Shown here piece by piece: positions 1 through 42,308 of a DNA stretch of 42,308 nucleotides (within the stretch, counting starts at the first letter, position 1; every line of letters starts with the position of its first letter). A program made the position numbers and the translations under genes. The stretch comes from a virus. The stretch covers positions 1 through 42,308 of IMG/VR virus record IMGVR_UViG_3300031673_000147. One strand, written 5' to 3'. The notes beneath the pieces were generated by a model that did not search any database, was not told the origin of the DNA, and saw nothing but the letters and a program-made list of their open reading frames with translations.

Positions 1-55
1 CCCGGCTGTGGAATGGAAAATAAGATTTATTAATCACTCCCCAGGATAAAGAGAG
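1..55. repeat. Terminal direct repeat, copy 1 (identical to 42254-42308)
   Basis: Read directly: cccggctgtggaatggaaaataagatttattaatcactccccaggataaagagag occurs at both ends. It carries the 3' end and stop codon of CDS 42116-42286. Confidence 0.95.
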
Positions 56-67
56 GGGGTTTTTATT

Positions 68-715
68 TTGACCTCAGACGTAATTATTAACCACTGCTTA
101 AAAGCTATTGGCGAGGATGACCCTGTCGCCCCGGTTGAAATGACCCGGGTTGAGTGTCTTCAACTGATTAATTTATTCTATCAGAACGAGATCGGGGAGC
201 GCCTCAAAAACCTACTCTCCTATACTTATGACGCCAGCGACGGGGCGCACACAATTACTTTAGGTATCGGAACATTACCAAGCGATTTTTTGCTTCCGTC
301 CAGGGTGTACGACGGAGACGCTGAAACTGATGACCCACTGGAACAAATTTTTGATATCGAAAACAAGGTTACTGACACGGATACAACGTCACAATATATG
401 ATTCCAAACACAACACAGTTATGGATTTTTGGGACGACTCCAACCAACACCATTAAACTCTATTACTATGTCAAGCCGACTGCTTTAACAGACAGCGCAG
501 CATCTTCGCCAACTGCATTAAAAGAAAAGTTTCACCTTGACCCGTTTATGATCCACATAAAAGAAACAATGGCAATTAGGAACGACTACCTAAAAGACAT
601 GTTTGACCTGAAATCTCTAAAGTTAGACATTCTTGATGCCATTGAAAAAGCGCACAGTGTAGAAAAGCACGATGATAGTACCCTTATCATCAAAGATGTG
701 TATGGGGTGTTGTAA
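68..715 (+). CDS. Virion structural protein, possible head-to-tail adaptor
   Basis: 215-aa ORF with a TTG start 9 nt after GAGGGGG. It abuts the next gene (TAA-ATG) and lies between the head genes and the large tail gene. No recognisable motif. Confidence 0.6.
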   Translation: MTSDVIINHCLKAIGEDDPVAPVEMTRVECLQLINLFYQNEIGERLKNLLSYTYDASDGAHTITLGIGTLPSDFLLPSRVYDGDAETDDPLEQIFDIENKVTDTDTTSQYMIPNTTQLWIFGTTPTNTIKLYYYVKPTALTDSAASSPTALKEKFHLDPFMIHIKETMAIRNDYLKDMFDLKSLKLDILDAIEKAHSVEKHDDSTLIIKDVYGVL

Positions 716-3700
716 ATGGCCTATGACCGCATAAGAACAAGACATGGCAGTAACCGTGGCCGCAATAACCAACCCCTGCCAATCGAGCAAAAGGACTGGC
801 GAGGGGTTAACTATGTAGACGACATCTACACTATGCCGCCGCAACACCTGCCATTTGCTCAAAATGTTGACCTGGGAGCGCCTATCGGGGCAATATCCAA
901 GGTGGCAGGGTATGAATCCCTGTTTACCTCCCTTGGCGCCGGGAAGATTTTGGGCCTTCACGCCTGGGAGCACTCTGACGGCGACAAGCTGATCGCAGCC
1001 TGGGACAAGTACCTTTACCTGCTGTCCGGCGCCTCCGGCAGTATCGCCAAGACCTCACGGGCTGATTGGGATGCTGGAACCAAGACCAATCTTGATACCG
1101 CTACCAGCCCTGGTGATGTGAAAATGGCTAAAACCGGGACTGATTTTAGCGAAGCGGACACATTAACCGCCGATTTCAACGGAACCCACAGCAATACCGT
1201 GGCGGCAACCGACTCGGTTAAATTGACTATAGAAACGGTTCAAGAGTATGGGATTGTTTCTTTAGGTGCTACATCTTCACAGTATAATGGGGATAATGAC
1301 ACTGAGCAAGGTTGGAAATTTACGGTAGGGGCATCAAATATAATAGTTTCTAAATTACGGGTGTTTTGGGCTAAAGCCCAAAGTATCACCCTGCGTTTAT
1401 GGAGAGTGAGTGATTCTGCTTTACTAAGTTCAGTAACAGTCACGGCAGCAGATAGTTCTTGGGTAGTGGGCAGTATATCCCCTATCACTCTGACAGCAGG
1501 GGCTTCTTATGTTGTTTCTGCCGGTGCGCCAATGTCTCCTTATGCCACCTATCGTTATATTGCAAAAGCAAGTAATACTTATAATTCCAAGATAACCTGC
1601 AATGAAGGAAGATATTATCTAAACATAGGTTACTACCCTTCAGTCATTATTGATGCAAATATTTTTGGCATTACAGACATCGGAATTGACGTGACCGGCT
1701 ACAACGCGTCAGGGACGTATACGCATACCGTCCAGAACATCAGCGGAGTAGGGGTGGTTAAAACCTCTACAATCACCTTTAACAAGACAGTTCCGGCAGG
1801 AACAACACTCACTATAGAGGTGAGGATTTCAACAGACGGAGGTTCCACATGGGGATCGTGGACGGCTAAAAATACTGGTGATTCATTTATTACTGCCGGC
1901 ACTGATATAAGTAACTACCGTTTCCAGTGGCGTGCAAATTTATCCACCACAGATACCAGCGCCACACCGACGCTGGCCGATGTTACTATCAGTGTGACTA
2001 CTGCCTACTACACAGCAGGCGTTTGGCTTTCTCCCGTCTTGGATATGGGCAATACTCCGATGGTAGCAACTCTTTCCTGGACACAAACAATACCCGCAAA
2101 TACAACGGTGACATGGTATGCCAGGGGTTCGAGTAATGGGACGGTGTTTGGAGATTGGCAGGAGATAACTGTCAGCGGTGACGCCATACCGTTATTGAGA
2201 TATGCCCAGGTTAAATTTGAAATGACCGGAACAATTAGCGCGACGGCGACGGTATCAGACTTTCTCATAGGTTATTCCACCTCATACACGCAAGCTAACC
2301 GGCTAGATATATCACCGCTGGGCAGGACTAGCAACCTACTCACAGGGAACCGTGTGAGGATGCAGGACTATGACGATAGGTGTTATTGTGCGGATGGCTT
2401 GAGGCCGTTTGTTTTATATGTAAACGACAACACGGCGGTAACAGGCACGGCGCAGTCTGGAACGAGCAGTACAATACGGTTAGCAGCCGGGGCCAGTGCA
2501 GTAAACGACTTCTTTAACAATGCGTTTGTAACAATTACCGGGGGCACCGGAGTGGGGCAGACGCGGTTTATCTCCGACTACAATGGATCCACAAAGGATG
2601 CTACTGTATCGGTTAACTGGACAACGAACCCTGACGCCACATCCACCTACTCTATCAACTCTGCGGTGAAGGCACGGAAGGCAGGGGTTGACCCTCCAGG
2701 AACTGCTCCAACCCTAGCAGATTCAACGGTAGCAGGGACACCAAACGGGGTTTATTACGGCAAAATTACCTTCGTCAACGCGGAAGGCTACGAATCAAAT
2801 CCGTCAAGTGCCTCTGCTTCGGTAACCGTAGCCAGCAAAAAAATCACCTGGACAGTTCCGGTAGATGCTTCAGCCGGTAAGACTACGGCAAAGCGGAAAC
2901 TATACCGTACTAAGGCTGGTGGGAGTGTTTATTACTATATCGCCACCGTAGCCGACAACACGACCACGGCTTACACGGACAATATAGCGGACGCCTCGCT
3001 TACCGTTCTGATGGAGGACAACAACAATATCCCGCCAAGTGCCTCCATTGTGTACGCGTTTATGACATACATGTTTTATGCCAGTGGTAGCGATCTGTGG
3101 TTCTCGAAGGTCGGAACGCCGGAGCAGGTCCCTAATATCACCGGGGACATGCAGGTTAATATGTTGCCGAGTGTGATATTGGACATCAAAAGCAGTCCAA
3201 TGGCGCTTATTCCCCAGGGTGAAAACTTTATTGCTCCGATCACGACGAATACCGGCTTTATTTTTGACTCTGATCCTACCGTGGATACCACGATAATGAG
3301 GCTGATTGATAAAAACGGATCGCTGTCATTTGAAGCGTCTGATATTTGCATTGATCCGCAATTAAGGTCTATCCTGGTCTTTCCGACAAACACAGGGGTT
3401 AGGACACTTCTCCCCGGCTTACAGGAGGGCAGTATTGAGTCCACGCCGATGTCCCGGAATATCCAAAACTACTTTGACCGGACGGTCAACCGCACAAACA
3501 TGGCCGGGATATTCTTTAATAGCTACTATCTCATTTCGGTGGAGCATCACGACCCTGACGCGGCGGTAAACGAATACCTGACCTTTGCCTATGATTTTAG
3601 AACCAATGAGTGGTACGGACCTTGGACGTTCGGGTGCTCCTGCTACATTATTTCGGCTGGCGTTCTTTACGCTGGCGACCCGGCGGTGGGCAAGATTTAC

Positions 3701-4078
3701 CGAATGTTTACGGGTAGCTCCGGCGCCGGAGCAAACCTAAAAATGATCGCTGATTTACCGATGATATCACCAGGCGGTGAGAATCGGACGTACAGGTTTA
3801 ATAAATTCATGCTGATGTTGTCTGCTGATAGTGACACGAGCGTGACGACAGTCAAGCCAAAGGTGGACTCCAGGGAGGCTACTGTCAGCCTGGGAACTCT
3901 TACCGACACATTCACGGGAGATGTTCGCCCGGGCCATAATAATCTGCGGTCGAAGAAATACAAAATCCCCTTGTCGCGGGGGAATACGTTGTCTTACCGG
4001 ATTGAGGACGATAGCACACATCCGATCTCGATTCAGAAGGTTATTACTGAATGCGAAGTTTTGCCGTTGAAAAAGTAA
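716..4078 (+). CDS. Large tail / receptor-binding protein (nozzle- or fibre-like) with a DUF4082-like beta-sandwich segment
   Basis: 1120-aa ORF, beta-rich and rich in S/T/N/G. The segment GWKFTVGASNIIVSKLRVFWAKAQSITLRLWRV...ITLTAGASYVVSAG resembles the DUF4082 pattern. It is the only very large late protein besides the ejection protein. Confidence 0.75.
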   Translation: MAYDRIRTRHGSNRGRNNQPLPIEQKDWRGVNYVDDIYTMPPQHLPFAQNVDLGAPIGAISKVAGYESLFTSLGAGKILGLHAWEHSDGDKLIAAWDKYLYLLSGASGSIAKTSRADWDAGTKTNLDTATSPGDVKMAKTGTDFSEADTLTADFNGTHSNTVAATDSVKLTIETVQEYGIVSLGATSSQYNGDNDTEQGWKFTVGASNIIVSKLRVFWAKAQSITLRLWRVSDSALLSSVTVTAADSSWVVGSISPITLTAGASYVVSAGAPMSPYATYRYIAKASNTYNSKITCNEGRYYLNIGYYPSVIIDANIFGITDIGIDVTGYNASGTYTHTVQNISGVGVVKTSTITFNKTVPAGTTLTIEVRISTDGGSTWGSWTAKNTGDSFITAGTDISNYRFQWRANLSTTDTSATPTLADVTISVTTAYYTAGVWLSPVLDMGNTPMVATLSWTQTIPANTTVTWYARGSSNGTVFGDWQEITVSGDAIPLLRYAQVKFEMTGTISATATVSDFLIGYSTSYTQANRLDISPLGRTSNLLTGNRVRMQDYDDRCYCADGLRPFVLYVNDNTAVTGTAQSGTSSTIRLAAGASAVNDFFNNAFVTITGGTGVGQTRFISDYNGSTKDATVSVNWTTNPDATSTYSINSAVKARKAGVDPPGTAPTLADSTVAGTPNGVYYGKITFVNAEGYESNPSSASASVTVASKKITWTVPVDASAGKTTAKRKLYRTKAGGSVYYYIATVADNTTTAYTDNIADASLTVLMEDNNNIPPSASIVYAFMTYMFYASGSDLWFSKVGTPEQVPNITGDMQVNMLPSVILDIKSSPMALIPQGENFIAPITTNTGFIFDSDPTVDTTIMRLIDKNGSLSFEASDICIDPQLRSILVFPTNTGVRTLLPGLQEGSIESTPMSRNIQNYFDRTVNRTNMAGIFFNSYYLISVEHHDPDAAVNEYLTFAYDFRTNEWYGPWTFGCSCYIISAGVLYAGDPAVGKIYRMFTGSSGAGANLKMIADLPMISPGGENRTYRFNKFMLMLSADSDTSVTTVKPKVDSREATVSLGTLTDTFTGDVRPGHNNLRSKKYKIPLSRGNTLSYRIEDDSTHPISIQKVITECEVLPLKK

Positions 4079-4100
4079 AAGCCGCCTTTCGGGGCGGCTT
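4079..4100 (-). terminator. Rho-independent terminator for the minus-strand moron; the hairpin also closes the tail gene
   Basis: AAGCCGCC-tttcgg-GGCGGCTT perfect 8-bp stem. The T-run lies on the minus-strand side (plus strand gaaaaagtaaaa). Confidence 0.7.
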
Positions 4101-4106
4101 AAAGCT

Positions 4107-4487
4107 TTAATGTGAGGGTTTTGTTTCGATGTAACCGCTTTTAGTATTTGTATCCCATATAATATTCACGCCGAACGCTTGAGAAATAAACCCGAGTGGT
4201 ACATTGTAGTTAAGTAAATCTGTAATAAGCCTAAGCGGGATTCTTATTTCACTATTAGAGAAATAAGAATTTTTATCAGGTGTTAATTCTTCATTGTTGT
4301 TATTAGGTATAAACCTAAAACTTCCCTGATGTTTTGCCACAGCCCGATTCATTAAAGCCTCGGCGGTTGGATTAACGTAGGAATTGCCGTTAGTGTAGTC
4401 GTAAACGGTAGTATCAGCAAAACAAGTACCTTGCAGTGAAAATAAAATAACTAAACAAATCACGCACACAAAAACTTTTTTAAACAA
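4107..4487 (-). CDS. Secreted small protein (moron): signal peptide plus C-terminal copper-amine-oxidase-N ('stalk')-like motif
   Basis: TTG start 7 nt after AGGAGG. N-terminus MFKKVFVCVICLVILFSLQGTCFA|D looks like a signal peptide. C-terminus IPLRLITDLL..VPLGFISQAFGVNIIWDTNTKSGYIE resembles the Cu_amine_oxidN1 pattern. The gene has its own promoter and terminator and runs opposite to the flanking late genes. Confidence 0.8.
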   Translation of the reverse strand: MFKKVFVCVICLVILFSLQGTCFADTTVYDYTNGNSYVNPTAEALMNRAVAKHQGSFRFIPNNNNEELTPDKNSYFSNSEIRIPLRLITDLLNYNVPLGFISQAFGVNIIWDTNTKSGYIETKPSH

Positions 4488-4511
4488 ATGTATTCCTCCT
4501 TTTTTGTTTTA

Positions 4512-4540
4512 ATATTAAACCCAAAAGTAAGTATTTACAA
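4512..4540 (-). promoter_or_regulatory. SigmaA-type promoter of the secreted moron
   Basis: Minus strand reads TTGTAA-17 nt-TAATAT, about 20 nt upstream of the RBS. Confidence 0.55.
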
Positions 4541-4548
4541 GAAAATTT

Positions 4549-4574
4549 GCCGCCTCCGGGCGGTTATTTATTTC
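4549..4574 (+). terminator. Hairpin with T-rich tail (terminator-like insulator upstream of the ejection-protein genes)
   Basis: GCCGCC-tccg-GGCGGT followed by tatttatttc. Confidence 0.4.
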
Positions 4575-4596
4575 AAAAAAAACGGAGGTGTTTAAA

Positions 4597-5412
4597 GTGG
4601 CTCTTAATAACAACTATAACCCGTACAACCCCTTGGGAACTTCAGCGCTGGCGAATTTAAGGATTGCGAATACTGCTAGTGGTGCAGGAAGAAACAATAT
4701 TTCTCCTGACGTTGGGAGGTATCCTGGTATTTATACCGGGCCAACCACTGTTTACGATTACACCGGCGGGAATGCCTATGTCAACCCAACCGCCGAGGCT
4801 TTAATGAACCAATCTGTAGTTAAGTACCCAAATAATAATACGGCTGGAAACGGGCAGGGAGCGAATAAATATGCTCCTTCCGGAGCAACTACACCCACAC
4901 CCCTGTACCCAACCCCACCCGACCCAACCCCAAATTACACGATGCCAACAGTCCCGAGTTTATCTTGGGAAGAAGCTCAAGCACGGGCAAAAGGTATGTT
5001 TCAACCCCAATACGAACTTGCCAGGATGCGTAGCGAAAAGCAATTTGCCGATCAGCGTGCGAGGCTTCCGGGGTTACTTAACGCCAGGGGGTACCTCTAC
5101 GGTGGCAAGCGGGAGGCCGGGGAAAACAACCTAACGCAAGACCAGGCCATGACACTAAACCAATTAGATACCGACTTTGCAGCAAAAGAAGCTTCTGCGG
5201 CAAGCTCTATTTATAGCAATGAACAGGCCGCAGCCAACACACTGCTTTCCCAGCTCATTACTCAGAAAAACAACGAGAATCAGGCGGCATGGAATACTTG
5301 GAATACGAAGTACAATGCGGCATTCCAGGGGGCGCAGGGCGATAAAAACCGGACTATTCTGAAAAATACAGCGATGTCGAAGTGGATTGACTATTTCCTT
5401 GGTAACGAGTAG
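4597..5412 (+). CDS. Internal virion / ejection protein 1 (low-complexity, P/Q/N-rich)
   Basis: The ORF is open from 4588. The GTG at 4597 lies 8 nt after GGAGG. Composition and position ahead of two further ejection-type proteins match a T7 gp14-16 or P22 gp7/20/16 style trio. Confidence 0.7.
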   Translation: MALNNNYNPYNPLGTSALANLRIANTASGAGRNNISPDVGRYPGIYTGPTTVYDYTGGNAYVNPTAEALMNQSVVKYPNNNTAGNGQGANKYAPSGATTPTPLYPTPPDPTPNYTMPTVPSLSWEEAQARAKGMFQPQYELARMRSEKQFADQRARLPGLLNARGYLYGGKREAGENNLTQDQAMTLNQLDTDFAAKEASAASSIYSNEQAAANTLLSQLITQKNNENQAAWNTWNTKYNAAFQGAQGDKNRTILKNTAMSKWIDYFLGNE

Positions 5413-5425
5413 GGGGTGGGTGTGA

Positions 5426-6226
5426 ATGGCAATGGATTTTTCGCAATTTGACCCTGACATGCAGGACACGATCAAGCAGGCACAGCAGATAGCGGGATTT
5501 ATTAAAGCCTCCCGTACCCAACAGAGGACACAGCCGGTTACAAATGCCTTGTCGGGGCTGGGCGAACAATACAAATCTGCCCAGACCGACGAACAGCGTC
5601 AGTCGGCAAACACCTTGGCGAACCTGACCAGGGGCAATTATCTTGCAGGAGGCGGTTCTCCAGCAGACCTTCCTTCTCAAAATTGGGGCAGTGATCCTTC
5701 ACAGGGGTTCCAAACCTCAGAAGGATTTCAGGCGCCCATAACAGGTTATGAGGGATTAAAGCGACCCGATGCCATATCTAATAGGCGCCAGGCTTTTATG
5801 GATATGTTTGAGAAGCAGAAGTGGCAAGCCACTCCGGAAAGCCAGGATTGGTACCTCCCAGCAGCTAAACAGCAGGCAGAGGCTACTCTTGCGAATACGC
5901 GAAGAAGCGCAAACGCTCCTTATGGTGGCGGTGGAGGCGGTACAAGTAAACCTAGCCAAACAGTTACCGACCGGGGGAATTACGGATCTGCTCTGCAAGG
6001 CGTAGGCGACGCCCTTAAATCACTTGGCGGTGCTATGGGAAGCCAGCCATACGCAGATAGATATTCTACTGAATACGGGGTACTAGCTCCCGTCCAGGTC
6101 ATTGAAAAACAGATCAACACACAGAGGCCACAACTAATCTCGCAGGGGATTGACCCGGACAAGTTAATCAATGAGGCGTACCAAATGGCCTACGGGAAGA
6201 GCAGGAAAGATTACTGGGGTCAATAA
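5426..6226 (+). CDS. Internal virion / ejection protein 2 (Q/G-rich)
   Basis: 266-aa ORF, ATG after a GGGGGTGGG tract. Low-complexity sequence with a GGGGGG tract. Assigned by synteny. Confidence 0.7.
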   Translation: MAMDFSQFDPDMQDTIKQAQQIAGFIKASRTQQRTQPVTNALSGLGEQYKSAQTDEQRQSANTLANLTRGNYLAGGGSPADLPSQNWGSDPSQGFQTSEGFQAPITGYEGLKRPDAISNRRQAFMDMFEKQKWQATPESQDWYLPAAKQQAEATLANTRRSANAPYGGGGGGTSKPSQTVTDRGNYGSALQGVGDALKSLGGAMGSQPYADRYSTEYGVLAPVQVIEKQINTQRPQLISQGIDPDKLINEAYQMAYGKSRKDYWGQ

Positions 6227-6241
6227 GGCGGTGATTATTAA

Positions 6242-9200
6242 ATGGCATGGGACTTTACAGGTGGAATAGGCACTAGTAGCAATGAAGAAAAGAAGAAAAA
6301 AAGTTCTTCATGGGATTTCACTGGTGGATTAGACTTTTCTTCAGTCACAGAAAAATCGGTAATATCCGATATCCCCGGCGAAGGATCCCCCGAGATAAAG
6401 CGCCTTGCCAGTGAGTTATTCGTGGATGCACCAACTCCGACTCCAGCACCGAAGCCAACCCCGGAGCAGTTGCACCCCACACTCTGGAAACTCACCACGC
6501 CCCTCCGGGCTATATTTGAGAACCCCTGGATGGAACGGGCAGGTCAAGCCGGGTCGGAAGTCATGGGCATGATGGACCGTCCGGACAAGGTTACTACCGG
6601 CAGTAAATTCGGTGATATCTCGGCTGACTTGGCTGGCGGACTGATGGGATTTGCCGGTAACCCTGCCAGCGTAGGAGCAAAGTTGTGGGGCGGCACGGAG
6701 CAGGCCATTAGCGGAGCCTTGCCGCTTATCCCCAAACTTAACGTACTTCCGGCGATAGCACAGACCGGCTTAAAGATGGGGGCGACCACGTTACCCTATG
6801 AGGCAACCAGGGCTATAGCTAACGACAGACCATTTGACGCTGGCGAGGCTGGAACTGCGGCGGCATCTAATGCACTGTTGGGTATGTTGTTGCATGGCGG
6901 CGGGAAGGCGCTGGCATCGTTCAGGAGGCCCGGGGTGGTATCGCCGGTTCCCGATGTAGCTATTCCGGGACGGGCTCCTGGAGTTAACCCCCCGGTAGTG
7001 CCAAGATTAAACGACTTCGCCACGGGCAGGGACTTCTCCGTCCGGACAGATCGGGGAATCACTCAGGGTGAATTGGCGGCGTTTAAGGGCGCACCGGCGC
7101 GAAGTGGGGGGCGCGTTTACACGCAGCCGAAATTCTCCCCGGTAGAAGCTATGAACGCCAGAAATGCGCTTTATGAGGCGGCGGGGGTTAAGCGGGAGTT
7201 AGCGCAAGGCATATTAGAACCATGGCAAATGACAAGGGTAGATTTTAACGAGGGCCACTTTCTGCAAGGGACACATGGAGCGAATGCTGCTAAAATAAGA
7301 GATAGCGGTGGCGTAAATAAGGGATTTTATATTTTAGCATCAGAACCCAATGCCATGAAAACAGCGTCATGGTATACAAAAGGTGGTACGCAGAGGCGCG
7401 GTATTGGGGAAACTGATTGGACAAAAACAAGACCCGGGAGTGTTTTCGTTCTTCCTTCTAAAGAAGAATATGGTCATATTGATATGATAAAAGGCTTAAG
7501 AGAACAGGGCGGTCGGATGATTGGCGGCAGTAATTACCCATACAAAACCATACCATATGTGGCCGAGATTCCTCCGGGCGTAGACCCACACAAGTTTTTA
7601 GTTGAAAAAGCTATCACTGAAGGAAAGCCAGTTCCAGCAAAAGTATTAAAAGACTACCCAGATCTACAAGCAAAGGCAGTGGGTACCCCAGGGAAAGGGT
7701 TTGCGTCGAAGCCTGCACTTCCACCGCTGAGGCCAATAGCCCCCAATGGGATACTTGGGCCGGGCTCGATCAGTGCGGCGAAGTTTACTATTCCTAAGAA
7801 ACAGTCTCTTATTCCTGGGACGAATGATCGTGTCCGGTCATTCCATGTTACGGGTATGAAATCTCCTATTACCGCGCCGGAAACAAAATCCGGCTTACTG
7901 ATGGACGTTTATGAGGGAGGTCCTGGCGTTTACCAGCGCATTTCTCATACTCAGACGGAGGCGGGGGCAAAGCAATACTTAGCAGAAGAGGGGCTTGATA
8001 AGTCCATTAACTACGTCCTGCACTCTAAGGACGTGTCCTCTTACAAGACGGGCCTTGCTAAGGAAGTTATCACCGAACTTCAAAACAAAGGCGGCATTAA
8101 CCAAGCTCTTGATGTTTATGAAAGTATGGCCGAACAGTTAACCCGGGCTGGCCAAATGACCGAGGCGGCAAAACTGTTCAATGCGCTTACCCCTGATGGC
8201 GTAGTCTTAAAGGCTACCCGGGATATTAAAAAGGCCGCTGAACAACTTCCTGCCGGAACGAAGAAGAAACACCAGGAAACGTCGCAGAAGGTACAGGAAA
8301 CCTTCGACCAGATTAACAAGGAAACGGTTGAACAGGTTATCGCGGAAACACCACAGCTTGACAAGATTCCGGCACAAGGTAAGCCTGGAATACCCCGTAC
8401 CGGAGATCAAACTGGTGGGCAGCCGAAGGAGAAGAAAGGACCTGCCCCTGCTGAAATGCTGGCGCAGCGGGTGAAACAACACGTTGCCGAACCGAAAGAA
8501 GGGGAAGCCGATCCTATTAAGGATATGGTGAATACCCTCTTTAAGAAGGCTAAAGAGGTTTTGCCGGAGCAGGAAGTTAAGCGCATCCCCCGTGACGAGA
8601 TGGAATTTATCAAAGAGGCTATTGCGAACAAGCAAAAGTATGGAACTGTTTGGAATGAGGCCAAAAAAGTCTTACAGGCCAAATACGGCGACAAACCCGA
8701 AGTTATGAATAGTGTCGAATCCTTTATCAGTCATTACCTTAATATTCCCTATTCTGAAAAATCCATCGGGAAAATTACCCGGGCGGGAATCAGGGGGGAA
8801 GAAATCGACCTTGCCCAAGTGGTACGCCAGCACTACACGATGCAAGATAAGACCGGCAGGGACTTGGTTAAGAAACTGGTGGACTTCGGCAGCCTGCCGC
8901 AGCGTGACGCCGAAATACTGGCGCTGGAAATCGGGACTAAGTTTGACGAATTGGCGGCCAGGAAGAAACAGCAGGTACTTGACCAGATATTTAAACAACG
9001 TGGACCAATTCAACGTAAACCTATTGACCAAAAAATCATTGAATGGTCAAACATGGGGGCACTGAGCGACGCGCAGTACAGGCGGCTTGTGGCTGAGAAG
9101 ATGGGGCTGCCGGTATTAACCGACGACGTTGCAAACTCCCTGCGAAAGCTTGCCAATGAGGCGCAAACGTCAACGGGCAGGAAAGCTGAGATTCTTCGGG

Positions 9201-10969
9201 CGCAGATTGTGGATTTAGTAGCGAAGCAGATACCGACACCGTTTTGGCGTAAGGTGGCCTCCATTCAGACCATGGCGCAACTCCTGAACCCCAAGACGGC
9301 GATCCGGAACATAGTTGGTAACTTCGGCTTTGCCGGTATGGAAAATGTCAGTGGCGTTGTCGGTGCTGGCGTTGATAAGGCGCTATCCCTGGCGACCGGC
9401 CAGCGTACAAAGGTACTGCCGAGCCTTGGCGTACAGGCGAAGGGCTTTAAACAGGGGTGGAAGTACGGCCTGGAAGATGCCCGGCTAGGAATTGACACTT
9501 CCGGCTTAACTGGAAAGTTTGATATTCCACTGAGTAGGACATTCCGCAAGGGGCCTTTAGGATTCGCGGAGAAGGCGCTCAATATTGAACTGAGGGCAAC
9601 TGACCGCGCTTTCTACCAGGCCGCTTATGATGGATCCCTAAATAACCAGATGAGGGCGGCGAAGGTAAACGCCCCTACGGAGGAAATGAGAAATGTCGCC
9701 CACCTAGACGGATTATACAAAACATTCCAGGACGATAACGCTTTAAGTAAATTATTTGTTGGGATTAAACAAGCCCTAAATAAAGTAACTGGTAGCAAGG
9801 AATTCGGCGCAGGGGATTTTATTATCAAATATCCTCGTACACCGGCTAATCTTCTGATGCGTGGGATTGATTATTCCCCGGCTGGATTTGTCAAGACTAT
9901 CCTGGAAGCGGCAAGACCTCTTGCCAAACAGCAGTTTAACCAGAAGGCTTTCGTCGAATCGTTCTCCCGGGCGCTCGTCGGATCTACCGCTTTATTTGGC
10001 ACTGGTGTGCTCCTGCATAAGTTAGGGATCATCACCGGTCGTCCGGCAGAGGATCGGGACTTATCTGAACTCAATAGACAGTCAGGTTTTGGCGAGTACC
10101 GCATTAATGCCAGTGCCTTAAAGCGCCTGGTGTTCGGTGGTGGCGATACAAAACCACAGAAAGGTGATACCATTGTTAGCTATGACTGGTTCCAGCCACA
10201 GTCGATACCGCTTGCCATCGGCGCAGATGTTGACGCTAATAAAGGAAGCGCAGCCGGACTTGCCGGAACCATCCTACAAGCCTTGGGAACGGGCGTAAAC
10301 GCCTTTGCAGAGCAGCCGGTAATGCAGGGTATCCAAACGGCATTTAGTGGCGGCTACGGCAACGCTGAACAGGGATTAATTAAGGTGCTCGAAGGTGTCC
10401 CCGCCTCGTTTATCCCAACACTATTGAACCAGGTTAAGCAACTGGCCGACAACCAACGGCGCGAGACTTACGACCCGAACAAAACCCAGGAGGCGCTCAA
10501 CAGGGCTGGGAATAAAATACCCGGTCTGGCTGGTAATCTCCCGAGGAAATACGGCACCCTCGGCCAACCACTGGAAACCTACCAAGGGGGAAGCAATAAC
10601 CCGGCTAACGTGTTCTTAAACCCGGCTTTCATCAATCAGTACAACCCATCCCGCGAGGTGGGCATGGTAAATAAAATCTACGAGCAGACCGGGGAGACAA
10701 GTCAAATCCCCCGGGTGATGCCGAAGAAGATCACCGTAAGCGGCAAGTCGTTTGTTTTGACCGGTCAGGAATATTCTAACTATCAGCGTATTGCTGGAGA
10801 ATTAACGCAGAAGGGATTCGCGAAGATGTCGGAAAACATGAAGCCTGAAGAAGCAGTCAAAAAGATGCAAGGGGTAATGTCCGACGCCAACGAAGCGGCC
10901 AAGACACAGATATTGAAGGCCCGGGGTGAACGGGTTTACAAAAAGGGCAGTGGGATAGTAGTAAAATAA
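6242..10969 (+). CDS. Giant internal virion / DNA-ejection protein (polyvalent-protein-like), with a possible ADP-ribosyltransferase-like segment
   Basis: 1575-aa ORF. N-terminal duplicated WDFTGG motif. aa ~340-440 carry GTHGAN...KGFYILAS...YVAEI. Long helical K/E/Q-rich middle region. No tail tube or sheath genes are present, so it is unlikely to be a tape measure. Confidence 0.75.
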   Translation: MAWDFTGGIGTSSNEEKKKKSSSWDFTGGLDFSSVTEKSVISDIPGEGSPEIKRLASELFVDAPTPTPAPKPTPEQLHPTLWKLTTPLRAIFENPWMERAGQAGSEVMGMMDRPDKVTTGSKFGDISADLAGGLMGFAGNPASVGAKLWGGTEQAISGALPLIPKLNVLPAIAQTGLKMGATTLPYEATRAIANDRPFDAGEAGTAAASNALLGMLLHGGGKALASFRRPGVVSPVPDVAIPGRAPGVNPPVVPRLNDFATGRDFSVRTDRGITQGELAAFKGAPARSGGRVYTQPKFSPVEAMNARNALYEAAGVKRELAQGILEPWQMTRVDFNEGHFLQGTHGANAAKIRDSGGVNKGFYILASEPNAMKTASWYTKGGTQRRGIGETDWTKTRPGSVFVLPSKEEYGHIDMIKGLREQGGRMIGGSNYPYKTIPYVAEIPPGVDPHKFLVEKAITEGKPVPAKVLKDYPDLQAKAVGTPGKGFASKPALPPLRPIAPNGILGPGSISAAKFTIPKKQSLIPGTNDRVRSFHVTGMKSPITAPETKSGLLMDVYEGGPGVYQRISHTQTEAGAKQYLAEEGLDKSINYVLHSKDVSSYKTGLAKEVITELQNKGGINQALDVYESMAEQLTRAGQMTEAAKLFNALTPDGVVLKATRDIKKAAEQLPAGTKKKHQETSQKVQETFDQINKETVEQVIAETPQLDKIPAQGKPGIPRTGDQTGGQPKEKKGPAPAEMLAQRVKQHVAEPKEGEADPIKDMVNTLFKKAKEVLPEQEVKRIPRDEMEFIKEAIANKQKYGTVWNEAKKVLQAKYGDKPEVMNSVESFISHYLNIPYSEKSIGKITRAGIRGEEIDLAQVVRQHYTMQDKTGRDLVKKLVDFGSLPQRDAEILALEIGTKFDELAARKKQQVLDQIFKQRGPIQRKPIDQKIIEWSNMGALSDAQYRRLVAEKMGLPVLTDDVANSLRKLANEAQTSTGRKAEILRAQIVDLVAKQIPTPFWRKVASIQTMAQLLNPKTAIRNIVGNFGFAGMENVSGVVGAGVDKALSLATGQRTKVLPSLGVQAKGFKQGWKYGLEDARLGIDTSGLTGKFDIPLSRTFRKGPLGFAEKALNIELRATDRAFYQAAYDGSLNNQMRAAKVNAPTEEMRNVAHLDGLYKTFQDDNALSKLFVGIKQALNKVTGSKEFGAGDFIIKYPRTPANLLMRGIDYSPAGFVKTILEAARPLAKQQFNQKAFVESFSRALVGSTALFGTGVLLHKLGIITGRPAEDRDLSELNRQSGFGEYRINASALKRLVFGGGDTKPQKGDTIVSYDWFQPQSIPLAIGADVDANKGSAAGLAGTILQALGTGVNAFAEQPVMQGIQTAFSGGYGNAEQGLIKVLEGVPASFIPTLLNQVKQLADNQRRETYDPNKTQEALNRAGNKIPGLAGNLPRKYGTLGQPLETYQGGSNNPANVFLNPAFINQYNPSREVGMVNKIYEQTGETSQIPRVMPKKITVSGKSFVLTGQEYSNYQRIAGELTQKGFAKMSENMKPEEAVKKMQGVMSDANEAAKTQILKARGERVYKKGSGIVVK

Positions 10970-10995
10970 CCGCTCTACACGAGGCGGTTTTCTGT
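10968..10995 (+). terminator. Rho-independent terminator after the ejection-protein operon
   Basis: AACCGC-10 nt loop-GCGGTT followed by TTCTG. Confidence 0.6.
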
Positions 10996-11034
10996 AAAAC
11001 ATTGGAAGCGATTATTAAAACGATTCCAGCTAAA

Positions 11035-11376
11035 CTATAGACCCTTATACTCTTGTTGTTCTAGTTTTTCTGATTGTACTCCGCAAAAAGCAATTAAACC
11101 TATAGCCACAAGCCACAATACAACGTAAGAGATTATGGCAATGGTGTAGGTGTTAAACCATGTTCCCGTCATTTTACATGATGCAAATACCCAATAAATT
11201 TCCGCAACAACTGGAAGTACAAGAGATATTAGCGCAGCGATTATACCTTTTTCTGCCAACGATATTATTATTGTCCATAAATGAATCAGTAGTCCGGCAA
11301 TACCCAACACCAAGTACAAAACCCCACCGGAAATAAACCCGGCATTAACAAGAAGTTTACGTGTTTTCATTTTCAA
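11035..11376 (-). CDS. Small polytopic membrane protein (moron; candidate superinfection-exclusion or immunity factor)
   Basis: 113 aa with 3-4 hydrophobic helices. ATG after AAGGAGGTGG. Has its own promoter and runs opposite to its neighbours. Confidence 0.8.
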   Translation of the reverse strand: MKMKTRKLLVNAGFISGGVLYLVLGIAGLLIHLWTIIISLAEKGIIAALISLVLPVVAEIYWVFASCKMTGTWFNTYTIAIISYVVLWLVAIGLIAFCGVQSEKLEQQEYKGL

Positions 11377-11384
11377 CCACCTCC

Positions 11385-11414
11385 TTTATTGGAAATTATA
11401 CGCCGAGTACCTTA
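11385..11414 (-). promoter_or_regulatory. SigmaA-type promoter of the membrane moron
   Basis: Minus strand reads TTGCAT-18 nt-TATAAT. Confidence 0.65.
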
Positions 11415-11541
11415 TTCAATGCAAGAGGGGAGGATTAATTACCTCCCCTTCTCTATTAGTGTAGGCCCCGCCCAGGGGGTGGCCCCGACGGGTTTTAACA
11501 GAGATCAAACCTCTGTTGCCTACTCCTAAATAGTACCATCT

Positions 11542-11865
11542 TTGCTGGGAAACGTCCATGTCAGGCGCTTCCTTTTTGTAAAATTACACCAGGGGGTGGA
11601 CAAGACGACGGAGCAAGAAGAAATCTCCGCGCTGTTAGTAGAAAATATCCGGCTATTCGACCGGATCATAACCAAGACGGATGAGTTAAACAAAAGGTTA
11701 GTAACCGCTTTCATAGTGGCAATGCTGGCCTTTTCGTTTACCCTTTTTGGTATCTCGTGGTTGTATTTCAAGTCAGATTATTTATACCCAGAGATCCCTC
11801 CGGTAACGCAGACACAAACTAATGATCAGAAAGTAGACATCAATACGAATGGAGGTAATAAATAA
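11542..11865 (+). CDS. Lysis-cassette membrane protein (coiled-coil N-terminus plus one TM helix; holin-associated)
   Basis: ORF with the TM segment LVTAFIVAMLAFSFTLFGISWLYF. The true start may be the in-frame GTG at 11596. It lies directly upstream of the XhlA-like gene and the amidase. Confidence 0.6.
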   Translation: MLGNVHVRRFLFVKLHQGVDKTTEQEEISALLVENIRLFDRIITKTDELNKRLVTAFIVAMLAFSFTLFGISWLYFKSDYLYPEIPPVTQTQTNDQKVDINTNGGNK

Positions 11866-11930
11866 TGCCTAAACCGCGGAAACCCCAGAAACCCCAGAAG
11901 CCACAAAAACCCCAGAAGCCCCAGGAGTAG
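11865..11930 (+). CDS. Micro-ORF encoding MPKPRKPQKPQKPQKPQKPQE
   Basis: ATG overlaps the previous stop (TAATG) and lies 9 nt after GGAGG. The body is five tandem 9-bp units: aaaccccag / aaaccccag / aagccacaa / aaaccccag / aagccccag. Confidence 0.4.
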   Translation: MPKPRKPQKPQKPQKPQKPQE

Positions 11931-11941
11931 GAGGCGCCATA

Positions 11942-12217
11942 ATGAACTGCATTAACTGCAAACTTGAAAAGCGGATGGATGCTGCTGAGAGAGACATCAA
12001 CAAATTACAGAAGGACCAGGGCGCCCAAGATGTCAACGCTGGGAAAATGGAAGTGACATTGCAGTATATCAAGATAACCCTGGATGATGTTAAAAAGAAG
12101 ATTGACAAGATAACCGAAGCCCCAAGTAAGCGTTGGGATATCGTGTATAATACGTCAATCGCCGGGGTTGTAGCGGCTATTGTCGCGGCGGTAATGGCTG
12201 TAATAATAATAAAATAG
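11942..12217 (+). CDS. XhlA-like holin-associated membrane protein
   Basis: 91 aa: coiled-coil N-terminus plus a C-terminal TM helix (IAGVVAAIVAAVMAVIIIK). GGAGG RBS. Immediately precedes the amidase, as in PBSX-type lysis cassettes. Confidence 0.6.
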   Translation: MNCINCKLEKRMDAAERDINKLQKDQGAQDVNAGKMEVTLQYIKITLDDVKKKIDKITEAPSKRWDIVYNTSIAGVVAAIVAAVMAVIIIK

Positions 12218-12227
12218 GGGGATATTT

Positions 12228-12938
12228 ATGCCATTAGTAATTTTAGACCCTGGCCATAGTCCAAAGAACGATTCTGGACAAGATCCCGGAGCTGTCGGAA
12301 ACGGTATCCACGAGGCCGACATAACCGCCGATGTATGTAGCCGTATTGCCGCTAAATTGCCACTATACGGCATAGACAACGTGATTATCCAACCAGACGA
12401 GGAAACACTGGGGAGGGTAGTCGCAGAAGCCAACTCCCACCCGGAGGCCGCTTTCTTTTTGAGCGCCCACGTCAATAGCGCAGTAAGTGCGAACGCTACC
12501 GGTTTTGAGAGTTTTACCTATCCGGGCAGCCAGAAGGCCGATAATCTTCGCTTCTATGTCCACACCGAAGTAGCCAACTTTTATCGGCAGTATGGCTTTA
12601 TGGACCGCGGTAAAAAGACGGCTAATTTTGCTGTTCTGCGGGATACATCCATGCCGGCGATGCTTTTCGAGAACCTTTTCATTTCTAACCAATTCGACGC
12701 TGCGAAGTTAAAGGATGTCGCCTTCCTTGATGGCCTGGCCGGAGCTTACGCCAAAGGCATAGCCCGGGCGCTTGGTTGCGCCTGGAAGAGGGAGGTTGAA
12801 GCTGTGATTCCTGATTGGGCCAAAGACAGTGTAATGTGGGCCGTGGCGCATGGCCTTATTGTTTCTCCAGAGAATCGGAGCGAGGATTTTTATGCGCTTA
12901 TCAGGGTGCTGTACGAGTACGATAAAATGAAAGGTTGA
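12228..12938 (+). CDS. N-acetylmuramoyl-L-alanine amidase endolysin (Amidase_3 family)
   Basis: N-terminus VILDPGHSPKNDSGQDPGAVGNGIHEADIT matches the Amidase_3 zinc-site pattern. The C-terminus (PDWAKDSVMWAVAHGLI) looks like a short SLH-like wall-binding motif. Confidence 0.9.
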   Translation: MPLVILDPGHSPKNDSGQDPGAVGNGIHEADITADVCSRIAAKLPLYGIDNVIIQPDEETLGRVVAEANSHPEAAFFLSAHVNSAVSANATGFESFTYPGSQKADNLRFYVHTEVANFYRQYGFMDRGKKTANFAVLRDTSMPAMLFENLFISNQFDAAKLKDVAFLDGLAGAYAKGIARALGCAWKREVEAVIPDWAKDSVMWAVAHGLIVSPENRSEDFYALIRVLYEYDKMKG

Positions 12939-12963
12939 CTACGAAAGGGGGGGGGTGCTCTAT

Positions 12964-13131
12964 TTGCAGTGTCCTGAGTGTAACACAGGAATGGAGGCTA
13001 CAGTTATCCCTCGCAGCAATTTATACATCTGGGATTGTCCAAGATGCGGCACAAATTATGATGATAGAACGGCCAAAATTACATTAAGCAAAGAAAGGAT
13101 GATGCCTGATGCGTCCCCGGCAATCGAATGA
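12964..13131 (+). CDS. Zinc-ribbon protein (CPEC...CPRC)
   Basis: 55-aa ORF not in the >=60 aa track. TTG at 12964 (or GTG at 12955) follows a G-rich RBS. Its stop overlaps the next ORF (ATGA). Confidence 0.5.
   Translation: MQCPECNTGMEATVIPRSNLYIWDCPRCGTNYDDRTAKITLSKERMMPDASPAIE
13099..13126. repeat. 28-nt junction repeat, copy A (27/28 identical to 13327-13354)
   Basis: atgatgcctgatgcgtccccgGcaatcg versus atgatgcctgatgcgtccccgAcaatcg. Similarity continues through aatatct(t)aa(a)ggagg and gacgaacaaa. Confidence 0.9.
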
Positions 13132-13169
13132 AGATAGAATACTTAAAATATCTTAAGGAGGAATCCCCT

Positions 13170-13337
13170 GTGGACGAACAAATCCAGGTTACCACCGAAC
13201 CGGATCCGGACCCGTGTGCTAATTGCGATATTAAGGAAGAGCGGTACAGGCTCTATGCCGAGAATCAGGTTTTGCGGCAGAAGATTAAGCAAGTTTATGG
13301 AATTTTGGCTCCATTGTTATTTAGGAATGATGCCTGA
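13170..13337 (+). CDS. Small hypothetical protein
   Basis: The ORF is open from 13128. The GTG at 13170 is 8 nt after AAGGAGG and matches the start context of the paralogous junction at 13389. Confidence 0.55.
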   Translation: MDEQIQVTTEPDPDPCANCDIKEERYRLYAENQVLRQKIKQVYGILAPLLFRNDA

Positions 13338-13354
13338 TGCGTCCCCGACAATCG
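13327..13354. repeat. 28-nt junction repeat, copy B
   Basis: See copy A. The two copies are read in different frames by the ORFs that end inside them. Confidence 0.9.
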
Positions 13355-13388
13355 CCTTAAACTTGAATATCTAAAGGAGGTCATACCT

Positions 13389-13574
13389 ATGGGAGACGAA
13401 CAAACCCAACCAAAGAAGCTGGATGCCATTGACTACACCCTTATTGCGGCTTTCATGATTGCCCTCGTAACCGTGTGCAGCATGGTGGTACAGGGTCAAG
13501 GCGTACCCGAATTGATGCAAAATATCTTCTGGGCTATCGGCATGGCGCTCGGAATGAAAAAAGTGCCAGCTTAA
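13389..13574 (+). CDS. Small two-TM membrane protein (holin-like)
   Basis: 61 aa with two hydrophobic helices. ATG 7 nt after AAGGAGG. Last gene of the lysis block, followed by a terminator. Confidence 0.65.
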   Translation: MGDEQTQPKKLDAIDYTLIAAFMIALVTVCSMVVQGQGVPELMQNIFWAIGMALGMKKVPA

Positions 13575-13586
13575 CTATCATCCCTC

Positions 13587-13620
13587 AACCCCCGGCTCCG
13601 GCTGGGGGTTTTTCTGTTTT
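13587..13620 (+). terminator. Rho-independent terminator of the late/lysis operon
   Basis: AACCCCCGG-ctccgg-CTGGGGGTT (9-bp stem with one G.T pair) followed by TTTCTGTTTT. Confidence 0.8.
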
Positions 13621-13649
13621 ATGCGAAATTATTTCCGCGTAAACTTGGC

Positions 13650-13679
13650 TTTACAATGGGTGGATAGTGGGGGTATAAT
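13650..13679 (+). promoter_or_regulatory. SigmaA-type promoter of the 3-gene accessory cassette
   Basis: TTTACA-18 nt-TATAAT, 18 nt upstream of the ATG at 13698. Confidence 0.65.
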
Positions 13680-13697
13680 ATGGATGGAGGTGTTTAA

Positions 13698-14087
13698 ATG
13701 AAACAAAGAATAACCGTTGAGCAACTGAACGAACTGACCCCGGAGAAGAAGGAGAAGCTTCGGGAGTGGTGGAGGCCACAGGAAGGTGATTGCATTATAA
13801 GCGGAAAAGATGACCGTATTAGGTTTATAGGAAGACCTTGCAATGGTTTTGCCTGTCAGTTTTTCCCGTTTGCCAATTTTGGCAACGAAACAGACTTAAT
13901 CCCAATAAATTTGTGCCTCCCCCATCTCTCCATCGGCCAGTGCATTGAACTGCTAGGTCATAAATTACAGAAAATAGAGTACGATTTTTTCATCAATAAT
14001 TATTATGTCAGTGTTTTAAACATAGGCACAAACGGTAAAACAGAGTTAATCGACGCCCTATTCGCGGCAGTAAAGGAGGCGCTGTAA
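13698..14087 (+). CDS. Hypothetical phage protein (distant paralogue of 27767-28207)
   Basis: 129 aa, GGAGG RBS. Shares the pattern W.P..GD ... LP.L..L.E.L ... AL with the ORF at 27767. Confidence 0.75.
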   Translation: MKQRITVEQLNELTPEKKEKLREWWRPQEGDCIISGKDDRIRFIGRPCNGFACQFFPFANFGNETDLIPINLCLPHLSIGQCIELLGHKLQKIEYDFFINNYYVSVLNIGTNGKTELIDALFAAVKEAL

Positions 14088-14249
14088 GTGTCAAAGCGCC
14101 TAGAAACCTACCTTGACGGTGAAACAATCAAGCGTATACAGGATGCCGCCAAACGGTCGAAACTATCCGTTAGTACGTGGTTGAAACTGGTTGCGCTGAG
14201 GGAATTGGATCGGGACGAATATCGCCAACGGAAGGAGGATGACAAGTGA
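14088..14249 (+). CDS. Ribbon-helix-helix (CopG/antitoxin-like) protein
   Basis: 53-aa ORF not in the track. GTG starts directly after the previous TAA, 8 nt after AAGGAGG. VSKRLETYLDGETIKRIQDAAKRSKLSVSTWLKLVALREL fits an RHH beta-alpha-alpha pattern. Confidence 0.6.
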   Translation: MSKRLETYLDGETIKRIQDAAKRSKLSVSTWLKLVALRELDRDEYRQRKEDDK

Positions 14250-14548
14250 GCCTAGAACTGCAAACCTGCCTCAAAAAGTACGGACCTCCACATATTTTCA
14301 GCTACCGCCACGGGGCCTGGATAAAAATAAAATGTGACGGTTACGCAGTTATTGACGAGTATCTCAGCCTATTTCTGTCCGGTCAGACGGTGGCGCAGTT
14401 ATTTCTCGGGGAGGACGACATTGCGATTAGGCGAAGTGTGCTGGACAGGCCGTCCAACTTGGTTATGCGGGGTAAGGCGTGTTTCAATGTCAGGTGTGGC
14501 GGGGAGTTTTTTATGGAGGTATTTTGGTCTGAGGGGGATATAGATTAA
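14246..14548 (+). CDS. Hypothetical protein coupled to the RHH gene
   Basis: 100 aa. GTG overlaps the RHH stop (GTGA), with a GGAAGGAGGA RBS. No recognisable motif. Confidence 0.6.
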   Translation: MSLELQTCLKKYGPPHIFSYRHGAWIKIKCDGYAVIDEYLSLFLSGQTVAQLFLGEDDIAIRRSVLDRPSNLVMRGKACFNVRCGGEFFMEVFWSEGDID

Positions 14549-15036
14549 CCCCTCCCTAACAACCTGGCAATCCAGCCGGGTTTCTTTTTTTCCATCTCCT
14601 CCACCTTCCCCCAAACCGCCGCGACTTCCTTCCGCGCTTCCTCGCTTTCTTCCTCCTGCTTCGTCAGCCTTCCGCGTAACTCCTCGATTTCTTCTTCATT
14701 CCTTTTGGCTTCTTCCTCGTACCTCTGACTGACCTCTTCGATCATCTTCCTTGTTTCCGCGTTTTCCGCTTCGTTCCTGCTTACCACTTCCGCGATCATA
14801 TCAAGTAGGGATTGTCGCGTAACCAGCGCATAGGATTCAGGCGGAAGGACGTCCACCTCGACTTCCCTGTTGGCCTGGTAGTCAATTACAGCCTGGGCAG
14901 GTATGCGCCATTCCTCGGTTTTCTTGCCGGGTACTTTTTTGGCTCCACTAAACTTTTGGGCTGCGCATAGCAGCGTTACATTTTTGGGGCTACAGCCCAT
15001 TATCGCGGCGGTTTCCTTAGCTGTGAGGTAGTGCAT
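14545..15036 (-). CDS. HTH (excisionase/MerR-type) DNA-binding protein with a long acidic coiled coil
   Basis: N-terminus YLTAKETAAIMGCSPKNVTLL resembles an HTH_17 pattern. The C-terminus is an E/K-rich coiled coil. Confidence 0.75.
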   Translation of the reverse strand: MHYLTAKETAAIMGCSPKNVTLLCAAQKFSGAKKVPGKKTEEWRIPAQAVIDYQANREVEVDVLPPESYALVTRQSLLDMIAEVVSRNEAENAETRKMIEEVSQRYEEEAKRNEEEIEELRGRLTKQEEESEEARKEVAAVWGKVEEMEKKKPGWIARLLGRG

Positions 15037-15485
15037 CGTATCTCCTCCCGAAAGGCGTTTAATTCAGCTTTTCTTGTGGATAACTTTTTAGCTATATCAT
15101 CATCATTATGGTCATTTATACATGGTTCTTTATAGGGTGTCACTGTGACACTAGGTGGTGTCCCTCTGACACTAGGGGGTGGTGTCTGTGTGACACTAGG
15201 GAACATAATTTCGTATATATTACTCTCGTTATCCCCATTCTTTTTCGGCCTGGTGTGTTTTACAAGGTATCCTTTTTCCAGCAAGGAGTTAACGGTGCGT
15301 ATCGCTGTACTGCGGCTAATACTGCACTTCTTGCCTATAGTTGAGTAGCTGGGGAACGCAGAACTGGCGTTATTGGCACAGCGACAGAGGTAAAGCAAGG
15401 CTATTTTTTCATTTGTGGATAACGCTAATTCAAAGATGGTATTCGGGGCCTGGAAGTATGGGATATGTAAGATGATCCGATCCAA
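15000..15485 (-). CDS. Winged-helix (HTH_36-like) replication-initiator-like protein with iterons inside its gene
   Basis: TTG start 7 nt after AGGAGG. FPSYSTIGKKCSISRSTAIRTVNSLLEKGYL is a wHTH pattern. Three tandem iterons and an AT-rich tract lie within the 3' half of the gene. Confidence 0.75.
   Translation of the reverse strand: MDRIILHIPYFQAPNTIFELALSTNEKIALLYLCRCANNASSAFPSYSTIGKKCSISRSTAIRTVNSLLEKGYLVKHTRPKKNGDNESNIYEIMFPSVTQTPPPSVRGTPPSVTVTPYKEPCINDHNDDDIAKKLSTRKAELNAFREEIRCTTSQLRKPPR
15136..15200. repeat. Three tandem iterons GGTGTC-N4-TGACACTAGG (candidate origin)
   Basis: Units start at 15136, 15157 and 15181. Each contains an internal inverted repeat (GTGTC/GACAC). An A+T-rich stretch follows (aacataatttcgtatatattac). 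Confidence 0.8.
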
Positions 15486-15529
15486 ATCAACACCTCCTAA
15501 AAAGTTAATAAGAAACTACTCCCGAGGCA

Positions 15530-15557
15530 TTGACTTTTTTTGCTGTTTTGTTATAAT
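15530..15557 (+). promoter_or_regulatory. Strong sigmaA promoter with extended -10, embedded in an 11-bp inverted repeat
   Basis: TTGACT-16 nt-TGtTATAAT. GCTGTTTTGTT (15542-52) and AACAAAACAGC (15572-82) flank the -10 element and the expected start site. Confidence 0.7.
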
Positions 15558-15563
15558 GTCCGT

Positions 15564-15650
15564 ACAGACAAAACAAAACAGCGGAGTCAAAACTCCGGGT
15601 TGTTGTGAACCGTCCAGCCGGCCAAAGCTAAGGACGGTTCGATTCGTTTT
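15564..15650 (+). ncRNA. Candidate small RNA
   Basis: Nothing with an RBS is coding downstream of the promoter. Hairpins GGAGT-caaa-ACTCC and GAACCGTCC-16 nt-GGACGGTTC are followed by gattcgtttt. A second strong terminator lies at 15704-15731. Confidence 0.4.
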
Positions 15651-15703
15651 ATGAGATCGATCATATATGAAAATTATGCCAACGTCAATAATCGACAGTA
15701 TAA

Positions 15704-15731
15704 AACCCCCTCGCGTGAGGGGGTTCTTTTT
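15704..15731 (-). terminator. Bidirectional rho-independent terminator (ends moron 15741-16409 and possibly the plus-strand sRNA)
   Basis: AACCCCCTC-gcgt-GAGGGGGTT 9-bp stem, with A-run and T-run on the two sides. Confidence 0.8.
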
Positions 15732-15740
15732 AACAATAAA

Positions 15741-16409
15741 TTATCTACCACTTATATCTGTTATTTGATATTTAGTTGTATTATTATCAAGAATAGGGTT
15801 TGATACAAACTTACCGATATCACCTGGTTGAAGGTTTTTAATTTTAGCGTATATTTTACTCACAACAACATCATTATTATCCATCAAGTTAATCCCTACA
15901 TTAACAAAACTGTAAGTATAATTAGAATTATTTTTAACGTACCCGACAAGAAACCATCCTGCCCCAGTATTAATTACCTGTGGCATTCCTGTTAATTCTA
16001 GTCCTGAATTTGTTGTAGTGGTTTGGGTTGGTTGAGTGGTTTGGGAAGGGTTATCATATTGCCCCGGCCAATCCGGGACCCCGGTATTCAACCAATCCGG
16101 CATAACATTACCCATATTTGCTTTATACCAATCACTCCCTGGTATTGCAGGATTATATGATGTTGCTTGTGAGGTTTGAGTTGTAATGTAAATGGCATTA
16201 TTGTCTTCATCCCAGTTAATAGAAGTATTTAGTGCTTCAGCCACGGCTCGGATCGGAACCATCGTTCTCCCGTCTACAATTAACGGCTGCACATCAGACG
16301 CCACCTCCTTGCCATTCACAAACACCCTCGGCCCCGGCTCAACATTGTACGCCCAGGCCACGCCAGTAAATAGGAACACCGCCAGAACTGCTAAGATAAC
16401 TTTTTTCAA
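15741..16409 (-). CDS. Secreted protein: signal peptide + copper-amine-oxidase-N 'stalk' domain + T/Q linker + FxLYD-like beta domain (moron)
   Basis: MKKVILAVLAVFLFTGVAWA signal peptide. VNGKEV...PLIVDGRTMVPIRAVAEALNTSINWDEDNNAIYIT matches the Cu_amine_oxidN1 pattern. TTG start after GGGGGG. Confidence 0.85.
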   Translation of the reverse strand: MKKVILAVLAVFLFTGVAWAYNVEPGPRVFVNGKEVASDVQPLIVDGRTMVPIRAVAEALNTSINWDEDNNAIYITTQTSQATSYNPAIPGSDWYKANMGNVMPDWLNTGVPDWPGQYDNPSQTTQPTQTTTTNSGLELTGMPQVINTGAGWFLVGYVKNNSNYTYSFVNVGINLMDNNDVVVSKIYAKIKNLQPGDIGKFVSNPILDNNTTKYQITDISGR

Positions 16410-16443
16410 TTAAAGACCCCCCTTATAGCTTTTTATATAATAA

Positions 16444-16480
16444 TAACCCATTGGATCGGACCCGGGGGTTTTTATTTTTT
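16444..16480. terminator. Hairpin plus long T-run between the CI-like gene and the moron
   Basis: AACCC...GGGTT followed by tttttatttttttaa. The T-run is strongest on the plus strand. Confidence 0.4.
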
Positions 16481-16521
16481 TAACTTCAGGATTCTCCTTA
16501 TCCACCTTGGTAGGAAAAGAA

Positions 16522-16923
16522 TTAGCTTCCCATTGCGGCTGCCTGCTCGTTCTTTGATCTGTCTATCTGAATGAAAACTTCGGCAATAGCCTCAATTTTT
16601 TTGTAATCATTATCATTGAACTCCAGAAGTTTTTCTATGAGTTTCCGTTTCTCTTCTGGGATTTGGTTAACTGGTTTGAAATAGGCCGTTTTATTTTTTT
16701 CGTTTTGTTCGGTACTGGGAGTATAATTAAAAAAATAATTAGGCGAAACTCCAAAGAATCCTAAAAGAGATTCTATTGTTTCAAGACTTGGTTGTAATTT
16801 ACCATTTTCATATTTGGAGATATTGGACTTTTTTTGATTGATTATTTTACCCAACTCTTCCTGAGTAAGCCCTTCCCGCTCCCTTAATTCTCTCAATCTT
16901 TTACCAATCCCCACATTTACCAA
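16522..16923 (-). CDS. CI-like repressor (XRE-family HTH)
   Basis: IGKRLRELREREGLTQEELGKIINQKKSNISKYENGKLQPSLETIESL is a classic XRE HTH. The gene is divergent from a Cro-like gene. Confidence 0.85.
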   Translation of the reverse strand: MVNVGIGKRLRELREREGLTQEELGKIINQKKSNISKYENGKLQPSLETIESLLGFFGVSPNYFFNYTPSTEQNEKNKTAYFKPVNQIPEEKRKLIEKLLEFNDNDYKKIEAIAEVFIQIDRSKNEQAAAMGS

Positions 16924-17006
16924 CCCCGTTTATTTGTAATTATATATTATCCAAACTGGAAACTAAAGCATGTTTCTAATAAAGAAATTTATTTTACAAA
17001 TATCAC

Positions 17007-17035
17007 TTGACTGTTTCTTCACTGGATACTATAAT
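17007..17035 (+). promoter_or_regulatory. Early rightward promoter (PR-like)
   Basis: TTGACT-17 nt-TATAAT, consensus spacing, 41 nt upstream of the Cro-like ATG. Confidence 0.8.
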
Positions 17036-17056
17036 AAAAGTATCCACTACAGAAAC
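17013..17056. promoter_or_regulatory. 44-bp near-perfect palindromic operator covering the PR -10 element
   Basis: GTTTCTtcACTGGATACT-ataataaa-AGTATCCACTacAGAAAC, 15 of 18 positions symmetric. A related GGAAAC-N8-GTTTCT site lies at 16958-16977. Confidence 0.7.
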
Positions 17057-17076
17057 GACAGAAAGGGGGTAAAAGC

Positions 17077-17325
17077 ATGTATGAAAAACTTCGCACAATA
17101 AGAAATAATAAAAGTGTTTCAGCAAGAGAAATGGCCGAATTACTAGGTTTAAAAACGGCTGCGGCATATTACAAAAAGGAAACCGGAGCCATAAGAATTT
17201 CCATGTTTGAAGCAAAATTAATCTCTGAAAGGCTTAATATGTCGATCGAAGATATTTTTTTTGCAGATGAGGTTTCCGTCACAGAAACCAAAAACGATAT
17301 GTATCCAACCGGAACCGAGGTATAG
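17077..17325 (+). CDS. Cro-like / XRE-family HTH regulator
   Basis: LRTIRNNKSVSAREMAELLGLKTAAAYYKKETG is an HTH pattern. RBS AAAGGGGG. First gene of the rightward operon. Confidence 0.85.
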   Translation: MYEKLRTIRNNKSVSAREMAELLGLKTAAAYYKKETGAIRISMFEAKLISERLNMSIEDIFFADEVSVTETKNDMYPTGTEV

Positions 17326-17336
17326 GAGGTAAAACC

Positions 17337-17813
17337 ATGAAACTCCACGCATTCCCCAGCGACACCGACCGCGCCAGAATCCACGATCTCGTTCGACTTA
17401 ACGCTTACGGCAAACTATCCCGGGTACACATGGACGAAGTTATCACGCAGATTTTATACAATTACAAACTTAGCAAGATACACATGGACGGCTATACCGT
17501 GCGCAGGGGGGAACCGATACAGACCCCTATAGGCGAGTGGCCCGTGGTTCACATCGAGACCCAACGTGTAGCACCTAGCCCGAATTGCCCAGCGTGCGGA
17601 GGTCGGCCAGAATATCTAGACGCTGATGTGCTTATTACTGCGGCTTGTTTAAATTGCGGCATTGTTTACAAATACAAGGATGTTGAAGAAGAACCAACTG
17701 GCGAACCGGAGAAAATATCGGAAGAAATATCACAGTTAATAAAAAGATGTCTAAAATTAGTTCGGTTTACAAAGGAGGTGGAACAAGGTGCAAACCCTCA
17801 AGACGTTGGCTAG
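17337..17813 (+). CDS. Hypothetical protein with zinc ribbon (CPAC...CLNC)
   Basis: 158-aa ORF with a GGAGG RBS. Internal duplicated motif KLS[RK][VI]HMD. Confidence 0.75.
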   Translation: MKLHAFPSDTDRARIHDLVRLNAYGKLSRVHMDEVITQILYNYKLSKIHMDGYTVRRGEPIQTPIGEWPVVHIETQRVAPSPNCPACGGRPEYLDADVLITAACLNCGIVYKYKDVEEEPTGEPEKISEEISQLIKRCLKLVRFTKEVEQGANPQDVG

Positions 17814-17922
17814 ATATGCGTTAATCGGGTACATCGTCGATAAGGGGTTCAACGTCCTGGTGGCAGCGGTAGCCATCACATGCATGCTGTGGGCGTTCAA
17901 CGGGCTGTTTAAGTTATGGTAA
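17788..17922 (+). CDS. Small TM peptide
   Basis: 44-aa ORF not in the track. GTG 10 nt after GGAGGTGG. One hydrophobic helix. Confidence 0.4.
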   Translation: MQTLKTLARYALIGYIVDKGFNVLVAAVAITCMLWAFNGLFKLW

Positions 17923-17954
17923 CCGGCGAGGCCGGAGAAATAAGGGGGTTGATT

Positions 17955-18245
17955 ATGTTTAAAATCCAGGTTTTTATGCTCAAGAAGGGCGGCATAGAAG
18001 AGAAGCTGGCTGTCGATGTGGAGATTCGCGACTTTCATCATGCGGACGGAGTTGTCCGGGCACTAGTACATAGTGGATACGAAGTAATAATTTCAGAGGT
18101 GCAAGATGTTTTATCCGGAGATCCGCAAGTTCTGGACGACATAGCCCTGCTTAAGCGGTTACGGAGAGCCGTCGAGTGTGAGCAGTCTAACGGCATAGTA
18201 TCGGCATATGCAAACCAGGGGCTTAGACAACCTAACCCATTTTAA
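17955..18245 (+). CDS. Hypothetical protein
   Basis: The ORF is open from 17916. The ATG at 17955 follows AAGGGGG. Confidence 0.65.
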   Translation: MFKIQVFMLKKGGIEEKLAVDVEIRDFHHADGVVRALVHSGYEVIISEVQDVLSGDPQVLDDIALLKRLRRAVECEQSNGIVSAYANQGLRQPNPF

Positions 18246-18259
18246 GGAGGCGTGATTTC

Positions 18260-18349
18260 ATGCTCAAGCGTATAAAGCGTTGGTTAGCCGAGCGCAAACT
18301 GTCCGAACGGGATAGACAATGGAGAGCATTCTTCCGGGGGGAGTGGTAG
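18260..18349 (+). CDS. Small basic peptide (29 aa)
   Basis: ATG 10 nt after AAGGAGG. Not in the track. Confidence 0.4.
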   Translation: MLKRIKRWLAERKLSERDRQWRAFFRGEW

Positions 18350-18371
18350 TAGAAGGGAGCGTGACCGCCGA

Positions 18372-18593
18372 GTGAACTGGGATTTATGGGATTGGATCTG
18401 TAGCACTCCCCGCTATTCATGGATGGAAGCCTGGCGCATGAGGTTAGCCAGTATTGGGCCAGCGTTTAGCAGGAAGGAGCGTAAGCCGCAGCTAGTAGGC
18501 ACCTGCTTCACGAGAAAGCACCGGGCGAATCAGCGGGCGGGGCTGCCGGGGCGGGATAGATTAAGAGGAAGCGAGGTGACAGAGGGTGTGTGA
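18372..18593 (+). CDS. Hypothetical W/R-rich protein
   Basis: 73-aa ORF with a GTG start and a weak RBS. Confidence 0.45.
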   Translation: MNWDLWDWICSTPRYSWMEAWRMRLASIGPAFSRKERKPQLVGTCFTRKHRANQRAGLPGRDRLRGSEVTEGV

Positions 18594-18999
18594 GTTGAAA
18601 TTCAGGGGAAGGCGGCTTGATAATAAAGATTGGGTCCATGGCGACTTAATAACAGAAACAAACGGCAATCTAGAACTCAAAAGAACATTTATCCATTTGA
18701 GAATATCACAGGTTAATTTTACTCAAAACGCCCTATCATCAACATTGTGCCTTTATGAGGTTATCCCCGAAACAGTCGGCCAATTCACCGACCTTCTCGA
18801 CCGCAACGGGCGGGAGATATATGAGGGTGATGTGGTCGAAAGGGAAGGACAAACGGTAGTAGTTATTTTTGAAGATGGAGCGTTTTGGGTTGGTGGTACT
18901 ATTTTGCTTCATGCTAATTTCCCCGAAAAAGTCGAAGTCATCGGAAACATCCATGATAACTCCGAATTGGTGGGGGATGGCCTCGCAAAACCGACATAA
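18586..18999 (+). CDS. YopX-family protein
   Basis: KFRGRRLDNKDWVHGDL...VGQFTDLLDRNGREIYEGDVV...VIGNIHDNSEL matches the YopX pattern. The start may be the TTG at 18595. Confidence 0.8.
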   Translation: MCELKFRGRRLDNKDWVHGDLITETNGNLELKRTFIHLRISQVNFTQNALSSTLCLYEVIPETVGQFTDLLDRNGREIYEGDVVEREGQTVVVIFEDGAFWVGGTILLHANFPEKVEVIGNIHDNSELVGDGLAKPT

Positions 19000-19185
19000 C
19001 TCCACGAGGCGCGAGTGTATGGGGGTAGATATGACAGCAAAAAAGAAACCATTAAAGTGTCTTCTGAATTAAGAAAATAATTAATGCCATTTTTGAAAGA
19101 AGCTAGAAATAAAAAATAACTGCCAAAACTCAGCAGATGCAATATCTCTTATAAATAAGTTTACCACGAAAGGGCAGGGAAAGCA

Positions 19186-19422
19186 ATGTTTAAAATTGGC
19201 GACAGAGTCAAGGCTACTGCGTTAGCCCAAGTAGGTAACGCAGATCTTAAAAATGGAGATACCGGAACTATTATTAACATTGATAAATGCAGTGATGGAT
19301 TATCTATTGATGTCTTATGGGACAGAAATGTTGATGGCCATGATTTTTTTGGAAAATGCGCCATGTGGCACGGATGGTGTGTTATTGATGACGAGGTAGA
19401 AAAAATCGAAAGCGAGGAATAA
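19186..19422 (+). CDS. Hypothetical small beta protein
   Basis: 78-aa ORF; ATG after AGGGCAGGGAAAG. Confidence 0.7.
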   Translation: MFKIGDRVKATALAQVGNADLKNGDTGTIINIDKCSDGLSIDVLWDRNVDGHDFFGKCAMWHGWCVIDDEVEKIESEE

Positions 19423-19425
19423 CCC

Positions 19426-19620
19426 ATGCCCAACCACATCACCCGCCAAAAAGTAACCTGCCCGGAGTGCGGAATGCACCACTACACTTTTTCCGTTGGA
19501 TACTGCCCTCACTGCGGCGCTGACCTTGGCGGCAGGGTGGTTGTGAGTATCCAGGAGTTTTGTAATGTCATAATTAACTCGCTTACCGGCAGCATTGAGG
19601 TGCTGCCGGAGTGGGAGTAA
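19426..19620 (+). CDS. Zinc-ribbon protein (CPEC...CPHC)
   Basis: 64-aa ORF starting 3 nt after the previous stop. Confidence 0.7.
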   Translation: MPNHITRQKVTCPECGMHHYTFSVGYCPHCGADLGGRVVVSIQEFCNVIINSLTGSIEVLPEWE

Positions 19621-19781
19621 ACTTTTGCTGCTCCGTTTGCGACGACAGGTATAGCTAGGGGCAACCGATGAAGCTAGGATCATGGCGGCGGCGCGGCACA
19701 AATTTGTTACCAACCTCCCTTCCCAATACTCGCCGGAAAACCGGCACCTTTTAAAACAATCCCCATAAGGGGTGAAAGAAT

Positions 19782-19979
19782 ATGTACGGATACCCAGGAT
19801 TGCAACACCCATCCACAACCCGCCTCTCCCCGGGAGCCATCGCAGAACACAAACTCCTCCCCGGGGTGGCGCTGGCGGTAGTCAGCGGCCCGGTGCGAGG
19901 ATTGCGGGGCGATGTGTACAGGGTGCAGATGCCGGACGGCCAGGTTGTGCCGGCGCTAAGGGAAAATTTGAGAACTTAA
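19782..19979 (+). CDS. Hypothetical small protein
   Basis: ATG after AAGGGGTGAAAG. Preferred over the overlapping frame 19772-19990. Confidence 0.6.
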   Translation: MYGYPGLQHPSTTRLSPGAIAEHKLLPGVALAVVSGPVRGLRGDVYRVQMPDGQVVPALRENLRT

Positions 19980-19995
19980 CGGAGGTTTGATAAAA

Positions 19996-20220
19996 ATGAA
20001 AATAATTGAGATCACAAGCCAACACAGACGAGATTTCTACGCGATAGTAGAATGTGAAAACTGCGGGGCAAAACGGGAAATCAGTGGTTATGACGATAGG
20101 AATTACCATGACAATGTAATACCCAAAATGGCCTGTGATAAGTGCGGGAAAACCAGAAATGATATGGGTATAGAGCATCCTCCTACCAGAACAAAATACG
20201 CTGATTACGAAGTAGTTTAG
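19996..20220 (+). CDS. Zinc-ribbon protein (CENC...CDKC)
   Basis: ATG 10 nt after GGAGG. The ORF is open from 19987. Confidence 0.7.
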   Translation: MKIIEITSQHRRDFYAIVECENCGAKREISGYDDRNYHDNVIPKMACDKCGKTRNDMGIEHPPTRTKYADYEVV

Positions 20221-20224
20221 ACCG

Positions 20225-20326
20225 ATGTATGAGGAGGATATCCGTTGCGACATAGCCTATTGCCGGTTCAATGTGGATGGCCGGTGCGCGAACGGCCTGG
20301 ACATTTGCGTGATTGAGTACCGTTAA
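20225..20326 (+). CDS. Possible Cys-rich micro-protein (33 aa)
   Basis: Open frame MYEEDIRCDIAYCRFNVDGRCANGLDICVIEYR, but no convincing RBS. Confidence 0.25.
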   Translation: MYEEDIRCDIAYCRFNVDGRCANGLDICVIEYR

Positions 20327-20466
20327 TTTGGGGCGGCGGCACGGTGGGGACGCGCTGAGACCACAAGCCAGATAGATCGCGGGAGGCTAGATCCGACCCG
20401 GCTGGTGATTCTGGCAATCCGGTTCAAATCCGGGACGCCTCGTTTATAAAATTAGGAGTTGATAAT
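20327..20466 (+). other. Structured non-coding region ending in a tRNA-like T-arm plus acceptor-like strand
   Basis: TCCGG-TTCAAAT-CCGGG (20418-20434) is a canonical T-arm and T-loop. ACGCCTC follows, and its complement-like GGGGCG lies at 20330-35. No D-arm or anticodon arm can be drawn. Confidence 0.4.
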
Positions 20467-20961
20467 GTGCCAACATTAAACGAATTAGCCGAAAACTACA
20501 AAAACATCGCTGATTTAATGGATGATGACACAATCGAACCTGAAATTTTAAGTATCGCCCTTAAAACCATAGAGGGCGACATTGCCACTAAGAGCCAAAA
20601 TATTGCCGTTATCCTAAACAGTATGGATGCAGATATTAATATTATTGAGGCTGAAATACAACGCCTGAAAAATCGCAAGGATTCCATTAAAAACAAACAT
20701 GATTGGCTCAAAAATCACCTTCAATTCCACTTGGAGAATTTAAAACTAGACAAAGTTAAAACACCGTTATTTACAATCTTGCTCCAGAAGAACCCCGGCT
20801 CAGTTAAAGTTTTAGACGAAAAAGCTATACCGGCTAAGTTTTTGACGATAATCCCACAGACTACGGTTCCCGATAAGAAAGCCATCGCGACTGCGCTAAA
20901 GGCCGGGGAAAATGTTGCTGGATGCGAAATGACGCAGGGGAAATCTCTAAGAATAAGGTGA
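20467..20961 (+). CDS. Gp157-family protein (recombination accessory / host-nuclease-inhibitor-like)
   Basis: Coiled-coil N-terminus (IEAEIQRLKNRKDSIKNKHDWLKNHL) and ...VKVLDEKAIPAKFL... fit the Sipho_Gp157 pattern. It precedes the annealing protein. Confidence 0.7.
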   Translation: MPTLNELAENYKNIADLMDDDTIEPEILSIALKTIEGDIATKSQNIAVILNSMDADINIIEAEIQRLKNRKDSIKNKHDWLKNHLQFHLENLKLDKVKTPLFTILLQKNPGSVKVLDEKAIPAKFLTIIPQTTVPDKKAIATALKAGENVAGCEMTQGKSLRIR

Positions 20962-20965
20962 TTTC

Positions 20966-21691
20966 ATGAAAAACTTAGAAATATGGGAAAAAGTCAGAGC
21001 GGTACCTCCTACGGCACTTAAGGAAATACAGGCTGGACGCCTAAAGGGTAAAAGCGATATTAATCCCATGTGGAGGTTGAAGCAACTAACCGAACAATTC
21101 GGAATTTGTGGAGTTGGTTGGAAATATTCGATAACAAAACAATGGCTTGAAACTGGTGGGAAGGATGAAATAGCGGCATTTGTAAATATAGATTTATTCG
21201 TCAAGGTTGACGGTGAATGGTCTGCGGCTATCCCAGGAACCGGGGGAAGCGCATTTGTGGCGAATGAAAGAAATGGTCCCTATGTATCTGATGAATGTTT
21301 CAAGATGGCTTTGACCGATGCAATAAGCGTTTCATGTAAAGCATTGGGTTTTGGGGCAGACGTTTATTGGGATAAGGATAAGACCAAATACAATAAACCA
21401 ACACAGATACAGACACCACCAAGCCAACCAGACAAACCACAGCATCCTCCATTGCAATCACAGCCACAAAACGGAGACTTACTCTCTGACCCACAGCGCA
21501 AGAAAATCTATGCCGTGACGACAAAAATGAGCATTAAGCCGGAAGATGTAAAAAAGATGATGCGTCAGCGATATAAGGTTGACGACAGCAAGCAACTAAC
21601 GAAGAAACAGGCCAGCGATTTCATTGAATTTCTCGGGAAGTTGGAAAACGGTGCGGAAATTTGGTTTGACGATTCGGAGGTACCATTCTAA
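20966..21691 (+). CDS. Single-strand annealing protein (Sak/Rad52- or ERF-like) with P/Q linker and an SSB-like acidic C-terminal tip
   Basis: KMALTDAISVSCKALGFGADVYW resembles the Rad52/Sak core motif. Assigned partly by synteny after Gp157. The C-terminus is ...WFDDSEVPF. Confidence 0.6.
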   Translation: MKNLEIWEKVRAVPPTALKEIQAGRLKGKSDINPMWRLKQLTEQFGICGVGWKYSITKQWLETGGKDEIAAFVNIDLFVKVDGEWSAAIPGTGGSAFVANERNGPYVSDECFKMALTDAISVSCKALGFGADVYWDKDKTKYNKPTQIQTPPSQPDKPQHPPLQSQPQNGDLLSDPQRKKIYAVTTKMSIKPEDVKKMMRQRYKVDDSKQLTKKQASDFIEFLGKLENGAEIWFDDSEVPF

Positions 21692-21738
21692 CCCCAGGCG
21701 CGGCCACCCCGCGCCAATCCAAAGGAGCGTGAATATTT

Positions 21739-21897
21739 ATGCTTGACCGCATATACTGCGAGCTCCTGCGAGAGCGAGACAAGTTGCGGAAGATGATGCT
21801 TGGTACCCCGGAGACGTACCGGCAAAGCCTGGTAGTTGACCGGCTGGTGGTGGAGTATTACCGGGCGCTGGAGGAATGTGAGAGGAGGGTGTCGTGA
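21739..21897 (+). CDS. Spo0E-like aspartyl-phosphate phosphatase family protein (52 aa)
   Basis: Not in the track. ATG 9 nt after AAAGGAG. IYCELLRERDKLRKMM..PETYRQSLVVDRLVVEYYRA aligns by eye with the Spo0E pattern, where SQELD..I.EY corresponds to S-x3-D..V.EY here. Confidence 0.45.
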   Translation: MLDRIYCELLRERDKLRKMMLGTPETYRQSLVVDRLVVEYYRALEECERRVS

Positions 21898-22235
21898 TGA
21901 GCGAGAAACGCGATTTAACTCAAGACCTAGAATGGATTCAACGGTTGACATCTGATACACATAAGTTGGCAAAACATGCAATACGCCGGGCAATGGCTGC
22001 CGAGGCTGAAAACAACCGCCTCCGCGAAGAACTCGCCGCCGCGAATGGGCGGGAGTATGCCGAGAGGGTTAAGCGCATGGAAGAGGCATTAAGGCTTATC
22101 TCTTATCAGCCTTGTGATAATTCTAAAAACAAAGAGATGTTTGGCTCATGCCTCCCAAGTTTCGACTGTTTAACGGAATACTGTTTGCCATGTATCGCCA
22201 AAGCCGCCCTGGAGGTACCCGAAGATGGCAGTTAA
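21897..22235 (+). CDS. Hypothetical coiled-coil / Cys-rich protein
   Basis: ATG overlaps the previous stop (TGATG). The ORF is open from 21894. Confidence 0.7.
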   Translation: MSEKRDLTQDLEWIQRLTSDTHKLAKHAIRRAMAAEAENNRLREELAAANGREYAERVKRMEEALRLISYQPCDNSKNKEMFGSCLPSFDCLTEYCLPCIAKAALEVPEDGS

Positions 22236-22587
22236 ACGGATTTGCCCCGGATGCGGGGAGGAGCGCTGGTCGGAGGATGCGGAGGGGATCTGGCGCTGTG
22301 TAGAGTGCGGAGCTGAGATCCCGCCAGCAGTTGAAAAACTAATATCAATCAATATATTAGCTAACAAGTGCGGCTTTTTCGAGTGTGGCAAACTAAATAA
22401 TGGATACGGGTGTACTAACCCCGAAAACACCGAGGCTCCAGGATGTTGCCATACTTTTGCTTGTCCTGTGGCATATGAGGCAGGGTATGACGACATGCTC
22501 AGGCTGGATCCAGACCTTGCGGAAGAGTACCGGGATGAGCATGAACGAAACGGGTTTATTGAAAGCGATTGGATGGTGCAGCCATGA
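22225..22587 (+). CDS. Cys-rich zinc-ribbon protein (CPGC...CVEC)
   Basis: 120-aa ORF. Confidence 0.7.
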   Translation: MAVKRICPGCGEERWSEDAEGIWRCVECGAEIPPAVEKLISINILANKCGFFECGKLNNGYGCTNPENTEAPGCCHTFACPVAYEAGYDDMLRLDPDLAEEYRDEHERNGFIESDWMVQP

Positions 22588-22781
22588 CCGCCCCAACCTG
22601 CCGGTGCCTCCACCGCCGCGAATCTTGCCCCGGTAGCTGTCCGGTATCGCGGGTGACGGAGTTACATCGGCGGTGGTGCGGGGAGTGCGGATTAAGCGGG
22701 AAGATGCTACCAAAGAAGGCGAGGATCAAAGTCAATGATAATGACTCAAATAGAAAACATGAAACATTGCATAGGCTTTAG
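22584..22781 (+). CDS. Small Cys-rich protein
   Basis: ATGA overlap with the previous gene. The ORF is open from 22569. Confidence 0.5.
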   Translation: MTAPTCRCLHRRESCPGSCPVSRVTELHRRWCGECGLSGKMLPKKARIKVNDNDSNRKHETLHRL

Positions 22782-23001
22782 GGGAGACAAGGTAAAGCAT
22801 AGAAAATATGTCGCTTTCAGGAATCACTACATCACTTCCGATAATAGCGAAAGTTGGGATGATTTAGTCAGTAAAGGGTTGGCAAACAAAAGATCATTTC
22901 CCCAAGGAATAGGGAATAACCCGCGATGGTACAGTGTTTCAGAAAAAGGTATTGAGTTTTTGTCAAAGCTACTGGAAGTCAAAATTACAGAAATGGACTG
23001 A
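22735..23001 (+). CDS. Hypothetical protein
   Basis: 88-aa ORF. Start uncertain (22735 or 22741). Confidence 0.65.
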
Positions 23002-23012
23002 GGAGGTGCGGT

Positions 23013-24074
23013 GTGGACAAGTGGGAGATAAGACAAGGCGACTGTCTGGAAATAATGCGAACCATGCCGGATAAATCGGTTCACTGCTGCGTAACTTCGC
23101 CTCCTTACTGGGGCCTCCGGGATTATGGCGTAAGCGGCCAGCTGGGGTTCGAACCAACGCCGGAGGAATACGTCGCGAAGATGGTTGAGGTTTTCCGGGA
23201 AGTATGGCGTGTGCTTCGGGATGATGGGACGTTGTGGCTTAATTTGGGGGACTGTTATAATTCTCCAAACTCGCACAGTGGTAAAAGCTGTAAATATGGT
23301 GGTAGCCGAGATAAATATATAAATCGACTATTAGAACACAAAGCGATTAATCCCGGTACGACAAAGACACTTAAACCTAAAGACCTTGTGGGACAACCCT
23401 GGCGCGTAGCATTCGCCCTGCAAGCCGATGGATGGTATCTCCGGAGCGATATTATATGGAGTAAGCCTAACCCGATGCCCGAGAGTGTGACGGATAGGCC
23501 GACGAAGGCGCATGAATATATTTTTCTACTGAGTAAGAAAGGGCGGTATTACTACGACTACGAAGCAATTAAGGAGCCTACTGTTTACGATGGGAAAAAT
23601 AATGGGGTTGGGTTTGGCCACGGTACCGACAAGGAGTTAAGAGACAGAGATCGGGTTAGGGGATCGGTGGGCGTTATAAACAATCCGCTGAACAGTGCCC
23701 TTAGAAAAAGTGGCAACCTAGAAAGAAAAATTGGATCAGCTCGAGGGCGACCGGATTCGCATCTTGGTGGTTCTGTTCCCTGGGAAGGAAACACCCGCAA
23801 TAAACGCACCGTCTGGACCGTGGCCACTCAATCTTTTTCCGAAGCCCACTTTGCAACATTTCCGCCGAAGCTTATTGAGCCCTGTATTTTGGCAGGGTGT
23901 CCAGCTGGTGGCACAGTGTTAGACATCTTCTCTGGATCTGGCACAACGGGCATGGTGGCACTCAGACACGGGCGGCGGTATATCGGGATCGAGTTAAAAC
24001 CGGAGTATGTGGATATGTCAAAGCGCCGGATAGAGGACGATGCCCCGCTGTTTAACCGGTTGGCGATGGAGTGA
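23013..24074 (+). CDS. Orphan beta-class DNA methyltransferase (N4-C/N6-A family, SPPY motif IV)
   Basis: [17 protein letters not shown] (motif IV) near the N-terminus and [14 protein letters not shown] (motif I) near the C-terminus. No adjacent endonuclease gene. Confidence 0.9.
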
Positions 24075-24088
24075 CAAGGAGGTGCGAC

Positions 24089-24229
24089 GTGGTAATTCGC
24101 AAGCGAACTGGTTGGTCATACGGGAAGCGTCATCGGTGCCCTGAATGTAAAAAACTGCATAACGGCGCAAAAGGAAAGCCGTGTGCAAAATGTAGCCCTG
24201 TTAAGGGCCGGGGCGGAGATCAGATATAA
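24089..24229 (+). CDS. Zinc-ribbon micro-protein (CPEC...CAKC)
   Basis: 46-aa ORF not in the track. GTG 6 nt after AAGGAGGTG. Confidence 0.5.
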   Translation: MVIRKRTGWSYGKRHRCPECKKLHNGAKGKPCAKCSPVKGRGGDQI

Positions 24230-24245
24230 GCGGGAGGCGCGGGGA

Positions 24246-24914
24246 TTGAACTACATCCGGGAGATTAACGCATTCTATGATTGGCTCGAAACAAATTCCA
24301 TATCTGATTCCGCGATTGCTTTATGGTACGCATTGATGCACATAAACAACAAGACGGGATGGGTAACAGAATTTGCAGTAGCTTTATCGACACTGGAAAC
24401 AAAAACAGGGTTAAAAAAGGATGCGATAATCAGGGCCAGACACAGGCTACAGCAACTAAATAGAATTGAATTTAAAAGCCGTTCTGGGCAACAGTCAGCA
24501 CTCTACTCTATCAAGGCATTTGAGACTTGTGTCGTTTTAAACGAAACTAAGTGCGACACTAACCGCAACACAAACCGCGCACTAACTGCGACACAAACCA
24601 CAACACAAACCGCGTCCATTATTAAACTAAACAAAACTAAACTAAAAAAAGATAAAACATTATATCTCGACTTCGTTTTTCTTGCCGACGATGAACACCA
24701 AAAACTAGTTGACTCCATCGGACAATCCAAGACTGATGAAATGATCGATCGTCTTAATTCTTATGGTCACACAAAAACTAAAAAGTTTAAGGAGTACACA
24801 TCGCATTATCACACGATCCTTAACTGGTTAAGGAAGGACGGAGAAGGACAGTTAAAACAATCGCCACAAAAACAACGTTTACCAAAAGGCTATCAATCAA
24901 TCCTTGATGCGTGA
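24246..24914 (+). CDS. Replisome organizer (DnaD / phage_rep_org_N-like)
   Basis: YIREINAFYDWLETNSISDSAIALWYALMHINNKTGW... matches the phage replisome-organizer N-domain pattern. TTG at 24246 follows GGGAGG. The ORF is open from 24183. Confidence 0.8.
   Translation: MNYIREINAFYDWLETNSISDSAIALWYALMHINNKTGWVTEFAVALSTLETKTGLKKDAIIRARHRLQQLNRIEFKSRSGQQSALYSIKAFETCVVLNETKCDTNRNTNRALTATQTTTQTASIIKLNKTKLKKDKTLYLDFVFLADDEHQKLVDSIGQSKTDEMIDRLNSYGHTKTKKFKEYTSHYHTILNWLRKDGEGQLKQSPQKQRLPKGYQSILDA
24553..24650. repeat. Direct repeats inside the organizer gene plus an A-rich tract (candidate ori)
   Basis: AACACAAACCGCG occurs twice (24567, 24602), ACACAAACC three times and GCGACAC twice, followed by attaaactaaacaaaactaaactaaaaaaag. 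Confidence 0.6.
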
Positions 24915-24923
24915 GGTGGTTAA

Positions 24924-25418
24924 ATGAAACACGATGAAATAAAAACCCTTGTTGCAATGACGCTCGCAAATTTTCCCAATATGCAAGAAAGACATATGTC
25001 TCCTACAGTGGCACTGTGGCAGCAGATGTTGTCAGACATACCTTTTAACGTCGCCAAGGCCGCATTAATAAAAGTCCTTGCCACTGCTAGATTTTGGCCC
25101 ACGGCTGGGGAAATACGCGAGGCCTCGGTGCAGCTTACATCGCCGAATATCCTATCGGCGCCGGAAGCCTGGGCGCAAGTAATTAAGGCAATACGGTATG
25201 ACTGGAGATCGGACGAACTTGATCCTGTGGTGAGAAAGGCTATAGAGGGATTCGGGGGGCTTAACGGGATTGGCTACAGTGAAAATATAGACGTGGTTCG
25301 GGGCCAGTTCTTGAAGGTTTACGATCAATACGCGGCCAGGGAAAGAGAAACAGCGCTGGTCCCGGCATCGGTGAGAGAATTAATTGGTGAGACCGTGAAG
25401 TCTCTGCCTGTGAGGTGA
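24924..25418 (+). CDS. G39P-like helicase loader/inhibitor
   Basis: IKTLVAMTLANFPNMQ...ALWQQMLSDIPFNVAKAALIKVLATARFWPTAGEI parallels SPP1 G39P. It follows the organizer gene. Confidence 0.75.
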   Translation: MKHDEIKTLVAMTLANFPNMQERHMSPTVALWQQMLSDIPFNVAKAALIKVLATARFWPTAGEIREASVQLTSPNILSAPEAWAQVIKAIRYDWRSDELDPVVRKAIEGFGGLNGIGYSENIDVVRGQFLKVYDQYAARERETALVPASVRELIGETVKSLPVR

Positions 25419-25423
25419 AAACC

Positions 25424-25756
25424 ATGGCTCAAACCTGGAATAGCGCCCCAATGTCCGCCGCGCTAACCACTGAACAATGCGCAGATGTACGCACCTTTTT
25501 GCGGACTCTTGTAGCCTACGCAAAGTATACACCAACTCCGGATGTAAACAGATTTTTGCAAGAGTACCGCAATATCACAACGGAATACCGGAAAAATGGA
25601 AGGCCGCGGATACCCCTGGAGGTCGGTGAGTGCGCGTGGCCCGGATGCGGGAATAAATTCGAGTATCACAGATATACACATCAGCGGTACTGTTCCCAGG
25701 ATTGCGCCAGGCTGGCAGCGCTGGCGAAGCAGAGGGAGTATAGAAAGGCGAGGTGA
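25424..25756 (+). CDS. Hypothetical Cys-containing protein
   Basis: ATG 6 nt after GAGGTGA. The ORF is open from 25415. Confidence 0.65.
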   Translation: MAQTWNSAPMSAALTTEQCADVRTFLRTLVAYAKYTPTPDVNRFLQEYRNITTEYRKNGRPRIPLEVGECAWPGCGNKFEYHRYTHQRYCSQDCARLAALAKQREYRKAR

Positions 25757-25762
25757 TCACCG

Positions 25763-26086
25763 TTGCAATCCCATCGCACCTTACACAAACACAACATCTC
25801 CGCAACTAAGCCATACACCGGAAAAGTAGGCCGCCCCGTGGGATCCGTAGCACCAAGGCTGCAAGGTGAAAAGGTGACGATACTAGACAAGGGCTATGAC
25901 TGGGACTGGTATCCTGCGGAGATGCAGCAGTTCCGCGAAATGTGGAAAGCCGGAATAAGCCTGCCGGACATAGCGGTACGCCTCAAGCGGCCACAAAAAG
26001 AGGTGGCGCTGCTGTGGCTGAACGAGTCATTTGAGAGACGAATCAGGGAACGCGAGGGGGGATTACTCGGATGCCAAAATGTTTAA
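25763..26086 (+). CDS. Hypothetical protein (possible HTH)
   Basis: 107-aa ORF with a TTG start. An internal GTG at 25874 is an alternative start. Confidence 0.5.
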   Translation: MQSHRTLHKHNISATKPYTGKVGRPVGSVAPRLQGEKVTILDKGYDWDWYPAEMQQFREMWKAGISLPDIAVRLKRPQKEVALLWLNESFERRIREREGGLLGCQNV

Positions 26087-26244
26087 TCTGCCGCAAGTAC
26101 CCCGCCCGCACCGGTGACCTGTTTTGCTGGAAGTGTGCCATAGGTGATTATCCTGCCGGCGGGCTACACAGGAGGTTGCATCCAACGCGCAGGGATGCCG
26201 CTGAGAAGCCACAGGATGCCCGTAGCGGCAAGATAACCGGCTAG
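26071..26244 (+). CDS. Zinc-ribbon protein (CLIC...CWKC)
   Basis: 57-aa ORF not in the track. ATG follows GGGGGG. Confidence 0.45.
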   Translation: MPKCLICRKYPARTGDLFCWKCAIGDYPAGGLHRRLHPTRRDAAEKPQDARSGKITG

Positions 26245-26286
26245 GTGGGGTAAAGTTTACCTAAGGGGAAAAAGGAGGGCTTAGAA

Positions 26287-26607
26287 TTGAAAATTAACGG
26301 CGGCATCATCGAGGGGCAGGAAGTTACGTTGGGGTGTCCGCATTATGAGGATTTTGATTGCTATCATGCTAGCGATGGCCCAAGGGGTGGTGATTGCCAC
26401 AAGATTAAATGCCCCAAGAGAGAAAAACTGTGTTGCGTCCACTGTGAAGATCATTTCGCTTGTTTTACTCACTTTAGGAGTGGTTGTATTGCTGCTGATG
26501 AATCAAAAATGATGGTATGGGGTAGTAAAGGTGAAGCAATGTGGGTAAACAAAAACCCAGACAACCACTGCCCGGTACATGGCCACGGCGGGAGGGGATG
26601 GAGATGA
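26287..26607 (+). CDS. Cys/His-rich protein
   Basis: TTG start 7 nt after AAGGAGGG. 106 aa with more than 10 Cys. Confidence 0.65.
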   Translation: MKINGGIIEGQEVTLGCPHYEDFDCYHASDGPRGGDCHKIKCPKREKLCCVHCEDHFACFTHFRSGCIAADESKMMVWGSKGEAMWVNKNPDNHCPVHGHGGRGWR

Positions 26608-26855
26608 AAGCAGGGCTATGCCATAAAGAGTTAAGCGAGTGGGAACCTGACAGACTTATCAAAGTAATAATTAAGCAGACATATATCGAGAGTGCGAAAG
26701 CCGAGCGGGAGCGGATCGCCAATCTGCTTGCGCCAAGAGGTTGCCAATGTTGCCCATATCCAAAGGCGCTTTGTAATACTACCGACAACTGTTTTGACTG
26801 CTGGATAAGGTATCTAAACGACACGCCGGGGGAGGATGCCAATGTCCTGGATTAG
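26604..26855 (+). CDS. Cys-rich protein
   Basis: ATGA overlap with the previous gene, GGAGGGG RBS. The ORF is open from 26541. Confidence 0.6.
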   Translation: MKAGLCHKELSEWEPDRLIKVIIKQTYIESAKAERERIANLLAPRGCQCCPYPKALCNTTDNCFDCWIRYLNDTPGEDANVLD

Positions 26856-27249
26856 ATTTACCGCCTACGGAATCCCGCAGCCCAAAGGATCCACAAAAGC
26901 CTTCGTGATCAAAGGACAGGCCGTAATAACCAGCGACAACACAAAGCTAAAACCCTGGCATGAGGTTGTCGCCTACGCAGCGCAGGAATATCGTCCAAGG
27001 GATGGATTGCTACAAGGGCCGGTAGTGGTGGAATTGCTTTTCTGCCTCTTGCGGCCAAAGTCGGTAAGCGTGAAAAAGCGGCCATTGCCAACGTCTAAAC
27101 CTGATCTTGATAAACTTACCCGGGGGGTATGCGATGCGTTAAAAGGGACGATATATGGGGATGACAGCCAGGTTGTGGGCATGAAGGTGGATAAAGTTTA
27201 CGGGGATCCTCCGAGGGTGGAAGTGAATGTGAGGAGGGTGGAAGCGTGA
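26842..27249 (+). CDS. rusA: RusA-family Holliday-junction resolvase
   Basis: GIPQPKGSTKAF... and KPDLDKLTRGVCDALKGTIYGDDSQVV match the RusA catalytic-Asp motif. The ORF is open from 26836. Confidence 0.9.
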   Translation: MSWIRFTAYGIPQPKGSTKAFVIKGQAVITSDNTKLKPWHEVVAYAAQEYRPRDGLLQGPVVVELLFCLLRPKSVSVKKRPLPTSKPDLDKLTRGVCDALKGTIYGDDSQVVGMKVDKVYGDPPRVEVNVRRVEA

Positions 27250-27443
27250 ATAAACTACTCAATTGTGTATTCTTGACGTTGGTAATATCAACCGGGATAG
27301 CTTACATGGTTATAACATATCTAACACCTAACCCGGTTACTATCCAACAACTCCAGGCTGAAGTCCAAAGCCTGCGCGCCGAGGTGGAAGATGTGAAACG
27401 GGTGCAGGGGTGGCAGAGTTATTACTTAGAGGGGAGGCGGTAG
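27246..27443 (+). CDS. Small TM plus coiled-coil protein
   Basis: 65-aa ORF. GTG overlaps the rusA stop. Confidence 0.6.
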   Translation: MNKLLNCVFLTLVISTGIAYMVITYLTPNPVTIQQLQAEVQSLRAEVEDVKRVQGWQSYYLEGRR

Positions 27444-27444
27444 T

Positions 27445-27531
27445 GTGACCATCATCTACACCGCCGGCGCAATCCTCATCAGTGTCGCCGCAGTATGTGG
27501 CTTCCGGACAGGTCGAGGGGGTGTGGGTTAA
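27445..27531 (+). CDS. TM micro-peptide (28 aa)
   Basis: GTG 7 nt after GGGGAGG. Not in the track. Confidence 0.35.
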   Translation: MTIIYTAGAILISVAAVCGFRTGRGGVG

Positions 27532-27575
27532 GGGACTTGACACAGCACTCGCCAAAAGTAGGGGGGGGTTGAACC

Positions 27576-27770
27576 TTGAGGGCTACAATCGAAATAGAAA
27601 TGCCTGAAAACTGCATGAAGTGTCCTTTTTGTGTCGGCAGTCAATTGGTTCCCGGGTATTATTGCGGCGCTTTAACAATAGCGCGAATGAGCGGTGGTAT
27701 AGAAATTTGCAAAGACAAAAGAAGAGACGACTGCCCTTTAAAGCCTGTTGTGGAGGGGGTATTACCTTGA
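27576..27770 (+). CDS. Cys-rich small protein (CMKCPFC)
   Basis: 64-aa ORF; TTG start after a GGGGGGGG tract. Confidence 0.6.
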   Translation: MRATIEIEMPENCMKCPFCVGSQLVPGYYCGALTIARMSGGIEICKDKRRDDCPLKPVVEGVLP

Positions 27771-28207
27771 TTAGCCTGGAGAAAGCAAAGGCGCTGAAAT
27801 CTGCGGGGCTAGTGTGGGAGCCGAAAAGATATGATTTATATCAAGTCCATCCAGAGGAACCTTGGTCTGAAGTGATTTGCATCATGCGGCAGGACCATGC
27901 TGACTCAGCCAAAAAATGGGTTGGCGATGGGCATATTGTCTGGCTTCCCCTCCTTGATCAACTGCTGGCGGAGATCGAGCGGCGCGGCTGGAACGCCGAC
28001 TCGGTATCGTTCAAAGACGGTGGATACGGCTGTGACATCTACTGGCTGTCGGCTACGGTACACACGAAGTATGCGACGTTTACAGGTGAGAGCAGGGAGG
28101 ACGCGGTTGCTTCTGCGCTTTTATATATACTTCCGCCGATAGACAAAATCCAGGGGGGGTGCGGGGATGGACGAAGACCAAAGGGTGGATCTACAACTAG
28201 CAAATGA
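27767..28207 (+). CDS. Hypothetical phage protein (paralogue of 13698-14087)
   Basis: TTG overlaps the previous stop (TTGA). The upstream part of track ORF 27620-28207 lies out of frame over the previous gene and is probably not translated. Confidence 0.65.
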   Translation: MISLEKAKALKSAGLVWEPKRYDLYQVHPEEPWSEVICIMRQDHADSAKKWVGDGHIVWLPLLDQLLAEIERRGWNADSVSFKDGGYGCDIYWLSATVHTKYATFTGESREDAVASALLYILPPIDKIQGGCGDGRRPKGGSTTSK

Positions 28208-28454
28208 AGCGGCGAAGAGGGGCGTTAACCGCGCCGCTGCTGCCAGTGTGGAGGCTATCCGAGATAGGAACGAGCAAGAAGACCCCTGGGAAGCGGATGG
28301 GTTTTGGTGTTGGTGGGCCAAGACAAGCCCGCCGGATCGGAAGGAGAAGGAGGCGCTGCCGCCGGGGGAGCCGTCCGGTAGGAGTTCCAAGAGTAAATGC
28401 AAAAAACGCAAGAAACCGCCGAAAAACTTCAGGAGTTTGTATATGGAGTGTTGA
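28167..28454 (+). CDS. Hypothetical charged protein (last gene of the early operon)
   Basis: 95-aa ORF after a G-rich RBS. The region is GC-rich and open in four frames, so the call is tentative. Confidence 0.45.
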   Translation: MDEDQRVDLQLANEAAKRGVNRAAAASVEAIRDRNEQEDPWEADGFWCWWAKTSPPDRKEKEALPPGEPSGRSSKSKCKKRKKPPKNFRSLYMEC

Positions 28455-28480
28455 CAGTCGAATAGTGGGCATGGTATGGT
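28451..28480 (+). promoter_or_regulatory. SigmaA-type promoter directly upstream of the CRISPR repeat
   Basis: TTGACA-18 nt-TATGGT, with TGg immediately 5' of the -10 hexamer (extended -10). It overlaps the stop codon at 28452-54. The expected start site is about 15-20 nt before the repeat. Confidence 0.6.
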
Positions 28481-28504
28481 AGTGGTGTATAGCACGCCCA
28501 TTTA

Positions 28505-28602
28505 GTCGCTCCCCGTGCGGGAGCGTGGATTGAAACGTTTGTACGTATATACCCCAACCGGTTGATTATAATGGGCCTGTGCAGACGCAGGCCCCGCGAA
28601 AC
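28505..28602 (+). CRISPR. Solitary type I-C-like CRISPR repeat, then a 34-36 nt spacer-like segment and a degenerate hairpin repeat (mini-array / solitary repeat unit)
   Basis: 28505-28536 reads GTCGCTCCCCGTGCGGGAGCGTGGATTGAAAC: 7-bp stem, 5-nt loop, 11-nt TGGATTGAAAC tail. 28573-28602 reads GGGCCTG-tgcagacg-CAGGCCC-CGCGAAAC. No cas genes in the window. Confidence 0.7.
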
Positions 28603-28976
28603 CACGCCGGTACGCTATACGCAGGCCGGGAAATTATAATAATCTTTACTCTCCTGCCATGTGTAGGCAGAGAAGCCGGTCTCTCGAACAGGGACCGGCT
28701 TTGGGCTCGGGTGGCCCGGGCGGCCAAGCGGTGGCGGAAAATGTAGACGCTAATGTGTGGTCTAGTGTCATCGCCACACTGCCCCTCCTTGATAGCTGAG
28801 GACAGGAAAGACATATGCCGGGTGAAAATCCCGGCCCGCTTGGAGGAAACAACGGTGTGATGAGCGCCTTTAATTTTGTACATCAGCCGGTAATATGCAG
28901 GTTGCCACGAGCCCGGCTTATAATAATCTCCGTGACCTGGGCGATCAGGCCGCGGAGGTCCCGCAAGGGAAAGAAA
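28603..28976. other. Hairpin-dense GC-rich non-coding tract
   Basis: No ORF with an RBS or protein-like sequence. Stems include AGCCGGTC/GACCGGCT, GTGGCG/CGCCAC and GCCGGG/CCCGGC. The exact 12-nt direct repeat TTATAATAATCT occurs at 28634 and 28918. Confidence 0.6.
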
Positions 28977-29006
28977 AACCGCCGTGTTGGGCGGTTAGGC
29001 TTTTTT
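28972..29006. terminator. Bidirectional rho-independent terminator
   Basis: AACCGCC-gtgttg-GGCGGTT, flanked by gaaaaa on the left and aggctttttt on the right. It overlaps the stop codon of minus-strand CDS 28995-29231. Confidence 0.8.
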
Positions 29007-29231
29007 CTTTGCTCCTCTTTTAGCGGAATGATATATAGTTTCTTCGTTATAAGTTCCCTGTCCGCCGCAAGTTATGCATTGCCATATTTCTGCTTTGTGT
29101 ATTGCTGGCCTTGGCGCAAGAAGCCTACGTCCACTGTATGGTCTATATTTTTCTACGTGTTGTTCCCGTATTCCAATATACTCCATATCACGGTATCCGT
29201 GGCAGTATCCGCATATTTTACGTTTATTCAT
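28995..29231 (-). CDS. Zinc-ribbon protein (CGYC...CITC)
   Basis: 78-aa ORF, last gene of the minus-strand operon. Confidence 0.7.
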   Translation of the reverse strand: MNKRKICGYCHGYRDMEYIGIREQHVEKYRPYSGRRLLAPRPAIHKAEIWQCITCGGQGTYNEETIYHSAKRGAKKKA

Positions 29232-29246
29232 CTACATCCATCCTTC

Positions 29247-29438
29247 CTATTTTTGTTCGGGGGTGTGGATTTCGCGTGCCTTGCGCCTCATGTATTCGCT
29301 AAAGGTGATGCCTTCGGCGCTGGCCCTTTGCATAATGGCTTCATATTCTTCCTGGCTAAGTCTAACCGTGCGCTGAATCCGCTTATCTGCGGAAGGTTTG
29401 CGCCCCGCATTGAGGCGCTTACCGCCTTTGGGTGTCAT
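29247..29438 (-). CDS. Ribbon-helix-helix protein (MobC/relaxosome-accessory-like)
   Basis: MTPKGGKRLNAGRKPSADKRIQRTVRLSQEEYEAIMQRASAEGITFSEYMRRKA fits the basic-arm plus RHH pattern. The ATG at 29438 was chosen (13 nt after the upstream stop); the track ORF extends to 29546. Confidence 0.6.
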   Translation of the reverse strand: MTPKGGKRLNAGRKPSADKRIQRTVRLSQEEYEAIMQRASAEGITFSEYMRRKAREIHTPEQK

Positions 29439-29451
29439 ATGGTCAGATCCT

Positions 29452-30231
29452 TTAATACATACATTCGCAGGGAGTATAATCAATTCCCTGGATGTCGAAA
29501 AGCGTTCCCTTAACAATGCGCTTCCTGAAAGATTCAAGCGTAACATATTTTATTTTACCACCTCTGCGATCCTTGAGGATTGCAATCTTGGGATTAATCT
29601 TTTGCCGGAACAGCTTTTCGTATTGTTCAACCTCTTTAAATCGTTCTGGCCAAACTTCATAAAGTCGGGCAAAGTGTCCAAGGCCACCTTTTATGCAACG
29701 TCCTCCACAGTTTGAATGGCTAAAACCAAGGCGGTACATGCGGGGAATTTGTATTTTCCATTTTGATTCACAAGTAGCCTTCATATATTCTTTACTTAAC
29801 GGATTATCAACCAGGGGAAAGCGACATTCTACCGGGGCGTATCTATAAGAGAGGTTAATGGCCCGATGTTCTTCTTCCTTGCCGATGCCAAAATAGAGAA
29901 TCGGTTCAATGCCCTGGGACTGTAAGTCATCGACATATTTTAAGGTTTGCTTCGTCTTTAACTCAAGCGAACATTTGGCAAGGTTCTTGCCGACAAGGTA
30001 TCGAGTTTTAAACCAAACTTCGGGAGGCGTGCGACCGTCGATTCTGTGCGCGATATTGACGTTGTGGTGAGAAATTACCTCATCAATAAAACGGTAATTG
30101 TCCTCATCCTCCCATGTGGTATCTGTGTGTAAGGCAACGACACTTTCCCGGCCATATTGCTTTACAACATGATGTAGGGTGAAGGAACTTGATAAACCAC
30201 CCGATAGCAAAACGACGTGTAGTGTTTTCAC
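29452..30231 (-). CDS. PP-loop ATP pyrophosphatase superfamily protein (PAPS-reductase / DndC-like)
   Basis: N-terminus HVVLLSGGLSSSFTL is an SGGxxS PP-loop. Cys motifs CSLELK and CGGRC are present, and the C-terminus ends CECMY. GTG start overlaps the upstream stop. Confidence 0.75.
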   Translation of the reverse strand: MKTLHVVLLSGGLSSSFTLHHVVKQYGRESVVALHTDTTWEDEDNYRFIDEVISHHNVNIAHRIDGRTPPEVWFKTRYLVGKNLAKCSLELKTKQTLKYVDDLQSQGIEPILYFGIGKEEEHRAINLSYRYAPVECRFPLVDNPLSKEYMKATCESKWKIQIPRMYRLGFSHSNCGGRCIKGGLGHFARLYEVWPERFKEVEQYEKLFRQKINPKIAILKDRRGGKIKYVTLESFRKRIVKGTLFDIQGIDYTPCECMY

Positions 30232-30422
30232 TACTGATTCCTTTTGGCACTAAGTACCATGTGGCCGTATTCGTTGGCGGGTTCCATTTTAAAACCCTCA
30301 ACTTTTTTGAGTTGACCAAGTACCCTTTTATTGAGCATGTTTTGGTGGATGAAGTATTTATTACCTTTTTCAAGTTCGCCTTTGATTTGGTTAATAGTTT
30401 GCTTGTTAATCATCTTCAACAC
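30231..30422 (-). CDS. Small hypothetical protein (first gene of the minus-strand operon)
   Basis: 63-aa ORF; ATG after AAGGAG. Confidence 0.65.
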   Translation of the reverse strand: MLKMINKQTINQIKGELEKGNKYFIHQNMLNKRVLGQLKKVEGFKMEPANEYGHMVLSAKRNQ

Positions 30423-30446
30423 TCCTTTGAATTTTGTCTTGCCTAA

Positions 30447-30475
30447 ATCATAGCACAGTCAAAAGTATAACGCAA
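30447..30475 (-). promoter_or_regulatory. SigmaA-type promoter of the PP-loop operon
   Basis: Minus strand reads TTGCGT-17 nt-TGcTATGAT (extended -10). Confidence 0.65.
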
Positions 30476-30647
30476 TACCATTTTGAAATGTTTTTAAATT
30501 CTTTTCGCAAGTAGCGCCGAGGAGGCGTTTTTGTTTTTATTCTTCAGCCACCAGGCGGCCACCTGGTCAAAGATAGCGTCGGTAAATGGGTGACACGCTC
30601 CACTCGTCCAACGGCGCTTTCGAGTGCTGATTTAGGGGCGTGGAAAA

Positions 30648-31022
30648 GTGAAGCGAGAAAACGTACTACCTATCAATGCCTTCTACATAACCTGGCTGAG
30701 GGACAAGGGAAAGAAAGACAGGCCAATCGCAAGGTGGGCTAATAAGAGATCCGGCGAGATTGCAGAGAAAACGGAAATGGATCAGATAGACTTTATTATG
30801 TACATGATGCTTTTGTCCCGGGCCGATGTAAAGACTCTGATTTGTTTTCCTTCAATTGAAACAATCTGCAAGGACTGCTTTGGAATCGAAAGGCGCACAG
30901 CCTGGCGACATTTGAGCGAACTTGAGCAGATGGGATTTATAAAAATCACGAAAGAGAGGGGTAAGCCGAATAGGTATTTCATGCTTGATTTCGCGGAATG
31001 GAAGAAGAATCCTCACTACTGA
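30648..31022 (+). CDS. Winged-helix (HTH_36-like) DNA-binding protein, paralogue of the 15000-15485 N-domain
   Basis: CFPSIETICKDCFGIERRTAWRHLSELEQMGFIKITKERGKPNRY parallels FPSYSTIGKKCSISRSTAIRTVNSLLEKGYLVKH...NIY. GTG start with a weak RBS. Confidence 0.7.
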   Translation: MKRENVLPINAFYITWLRDKGKKDRPIARWANKRSGEIAEKTEMDQIDFIMYMMLLSRADVKTLICFPSIETICKDCFGIERRTAWRHLSELEQMGFIKITKERGKPNRYFMLDFAEWKKNPHY

Positions 31023-31104
31023 CCAGGTACATCCAACGTACCTACTTCACAGCTAACCAGGTACACCTGATGTACCTACTACCAGGTACGTTGGATGTAC
31101 CTCT
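31022..31104. repeat. Three 24-25 nt units ACCAGGTAC-N7-GTACCT(A)CT
   Basis: Units at 31022-46, 31056-80 and 31081-104. Each has palindromic arms AGGTAC/GTACCT. The N7 of unit 3 (GTTGGAT) is the reverse complement of the N7 of unit 1 (ATCCAAC). Confidence 0.9.
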
Positions 31105-31180
31105 AACAGATACCACTTAACAGAGACCAGTACCTTAACAGGTATATAACAGAGACCAGTTAACATTAACATGTATACCG
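31104..31180. repeat. Array of TTAACAG / TTAACAT repeats
   Basis: TAACAG occurs four times and TAACAT twice. TAACAGAGACCAGT is exact at 31118-31 and 31147-60. Confidence 0.85.
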
Positions 31181-31254
31181 CTTAAAACTTTGAATCACGC
31201 GAGTTAACCGGCGTAGCACATGGCTTGGGGTAAAAAGGAAGCGGGGGTGAAAGA

Positions 31255-31401
31255 GTGACTTGGTGGATATTAGTAAAAACCGTCCCAGAGGACAAAGTGA
31301 TATTAGAAAAAATACATCAAGACGAGAGAGGAATTTGGGGAACTATGCAAAGATTTATGGAAATTGGCGAAAATGTAACATTTGAGATTGGGCTGGATTA
31401 A
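31255..31401 (+). CDS. Small hypothetical protein (48 aa)
   Basis: GTG follows GGGGGTGAAAGA. Not in the track. Confidence 0.45.
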   Translation: MTWWILVKTVPEDKVILEKIHQDERGIWGTMQRFMEIGENVTFEIGLD

Positions 31402-31434
31402 ACATACTAGCGCAATAGTGAAATATTTTTGGAG

Positions 31435-31590
31435 GTGAAGGGGCTGACAAATAGAGAAGCGCATGAAGAAGCAGCAGGGATGGCGTTGGAACCGTTATTT
31501 TTTGCGTTGAACAAGATTGCTCCCGATGCGGAATATTGTGAGGAATGGGCAGAAACTGGACTCCGAGTTAAAAGCGAAATAATGAGGTAA
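31435..31590 (+). CDS. Small hypothetical protein
   Basis: Open frame ...EAHEEAAGMALEPLFFALNKIAPDAEYCEEWAETGLRVKSEIMR. Start uncertain: GTG at 31435 or ATG at 31480. Confidence 0.35.
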   Translation: MKGLTNREAHEEAAGMALEPLFFALNKIAPDAEYCEEWAETGLRVKSEIMR

Positions 31591-31600
31591 GGTAGGAGTT

Positions 31601-31789
31601 ATGGCAACTATATTTTACCTTGCAGAGCATAAGTGGAGTGAGACATTTGCCATATGCGAGCTGTGCGACAAAAACGGAAAAGACTGCGCTGATAATGCTG
31701 ACATTTGCCTACCGCTAGAGATATTGAGGCAGTTAGTTACGGATTTTAACGTGGATAAATTGGATAATGCTAGGAGTTATTTTGAATGA
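31601..31789 (+). CDS. Small Cys-containing hypothetical protein
   Basis: 62-aa ORF; ATG after GGTAGGAG. Confidence 0.65.
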   Translation: MATIFYLAEHKWSETFAICELCDKNGKDCADNADICLPLEILRQLVTDFNVDKLDNARSYFE

Positions 31790-32268
31790 GAATAAGTGAG
31801 GTGAAGGAAATGCCGGCAGGACGGGAGTTGACGCCAAAACAGCAAGCATTTGTCGAAAACTATCTCATAGACTTGAACGCTACTGAGGCCGCTAAACGTG
31901 CTGGCTACAGCGAGAAGACAGCTATGGAGCAAGGATATCAGTTGCTTCATAAACCTTCAGTGAGAGAGGCTATTGAGGAGGCTAAGAGAGGGCGCCAGGA
32001 AAAACTTAACTTAGACGCTCAATGGGTTCTTAAACGGCTCAAAGACATCTCTGATCGCTGTATGCAGGCTGACCCGGTATTAGATAGAGAAGGAAATCCT
32101 ATAGGCCAATGGAAATTTGATTCTTCCGGAGCCAATAAATCAACCGAGTTAATTGGCAAGCACCTGGCAATGTTTACCGAGAACCTCAATGTTACTGGGG
32201 AAATGATGGTAAAAATAGTTGATGACATTGAAAATAGTGGGCATGTTCCACTAATCAGCATTATGTGA
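31786..32268 (+). CDS. terS: Terminase small subunit (Terminase_2 family)
   Basis: LTPKQQAFVENYLIDLNATEAAKRAGYSEKTAMEQGYQLLHKPSVREAI is the family signature. The ATG at 31810 (after GAGGTGAAGG) is the more likely start. Confidence 0.9.
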   Translation: MRISEVKEMPAGRELTPKQQAFVENYLIDLNATEAAKRAGYSEKTAMEQGYQLLHKPSVREAIEEAKRGRQEKLNLDAQWVLKRLKDISDRCMQADPVLDREGNPIGQWKFDSSGANKSTELIGKHLAMFTENLNVTGEMMVKIVDDIENSGHVPLISIM

Positions 32269-32370
32269 ACTAGGAAGTAGCCTCAAAGCCGCATTAATCC
32301 TTACTTTTAGGATACTACGCGGTTTTTATGCTTGATTCTGCTAGAAAATAATAGTGAGAGTGTATATTTT

Positions 32371-33711
32371 ATGGCTGAAATTCGCATCTCAAACCTGATC
32401 GCTCCGTCATTTCACCCGGTTCATGCCGACATTAAGCGAGGTGGGCATACTCATTATTGGGCCAAAGGTGGCCGGGGTAGTACCAAGTCTTCTTTTGCAG
32501 CCCTGGAAATAGTCTTGGGCATCATGAAGGACCCTAACGCCAACGCCTGCGCCCTACGGAAGGTCAAGGATACGCTCAAGGATAGTGTATATATACAACT
32601 CTGCTGGGCAATAGATGCGCTAGGGGTGGAACGGTATTGGCATCAGAATACCAGTCCGTTAAGCCTGACATATATCCCTACGGGGCAGAAGATACTATTC
32701 CGGGGGGCTGATAATCCTAAGAAAATCAAGTCCTTTACATTTCGGCGTGGTTACTGCAAGTTCTTTTGGTATGAGGAGGTTGACGAGTTTAACGGCACCG
32801 AAGAAATAAGGATGATCAATCAGACATTGCTTCGTGGTGGTTCTAAGTTCGTCGTATTCTACACCTACAACCCGCCTAAGAGTGCGGCGAATTGGGTTAA
32901 TACGGAGGTGCAACTGACCCGGCCTGACCGCATGGTACACCACAGCAGCTATTTGACCGTCCCCCCGGCCTGGCTTGGTGAGCAGTTTATTGCAGAGGCC
33001 GAACATTTGAAGGTCACAAAGCCGTTATCATACGAGCATGAGTATATGGGTGAAGTTACCGGCACCGGTGGCGAGGTATTCGGTAACGTGCAGATCCGGC
33101 CAATTAGCGACGAGGAAATAAAAGAGTTTGAGACTATACGCCGAGGAATGGACTTTGGGTACGCCATTGACCCGTTTGCTTATCTCGTTTGCAGCTATAA
33201 CCGTAAGCTAAAGCGGCTGTTTATCTACCATGAGTATTACAAGGTTGGATTATCTAACCACGCAGCATATACTCATATCGAGCAGGAGAATACTTCTAAC
33301 GAGCCAATCCTGGCAGACTCAGCGGAGCCCAAGAGCATCAACGAGCTATGCCAGTATGGACTCAGGGTGGCACCGGTCAAGAAGGGGCCTGACAGTATTG
33401 AGTATGGCATCAAGTTCTTGCAAAGTCTGGAAGCTATCATTATCGACGACAAGCGATGCCCGGAGACAACCCGGGAGTTCTGCAACTACGAGTTAGACAA
33501 GGACGTTAACGGCAACTGGAAGGCAGGATACCCAGACAAGAATAACCATACGATTGATGCGGCGCGATATGCCATGAATTATGAGTGCTTGCAGTTTCGC
33601 GATGAAGAGAAAGCGAAGCCGCAGCGTTGTAATTGGAAGCACGAAACGCCGAAACCTGACCCCTACACCGGGGCGAAGCCAGACAATAGCTATATTAATT
33701 TTGGAGGTTGA
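32371..33711 (+). CDS. terL: Terminase large subunit (PBSX-type)
   Basis: Walker A region YWAKGGRGSTKSS; ...FWYEEVDEF (Walker B-like); C-terminal nuclease region with HTIDAARY. The ORF is open from 32332. Confidence 0.92.
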   Translation: MAEIRISNLIAPSFHPVHADIKRGGHTHYWAKGGRGSTKSSFAALEIVLGIMKDPNANACALRKVKDTLKDSVYIQLCWAIDALGVERYWHQNTSPLSLTYIPTGQKILFRGADNPKKIKSFTFRRGYCKFFWYEEVDEFNGTEEIRMINQTLLRGGSKFVVFYTYNPPKSAANWVNTEVQLTRPDRMVHHSSYLTVPPAWLGEQFIAEAEHLKVTKPLSYEHEYMGEVTGTGGEVFGNVQIRPISDEEIKEFETIRRGMDFGYAIDPFAYLVCSYNRKLKRLFIYHEYYKVGLSNHAAYTHIEQENTSNEPILADSAEPKSINELCQYGLRVAPVKKGPDSIEYGIKFLQSLEAIIIDDKRCPETTREFCNYELDKDVNGNWKAGYPDKNNHTIDAARYAMNYECLQFRDEEKAKPQRCNWKHETPKPDPYTGAKPDNSYINFGG

Positions 33712-33713
33712 CA

Positions 33714-33968
33714 ATGGAATACACCATCATGGGCATCGCCTTTGGGCTGTGCCTTTTCCTATGCCCCTTAATGGCCTATAGGCGCGGCCTACAGGATGGG
33801 CTAGCCGTTGGTCAAGGTAAGACGCCGGAACCACTTAAGGGGCCGCTACAGGTTGCCAAAGAGTACAAGGAGCAGAGACAAGTTAAGCAGGACCAGGACA
33901 AGTTCCGCGACGGCCTGGCTAATCTTCTAGCCTACGATGGCAGTCCTCAAGAGGTGGTGAAAGAATGA
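33714..33968 (+). CDS. Small TM protein between terL and portal
   Basis: ATG 7 nt after GGAGG. N-terminal helix IMGIAFGLCLFLCPLMAY. Confidence 0.65.
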   Translation: MEYTIMGIAFGLCLFLCPLMAYRRGLQDGLAVGQGKTPEPLKGPLQVAKEYKEQRQVKQDQDKFRDGLANLLAYDGSPQEVVKE

Positions 33969-35827
33969 GCGATACGACACGCGAATGGGATCTTTACGAA
34001 AAAGGGAAGGATTACAACCGCAAGATTGACCCCAGTTTATACACCACCGTTGACCGCAACGAGCGCATGTATGCAGGCGATCAGTGGAAAGGGGTAGTCT
34101 CCAACGGCCTCCCAACCCCTGTATTCAACATCTTTAAGCGCATTATTAACTACTTTATCGCAGCGATAATGTCTAGCGCGGTCAAGATGCAGTTCACGCC
34201 GGAAAATATCGGAGACGATACGCAGGACCCGCAGGAATTAGAGGTCAAACAGGCTGCTGAAATCATCTCAAAATATACTGAAACCCTTTGGGAAAATCTG
34301 AAGATGGATAATAACCTTCGTCAGGTGCTATTGGATGCTGCGCTGTCTGGGGACGCTGCCGCTTATAACTGGTGGAATCCTGAGATTGACACCGGGCAGG
34401 AGGCCCAGGGTGATATTGAGATTGAACTGCCGGATAATGTAAATGTCTTCTTCGGCAACCCAAACGATTACCGGGTACAGAAGCAGCCTTATAATATCAT
34501 CTCTTTTCGTGAGTTAGTTTCTAACCTCCGGGATGAGGCTCGCAAAAATGGTGTCGAGGAATACAAGGTCAATATGATCAGTGGCGACACCGACACCCAG
34601 GAGCAGTCTGGAGATATGGCCAAGATTGAGCTTGACACCTCCGGCGAGAATACCGGTAAGACTACGGCAATCATTAAGTTTTGGCGCGACACCAAGACTA
34701 AGACAATCTGGTGGAACAAATCCACCCGGGCGGTAACAATCCGAGAGAACGTCGATACCGGACAGAAACTTTACCCCATCGCCTGGATGAACTGGGATAA
34801 GCGCAAGAACAGTTATCACGGCCAGGCGGTAGGTACCGGACTGGTACCGAATCAGATTTTCATTAACAAGATGTTTGCTATGGTCATGCTGAATCTGATG
34901 TACAACGCCTTCCCTAAGGCTGTATATGATTCCAGTCTTATCAAGGAATGGAATAATCAGATCGGGCAGGCTATTCCTGTTACTGGCTCGCAGGATGTTA
35001 CGAAAGTTGCGACATTCTTACAGCCTGGGAATATGTCAAATCAGGTAATGCAGGTCATTGACGCGAGTATCAACTATACCAAGGATATGTTAGGCGCGTC
35101 TGACGCTGCCCTGGGTGACGTAAAGCCCGATAACCACGCGGCTATTATCGCAGTCCAGCAGGCGGCGGCTGTCCCCCTGGAGACAATCAAGGCCAACCTG
35201 TACCAGTTCGTTGAGGATATCGGGTATATTTGGCTTGATATGATGGCTACGAAGTACGGAAAGCGTAATATCTCGATTAGTGTTAACGGGCAGCGCCAGG
35301 TAGTGCCATTTGATTTTAACCGACTCAAGGATATGCGCTTAAAGCTCAAGGTTGATGTCGGCCCGTCCTCCTATTGGAGCGAAATCACGGCTATGCAGAC
35401 CCTTGACAACCTGCTGCAAGCTGAGAAAATAAACTTTTTGCAGTATCTGGAGAGGATTCCAAACGGTGTTATACCGCAAAAACAAGAGTTGATTGATGAA
35501 ATTAAGCAGATCGAACAGCAGAAAGCCAATACCCCTCCGGCACCAACTGACTTGCCAAATGTGTCAATTAGTATGCGAGACTTGCCTGTTAGTGGGCAGA
35601 TTCAGGCGGCTGCAATGGCGGGGATCCAACTTAAGCCGGAGGATTTTCAGGCTATGCTTACAGCGCCGGAGCAACAAATGCCAGGTCAGGCGCCGGGGCA
35701 GGTAGATCCGCAGCAACTATTAAGCCAACTGTCACCGGAGCAGCAGCAGGCGTTTATGCAACTGCCTCCCGAACAGCAAGCCGAAATAATGCAGCAAATG
35801 CAACAGATGATGGGAGGTAACGCATGA
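33965..35827 (+). CDS. Portal protein (Q-rich C-terminal tail)
   Basis: 620 aa immediately after terL. ATGA coupling. Size and position are typical for a portal. The C-terminus is PEQQQAFMQLPPEQQAEIMQQMQQMMG. Confidence 0.85.
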   Translation: MSDTTREWDLYEKGKDYNRKIDPSLYTTVDRNERMYAGDQWKGVVSNGLPTPVFNIFKRIINYFIAAIMSSAVKMQFTPENIGDDTQDPQELEVKQAAEIISKYTETLWENLKMDNNLRQVLLDAALSGDAAAYNWWNPEIDTGQEAQGDIEIELPDNVNVFFGNPNDYRVQKQPYNIISFRELVSNLRDEARKNGVEEYKVNMISGDTDTQEQSGDMAKIELDTSGENTGKTTAIIKFWRDTKTKTIWWNKSTRAVTIRENVDTGQKLYPIAWMNWDKRKNSYHGQAVGTGLVPNQIFINKMFAMVMLNLMYNAFPKAVYDSSLIKEWNNQIGQAIPVTGSQDVTKVATFLQPGNMSNQVMQVIDASINYTKDMLGASDAALGDVKPDNHAAIIAVQQAAAVPLETIKANLYQFVEDIGYIWLDMMATKYGKRNISISVNGQRQVVPFDFNRLKDMRLKLKVDVGPSSYWSEITAMQTLDNLLQAEKINFLQYLERIPNGVIPQKQELIDEIKQIEQQKANTPPAPTDLPNVSISMRDLPVSGQIQAAAMAGIQLKPEDFQAMLTAPEQQMPGQAPGQVDPQQLLSQLSPEQQQAFMQLPPEQQAEIMQQMQQMMGGNA

Positions 35828-36441
35828 GAGGTTTAATCTGCGTACCTCATACCGGCTTTTTCCCTTACCAATTCGTTGTAGCCTGGACGCAGTTATTATT
35901 CCATACCCGGCAGTTTTGCGATCAACTGGACTTTCGCTTTGTTGGCAGTAGTTTAATCTACGAGGCCCGGGAGCAGGCTGCCGAGCACTGCCTGAAAGAA
36001 GGATATGAATGGCTATTCTTCCTTGATAGCGACATGGAACCGGCGCCGGACACAATAGAGCGCCTTTTGAGATGGGATAATCCGGTAGTTTCGGCGATGG
36101 CTTTTAAGCGGATGCAGCCGTATACGCCCTGCTTTTATCCCCGGGTTGAGTTTGACGGCAAAGAGGCTAAAGTGCAGACAGCCGACGATTGGGCGGAGGG
36201 ACTTGCCGAGGTTGAGGGCGTGGGAATGGCCTGCTGCCTGATTAAGCGAGAGGTGATTGAACAGACACCGAAACCATTATTCTTCCCCATGCCGGTGCTT
36301 GCCGAGGATTTGGGTTTTTGTAAACGGGTGCGGGATGCTGGGTTTAAGGTTTACGTGGACACATCCCTTTGCTGCGGTCATGTAGGGACGCAGACAATTA
36401 CTGACCAACATTACCGAAAATATAAGGAGGCTATATGCTGA
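35824..36441 (+). CDS. Glycosyltransferase (GT2-like, DxD = LDSDM)
   Basis: ATGA overlap with the portal stop. ...EGYEWLFFLDSDMEPAPDTIERLL...GVGMACCLIKREV fits a GT-A fold pattern. Confidence 0.75.
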   Translation: MRGLICVPHTGFFPYQFVVAWTQLLFHTRQFCDQLDFRFVGSSLIYEAREQAAEHCLKEGYEWLFFLDSDMEPAPDTIERLLRWDNPVVSAMAFKRMQPYTPCFYPRVEFDGKEAKVQTADDWAEGLAEVEGVGMACCLIKREVIEQTPKPLFFPMPVLAEDLGFCKRVRDAGFKVYVDTSLCCGHVGTQTITDQHYRKYKEAIC

Positions 36442-37679
36442 TCGGAATACTTCTAGTCCGGAATGAGGCTGACCGGTGGCTTCGGCAGGTCTTGGAGCAG
36501 ATGCGCCAGGTATGCGATAAAATCATCGTCCTGGACGATTGCAGCACTGACAACACGCCGAATATTTGCCTCGAATACGGGGCTATCGTTTGTTACTCTC
36601 AGGAATCGGCATGGGCCACAAATGAGGTATCCCAACGTAAATTCCTGTGGTGCATGGCTTTATCGATAGCCAAGAACGGAGATTGGATTCTCTGCCTTGA
36701 TGCTGATGAGACCATTCCCAATATCGACCTGCTACCTACCTGCATCAAATCAGCCGAAGAATGCGGCGCTGACGGGCTTGCGTTTAACCTTTACGATATG
36801 TGGAGCCCAACTCATTACCGGGACGATCCGCTATGGACGGCCCATACCAGGGATTGGGTAATGTGTGTCCGGTACGATGCCGGCAAGGAATATACCTGGC
36901 GGGAAACCGCCCTGCACTGCGGCAGGTTCCCGGTGAACGCCGGTGGCATGGCAGGTAGCACGGGGCTGAAAATTCAGCATTGGGGGTGGAGTACGCCGGG
37001 GGACAGACAAAACAAGTATGAGAGATATATAATGGCTGACCCGGATGGTAAATACGGAATAATGGAACAGTATCTTAGTATTTTAGATGACAAGCCGAAC
37101 CTTAAACCTTTTTTCAGTGACACAAACAGTAAAGAGTGGTGGGAGAACGAGTTTAAGGCAAATTGGCGAACTGGCATAGATGGGGTAGAACAAACGAGAT
37201 TCTTTATGAAACGCATTATGGAGGTGGTGAAATTCTCTGAAAATGCAACTGTTCTTGATTGGGGTTGCGCAATGGGGCAGGGTGTAGAAGTACTAAATAA
37301 GGCAGGATATAGCGCAGAGGGGTATGATTTTTCGGAAACCGCTATAAAAACAGCAAAGGGAATGTACCCAGAGTACAATTTTACCCATGAATGGCCCCAG
37401 AAAACCTATGACGTTGTAATAACGTCAAATTGTCTCGAACATTTCACTGATCCCATAGGCCAAACGAAGGAGATACTGAAGTTATCCCATAAATATCTTG
37501 TTATTATGACCCCGTACAACCAAACACCGTCAGACGTTCACCCTGTAACGATAAACGAAAACACTTTCCCTCAGGAACTAAGCGGGTTTAGGTTGAAGCA
37601 TAGTTGCATTGTGCCGCCAAAAAATATCTTCTATGATGGCGGAGAACAAATATTATTTATATATGAGAGGTATATATGA
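36435..37679 (+). CDS. Bifunctional GT2-like glycosyltransferase / class I SAM-dependent methyltransferase
   Basis: N-terminus: IGILLVRNEADRWL...IIVLDDCSTDNT...LCLDADET. C-terminus: VLDWGCAMGQGVEVL...YDFSETAI...DVVITSNCLEHFTDP (MTase motifs I-III). Overlaps the previous stop. Confidence 0.8.
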   Translation: MLIGILLVRNEADRWLRQVLEQMRQVCDKIIVLDDCSTDNTPNICLEYGAIVCYSQESAWATNEVSQRKFLWCMALSIAKNGDWILCLDADETIPNIDLLPTCIKSAEECGADGLAFNLYDMWSPTHYRDDPLWTAHTRDWVMCVRYDAGKEYTWRETALHCGRFPVNAGGMAGSTGLKIQHWGWSTPGDRQNKYERYIMADPDGKYGIMEQYLSILDDKPNLKPFFSDTNSKEWWENEFKANWRTGIDGVEQTRFFMKRIMEVVKFSENATVLDWGCAMGQGVEVLNKAGYSAEGYDFSETAIKTAKGMYPEYNFTHEWPQKTYDVVITSNCLEHFTDPIGQTKEILKLSHKYLVIMTPYNQTPSDVHPVTINENTFPQELSGFRLKHSCIVPPKNIFYDGGEQILFIYERYI

Positions 37680-38404
37680 GGATTCTCATAGCCGCCCCGG
37701 TCCGTCAGAAGGAAGAAATCTTCAAGGCATATCTGGAAAGCCTGAATAATCTCGAGGTTCCCGAAGGGGCGGAGATTGACAGGTTTTTTATTTTCCACAA
37801 CAGCCCCGAACTGCTGCCGCTAATAAAGGACAAATCTTTTTATGCGGAATACCGGACCGATGAATCGTACAAAACCGATGAAACTTCGCATCACTGGACA
37901 GGCGCCAACGTGTCCCATGTTGCCGGGATGAAGAATAGTATCCTTGACTTTGCCAAGAAGCACAACTATGACTATGTTTTCTTTGTGGATAGCGACCTTA
38001 TCCTGCACCCAAGGACTCTGAACACTCTCCTTGACGCCAAGAAGGATATTGTCGCCGAGATAATTTGGACCCGCTGGACGCCGGATGACATCGAGGCCCC
38101 CAACGCCTGGGACTTCAACATGTTTGAATTTAGACACGAGAAACGTCTGGAGGAATGGAGAGTGCCTGGTTTGTACCCAATCGGCATGACCGGGGCCTGC
38201 ATCCTGATCAGTAAGCCGGTTATTAAGGCCGGTATCAATTACGACCGGGTATACAATATCAGTTATTGGGGTGAGGACCGTCATTTCTGTATCCGGGCAG
38301 CAGCGCACGACTTCGGTATTTGGCTTGACACTCACTACCCTTGTATTCACCTTTACAGGGATAGTGAGTTTGAGAAATACAGGCAAGGCGAACTTCGTTT
38401 TTAA
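37676..38404 (+). CDS. Glycosyltransferase (GT-A-like, DxD = VDSDL)
   Basis: ATGA overlap with the previous gene. ...HNYDYVFFVDSDLILHPRTLNTLL... Confidence 0.7.
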   Translation: MRILIAAPVRQKEEIFKAYLESLNNLEVPEGAEIDRFFIFHNSPELLPLIKDKSFYAEYRTDESYKTDETSHHWTGANVSHVAGMKNSILDFAKKHNYDYVFFVDSDLILHPRTLNTLLDAKKDIVAEIIWTRWTPDDIEAPNAWDFNMFEFRHEKRLEEWRVPGLYPIGMTGACILISKPVIKAGINYDRVYNISYWGEDRHFCIRAAAHDFGIWLDTHYPCIHLYRDSEFEKYRQGELRF

Positions 38405-38406
38405 CC

Positions 38407-38437
38407 AACCCCATGCAAAGTTGAGGGGTTATTTTTA
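38407..38437 (+). terminator. Terminator-like hairpin closing the glycosylation cassette
   Basis: AACCCC-12 nt-GGGGTT followed by ATTTTTAT. Confidence 0.55.
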
Positions 38438-38469
38438 TGGCCTACCATAGCCAGAAAGGATGATTTTTT

Positions 38470-39297
38470 ATGGATGAACCAATTTTAAGCACTGCCACAC
38501 CACCGGCAGACCCTATCCCCGCAGCACCGCCGAGTGATCCTGTAATACCAACAGACCCACCGGTACAAACCCCGCCGAATGACCCGGCGCCAAGCGATCC
38601 GGCACCGCCGCAGACCATTAAAATTAAGTATAACCATGAGGACAAGGAGATTCCCTATGATGAGGCTGTTCAGCATATTCAAAAGGGGCTTAATTACGAC
38701 AAGGTTTATGAGCGGTATAACGAGTTAGCCAATCACCCTGGCCTCACCTACCTTAACGAGATTGCTCAGGCTAATGGCGTAACTGTGGATCAACTGGTTG
38801 GCCACTGGAAACAGCAGAATGAACAGGCAAAGCTGGATGAACTGATCCAAAACAATATTCCCGAAGATGTTGCCCGGGAAATCATCGAGGGAAGAAAATT
38901 CCGACAGCAGTATACCCAGGAAAAAATGACCGCTGAGCAGCAACGGAAACAACAGGGTATGTATGTTGAATTTATGGAAAAGTTTCCAGAGGTTAAGCCG
39001 GAAGATGTCCCGGCAGAGGTTTGGCAAGAGGTAAATAGTGGTAAAGCATTGGTTGATGCGTACACCAGGCATGAAAACCAGGCGCTAAAAGATCGTCTTG
39101 CCAAGATGGAAGAAACCCTGCAAACCCGTCAGAAAAACGACCAAAACGCACAATCAACCCCTGGTAGCGTTACCGGGAAAGGAAATGTACCAACGGGTTA
39201 TTATTCCAAGGAACAAGTTGAGAAGATGGATCCCAAAGATGCCGCGAAACCAGAGGTTTACAAGGCCATTATGGATTCCATGAAGCACTGGAAATAA
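38470..39297 (+). CDS. Scaffolding protein (Pro-rich N-terminus, coiled-coil body)
   Basis: Lies directly upstream of the capsid gene. E/K/Q-rich helical sequence. Confidence 0.8.
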   Translation: MDEPILSTATPPADPIPAAPPSDPVIPTDPPVQTPPNDPAPSDPAPPQTIKIKYNHEDKEIPYDEAVQHIQKGLNYDKVYERYNELANHPGLTYLNEIAQANGVTVDQLVGHWKQQNEQAKLDELIQNNIPEDVAREIIEGRKFRQQYTQEKMTAEQQRKQQGMYVEFMEKFPEVKPEDVPAEVWQEVNSGKALVDAYTRHENQALKDRLAKMEETLQTRQKNDQNAQSTPGSVTGKGNVPTGYYSKEQVEKMDPKDAAKPEVYKAIMDSMKHWK

Positions 39298-39314
39298 CGA
39301 AAGGAGAATAAGCG

Positions 39315-40154
39315 ATGTCCGTAAATAACTTTATCCCGACCATTTGGACGGCGACAATGCTCAAAGAGCGTGCTCGCAAGTTCGTTGCTATTAACAACTG
39401 CAACCGCGACTATGAAGGAGAAATTAAGCAAAAGGGTGATAAGGTCAAGATCAACAGTATCGGCGATATCACCATCAGCGATTACACCAAGAACAACTTC
39501 GCCACCGGGTTAGCCCTGCAAACCCTGGACGATGCCTCCACCATGCTGGAGATCACCCAGGCCAAGTATTACCACTTTGCCGTTGACGATGTGGACAAGG
39601 CACAGGCAAACCAAAAGGTTATGAACGAGGGTATGAGGAAAGCCGGCCTCGGGCTTAACAACCTTGCTGATCAGTTTATTTTCGGAAAGTACACCGAGGC
39701 CGGGAACACTGTAACCGCTACCGTTACATCGGCCAACATCATCAGTAGCCTGGCGGCTGCGATTCAAAAACTGTACGAAAACGATGTACCTGAGGGTGAA
39801 GAAATCGCCTTTGAGGTATCTCCGCAGGTTTACACCAAGCTCGTCCTGGCGAAAATCGTGAAGGATTACGGTAACACACAAATCCTTGAAAACGGCAAGG
39901 TTGGGCAGTATCTGAACTGCACGATTTATCTGTCCAATAACGTTGTCCAGTCTGGTACGCTGAGCAATTGCCTACTGAGGACCAAGGCGGCTATTTCCTA
40001 TGCTGAACAACTTATTGATACAGAGGCGTATAGGCTTACCAGCGAAGGCTTTGGTGATGCCGTTAAGGGCCTGCAACTGTATGGCGCCAAAGTGGTTAAA
40101 CCCAAAGAGATTGTTAACTTGGCACTTACGACTTCAGCTGAATCCACAATTTAA
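39315..40154 (+). CDS. Major capsid protein (P22-coat-like short family)
   Basis: N-terminus FIPTIWTATMLKERARKFVAINNCNRDYEGEIKQKGDKVKINSIG matches the conserved start of this coat family. Strong RBS; follows the scaffold gene. Confidence 0.88.
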   Translation: MSVNNFIPTIWTATMLKERARKFVAINNCNRDYEGEIKQKGDKVKINSIGDITISDYTKNNFATGLALQTLDDASTMLEITQAKYYHFAVDDVDKAQANQKVMNEGMRKAGLGLNNLADQFIFGKYTEAGNTVTATVTSANIISSLAAAIQKLYENDVPEGEEIAFEVSPQVYTKLVLAKIVKDYGNTQILENGKVGQYLNCTIYLSNNVVQSGTLSNCLLRTKAAISYAEQLIDTEAYRLTSEGFGDAVKGLQLYGAKVVKPKEIVNLALTTSAESTI

Positions 40155-40173
40155 GGGAAGGAGATAAATAACC

Positions 40174-40545
40174 ATGACGCAAGCTATCACCGTATCCACT
40201 GCCACCCGAGACGGCTCGGTTGACGTTACCCTGTACGCTGCACAGGCGGCCAACACGGTTGACTTTTCTACCAAGCAAAATGAAAAGATCGTGATCATCG
40301 TTCAGAATACCAATGATGCCGTTGCAGTAGAAACGGCCACCATTACCATTTCCCCGGGTGGTTTCTGGCGCAAGGATCTTGGTACCCTGTCCGTTGACGT
40401 TGCGGACGCTAGTGTTTACAAGCAAATCGGCCCCCTGGATTCCGCGCGGTTCAAAGGTACCAACGGTCTGGTCACTATTAATGTGGCCGTAACCCAATCC
40501 GGTACTGTTTCGAGCGTGAAGCTCGGCGTGATTAATCTTCCGTAG
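40174..40545 (+). CDS. Beta-rich virion protein (possible decoration protein)
   Basis: 123 aa with an AAGGAG RBS. A terminator hairpin follows. Confidence 0.7.
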   Translation: MTQAITVSTATRDGSVDVTLYAAQAANTVDFSTKQNEKIVIIVQNTNDAVAVETATITISPGGFWRKDLGTLSVDVADASVYKQIGPLDSARFKGTNGLVTINVAVTQSGTVSSVKLGVINLP

Positions 40546-40550
40546 AAAAA

Positions 40551-40580
40551 GGGGGCCTTCGGGTCCCCTAAATTCTTTAA
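40551..40580 (+). terminator. Hairpin with UUCG tetraloop after the capsid/decoration genes
   Basis: GGGGGCC-ttcg-GGTCCCC, followed by a weak T-tract. Confidence 0.45.
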
Positions 40581-40593
40581 AAGAGGTGAGGAC

Positions 40594-40896
40594 TTGAAAT
40601 ACAGATTTTTTGGAGAACCGGGTTTGCATATAATGGATTCTGAAACAGGCCACCCGTTATATAAGTTTAATGACAACGGGGAGATTATTTTAAGCGACGA
40701 CAACCCTTTCCTTAAGCGGATGATGAACCATTACCAACATGAGCCAGTGGAACCAGTTGCTGTTAACGCGCAGCCGGAACAGGATGTCACTGCCGAGCCA
40801 TTTAAGTTTAACTGCCGGAAGTGTAGTTTTGAAACCAATAACCACGGGGCATTTCTGGCACACTGCAAGAAAGAACATCCGAAAGAGGTGAAGTAG
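40594..40896 (+). CDS. Small protein with a classical C2H2 zinc finger
   Basis: FNCRKCSFETNNHGAFLAHCKKEH fits C-x2-C-x12-H-x4-H. TTG start after GAGGTGAGG. Confidence 0.65.
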   Translation: MKYRFFGEPGLHIMDSETGHPLYKFNDNGEIILSDDNPFLKRMMNHYQHEPVEPVAVNAQPEQDVTAEPFKFNCRKCSFETNNHGAFLAHCKKEHPKEVK

Positions 40897-41367
40897 GTGG
40901 CAACCTATAGACTTGAGCAGCTCTTAATACAAGCAATAGCAACGGGGGCAATTAATACCCAACTTATAGGTAGATTACTTCGCAAAACCCAGGTAGGCGC
41001 TGACCAGGATATTATTTTTGCTAATAATGATGCGGCAAACACGCAGGTAGTCTTGACCATAACTCAACCGACCTCCCCGGTGGATGAATATGATATAAGT
41101 GTTTACAATCCGTCTACGGTTACGGATTTGACTTGCAAGGTTTTTACCGTTGAAGCGACCCTGGGTGGCGCCACTCGGGATGCGTATTTGACTGCGTTCA
41201 GTGTATCCAGGTCCCAAGTTGTTACCGGAACTACCATCAATACTTATATCCGGCAAATCCATGGCATCTTTAACGGTGGCAACCTTAAACTTGTGGTTAG
41301 TAACGATACCGTCCTTGGTGCTGCTGAAGGGTTTACCGCTACGGCAAGGATTAGGGAGTTGGTCTAA
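40897..41367 (+). CDS. Virion structural protein (unknown role)
   Basis: 156-aa ORF; GTG after GAGGTGAAG. Confidence 0.7.
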   Translation: MATYRLEQLLIQAIATGAINTQLIGRLLRKTQVGADQDIIFANNDAANTQVVLTITQPTSPVDEYDISVYNPSTVTDLTCKVFTVEATLGGATRDAYLTAFSVSRSQVVTGTTINTYIRQIHGIFNGGNLKLVVSNDTVLGAAEGFTATARIRELV

Positions 41368-41940
41368 ATGCAACTGATTAACAAAAGGCCAATCATTTTG
41401 CCTTCCTGGAAATCTGGGAAATGGTACGATGACTTTACAGTTACGGGGGCGAAAGATCCTGGATATATTCTAAGTGGCCTTAAAACAGTGACGACAAACG
41501 GGATTATCATTTACCCTCCAGGGGTGGGTGGATGTGATGTTGAAGTTTCTCCAAAATATTGTTCAAGCAATTTCATAATTGAGACCATGTGTAGAATTAT
41601 TACCGGATCTCTTATAACACCAGCGAACTTCAGGAAAACTGATTGGGATAATAGATGGAGAGTAGAGATTACTTCTGGAAATGTATTGCGGTTACAAAAA
41701 ACAGTATTAGGAGCAACCACGTTAAAAGGGACTGTTAACATTACTTCTGCATTATCTTGGAATCTGGTAAGGATTGAAGCATTAGGTGCAAATATTGACG
41801 TTTATCATAATGGGGTATTAAAAATTAGCGTTAATGATCCAGACCTTTTAAATAACAAAAGAATCCATTTTAGTATGTATGATGTTGCAATATCTCAGCC
41901 AAAAGGAGAATATCAATACTTTGCTATTAAACCCATTTAG
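41368..41940 (+). CDS. ConA-like lectin/glucanase-fold (LamG/DUF1080-like) protein
   Basis: C-terminal pattern WNLVRIEALGANIDVYHNGVLKISVND...IHFSMYD...YFAIKPI is typical of this jelly-roll family. Confidence 0.6.
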   Translation: MQLINKRPIILPSWKSGKWYDDFTVTGAKDPGYILSGLKTVTTNGIIIYPPGVGGCDVEVSPKYCSSNFIIETMCRIITGSLITPANFRKTDWDNRWRVEITSGNVLRLQKTVLGATTLKGTVNITSALSWNLVRIEALGANIDVYHNGVLKISVNDPDLLNNKRIHFSMYDVAISQPKGEYQYFAIKPI

Positions 41941-41949
41941 GAGGTTAGT

Positions 41950-42078
41950 ATGATTATTACATCTCCCAGAATAGGCACAGGAACAGATTTAGACCCGTTC
42001 AGACCGGATACTACTGCCACGCATTGGCAAGTTGTAGAGGAACGGGAAACGGAGTTTGTTATTGAGATATTAAGCTAA
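41950..42078 (+). CDS. Small hypothetical protein (42 aa)
   Basis: ATG 5 nt after AGGAGG. Not in the track. Confidence 0.5.
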   Translation: MIITSPRIGTGTDLDPFRPDTTATHWQVVEERETEFVIEILS

Positions 42079-42115
42079 TTTTACTATTTAAAACTTTTTG
42101 AAAGTGGGGTATCTT

Positions 42116-42286
42116 ATGACCCAAGAGGTTAAATGCACCGAATGCGGGTATGTCCTGGCAACTATTAACGCCAGGGATAATAAGATTAAATTTACTATGC
42201 CGAATGACCCTCAGGAATATCTACTATCAAACACAGCGCATTTGTTAATATGCCCCGGCTGTGGAATGGAAAATAAGATTTATTAA
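42116..42286 (+). CDS. Zinc-ribbon protein (CTEC...CPGC)
   Basis: The ORF is open from 42098; the ATG at 42116 follows GTGGGG. Its 3' end lies in the 55-nt terminal repeat. Confidence 0.65.
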   Translation: MTQEVKCTECGYVLATINARDNKIKFTMPNDPQEYLLSNTAHLLICPGCGMENKIY

Positions 42287-42308
42287 TCACTCCCCAGGAT
42301 AAAGAGAG
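42254..42308. repeat. Terminal direct repeat, copy 2
   Basis: Identical to nt 1-55. Confidence 0.95.

Follow-up and report, generated by a model that had tools for sequence, protein, structure and literature searches.

The closest described counterparts of the locus studied here are solitary CRISPR repeats (SRUs) that act as RNA anti-CRISPRs (Racr). They consist of a single repeat, matched with 100% identity and coverage, that lies directly behind a promoter in an intergenic region of a virus without cas genes, and their flanks are free of partial repeats (PMC10651486). Nine SRU candidates whose tests are described in that source, including the type I-C candidate RacrIC1, inhibited CRISPR-Cas (Nature 623:601, PMC10651486), and a non-targeting crRNA also reduced interference through competition (PMC10651486). 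Proximity to acr genes is frequent among Racr elements, as a supportive and not a defining trait. RacrIC1 is located 11 nt after an AcrIC5 homologue and shares a bicistronic RNA with it, and RacrIF1 depends on a 5' part of ~70 nt before the Cas6f cut, to which Cas6f and Cas7f bind (PMC10651486). Virus-borne mini-CRISPR arrays (cited in PMC10651486) are repeat-spacer-repeat units involved in inter-viral conflict. Finally, phages can produce 'Cracr' crlRNAs, which are derived from repeats and load host Cas proteins, and type I-C examples of these exist (Liu et al., bioRxiv 10.1101/2024.10.29.618823).

The stretch of DNA analysed here (the window) comprises all 42,308 nucleotides of the IMG/VR virus record IMGVR_UViG_3300031673_000147, and contains a type I-C repeat at positions 28505-28536 of the plus strand. 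This SRU is of a known kind and is already catalogued; what is new is the view from sibling phages, in which exactly one repeat has been inserted into an older cassette of promoter, leader and small RNA. The locus is a row of the filtered SRUFinder output in Supplementary Data 1 of Camara-Wilpert et al. 2023 (Ga0307377_10000769, 28505-28536, I-C), with 100% identity, 100% coverage and a bit score of 63.9 (PMC10651486). [quoted passage not shown] The Racr role that was one option in the original prediction is the reading under which the catalogue lists this exact locus. The repeat copies of two siblings (L001 and L113) are likewise in the catalogue (PMC10651486), which also lists a second I-C SRU for the same sample (GTCGCACCCTTCACGGGTGCGTGGATTGAAAC; PMC10651486). 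We searched the viral collection for this second SRU as a different repeat in the same genomic slot, and did not find it.

The window repeat shares with the published Racr elements the single, fully matched copy, the intergenic viral position without cas genes, the clean flanks and the place directly behind a promoter, which is here a predicted one. It differs from RacrIC1 in having no recognisable acr homologue nearby; no recognisable acr gene was found beside the repeat with Pfam, PHROG or PDB. Unlike in RacrIF1, the 5' part measures only ~17 nt, and it is on the 3' side of the predicted cut that the RNA is long. The likeness to mini-CRISPR arrays comprises repeat material without cas genes, an upstream promoter and a spacer-length stretch before the next hairpin, but the window has no second repeat and its 'spacer' is ancestral self sequence. 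As in the Cracr case, a phage repeat-derived RNA would load host Cas proteins. A tentative difference is that the two elements found after the repeat in this phage family (segment A and element X, see below) have no PAM-flanked seed match in the 725 kb examined around 104 arrays with this repeat.

The repeat and its predicted promoter

Type I-C repeats are ~32 nt long and have a 2-nt 5' overhang, a 7-bp stem, a 5-nt loop and an 11-nt 3' tail that ends in ATTGAAAC; the UGG after the stem is a determinant for Cas5c (PMC8524198). The 32-nt repeat of the window (GTCGCTCCCCGTGCGGGAGCGTGGATTGAAAC) has this anatomy. Two nucleotides precede a 7-bp stem (28507-28513 paired with 28519-28525) with a 5-nt loop (28514-28518), followed by an 11-nt tail (28526-28536; UGGAUUGAAAC), and the fold has an energy of -13 kcal/mol. 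The RNA form reads GU-CGCUCCC-CGUGC-GGGAGCG-UGGAUUGAAAC, with UGG directly 3' of the stem. The sequence and class that were originally proposed for this repeat could be confirmed, and the repeat is identical to array repeats (see below). From the published anatomy (PMC8524198), a putative Cas5c cut would fall after 28525, and the 11-nt tail would then become the crRNA 5' handle. The hairpin was kept in centroid folds of both short and long context. No match to Rfam was found in the window at the gathering score; at a permissive threshold the repeat gave a weak match to CRISPR-DR9 (17.6 bits, against a gathering score of 45), and elsewhere only noise was obtained.

The repeat is solitary and in crRNA-sense orientation, as originally described. 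The window contains no second copy at up to three mismatches (0 of 100 shuffles matched), and the next-best ungapped match in the whole window has 14 mismatches in 32 positions. In the 100-nt flanks on either side, the best local alignment to the repeat reached 15/32 (47%), no better than in random windows. Hence, neither a full nor a partial repeat is present within 100 bp by the SRUFinder limit. The repeat is intergenic, between a 95-aa gene that ends at 28454 and a convergent operon that ends at 28995. No conserved ORF, which would have counted against the original prediction, runs across it, because relatives differ here by indels of 32 nt and 79 nt.

The 95-aa ORF (28167-28454, plus strand) closes the early block of rightward genes. 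Its protein has no match in Pfam, PHROG or PDB and shows 85-99% amino acid identity in relatives, whose contigs we retrieved via this ORF. The ORF overlaps a predicted promoter of the sigma-A/sigma-70 type on the same strand (28451-28480), which consists of the -35 hexamer TTGACA (28451-28456), an 18-nt spacer and an extended -10 element TGgTATGGT (28472-28480; hexamer TATGGT at 28475-28480). The TGA stop codon (28452-28454) lies within the -35 hexamer. A consensus scan gave 10 of 12 matches, with the upstream TG, and the distance from promoter to repeat is 24 nt, in good agreement with the original description of a sigmaA promoter ~25 nt upstream. Across eight relatives the -35 hexamer is invariant and the -10 hexamer keeps TATxxT; the sequence of the spacer diverges while its length stays at 17-18 nt. 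Relatives without the repeat have the promoter too, and it is therefore older than the repeat.

The predicted 5' leader (28487-28504, plus strand) is about 16-19 nt long, with a start site placed from the position of the -10 element. It is invariant in the four carriers of the repeat and nearly so in relatives without it. In predicted folds the leader pairs with 28537-28545, which would close a 5' domain around the repeat. In L114 the leader makes a predicted 12-bp stem around element X (z = -5.9).

The phage genes include terS/terL, portal, major head and endolysin, and matches to Gam-like and exonuclease proteins were also found. The original statement that cas genes are absent from the genome holds for the 30 phage ORFs scanned, none of which matched a Cas family.

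Sibling phages with and without the repeat

The repeat is present in four of the eight related haplotypes, with 32/32 identity each time, and absent from the other four; a more diverged relative (L108) also does not carry it. Comparison of the haplotypes shows that exactly 32 nt, the repeat, were inserted where the older promoter and leader meet an older small terminated RNA, element X. In L001 and L113 the repeat is followed by X, and in the window and L118 by segment A. An independent ENA assembly (L119) is identical to the window over the whole region, and three other contigs from three JGI samples have the repeat at the same site. The three source samples are IMG 3300031669, 3300031673 and 3300031578. 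No nucleotide match to window positions 26000-31000 was found in the phage collection, searched for cultured relatives.

Because four of the eight close relatives do without it, the repeat is dispensable and possibly recent. Its presence does not track the promoter haplotype, and it therefore spread by recombination within the population. No substitution separates the repeats of the four haplotypes, which come in two downstream contexts, whereas the upstream alignment is variable at 17 of 148 columns; the probability that 32 nt stay unchanged is about 0.02. The adjoining 22-nt leader is just as invariant as the repeat itself, and such uniformity may come from the young age of the insertion instead of selection. 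The site lies in a hotspot for indels and for cassette gain and loss, as illustrated by element X, the insert at 28647-28917, and genes located between repeated units in L117 and L118.

Element X is a predicted hairpin-plus-terminator RNA of 79 nt (CCCGTGGGGTTGCGTCAACAGCCCCAC) without a match in Rfam. In L001 and L113 it provides a terminator 79 nt past the repeat. Within the viral collection, both X and segment A are confined to this phage family.

Segment A (28537-28646, plus strand) is an ancestral, structured non-coding sequence that ends in TTATAATAATCT. It contains the 'spacer' (28537-28572) and, 36 nt past the repeat, a second hairpin (28573-28602; GGGCCTG-8-CAGGCCC-CGCGAAAC) that was predicted in all folds. 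The original prediction described this hairpin correctly, but took it for a degenerate terminal repeat, and here the evidence points the other way. Global alignment with the repeat gave 10/32 identities, which is the level of chance; CGC stands in place of UGG, and the tail has 8 nt rather than 11. Likewise, the repeat aligned to its 100-nt downstream flank with a local score of only 15, equalled by 74% of random 100-nt windows from the same phage. The mini-array geometry is contradicted by the siblings, since the hairpin and the 'spacer' both lie in segment A, homologues of which are present in L109 and L114 without the CRISPR repeat, and also in L001 and L118. Because segment A occurs in siblings without the repeat, the 'spacer' is ancestral phage sequence. 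The 36-mer and its surroundings had no match in the phage collection, and in the viral contig collection they matched only the homologous place of sibling phages, in disagreement with its original reading as a spacer. A hairpin followed by GAAAC on the 3' side of an SRU should thus not be called a degenerate terminal repeat before relatives have been checked. Segment A also has an internal direct repeat (TATAC..CCGG..ATTATAAT) at 28548-28572 and 28616-28640.

Further downstream, the plus strand of the window carries a highly structured, haplotype-specific insertion (28647-28917) between two copies of the 12-mer TTATAATAATCT (28634-28645 and 28918-28929). It is shared only with the identical ENA twin and is absent from L001, L109, L113, L114 and L117; the viral collection has no match to a 25-mer taken from it. 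The final ~45 nt of the insertion are similar to the unit after segment A in L109, L113 and L117. The insertion may be no more than the 3' portion of the transcript that carries the repeat, and a predicted RNA of 404 nt (28487-28890) has a modelled fold with z = -4.1. A terminator scan of both strands predicted a bidirectional intrinsic terminator at 28977-28996, which is the strongest one on the plus strand after the repeat and also closes the convergent minus-strand operon. A weaker candidate on the plus strand was found at 28854-28868, and the scan detected no terminator-like site between the repeat and 28854. Because no terminator lies close to the repeat, the RNA of the window may reach several hundred nucleotides rather than being a small RNA.

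Host arrays with the same repeat

The original prediction called for a search of the repeat in genomes, which was successful: the exact 32/32 sequence occurs in 1609 copies in the arrays of 104 genome loci, 71 of which have at least three copies, and it is found in several Bacillota, among them cultured strains of Paenibacillus, Cohnella, Saccharibacillus and Anoxynatronum. The spacers in these arrays are mostly 33-36 nt long, and a single 8-kb locus contains at least 92 copies. In one locus, from a Tindallia sp. MAG (L054), the array is immediately preceded, in its own orientation, by the type I-C genes cas5c-cas8c-cas7c-cas4-cas1c-cas2 (called by NCBIfam, with E from 1e-19 to 1e-144). This associates the 32-mer with type I-C. 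The Tindallia array and the window have the identical repeat in the same orientation, but the window has one copy only, no spacers, no similarity to the leader and no cas genes.

None of the 1951 spacers extracted from all retrieved arrays of this kind matched the phage or its relatives; no similarity went beyond 20 nt with two mismatches. Searches for phage-like DNA (blastn) or protein (tblastx) in or beside the 104 host loci, 725 kb in total, returned only the repeat itself, and the single-copy matches to the repeat in genomes do not share the flanks of the phage. The nearest terL among cultured phages is that of Clostridium phages (about 50%), and among named endolysin homologues those of Desulfotomaculia come closest (45-47%). 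Assignment of a host by tetranucleotide similarity to the array loci was rejected, as the ranking mostly tracked G+C, with Calditrichota and Desulfobacterota on top.

Candidate functions of the repeat

We lean towards the reading that the repeat was acquired as a precise 32-nt insertion behind an older strong promoter of constitutive type and at the start of an older non-coding transcript, in a phage of an uncultured Bacillota-like host, and that it functions as a Racr-type RNA anti-CRISPR. This reading is favoured because the repeat is an exact array-type repeat, solitary and in sense orientation, behind conserved promoter hexamers, in a phage with no Cas family among the 30 ORFs scanned, and because tested SRUs provide a precedent. 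The hairpin kept in predicted folds, the unchanged sequence in four haplotypes, the movement by recombination and the passage through the SRUFinder filters also speak for it. Against it stand the lack of spacer matches, the absence of the repeat from four of eight close relatives, the lack of a recognisable acr gene beside it, the short leader compared with RacrIF1, and the distance to the next terminator. Host RNA polymerase would transcribe the region from the promoter at 28451-28480 into an abundant RNA, whose first ~50 nt would fold as a domain of their own and expose the authentic repeat hairpin. Cas5c of the host would recognise the base of the hairpin and the UGG, cut after 28525 and stay on the 11-nt handle. 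The handle would then head a long structured RNA that is not a spacer (segment A and beyond), without a repeat hairpin at the 3' side. Cas5c and the assembling Cas7c and Cas8c would thereby be drawn into useless or aberrant complexes, leaving fewer Cascade complexes with phage-targeting crRNAs. Such a type I-C decoy would be an extrapolation from the biochemistry of Cas5c rather than a copy of the I-F case.

The repeat could instead be a neutral passenger, i.e. a recent accidental 32-nt insertion or a recombination scar in a tolerant leader, without any effect on immunity. Its presence in only four of eight close haplotypes, its absence from the diverged L108, and the indels and cassettes around it (X, the 28647-28917 insert, and the inserted genes in L117 and L118) are consistent with such an origin, and the equal invariance of the adjoining 22-nt leader suggests that few substitutions may mean a young, recombining block. 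Nevertheless, we regard this explanation as unlikely. Exactly one full repeat with both boundaries exact, in sense orientation and 5'-terminal in an RNA with a strong promoter, is hard to obtain by accident; the repeat persists in two downstream contexts and on different promoter haplotypes; and all nine SRU candidates whose tests are described in the published study were active (PMC10651486). It is less probable still that the handle and the sequence behind it serve as a crRNA-like guide, either as a weapon against sibling phages or as a 'Cracr' that directs host Cascade to repress cas or toxin promoters. Viruses have been reported to produce crlRNAs against I-C systems (bioRxiv 10.1101/2024.10.29.618823), and the predicted cleavage product would bear an authentic 11-nt 5' handle. 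Moreover, L118 and L001 agree completely over the first 41 nt that follow the repeat in L118; in L001 these belong to segment A, which the TTT of the X terminator precedes. Because of this identity over 41 nt, an L118-type RNA could in principle pair with siblings that have kept X. Yet this sibling flank is TTT, not TTC, the usual PAM of type I-C systems, and guide position 7 sets segment A of the window apart from that of L001, L109 and L118. The sequence past the repeat is also ancestral rather than an acquired spacer, it differs between carriers (X versus A), and no second repeat is present to set a 3' end. In the 725 kb around the 104 arrays, PAM-flanked matches of at least 9 nt to A or X were absent, and the counts were at the level expected by chance (about 5.5 for 9-mers). 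Two leads for Cracr targets were dismissed: a 12-mer match in L079 that has no PAM, and an 8-nt similarity to a spacer start in L095.

Another option, raised in the original prediction, is that the repeat recombines as a 32-bp homology patch with I-C arrays of the host; integration, CRISPR transduction or array disruption could be the outcome. Integration via CRISPR-repeat-like sequences has been named as an alternative function of SRUs (PMC10651486), and the phage encodes Gam-like and exonuclease proteins. Even so, this role is very improbable: blastn and tblastx revealed no phage-like DNA or protein in or beside the 104 host loci (725 kb), and a role at the DNA level needs no sense placement next to a promoter. 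A stretch of 32 bp is also very short for homologous recombination. An assembly artefact, with reads from a host CRISPR array joined to a phage contig, deserves consideration for a metagenomic contig, and metagenome assemblers are known to break at repeats. This explanation is hardly credible here, since the siblings without the repeat establish that both flanks are colinear phage sequence, the same junctions recur in an independent ENA assembly and in contigs of three JGI samples, and there is only one repeat with no foreign spacer.

If the Racr reading is true, the phage would be one more that disarms type I-C immunity through mimicry by a 32-nt RNA rather than with a protein. The locus itself adds little to this, because the principle has been published and the locus is already in a list of candidates. 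The siblings form a natural before-and-after series, with the promoter and leader without the repeat, the repeat before the older small RNA, and the repeat alone. This series shows that insertion of a single exact repeat into an existing small-RNA cassette with a strong promoter can give rise to an SRU, and the alleles with and without the repeat are matched natural controls.

The slot between the promoter and leader on one side and segment A on the other contains X alone, the repeat alone, or the repeat plus X, always joined exactly at the boundaries of the elements. The predicted closing stem, made by the leader and the start of A, would enclose whatever occupies the slot. A more speculative idea, to which we give little credence, is that the slot is a cassette site for small decoy RNAs, with X as a second RNA element for counter-defence or regulation, and with single repeats captured by a dedicated or Cas1-Cas2-linked process.

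A neighbouring 78-aa protein with paired CxxC motifs gave no informative match in Pfam, PHROG or PDB. A ribbon-helix-helix regulator and variable small Cys-rich genes are located within 1 kb, on the other strand.

The solitary type I-C repeat and its promoter

The window contains an exact 32-nt type I-C CRISPR repeat, GTCGCTCCCCGTGCGGGAGCGTGGATTGAAAC, at positions 28505-28536 on the plus strand. Only this copy was recovered from the 42.3 kb at up to three mismatches, and the second-best ungapped match on either strand had 14 mismatches. Folded alone, the repeat has 2 unpaired nt at its 5' end, a 7-bp stem closed by a 5-nt loop, and then an 11-nt tail, in agreement with the 2+7+5+7+11 anatomy described for type I-C repeats (PMC8524198). 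Across 104 stretches of representative bacterial genomes, 1609 exact copies were found, with at least three copies in 71 of the 104 loci and spacers of mostly 33-36 nt. Carriers were spread over many phyla, among them Bacillota (Paenibacillus, Cohnella, Saccharibacillus, Gorillibacterium, Anoxynatronum, Tindallia and Thermaerobacter). In a Tindallia MAG (L054), the array lies directly 3' of cas5c, cas8c, cas7c, cas4, cas1c and cas2, in GTCGC-to-GAAAC orientation. Because this array sits beside type I-C cas genes in the same orientation, it verifies both that the repeat is of type I-C and that it lies in sense orientation. The only Rfam match, CRISPR-DR9, was below threshold. Anatomy, array loci and cas neighbours thus bear out the original prediction of a canonical 32-nt type I-C repeat, and the search that it proposed for genomes with the same repeat found them, Bacillota included.

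A sigma-70-type promoter match (28451-28480, plus strand; TTGACA, 18 nt, TATGGT, with an upstream TG; 10/12) precedes the repeat. Its -35 hexamer overlaps the stop codon of a 95-aa ORF (28167-28454), and transcription is predicted to start ~16-19 nt 5' of the repeat. The surrounding sequence, 28455-28994, is non-coding. The first plus-strand terminators scanned after the repeat lie at 28854-28868 and 28977-28996; the latter is bidirectional and also closes the convergent minus-strand operon. Among relatives, the -35 hexamer is invariant, the -10 hexamer retains TATxxT, and the promoter spacer diverges in sequence at constant length, which judged from the alignment is the signature of a working promoter. 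The sigmaA promoter claimed upstream of the repeat stood up as a consensus match, with its TG and conserved hexamers.

An allele series at sibling phage loci

Sibling loci were fetched from IMG/VR and JGI metagenomes via the upstream 95-aa protein, together with an identical ENA contig. All of them have the promoter and a leader with ...GCCCATTTA at its end; 3' of the leader, the order of elements differs. In the window, its ENA twin (L119) and L118, the leader is followed by the repeat and then by A, an ancestral structured non-coding segment (28537-28646). In L001, an older small terminated RNA element, X, lies between repeat and A, and L113 has the same order with a shortened A. Four loci are without the repeat: L109 and L114 have leader, X and A, L117 has leader, X and a shortened A, and the more diverged L108 has X followed by unrelated sequence. 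Comparison of siblings with and without the repeat identifies it as a precise 32-nt insertion at the centre of ATTTA/TAAAT. It thus sits between an older promoter and leader and an older small terminated transcript, and the window haplotype has lost X as well, exactly at the repeat boundary. This natural allele series, which shows how the repeat entered a small-RNA cassette that was already in place, is the new piece of the present analysis.

The repeat is identical at 32/32 positions in 4/4 carriers, and 17/148 upstream aligned columns are variable. The 22-nt leader adjoining the repeat is equally invariant in carriers; invariance of the repeat is only modest evidence for selection. Presence of the repeat is independent of promoter haplotype, as L113 (with repeat) and L114 (without) have one promoter type, and L117 (without) has the type common to the window and L001. 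This implies that the block has moved by recombination.

X spans 79 nt and includes a hairpin (CGTGGGG...CCCCACG) as well as an intrinsic terminator (GCACCC-GCAA-GGGTGC-TTTT). Absent from the window, it is conserved in six sibling haplotypes behind the same promoter (e.g. L109 3318-3396; L001 6901-6823, minus strand of the locus; L113 3364-3443). It had no Rfam match and, in the viral collection, was seen only within the window's phage family. X might be a short leader RNA made constitutively, in late-promoter 6S-type style, or else a different small RNA with a regulatory or decoy role; in L001 and L113 its terminator would yield a compact ~130-nt RNA. The start of X, TTGACATTGGACAT, echoes promoter words (TTGACA...TGGACAT). 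In L114, the leader sequence GGTGTATAGCACGCCC (248-263) and the first bases of A, GGGCGTGCTATACACC (338-353), form a perfect inverted repeat, and their pairing gives a 12-bp stem enclosing X (fold z = -5.9). The window has a weaker closing stem, 28487-28496 with 28537-28545, around the CRISPR repeat. The leader/A stem could serve in RNA processing, or could mark out the cassette slot at the DNA level.

A ~270-nt structured insert (28647-28917), confined to the window haplotype and its ENA twin, is bounded by a duplicated 12-mer, TTATAATAATCT (28634-28645 and 28918-28929). It contains no convincing ORF, and one 25-mer taken from it had no match in the viral collection. In L117 and L118, other inserts, small genes included, lie between repeated '...GGCCGGAGGTCCCGCAAGGG' units. 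These differing inserts mark the region as an insertion hotspot.

One 80,564-bp record (IMGVR_UViG_3300031669_000014), containing L108 and L109, holds two diverged copies of this same region ~44 kb apart, with 85% and 91% aa identity to the window's 95-aa protein, which suggests two related ~40-kb phage genomes joined in one assembly. In a distant relative (L110 415-500, IMGVR_UViG_3300035454_000232; upstream protein 37% identical), the equivalent genome position has a strong promoter-like site (TTGACA...TGcTACAAT) and then a short hairpin-terminator, followed after ~250 nt by an ORF that by eye resembles a small terminase subunit. Promoter plus short terminated leader may be the ancestral layout before late genes.

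A candidate RNA anti-CRISPR and its alternatives

Solitary repeat units (SRUs) work as RNA anti-CRISPRs (Racrs), and a type I-C SRU, RacrIC1, has been validated (Camara-Wilpert et al. 2023, PMC10651486). In that paper, 9/9 tested SRU candidates were active. A non-targeting crRNA also reduces interference, through competition (PMC10651486). Its Supplementary Data 1, the filtered SRUFinder output, lists IMGVR_UViG_3300031673_000147 / Ga0307377_10000769, 28505-28536, GTCGCTCCCCGTGCGGGAGCGTGGATTGAAAC, as I-C (100% identity, 100% coverage, bit score 63.9). Since coordinates and sequence equal those of the repeat, the window is almost certainly Ga0307377_10000769. The copies of L001 (Ga0307375_10000522) and L113 (Ga0307376_10004883) are likewise listed. 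Elements of this kind have been described before, and this one already figures in a published candidate list. The same file gives a different solitary I-C repeat, GTCGCACCCTTCACGGGTGCGTGGATTGAAAC, at 48913-48944 of Ga0307375_10000413, a further viral contig from one of the samples that also yielded the window family; I-C repeat mimicry seems to recur in this environment.

The interpretation of the repeat as an SRU and candidate Racr holds on these sequence comparisons. The mini-array part of the original prediction, a 'spacer' followed by a degenerate terminal repeat at 28573-28602, does not. The latter hairpin has 10/32 identities with the repeat, CGC where UGG follows the repeat stem, and a tail of 8 nt versus 11 nt. 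The best local alignment of the repeat with the downstream 100 nt scored 15, a score reached by 74% of random windows of this phage. Both the hairpin and the 36-nt 'spacer' belong to A and occur in L109 and L114 without the CRISPR repeat, so they were rejected as array remains and regarded as ancestral phage sequence. Checked against databases as had been proposed, the 'spacer' had no match in the phage collection, and matched only sibling loci in the viral contig collection.

It is rather unlikely that the repeat is a neutral passenger without effect: its presence/absence polymorphism and the indel-rich region would fit, but an insertion of exactly one repeat, in sense orientation, close to the promoter and kept in two contexts, fits poorly. 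A guide or Cracr RNA is improbable. Its cleavage product would bear a true handle, and the 41 nt past the repeat in L118 equal segment A of L001, where they are preceded by TTT; however, the downstream sequence is ancestral and varies among carriers, a 3' repeat is absent, and a search of 725 kb of host loci gave no seed match flanked by a PAM. The suggestion of a homology patch for recombination with a host array becomes very improbable with phage-like sequence at 0/104 host loci, and the chance of an assembly chimera, contradicted by independent contigs and colinear flanks, is close to negligible.

If the repeat acts as a Racr, the strong promoter would yield abundant RNA with its first ~50 nt as a separate domain. 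Predicted folds show the leader paired to the opening bases of A, with the repeat hairpin preserved. Beyond these sequence facts, we infer that Cas5c would cut after G28525 and stay on the UGGAUUGAAAC handle, which would then head a long, highly structured RNA (predicted 404-nt fold, z = -4.1) without a 3' repeat hairpin. Useless complexes would then tie up Cas5c, Cas7c and Cas8c. The scheme departs in its details from RacrIF1, where a ~70-nt part upstream of the Cas6f cut bears the Cas7f filament (PMC10651486).

The repeat was also seen elsewhere. An unrelated viral contig (L002 3055-3086, IMGVR_UViG_3300037104_000061) has the exact 32-mer in sense orientation, in a short gap whose length is ~55-80 nt according to the start codon chosen, and which separates apparent N- and C-terminal halves of a terminase large subunit. 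Either a second SRU lies here inside a late operon whose terL is split, or the contig is misassembled. A Desantisbacteria MAG (L045) has one exact and one degenerate solitary copy (475-506, minus strand, and 3600-3631, plus strand), 3 kb apart and each intergenic. In a Bacillota MAG (L096 147-178), an exact repeat is followed by ~35 nt and a degenerate copy, which is how a genuine mini-array looks when its terminal repeat has decayed.

Phage, host and neighbouring genes

The window encodes terS, terL, portal, major head protein, endolysin, a Gam-like protein, an exonuclease, a DNA methylase and RusA. As predicted, cas genes were not found: 0/30 scanned ORFs matched a Cas family. G+C content is 47.6%, the nearest cultured terL is from Clostridium phages (~50%), and among named endolysin homologues those of Desulfotomaculia are nearest (45-47%). 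The host is probably a member of the Bacillota. None of the 1951 spacers from the fetched arrays matched the phage.

Convergent with the repeat, the minus-strand region 28995-29438 (L113 3566-4003; L108 about 3460-3620) contains a gene for a 63-aa ribbon-helix-helix regulator (NikA/Arc-like). Small Cys-rich genes flank it and differ among siblings. The window, L001 and L114 encode a 78-aa protein with paired CxxC motifs, L113 has Cys-rich proteins of 40 and 45 aa, and L108 has a different gene. A variable small-gene slot with a conserved regulator, <1 kb from the SRU, resembles an acr-aca-like anti-defence locus; no family match supported this reading. The adjacent PAPS-reductase-like gene (29452-30231, minus strand; phrog_424, E = 1e-36) belongs to a convergent, moron-like module that separates the early block from the late one, and might contribute to DNA modification or to another auxiliary function.

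Follow-up and report, generated by a model that had tools for sequence, protein, structure and literature searches.

The 42 kb genome of this virus carries three glycosyltransferase (GT) ORFs, one of them fused to a methyltransferase (MTase), between its portal and scaffold genes, and this cassette most likely coats the phage's own capsid with methylated sugars. The window analysed comprises the whole stretch of 42 308 nucleotides. As originally predicted, glycosylation of virion proteins is the interpretation that comparative genomics favours most, through the conserved position of the cassette, the adjacency of its enzymes to capsid and portal genes, the recurrence of MTases and co-variation with the capsid tail. 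Glycosylation of at least some virion protein is judged probable on these grounds, and for the capsid as the main acceptor the chances are about even. The inferred pay-off would be shielding of the particle surface or altered stickiness. Capsid coating with methylated sugars by a phage has been proven to date in mycobacteriophages only.

Organization of the cassette

The cassette and its neighbours are arranged as follows.

33965..35827, + strand: portal gene, 620 aa (P22_portal, 33.9 bits; phrog_156 portal, E 1.4e-32)
35824..36441, + strand: GT1, a soluble, minimal GT-A glycosyltransferase of 205 aa
36435..37679, + strand: GT2-MT fusion, 414 aa, GT2 domain plus SAM methyltransferase domain
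36435..37124, + strand: GT2 domain of the fusion, about residues 1-230, with the VLDDCSTDNT loop and a DAD motif
37125..37679, + strand: class I SAM methyltransferase domain of the fusion, about residues 231-414
37676..38404, + strand: GT3, an Anp1/GT25-like GT-A glycosyltransferase of 242 aa
38407..38437, + strand: weak hairpin and T-run inside the 65-nt gap preceding the scaffold gene
38470..39297, + strand: scaffolding-like protein gene, 275 aa (phrog_14606, E 2.2e-22), the downstream limit of the cassette slot
39315..40154, + strand: major capsid protein (MCP), 279 aa (phrog_267 major head protein, E 2.2e-46; Phage_capsid_4, 28.2 bits)
40128..40151, + strand: MCP C-terminal tail TTSAESTI, the putative O-glycosylation site
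40174..40545, + strand: decoration-like 123-aa protein following the MCP (phrog_24894, E 2.3e-7)

Each of the three ORFs overlaps the stop codon of its upstream gene exactly at the coordinates first proposed, and the overlaps ATGA (portal stop and GT1 start), ATGCTGA and ATGA were read directly. A Shine-Dalgarno-like GGAGG/GAGAGG lies 4-7 nt upstream of each cassette start. TerL, orf86, portal, GT1, GT2-MT and GT3 are linked by overlapping or near-overlapping start and stop codons together with Shine-Dalgarno sites. The cassette had been proposed to end in its own terminator. The hairpin and T-run are present at 38407-38437 (a 6-bp stem and a 12-nt loop, then ATTTTTAT), yet they are no better than chance: the folding energy has z = -1.37, 19 of 200 shuffles fold equally well and the hairpin is absent from the output of the terminator scan. 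Scans for promoter-like sites (19 versus 17.3 in shuffles) and terminator-like sites (17 versus 11.7) gave no enrichment.

The impression that the cassette is more A+T-rich than its flanks held for the MTase domain only (GC 0.411, GC3 0.427), whereas GT1, the GT2 domain and GT3 (GC 0.510, 0.512 and 0.487, respectively) match the portal (0.490) and MCP (0.482) genes. A compositionally foreign origin of the whole cassette is not supported, the low GC being confined to the MTase domain.

Identity of the enzymes

All three ORFs are GT-A glycosyltransferases with a conserved DxD motif, and the middle one has in addition a class I SAM methyltransferase domain. Searches by profile and by structure all returned GT-A families, plus a class I MTase for the fusion, so an assignment to non-GT families does not arise. 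The motifs read in the original prediction (LDSDM, LDADE, VDSDL, VLDDCSTDNT and VLDWGCAMGQG) are all present in the translations. In the family alignments the GT motifs sit on invariant or nearly invariant columns, and the catalytic residues do not vary at identities from 90% down to 23%. Hydrophobicity analysis found no transmembrane segments in the cassette enzymes (maximum KD19 value of 1.05 for GT1), and a Pfam scan found no TPR or other substrate-recognition domain.

The DxD motif of GT1 is D68-S69-D70, an invariant DSD in its family. The protein matches phrog_1574 (E 1.3e-16) and phrog_12406, glycosyltransferase (E 3.4e-12); its Pfam match is below threshold (22.1 versus a cutoff of 23.3). 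The AlphaFold (AF2) model has a pLDDT of 94.9 and a clear GT-A fold, with STIV A197 as the best Foldseek match (E 4e-12, TM 0.67/0.72) and COLGALT1, LH3 and ppGalNAc-T2 as further structural matches. GT3 is a paralogue of GT1 (24% identity, E 7e-12) with the DxD motif VDSDL; it matches Pfam Anp1 (35.1 bits, cutoff 28.8) and procollagen galactosyltransferase 1 (COLGALT1; E 3.3e-7), and is 26% identical to ORF15 of Methanobacterium virus PhiF1.

The GT2 domain matches Glycos_transf_2 (36.5 bits, cutoff 23.3) and Glyco_tranf_2_4 (37.5 bits), with D35, S37, D39, T41, D89 and D91 on conserved alignment columns. In relatives GT2 is mostly a standalone protein of ~228 aa. The domain aligns with the GT domain of GmaR (E 5.7e-9 over about 190 residues) and resembles the SunS/ThuS fold, both belonging to the protein- and peptide-directed GTs of Firmicutes. 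GmaR is a flagellin GlcNAc transferase that acts in the cytoplasm (PMC9638930); the phage domain differs in having no TPR or other substrate-binding extension. The MTase domain matches Methyltransf_23 (42.5 bits, cutoff 27; E 7.4e-11), and its fold matches include the sugar MTases MtmC, KijD1, RebM and AtmM. By sequence and fold, the characterised enzymes nearest to the cassette GTs are protein-/peptide-directed or viral (STIV A197, collagen GTs, GmaR and SunS), neighbours that do not fix the acceptor because the GT-A fold is generic.

Genomic context, proposed acceptor and alternative roles

Comparison of synteny showed that the position of the cassette is conserved, down to about 45% identity: one to four GTs are kept between portal and scaffold in relatives (L003, L006, L013/14, L097 and L105-L122) at 40-90% identity, and a nested clade has no cassette. 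The scaffold gene always precedes the MCP gene in the relatives compared. Prophage relatives were found in Peptococcaceae, Clostridiales and Bacillota MAGs and, with the P22-like portal and SU10-type adaptor, make the earlier guess of a clostridial-type podovirus reasonable.

A GT1 profile matched at least 580 IMG/VR viral contigs. At 61 non-redundant loci the first upstream neighbour of the GT1-type gene is an HK97-type capsid protein in 39 and a portal in 19, so that one or the other precedes it in 58 of 61, across unrelated head modules. An unrelated HK97-type prophage in a Eubacteriales MAG has the order MCP, GT, GT, connector. Among cultured or deposited viruses, the order is MCP-GT-kinase-MTase-GT-GT-GT in Optimus and MCP-hyp-GT-tail tubular protein A in a Manatee Spring podovirus, and the PhiF1 GT directly follows two large unannotated ORFs and precedes the annotated capsid gene. 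In L096 an MTase domain of the same type is joined to a GT1-type enzyme, and unrelated standalone MTases occupy the same slot in L021, L032, L117 and L161. Double fusions of GT2 and Anp1 type also occur in relatives, as do β4GalT-like GTs in the portal-scaffold slot; the GT-MTase and GT-GT fusions point to pathway linkage.

Within one capsid family, Ser/Thr follows the conserved C-terminal Glu in 19 of 21 MCP sequences from GT-bearing phages and in two of eight from GT-lacking phages (Fisher p = 0.0014, a value that overstates independence since the correlation rests on few independent events). The MCP tree places the GT-lacking clade, where the tail Ser/Thr are lost, within GT-bearing clades, and implies about one gain, one loss accompanied by a tail change and a further, recent loss in L133 that left the tail unchanged. 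Two GT-bearing sequences have no Ser/Thr after the last Glu; L166 still has Ser-Ser after the conserved Glu.

We infer the acceptor protein and its site, the stepwise order and the methyl group on a sugar as follows. Soluble cytoplasmic GTs would be translated from the late transcript of the head genes, alongside portal, scaffold and capsid proteins. Drawing on nucleotide sugars of the host, they would assemble a short O-linked glycan on a virion head protein, each GT contributing one sugar type or linkage. The likeliest site would be the Ser/Thr residues of the exposed MCP C-terminal tail (…LALTTSAESTI). The fused SAM methyltransferase domain would then methylate one sugar of the glycan, and the enzymes themselves would not be expected inside the particle.

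It is possible, with a clearly smaller probability, that the virion is glycosylated on an acceptor other than the capsid C-terminus, namely the 123-aa protein, the portal, the scaffold or the N/S/T-rich tail proteins of 1120 and 1575 aa. Many HK97-type capsids adjoining this GT family have C-termini without a Ser/Thr tail (…AFVKIVK, …FVRFKKN), so the tail is not a universal acceptor site; the cassette GTs in this phage's own family follow the portal and not the capsid gene; and the two large tail proteins are uncharacterised and gave no family matches. In mycobacteriophages the tail tube is modified besides the capsid (PMC11600133; PMC12363180). Against this, the MCP is the commonest neighbour of the GT family (39 of 61, as above) and its tail co-varies with the cassette, whereas the 123-aa protein is kept after the MCP in relatives and its differences between GT-bearing and GT-lacking phages follow clade divergence only.

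The enzymes could instead act on a polymer of the host envelope, be it teichoic acid, S-layer glycan or some other receptor, in lysogens or at a late stage of infection. Receptor masking of this kind would curb superinfection or reduce the number of progeny lost on debris. Homologues carry the source annotation 'glycosyltransferase involved in cell wall biosynthesis', GT2-type homologues occur in cellular, non-prophage loci (Gorillibacterium, a Clostridiaceae MAG), and wall teichoic acid is glycosylated by soluble GT-A enzymes, prophage TarP among them, that have no transmembrane segments. This role, also raised in the original prediction, is nevertheless unlikely: the cassette is embedded in and translationally coupled to an overlapped late head operon and is not a moron with its own promoter near the repressor region, adjacency to capsid or portal recurs in unrelated phages, and late expression leaves little time for wall remodelling. 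Nor do the enzymes have transmembrane segments, and the window yielded neither a flippase gene nor polyprenol-linked partner genes.

Far less probable are a role of the cassette in synthesising or modifying a free small molecule or oligosaccharide and the reading of its proteins as decaying passengers with no virion-related role. The content of the cassette is highly variable in relatives (zero to four GTs, with MTases and radical SAM enzymes gained and lost) and entire clades have no cassette, but such variation is expected of a surface-glycan diversification locus, and the invariant catalytic residues, confident structure models, conserved position and translational coupling oppose decay. 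Glycosylation and methylation of phage DNA before packaging, as an anti-restriction hypermodification, is a further alternative of the original prediction and scarcely credible, even though DNA modification is the classic role of phage GTs, a location beside the packaging genes might in principle link the two processes and an N6/N4 DNA methylase at 23013-24074 marks an investment in DNA modification. The ORFs scanned include neither a dCMP/dUMP hydroxymethylase nor a thymidylate-synthase-like gene, a DNA kinase or any other gene for base hypermodification or nucleotide metabolism, the nearest enzymes are protein-/peptide-directed and not DNA GTs, and the GT family accompanies capsid genes and not replication modules.

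Comparison with known systems

The closest known system to the proposed virion-glycosylation cassette is that of mycobacteriophage Corndog, which is analogous and not homologous. In cluster O mycobacteriophages an O-MTase and three GTs lie between portal and protease, and the enzymes are made in infected cells and absent from virions (PMC4351075). The post-portal slot before the next head gene and the start/stop overlaps are shared; no sequence or profile homology was detectable between the cassette GTs and Corndog gp35-38. The present phage differs in its GT-MTase fusion and in its host, an anaerobic member of the Bacillota and not an actinobacterium; its podovirus-like head module has a P22-type portal and a scaffold, with no protease gene identified in it. 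Modification was shown experimentally in the mycobacteriophages; the present phage is uncultured.

Homology to Optimus (cluster J, Omegavirus) is real though distant: GT1 is 31% identical to gp12 (E 5e-16) and gp21 matches GT2 around the DxD region. In Optimus, too, GTs and an MTase (gp12-gp21) interrupt the head module, with the MCP on one side and the head-tail connector on the other, but the cluster follows the capsid gene and not the portal and includes a kinase. A literature search found no report of cluster J virions tested for glycosylation.

The structure that matches GT1 best is STIV A197 (TM about 0.7), likewise a minimal enzyme (191-205 aa). This viral GT is essential and is presumed to glycosylate the major capsid protein B345, itself glycosylated (PMC10551542). 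The sequence similarity of A197 to GT1 is not significant (E 0.59); STIV is an archaeal double-jelly-roll virus, and the donor and acceptor of A197 are only putative. Chlorovirus PBCV-1 A064R carries GT domains and, at its C-terminus, a methyltransferase responsible for the O-methylation of a capsid-glycan sugar (PMC7019647), the same functional logic of viral GT and MTase in one protein as in GT2-MT. A064R belongs to a eukaryotic virus, acts on its N-linked glycans and contains two rhamnosyltransferase domains; homology is not claimed, since the top 50 viral fold matches did not include it.

The mycobacteriophage systems named for virion glycosylation are those of cluster O (Corndog gp35-38), cluster F (Che8 gp108-110) and Myrna. 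In work by Freeman from 2023, the mycobacteriophage glycans are reportedly located on C-termini.

Locus organization and encoded enzymes

The window represents a phage assembly of ~42,252 bp that is complete and circular (or circularly permuted), with bases 1-56 repeated exactly at 42253-42308; the structural module spans the window ends. The cassette of glycosyltransferase (GT) genes, one of them fused to a SAM methyltransferase (MTase) domain, lies in the late region as follows:

from 31786, TerS
from 32332, TerL
33708-33968, 86-aa ORF with a hydrophobic N-terminus, between TerL and portal
33965-35827, portal
35824-36441, GT1, 205 aa
36435-37679, GT2-MT, 414 aa
37676-38404, GT3, 242 aa
from 38470, scaffold-like gene, 3' of GT3
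39315-40154, major capsid protein (MCP), 3' of the scaffold-like gene
3' of MCP, 123-aa protein

The cassette is real: it occupies the portal-scaffold slot, is translationally coupled, and places glycosyltransferases and a methyltransferase domain among the structural genes. The start/stop overlaps of the original prediction (ATGA, ATGCTGA and ATGA) were confirmed by direct reading of the sequence; each of the three starts is preceded by a Shine-Dalgarno-like sequence, and the genes 5' of the cassette are equally tightly packed. The proposed hairpin-terminator of the cassette at 38407-38437 was rejected, as its 6-bp stem and 12-nt loop have an energy inside the shuffled distribution and the hairpin is at chance level. 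Neither promoter-like nor terminator-like matches in the region exceed their frequency in shuffled sequence. The position of the 86-aa ORF is occupied by an ORF of 77-98 aa in most relatives examined and of 50-54 aa in the closest relatives; the deposited phage Optimus has a small 'membrane protein' immediately 5' of its portal gene.

The GT-A signatures noticed in the three proteins were borne out by profile matches and DxD motifs and, for GT1 and the GT2 domain, by fold. GT2-MT matched Pfam Glycos_transf_2 (36.5 bits, cutoff 23.3) and GT3 matched Anp1 (35.1 bits, cutoff 28.8). GT1 was sub-threshold in Pfam (22.1, cutoff 23.3) and matched the glycosyltransferase family phrog_12406 (E 3.4e-12) as well as phrog_1574, labelled 'unknown function' in PHROGs. 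NCBIfam gave zero matches above cutoff for the cassette and hence assigned no donor sugar. The DxD motif of GT1 (D68-S69-D70) is invariant in 32 homologues, that of GT2 (D89-A90-D91) is invariant or nearly so among GT2 homologues, and the VDSDL of GT3 aligns with the DSD of GT1; the alignment columns of the nucleotide-sugar loop are likewise invariant or close to it. GT1 and GT3, which share 24% identity (E 7e-12), are paralogues. A single Rossmann-like α/β/α GT-A fold was seen both for the GT1 model (pLDDT 94.9; 205 PDB matches at E ≤ 0.001, with GT-A enzymes at the top) and for the GT domain of the fusion. The best solved neighbour of the GT1 model is A197 of the archaeal virus STIV, followed by the collagen hydroxylysine glycosyltransferases COLGALT1 and LH3, Mnn9, mimivirus R699 and ppGalNAc-T2. 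The closest sequence to the GT2 domain is the GT domain of GmaR (phmmer E 5.7e-9, aa 5-197, chain 22ao_A), which adds GlcNAc to flagellin (PMC9638930); its fold is similar to that of the peptide S-glycosyltransferases SunS and ThuS. For GT3, the closest enzyme is procollagen galactosyltransferase. No membrane-spanning segment is present in the three cassette proteins, since their maximum 19-residue hydropathy is 1.05-1.39.

The class I SAM-MTase domain recognized in the middle protein was likewise verified (Methyltransf_23, 42.5 bits, cutoff 27; Methyltransf_31 and Methyltransf_11 also above cutoff), with VLDWGCAMGQG at aa 272-282 as the glycine-rich SAM-binding motif I. Its fold matches many class I methyltransferases, among them the sugar methyltransferases MtmC, KijD1, RebM and AtmM, but small-molecule and lipid methyltransferases too; its fusion to glycosyltransferases argues for a sugar substrate. 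The cassette had been described as more A+T-rich than its flanks. This holds for the MTase domain only (GC 0.41, GC3 0.43); GT1, the GT2 domain and GT3 have the composition of the portal and capsid genes (GC 0.49-0.51, GC3 0.56-0.60). A foreign A+T-rich cassette was therefore rejected, the MTase domain excepted, and the composition of that domain fits its separate, later acquisition.

Relatives and the GT1 family beside head genes

A blastn search of the head region against 50,697 phage records gave no DNA match, and hence no close cultured relative. Near-identical contigs exist in IMG/VR; in IMG/VR relatives at 65-68% identity the middle gene is without the MTase. The order portal, GT, GT, GT, scaffold, MCP is retained in the related loci L006 and L013/L014. 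Prophage relatives were found in Bacillota, Peptococcaceae and Clostridiales MAGs. Together with the Amidase_3 endolysin encoded in the window and a Cu_amine_oxidN1-domain protein, these point to an anaerobic Firmicute as the host. The latter protein (15741-16409, minus strand) lies beside HTH repressor-like genes and resembles the morons or surface proteins that are typical of Clostridia. The scanned ORFs yielded no integrase. The guess of a clostridial-type podovirus appears reasonable: prophage relatives occur in Clostridiales MAGs, and the P22-type portal and SU10-type adaptor fit a podovirus-like particle.

The slot between portal and scaffold holds zero to four GTs in relatives and, in some of them, also β4GalT-like GTs, standalone SAM MTases (two in the related locus L032) and radical-SAM/SPASM enzymes. 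Domain fusions (GT2 with MTase in the window, GT1 with MTase in L096, and double GTs of GT2 and Anp1 type) tie the parts into one pathway; the fusion in the window thus exemplifies a GT-plus-MTase theme that recurs. In L096 (Bacillota MAG prophage; 10001-11149 and 11146-11682) the MTase domain is carried by a GT1-type enzyme (382 aa) instead of by GT2, and a 3'-5' exoribonuclease Rv2179c-like gene lies between the GTs. The radical SAM and SPASM enzymes (~252 aa) lie beside GTs in the portal-scaffold slot of two related loci (L022:3946-4701 and L164:5225-5983) and could tailor sugar or protein. We know of no precedent for such enzymes in phage head modules.

The GT1-family profile was found on at least 580 viral contigs and, in the exhaustive library, in 1,442 protein clusters at E ≤ 1e-30. 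Carriers include Clostridia phages, HK97-type prophages, marine and freshwater podoviruses, cluster J mycobacteriophages and a methanogen virus. For the neighbour count, genes were called in the 80 best loci, and the nearest sizeable plus-strand ORF 5' of the GT run was identified by a Pfam batch and local iterative searches. Among the non-redundant proteins this neighbour was an HK97-type capsid in 39/61 and a portal in 19/61. The adjacency was seen across unrelated head modules: the portal-scaffold-capsid module of the window; a TerL-portal-protease-capsid module, e.g. an Eubacteriales MAG prophage (L012; MCP, GT, GT, connector); and a module with genes for a ~410-460-aa capsid and a ~131-aa protein 5' of two GTs. 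Among deposited phages, the gene order is MCP, GT, kinase, MTase, GT, GT, GT in Optimus and MCP, hypothetical protein, GT, tail tubular protein A in a freshwater podovirus. In Methanobacterium virus PhiF1 a GT directly follows two large unannotated ORFs, and the annotated capsid gene lies downstream of this GT. With a probability that we put a little short of even, the minimal ~205-aa A197-like GT family (phrog_1574) may be a dedicated capsid-glycosylating family that accompanies the capsid or portal gene across numerous unrelated tailed viruses.

In Caudovirales GX15bay from mangrove soil (L178; MK557849.1:13126-18249), six glycosyltransferase genes and a methyltransferase form one run, with a further GT2-family gene ~4.7 kb upstream of it, all upstream of the terminase. 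This run is another candidate virion-glycan locus.

Candidate acceptors and alternative substrates

The best-supported reading of the cassette is glycosylation of the virion, which, judged from gene order and sequence, is likely if any virion protein may serve as the acceptor; for the capsid in particular the chance appears about even. Within the capsid family of the window, MCP sequences of cassette-bearing phages end, after a conserved PKE strand, in …AESTI, …SETSI, …AESSGx or …PSNET, and those of phages in which the scaffold directly follows the portal end in …GAEA, …GTEV or …GVEA. Ser or Thr follows the last Glu in 19/21 MCP sequences with the cassette versus 2/8 without it (Fisher p = 0.0014), a co-variation that is suggestive rather than proof because it reflects only two to three independent events. 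In a neighbour-joining MCP tree built without the tail residues, the cassette-less clade is the sister of one cassette-bearing clade, within a larger cassette-bearing group; in a further relative (L133) the cassette was lost recently and the tail is retained. This is suggestive of an acceptor that would have been lost after the enzymes. Not all of the HK97-type capsids adjoining these GTs have such a Ser/Thr tail, which was therefore rejected as a general trait of GT1-family-linked capsids, and the acceptor-site idea is confined to the capsid family of the window.

A virion acceptor other than the capsid C-terminus is a serious sub-alternative. In the 123-aa protein, the differences between relatives with and without the cassette track clade divergence only and do not mark it out as an acceptor.

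Modification of the host envelope is a less likely possibility: wall precursors can be substrates of soluble GT-A enzymes, and cellular homologues of GT2 exist. This explanation leaves unaccounted for both the coupling to the head operon and the recurrence of capsid and portal genes as neighbours throughout the family. The cassette is part of the late operon of overlapping genes, at a distance of ~19 kb from the repressor region (16522-16923). It has neither the membrane components nor the moron-like position, near the lysogeny/att region and with its own promoter, that characterize Gtr- and TarP-type systems. Modification of phage DNA, the other alternative raised by the original prediction, is unlikely: a Pfam scan of 20 ORFs from 12-31 kb detected no hydroxymethylase, TS-like or nucleotide-metabolism genes of a companion hydroxymethylated-base pathway, the neighbours of the cassette belong to the head module and not to replication, and the nearest enzymes are protein-directed.

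Known systems and significance

The best functional precedent is provided by the cluster O mycobacteriophages, in which an O-MTase and three GTs lie between portal and protease; infected cells produce these enzymes, but the virions do not contain them (PMC4351075). They modify the capsid and the tail tube (PMC11600133; PMC12363180). The cassette sits in the same slot as gp35-38 of Corndog, yet its enzymes have no detectable homology to these (no BLASTP match; hhalign probabilities of 1-5%), and it was therefore not classified as an orthologue of the mycobacteriophage system. The Che8 GT is a weak fold match only (rank 15, TM 0.29); gp12 and gp21 of cluster J mycobacteriophages are distant homologues. 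Further analogues are PBCV-1 A064R, which combines two GT domains with an MTase for the capsid glycan (PMC7019647), and STIV A197 (PMC10551542).

In line with GmaR/OGT-like protein O-glycosyltransferases, the GT2 domain is similar to the GT domain of GmaR; unlike these enzymes, the three proteins contain no TPR substrate-recognition domain on a Pfam scan. Cellular, non-prophage homologues of the GT2 domain are ~515-aa double-GT proteins in Gorillibacterium (L175:6892-9542) and a Clostridiaceae MAG (L176:8001-14567). They adjoin GT2-TPR proteins, of which the phage has no counterpart. A check for flagellar glycosylation islands found no flagellin genes at these two loci, which may represent a host protein-glycosylation system ancestral to the phage enzymes.

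In the literature searched, demonstrations of virion glycosylation by phage enzymes are confined to a few mycobacteriophages (Che8, Corndog and Myrna), where it is described as shielding the particles from antibodies; no report for tailed phages outside the actinobacteriophages was found in that literature. New relative to the precedent are the non-homologous enzymes, the other host phylum and particle type, the GT-MTase fusion and a large, unannotated, head-module-linked GT family: a podovirus-like phage of anaerobic Firmicutes here follows the same genetic logic with enzymes that are not homologous. If the enzymes of this GT family do decorate capsids, virion glycosylation, complemented by methylation and perhaps by radical-SAM tailoring, would be widespread and diversifying in tailed phages rather than an actinophage curiosity, and glycan coats would be a common, fast-diversifying layer of phage surface biology. 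Particle stability and adhesion would be affected and, more speculatively, recognition by capsid-sensing host defences. It would also bear on phage therapy and the reading of virion proteomics and give a function to a large PHROG of 'unknown function', and the small single-domain GTs and the GT-MTase fusion would be usable for glyco-engineering of protein nanoparticles.

Other features of the window were also recorded. Two very large tail-region ORFs (1120 aa, 716-4078; 1575 aa, 6242-10969) have essentially no Pfam or PHROG match, the sole one being to a 100-residue stretch of phrog_20852. A PAPS-reductase-like ORF (29452-30231, minus strand; weak match of 23.6 bits) sits between the replication and packaging modules, where GC is low (0.41-0.44). 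In the structural module, a 100-aa ORF (40594-40896; Pfam match below cutoff) carries a C-terminal C2H2 zinc-finger-like motif (CRKCSF…HCKKEH).
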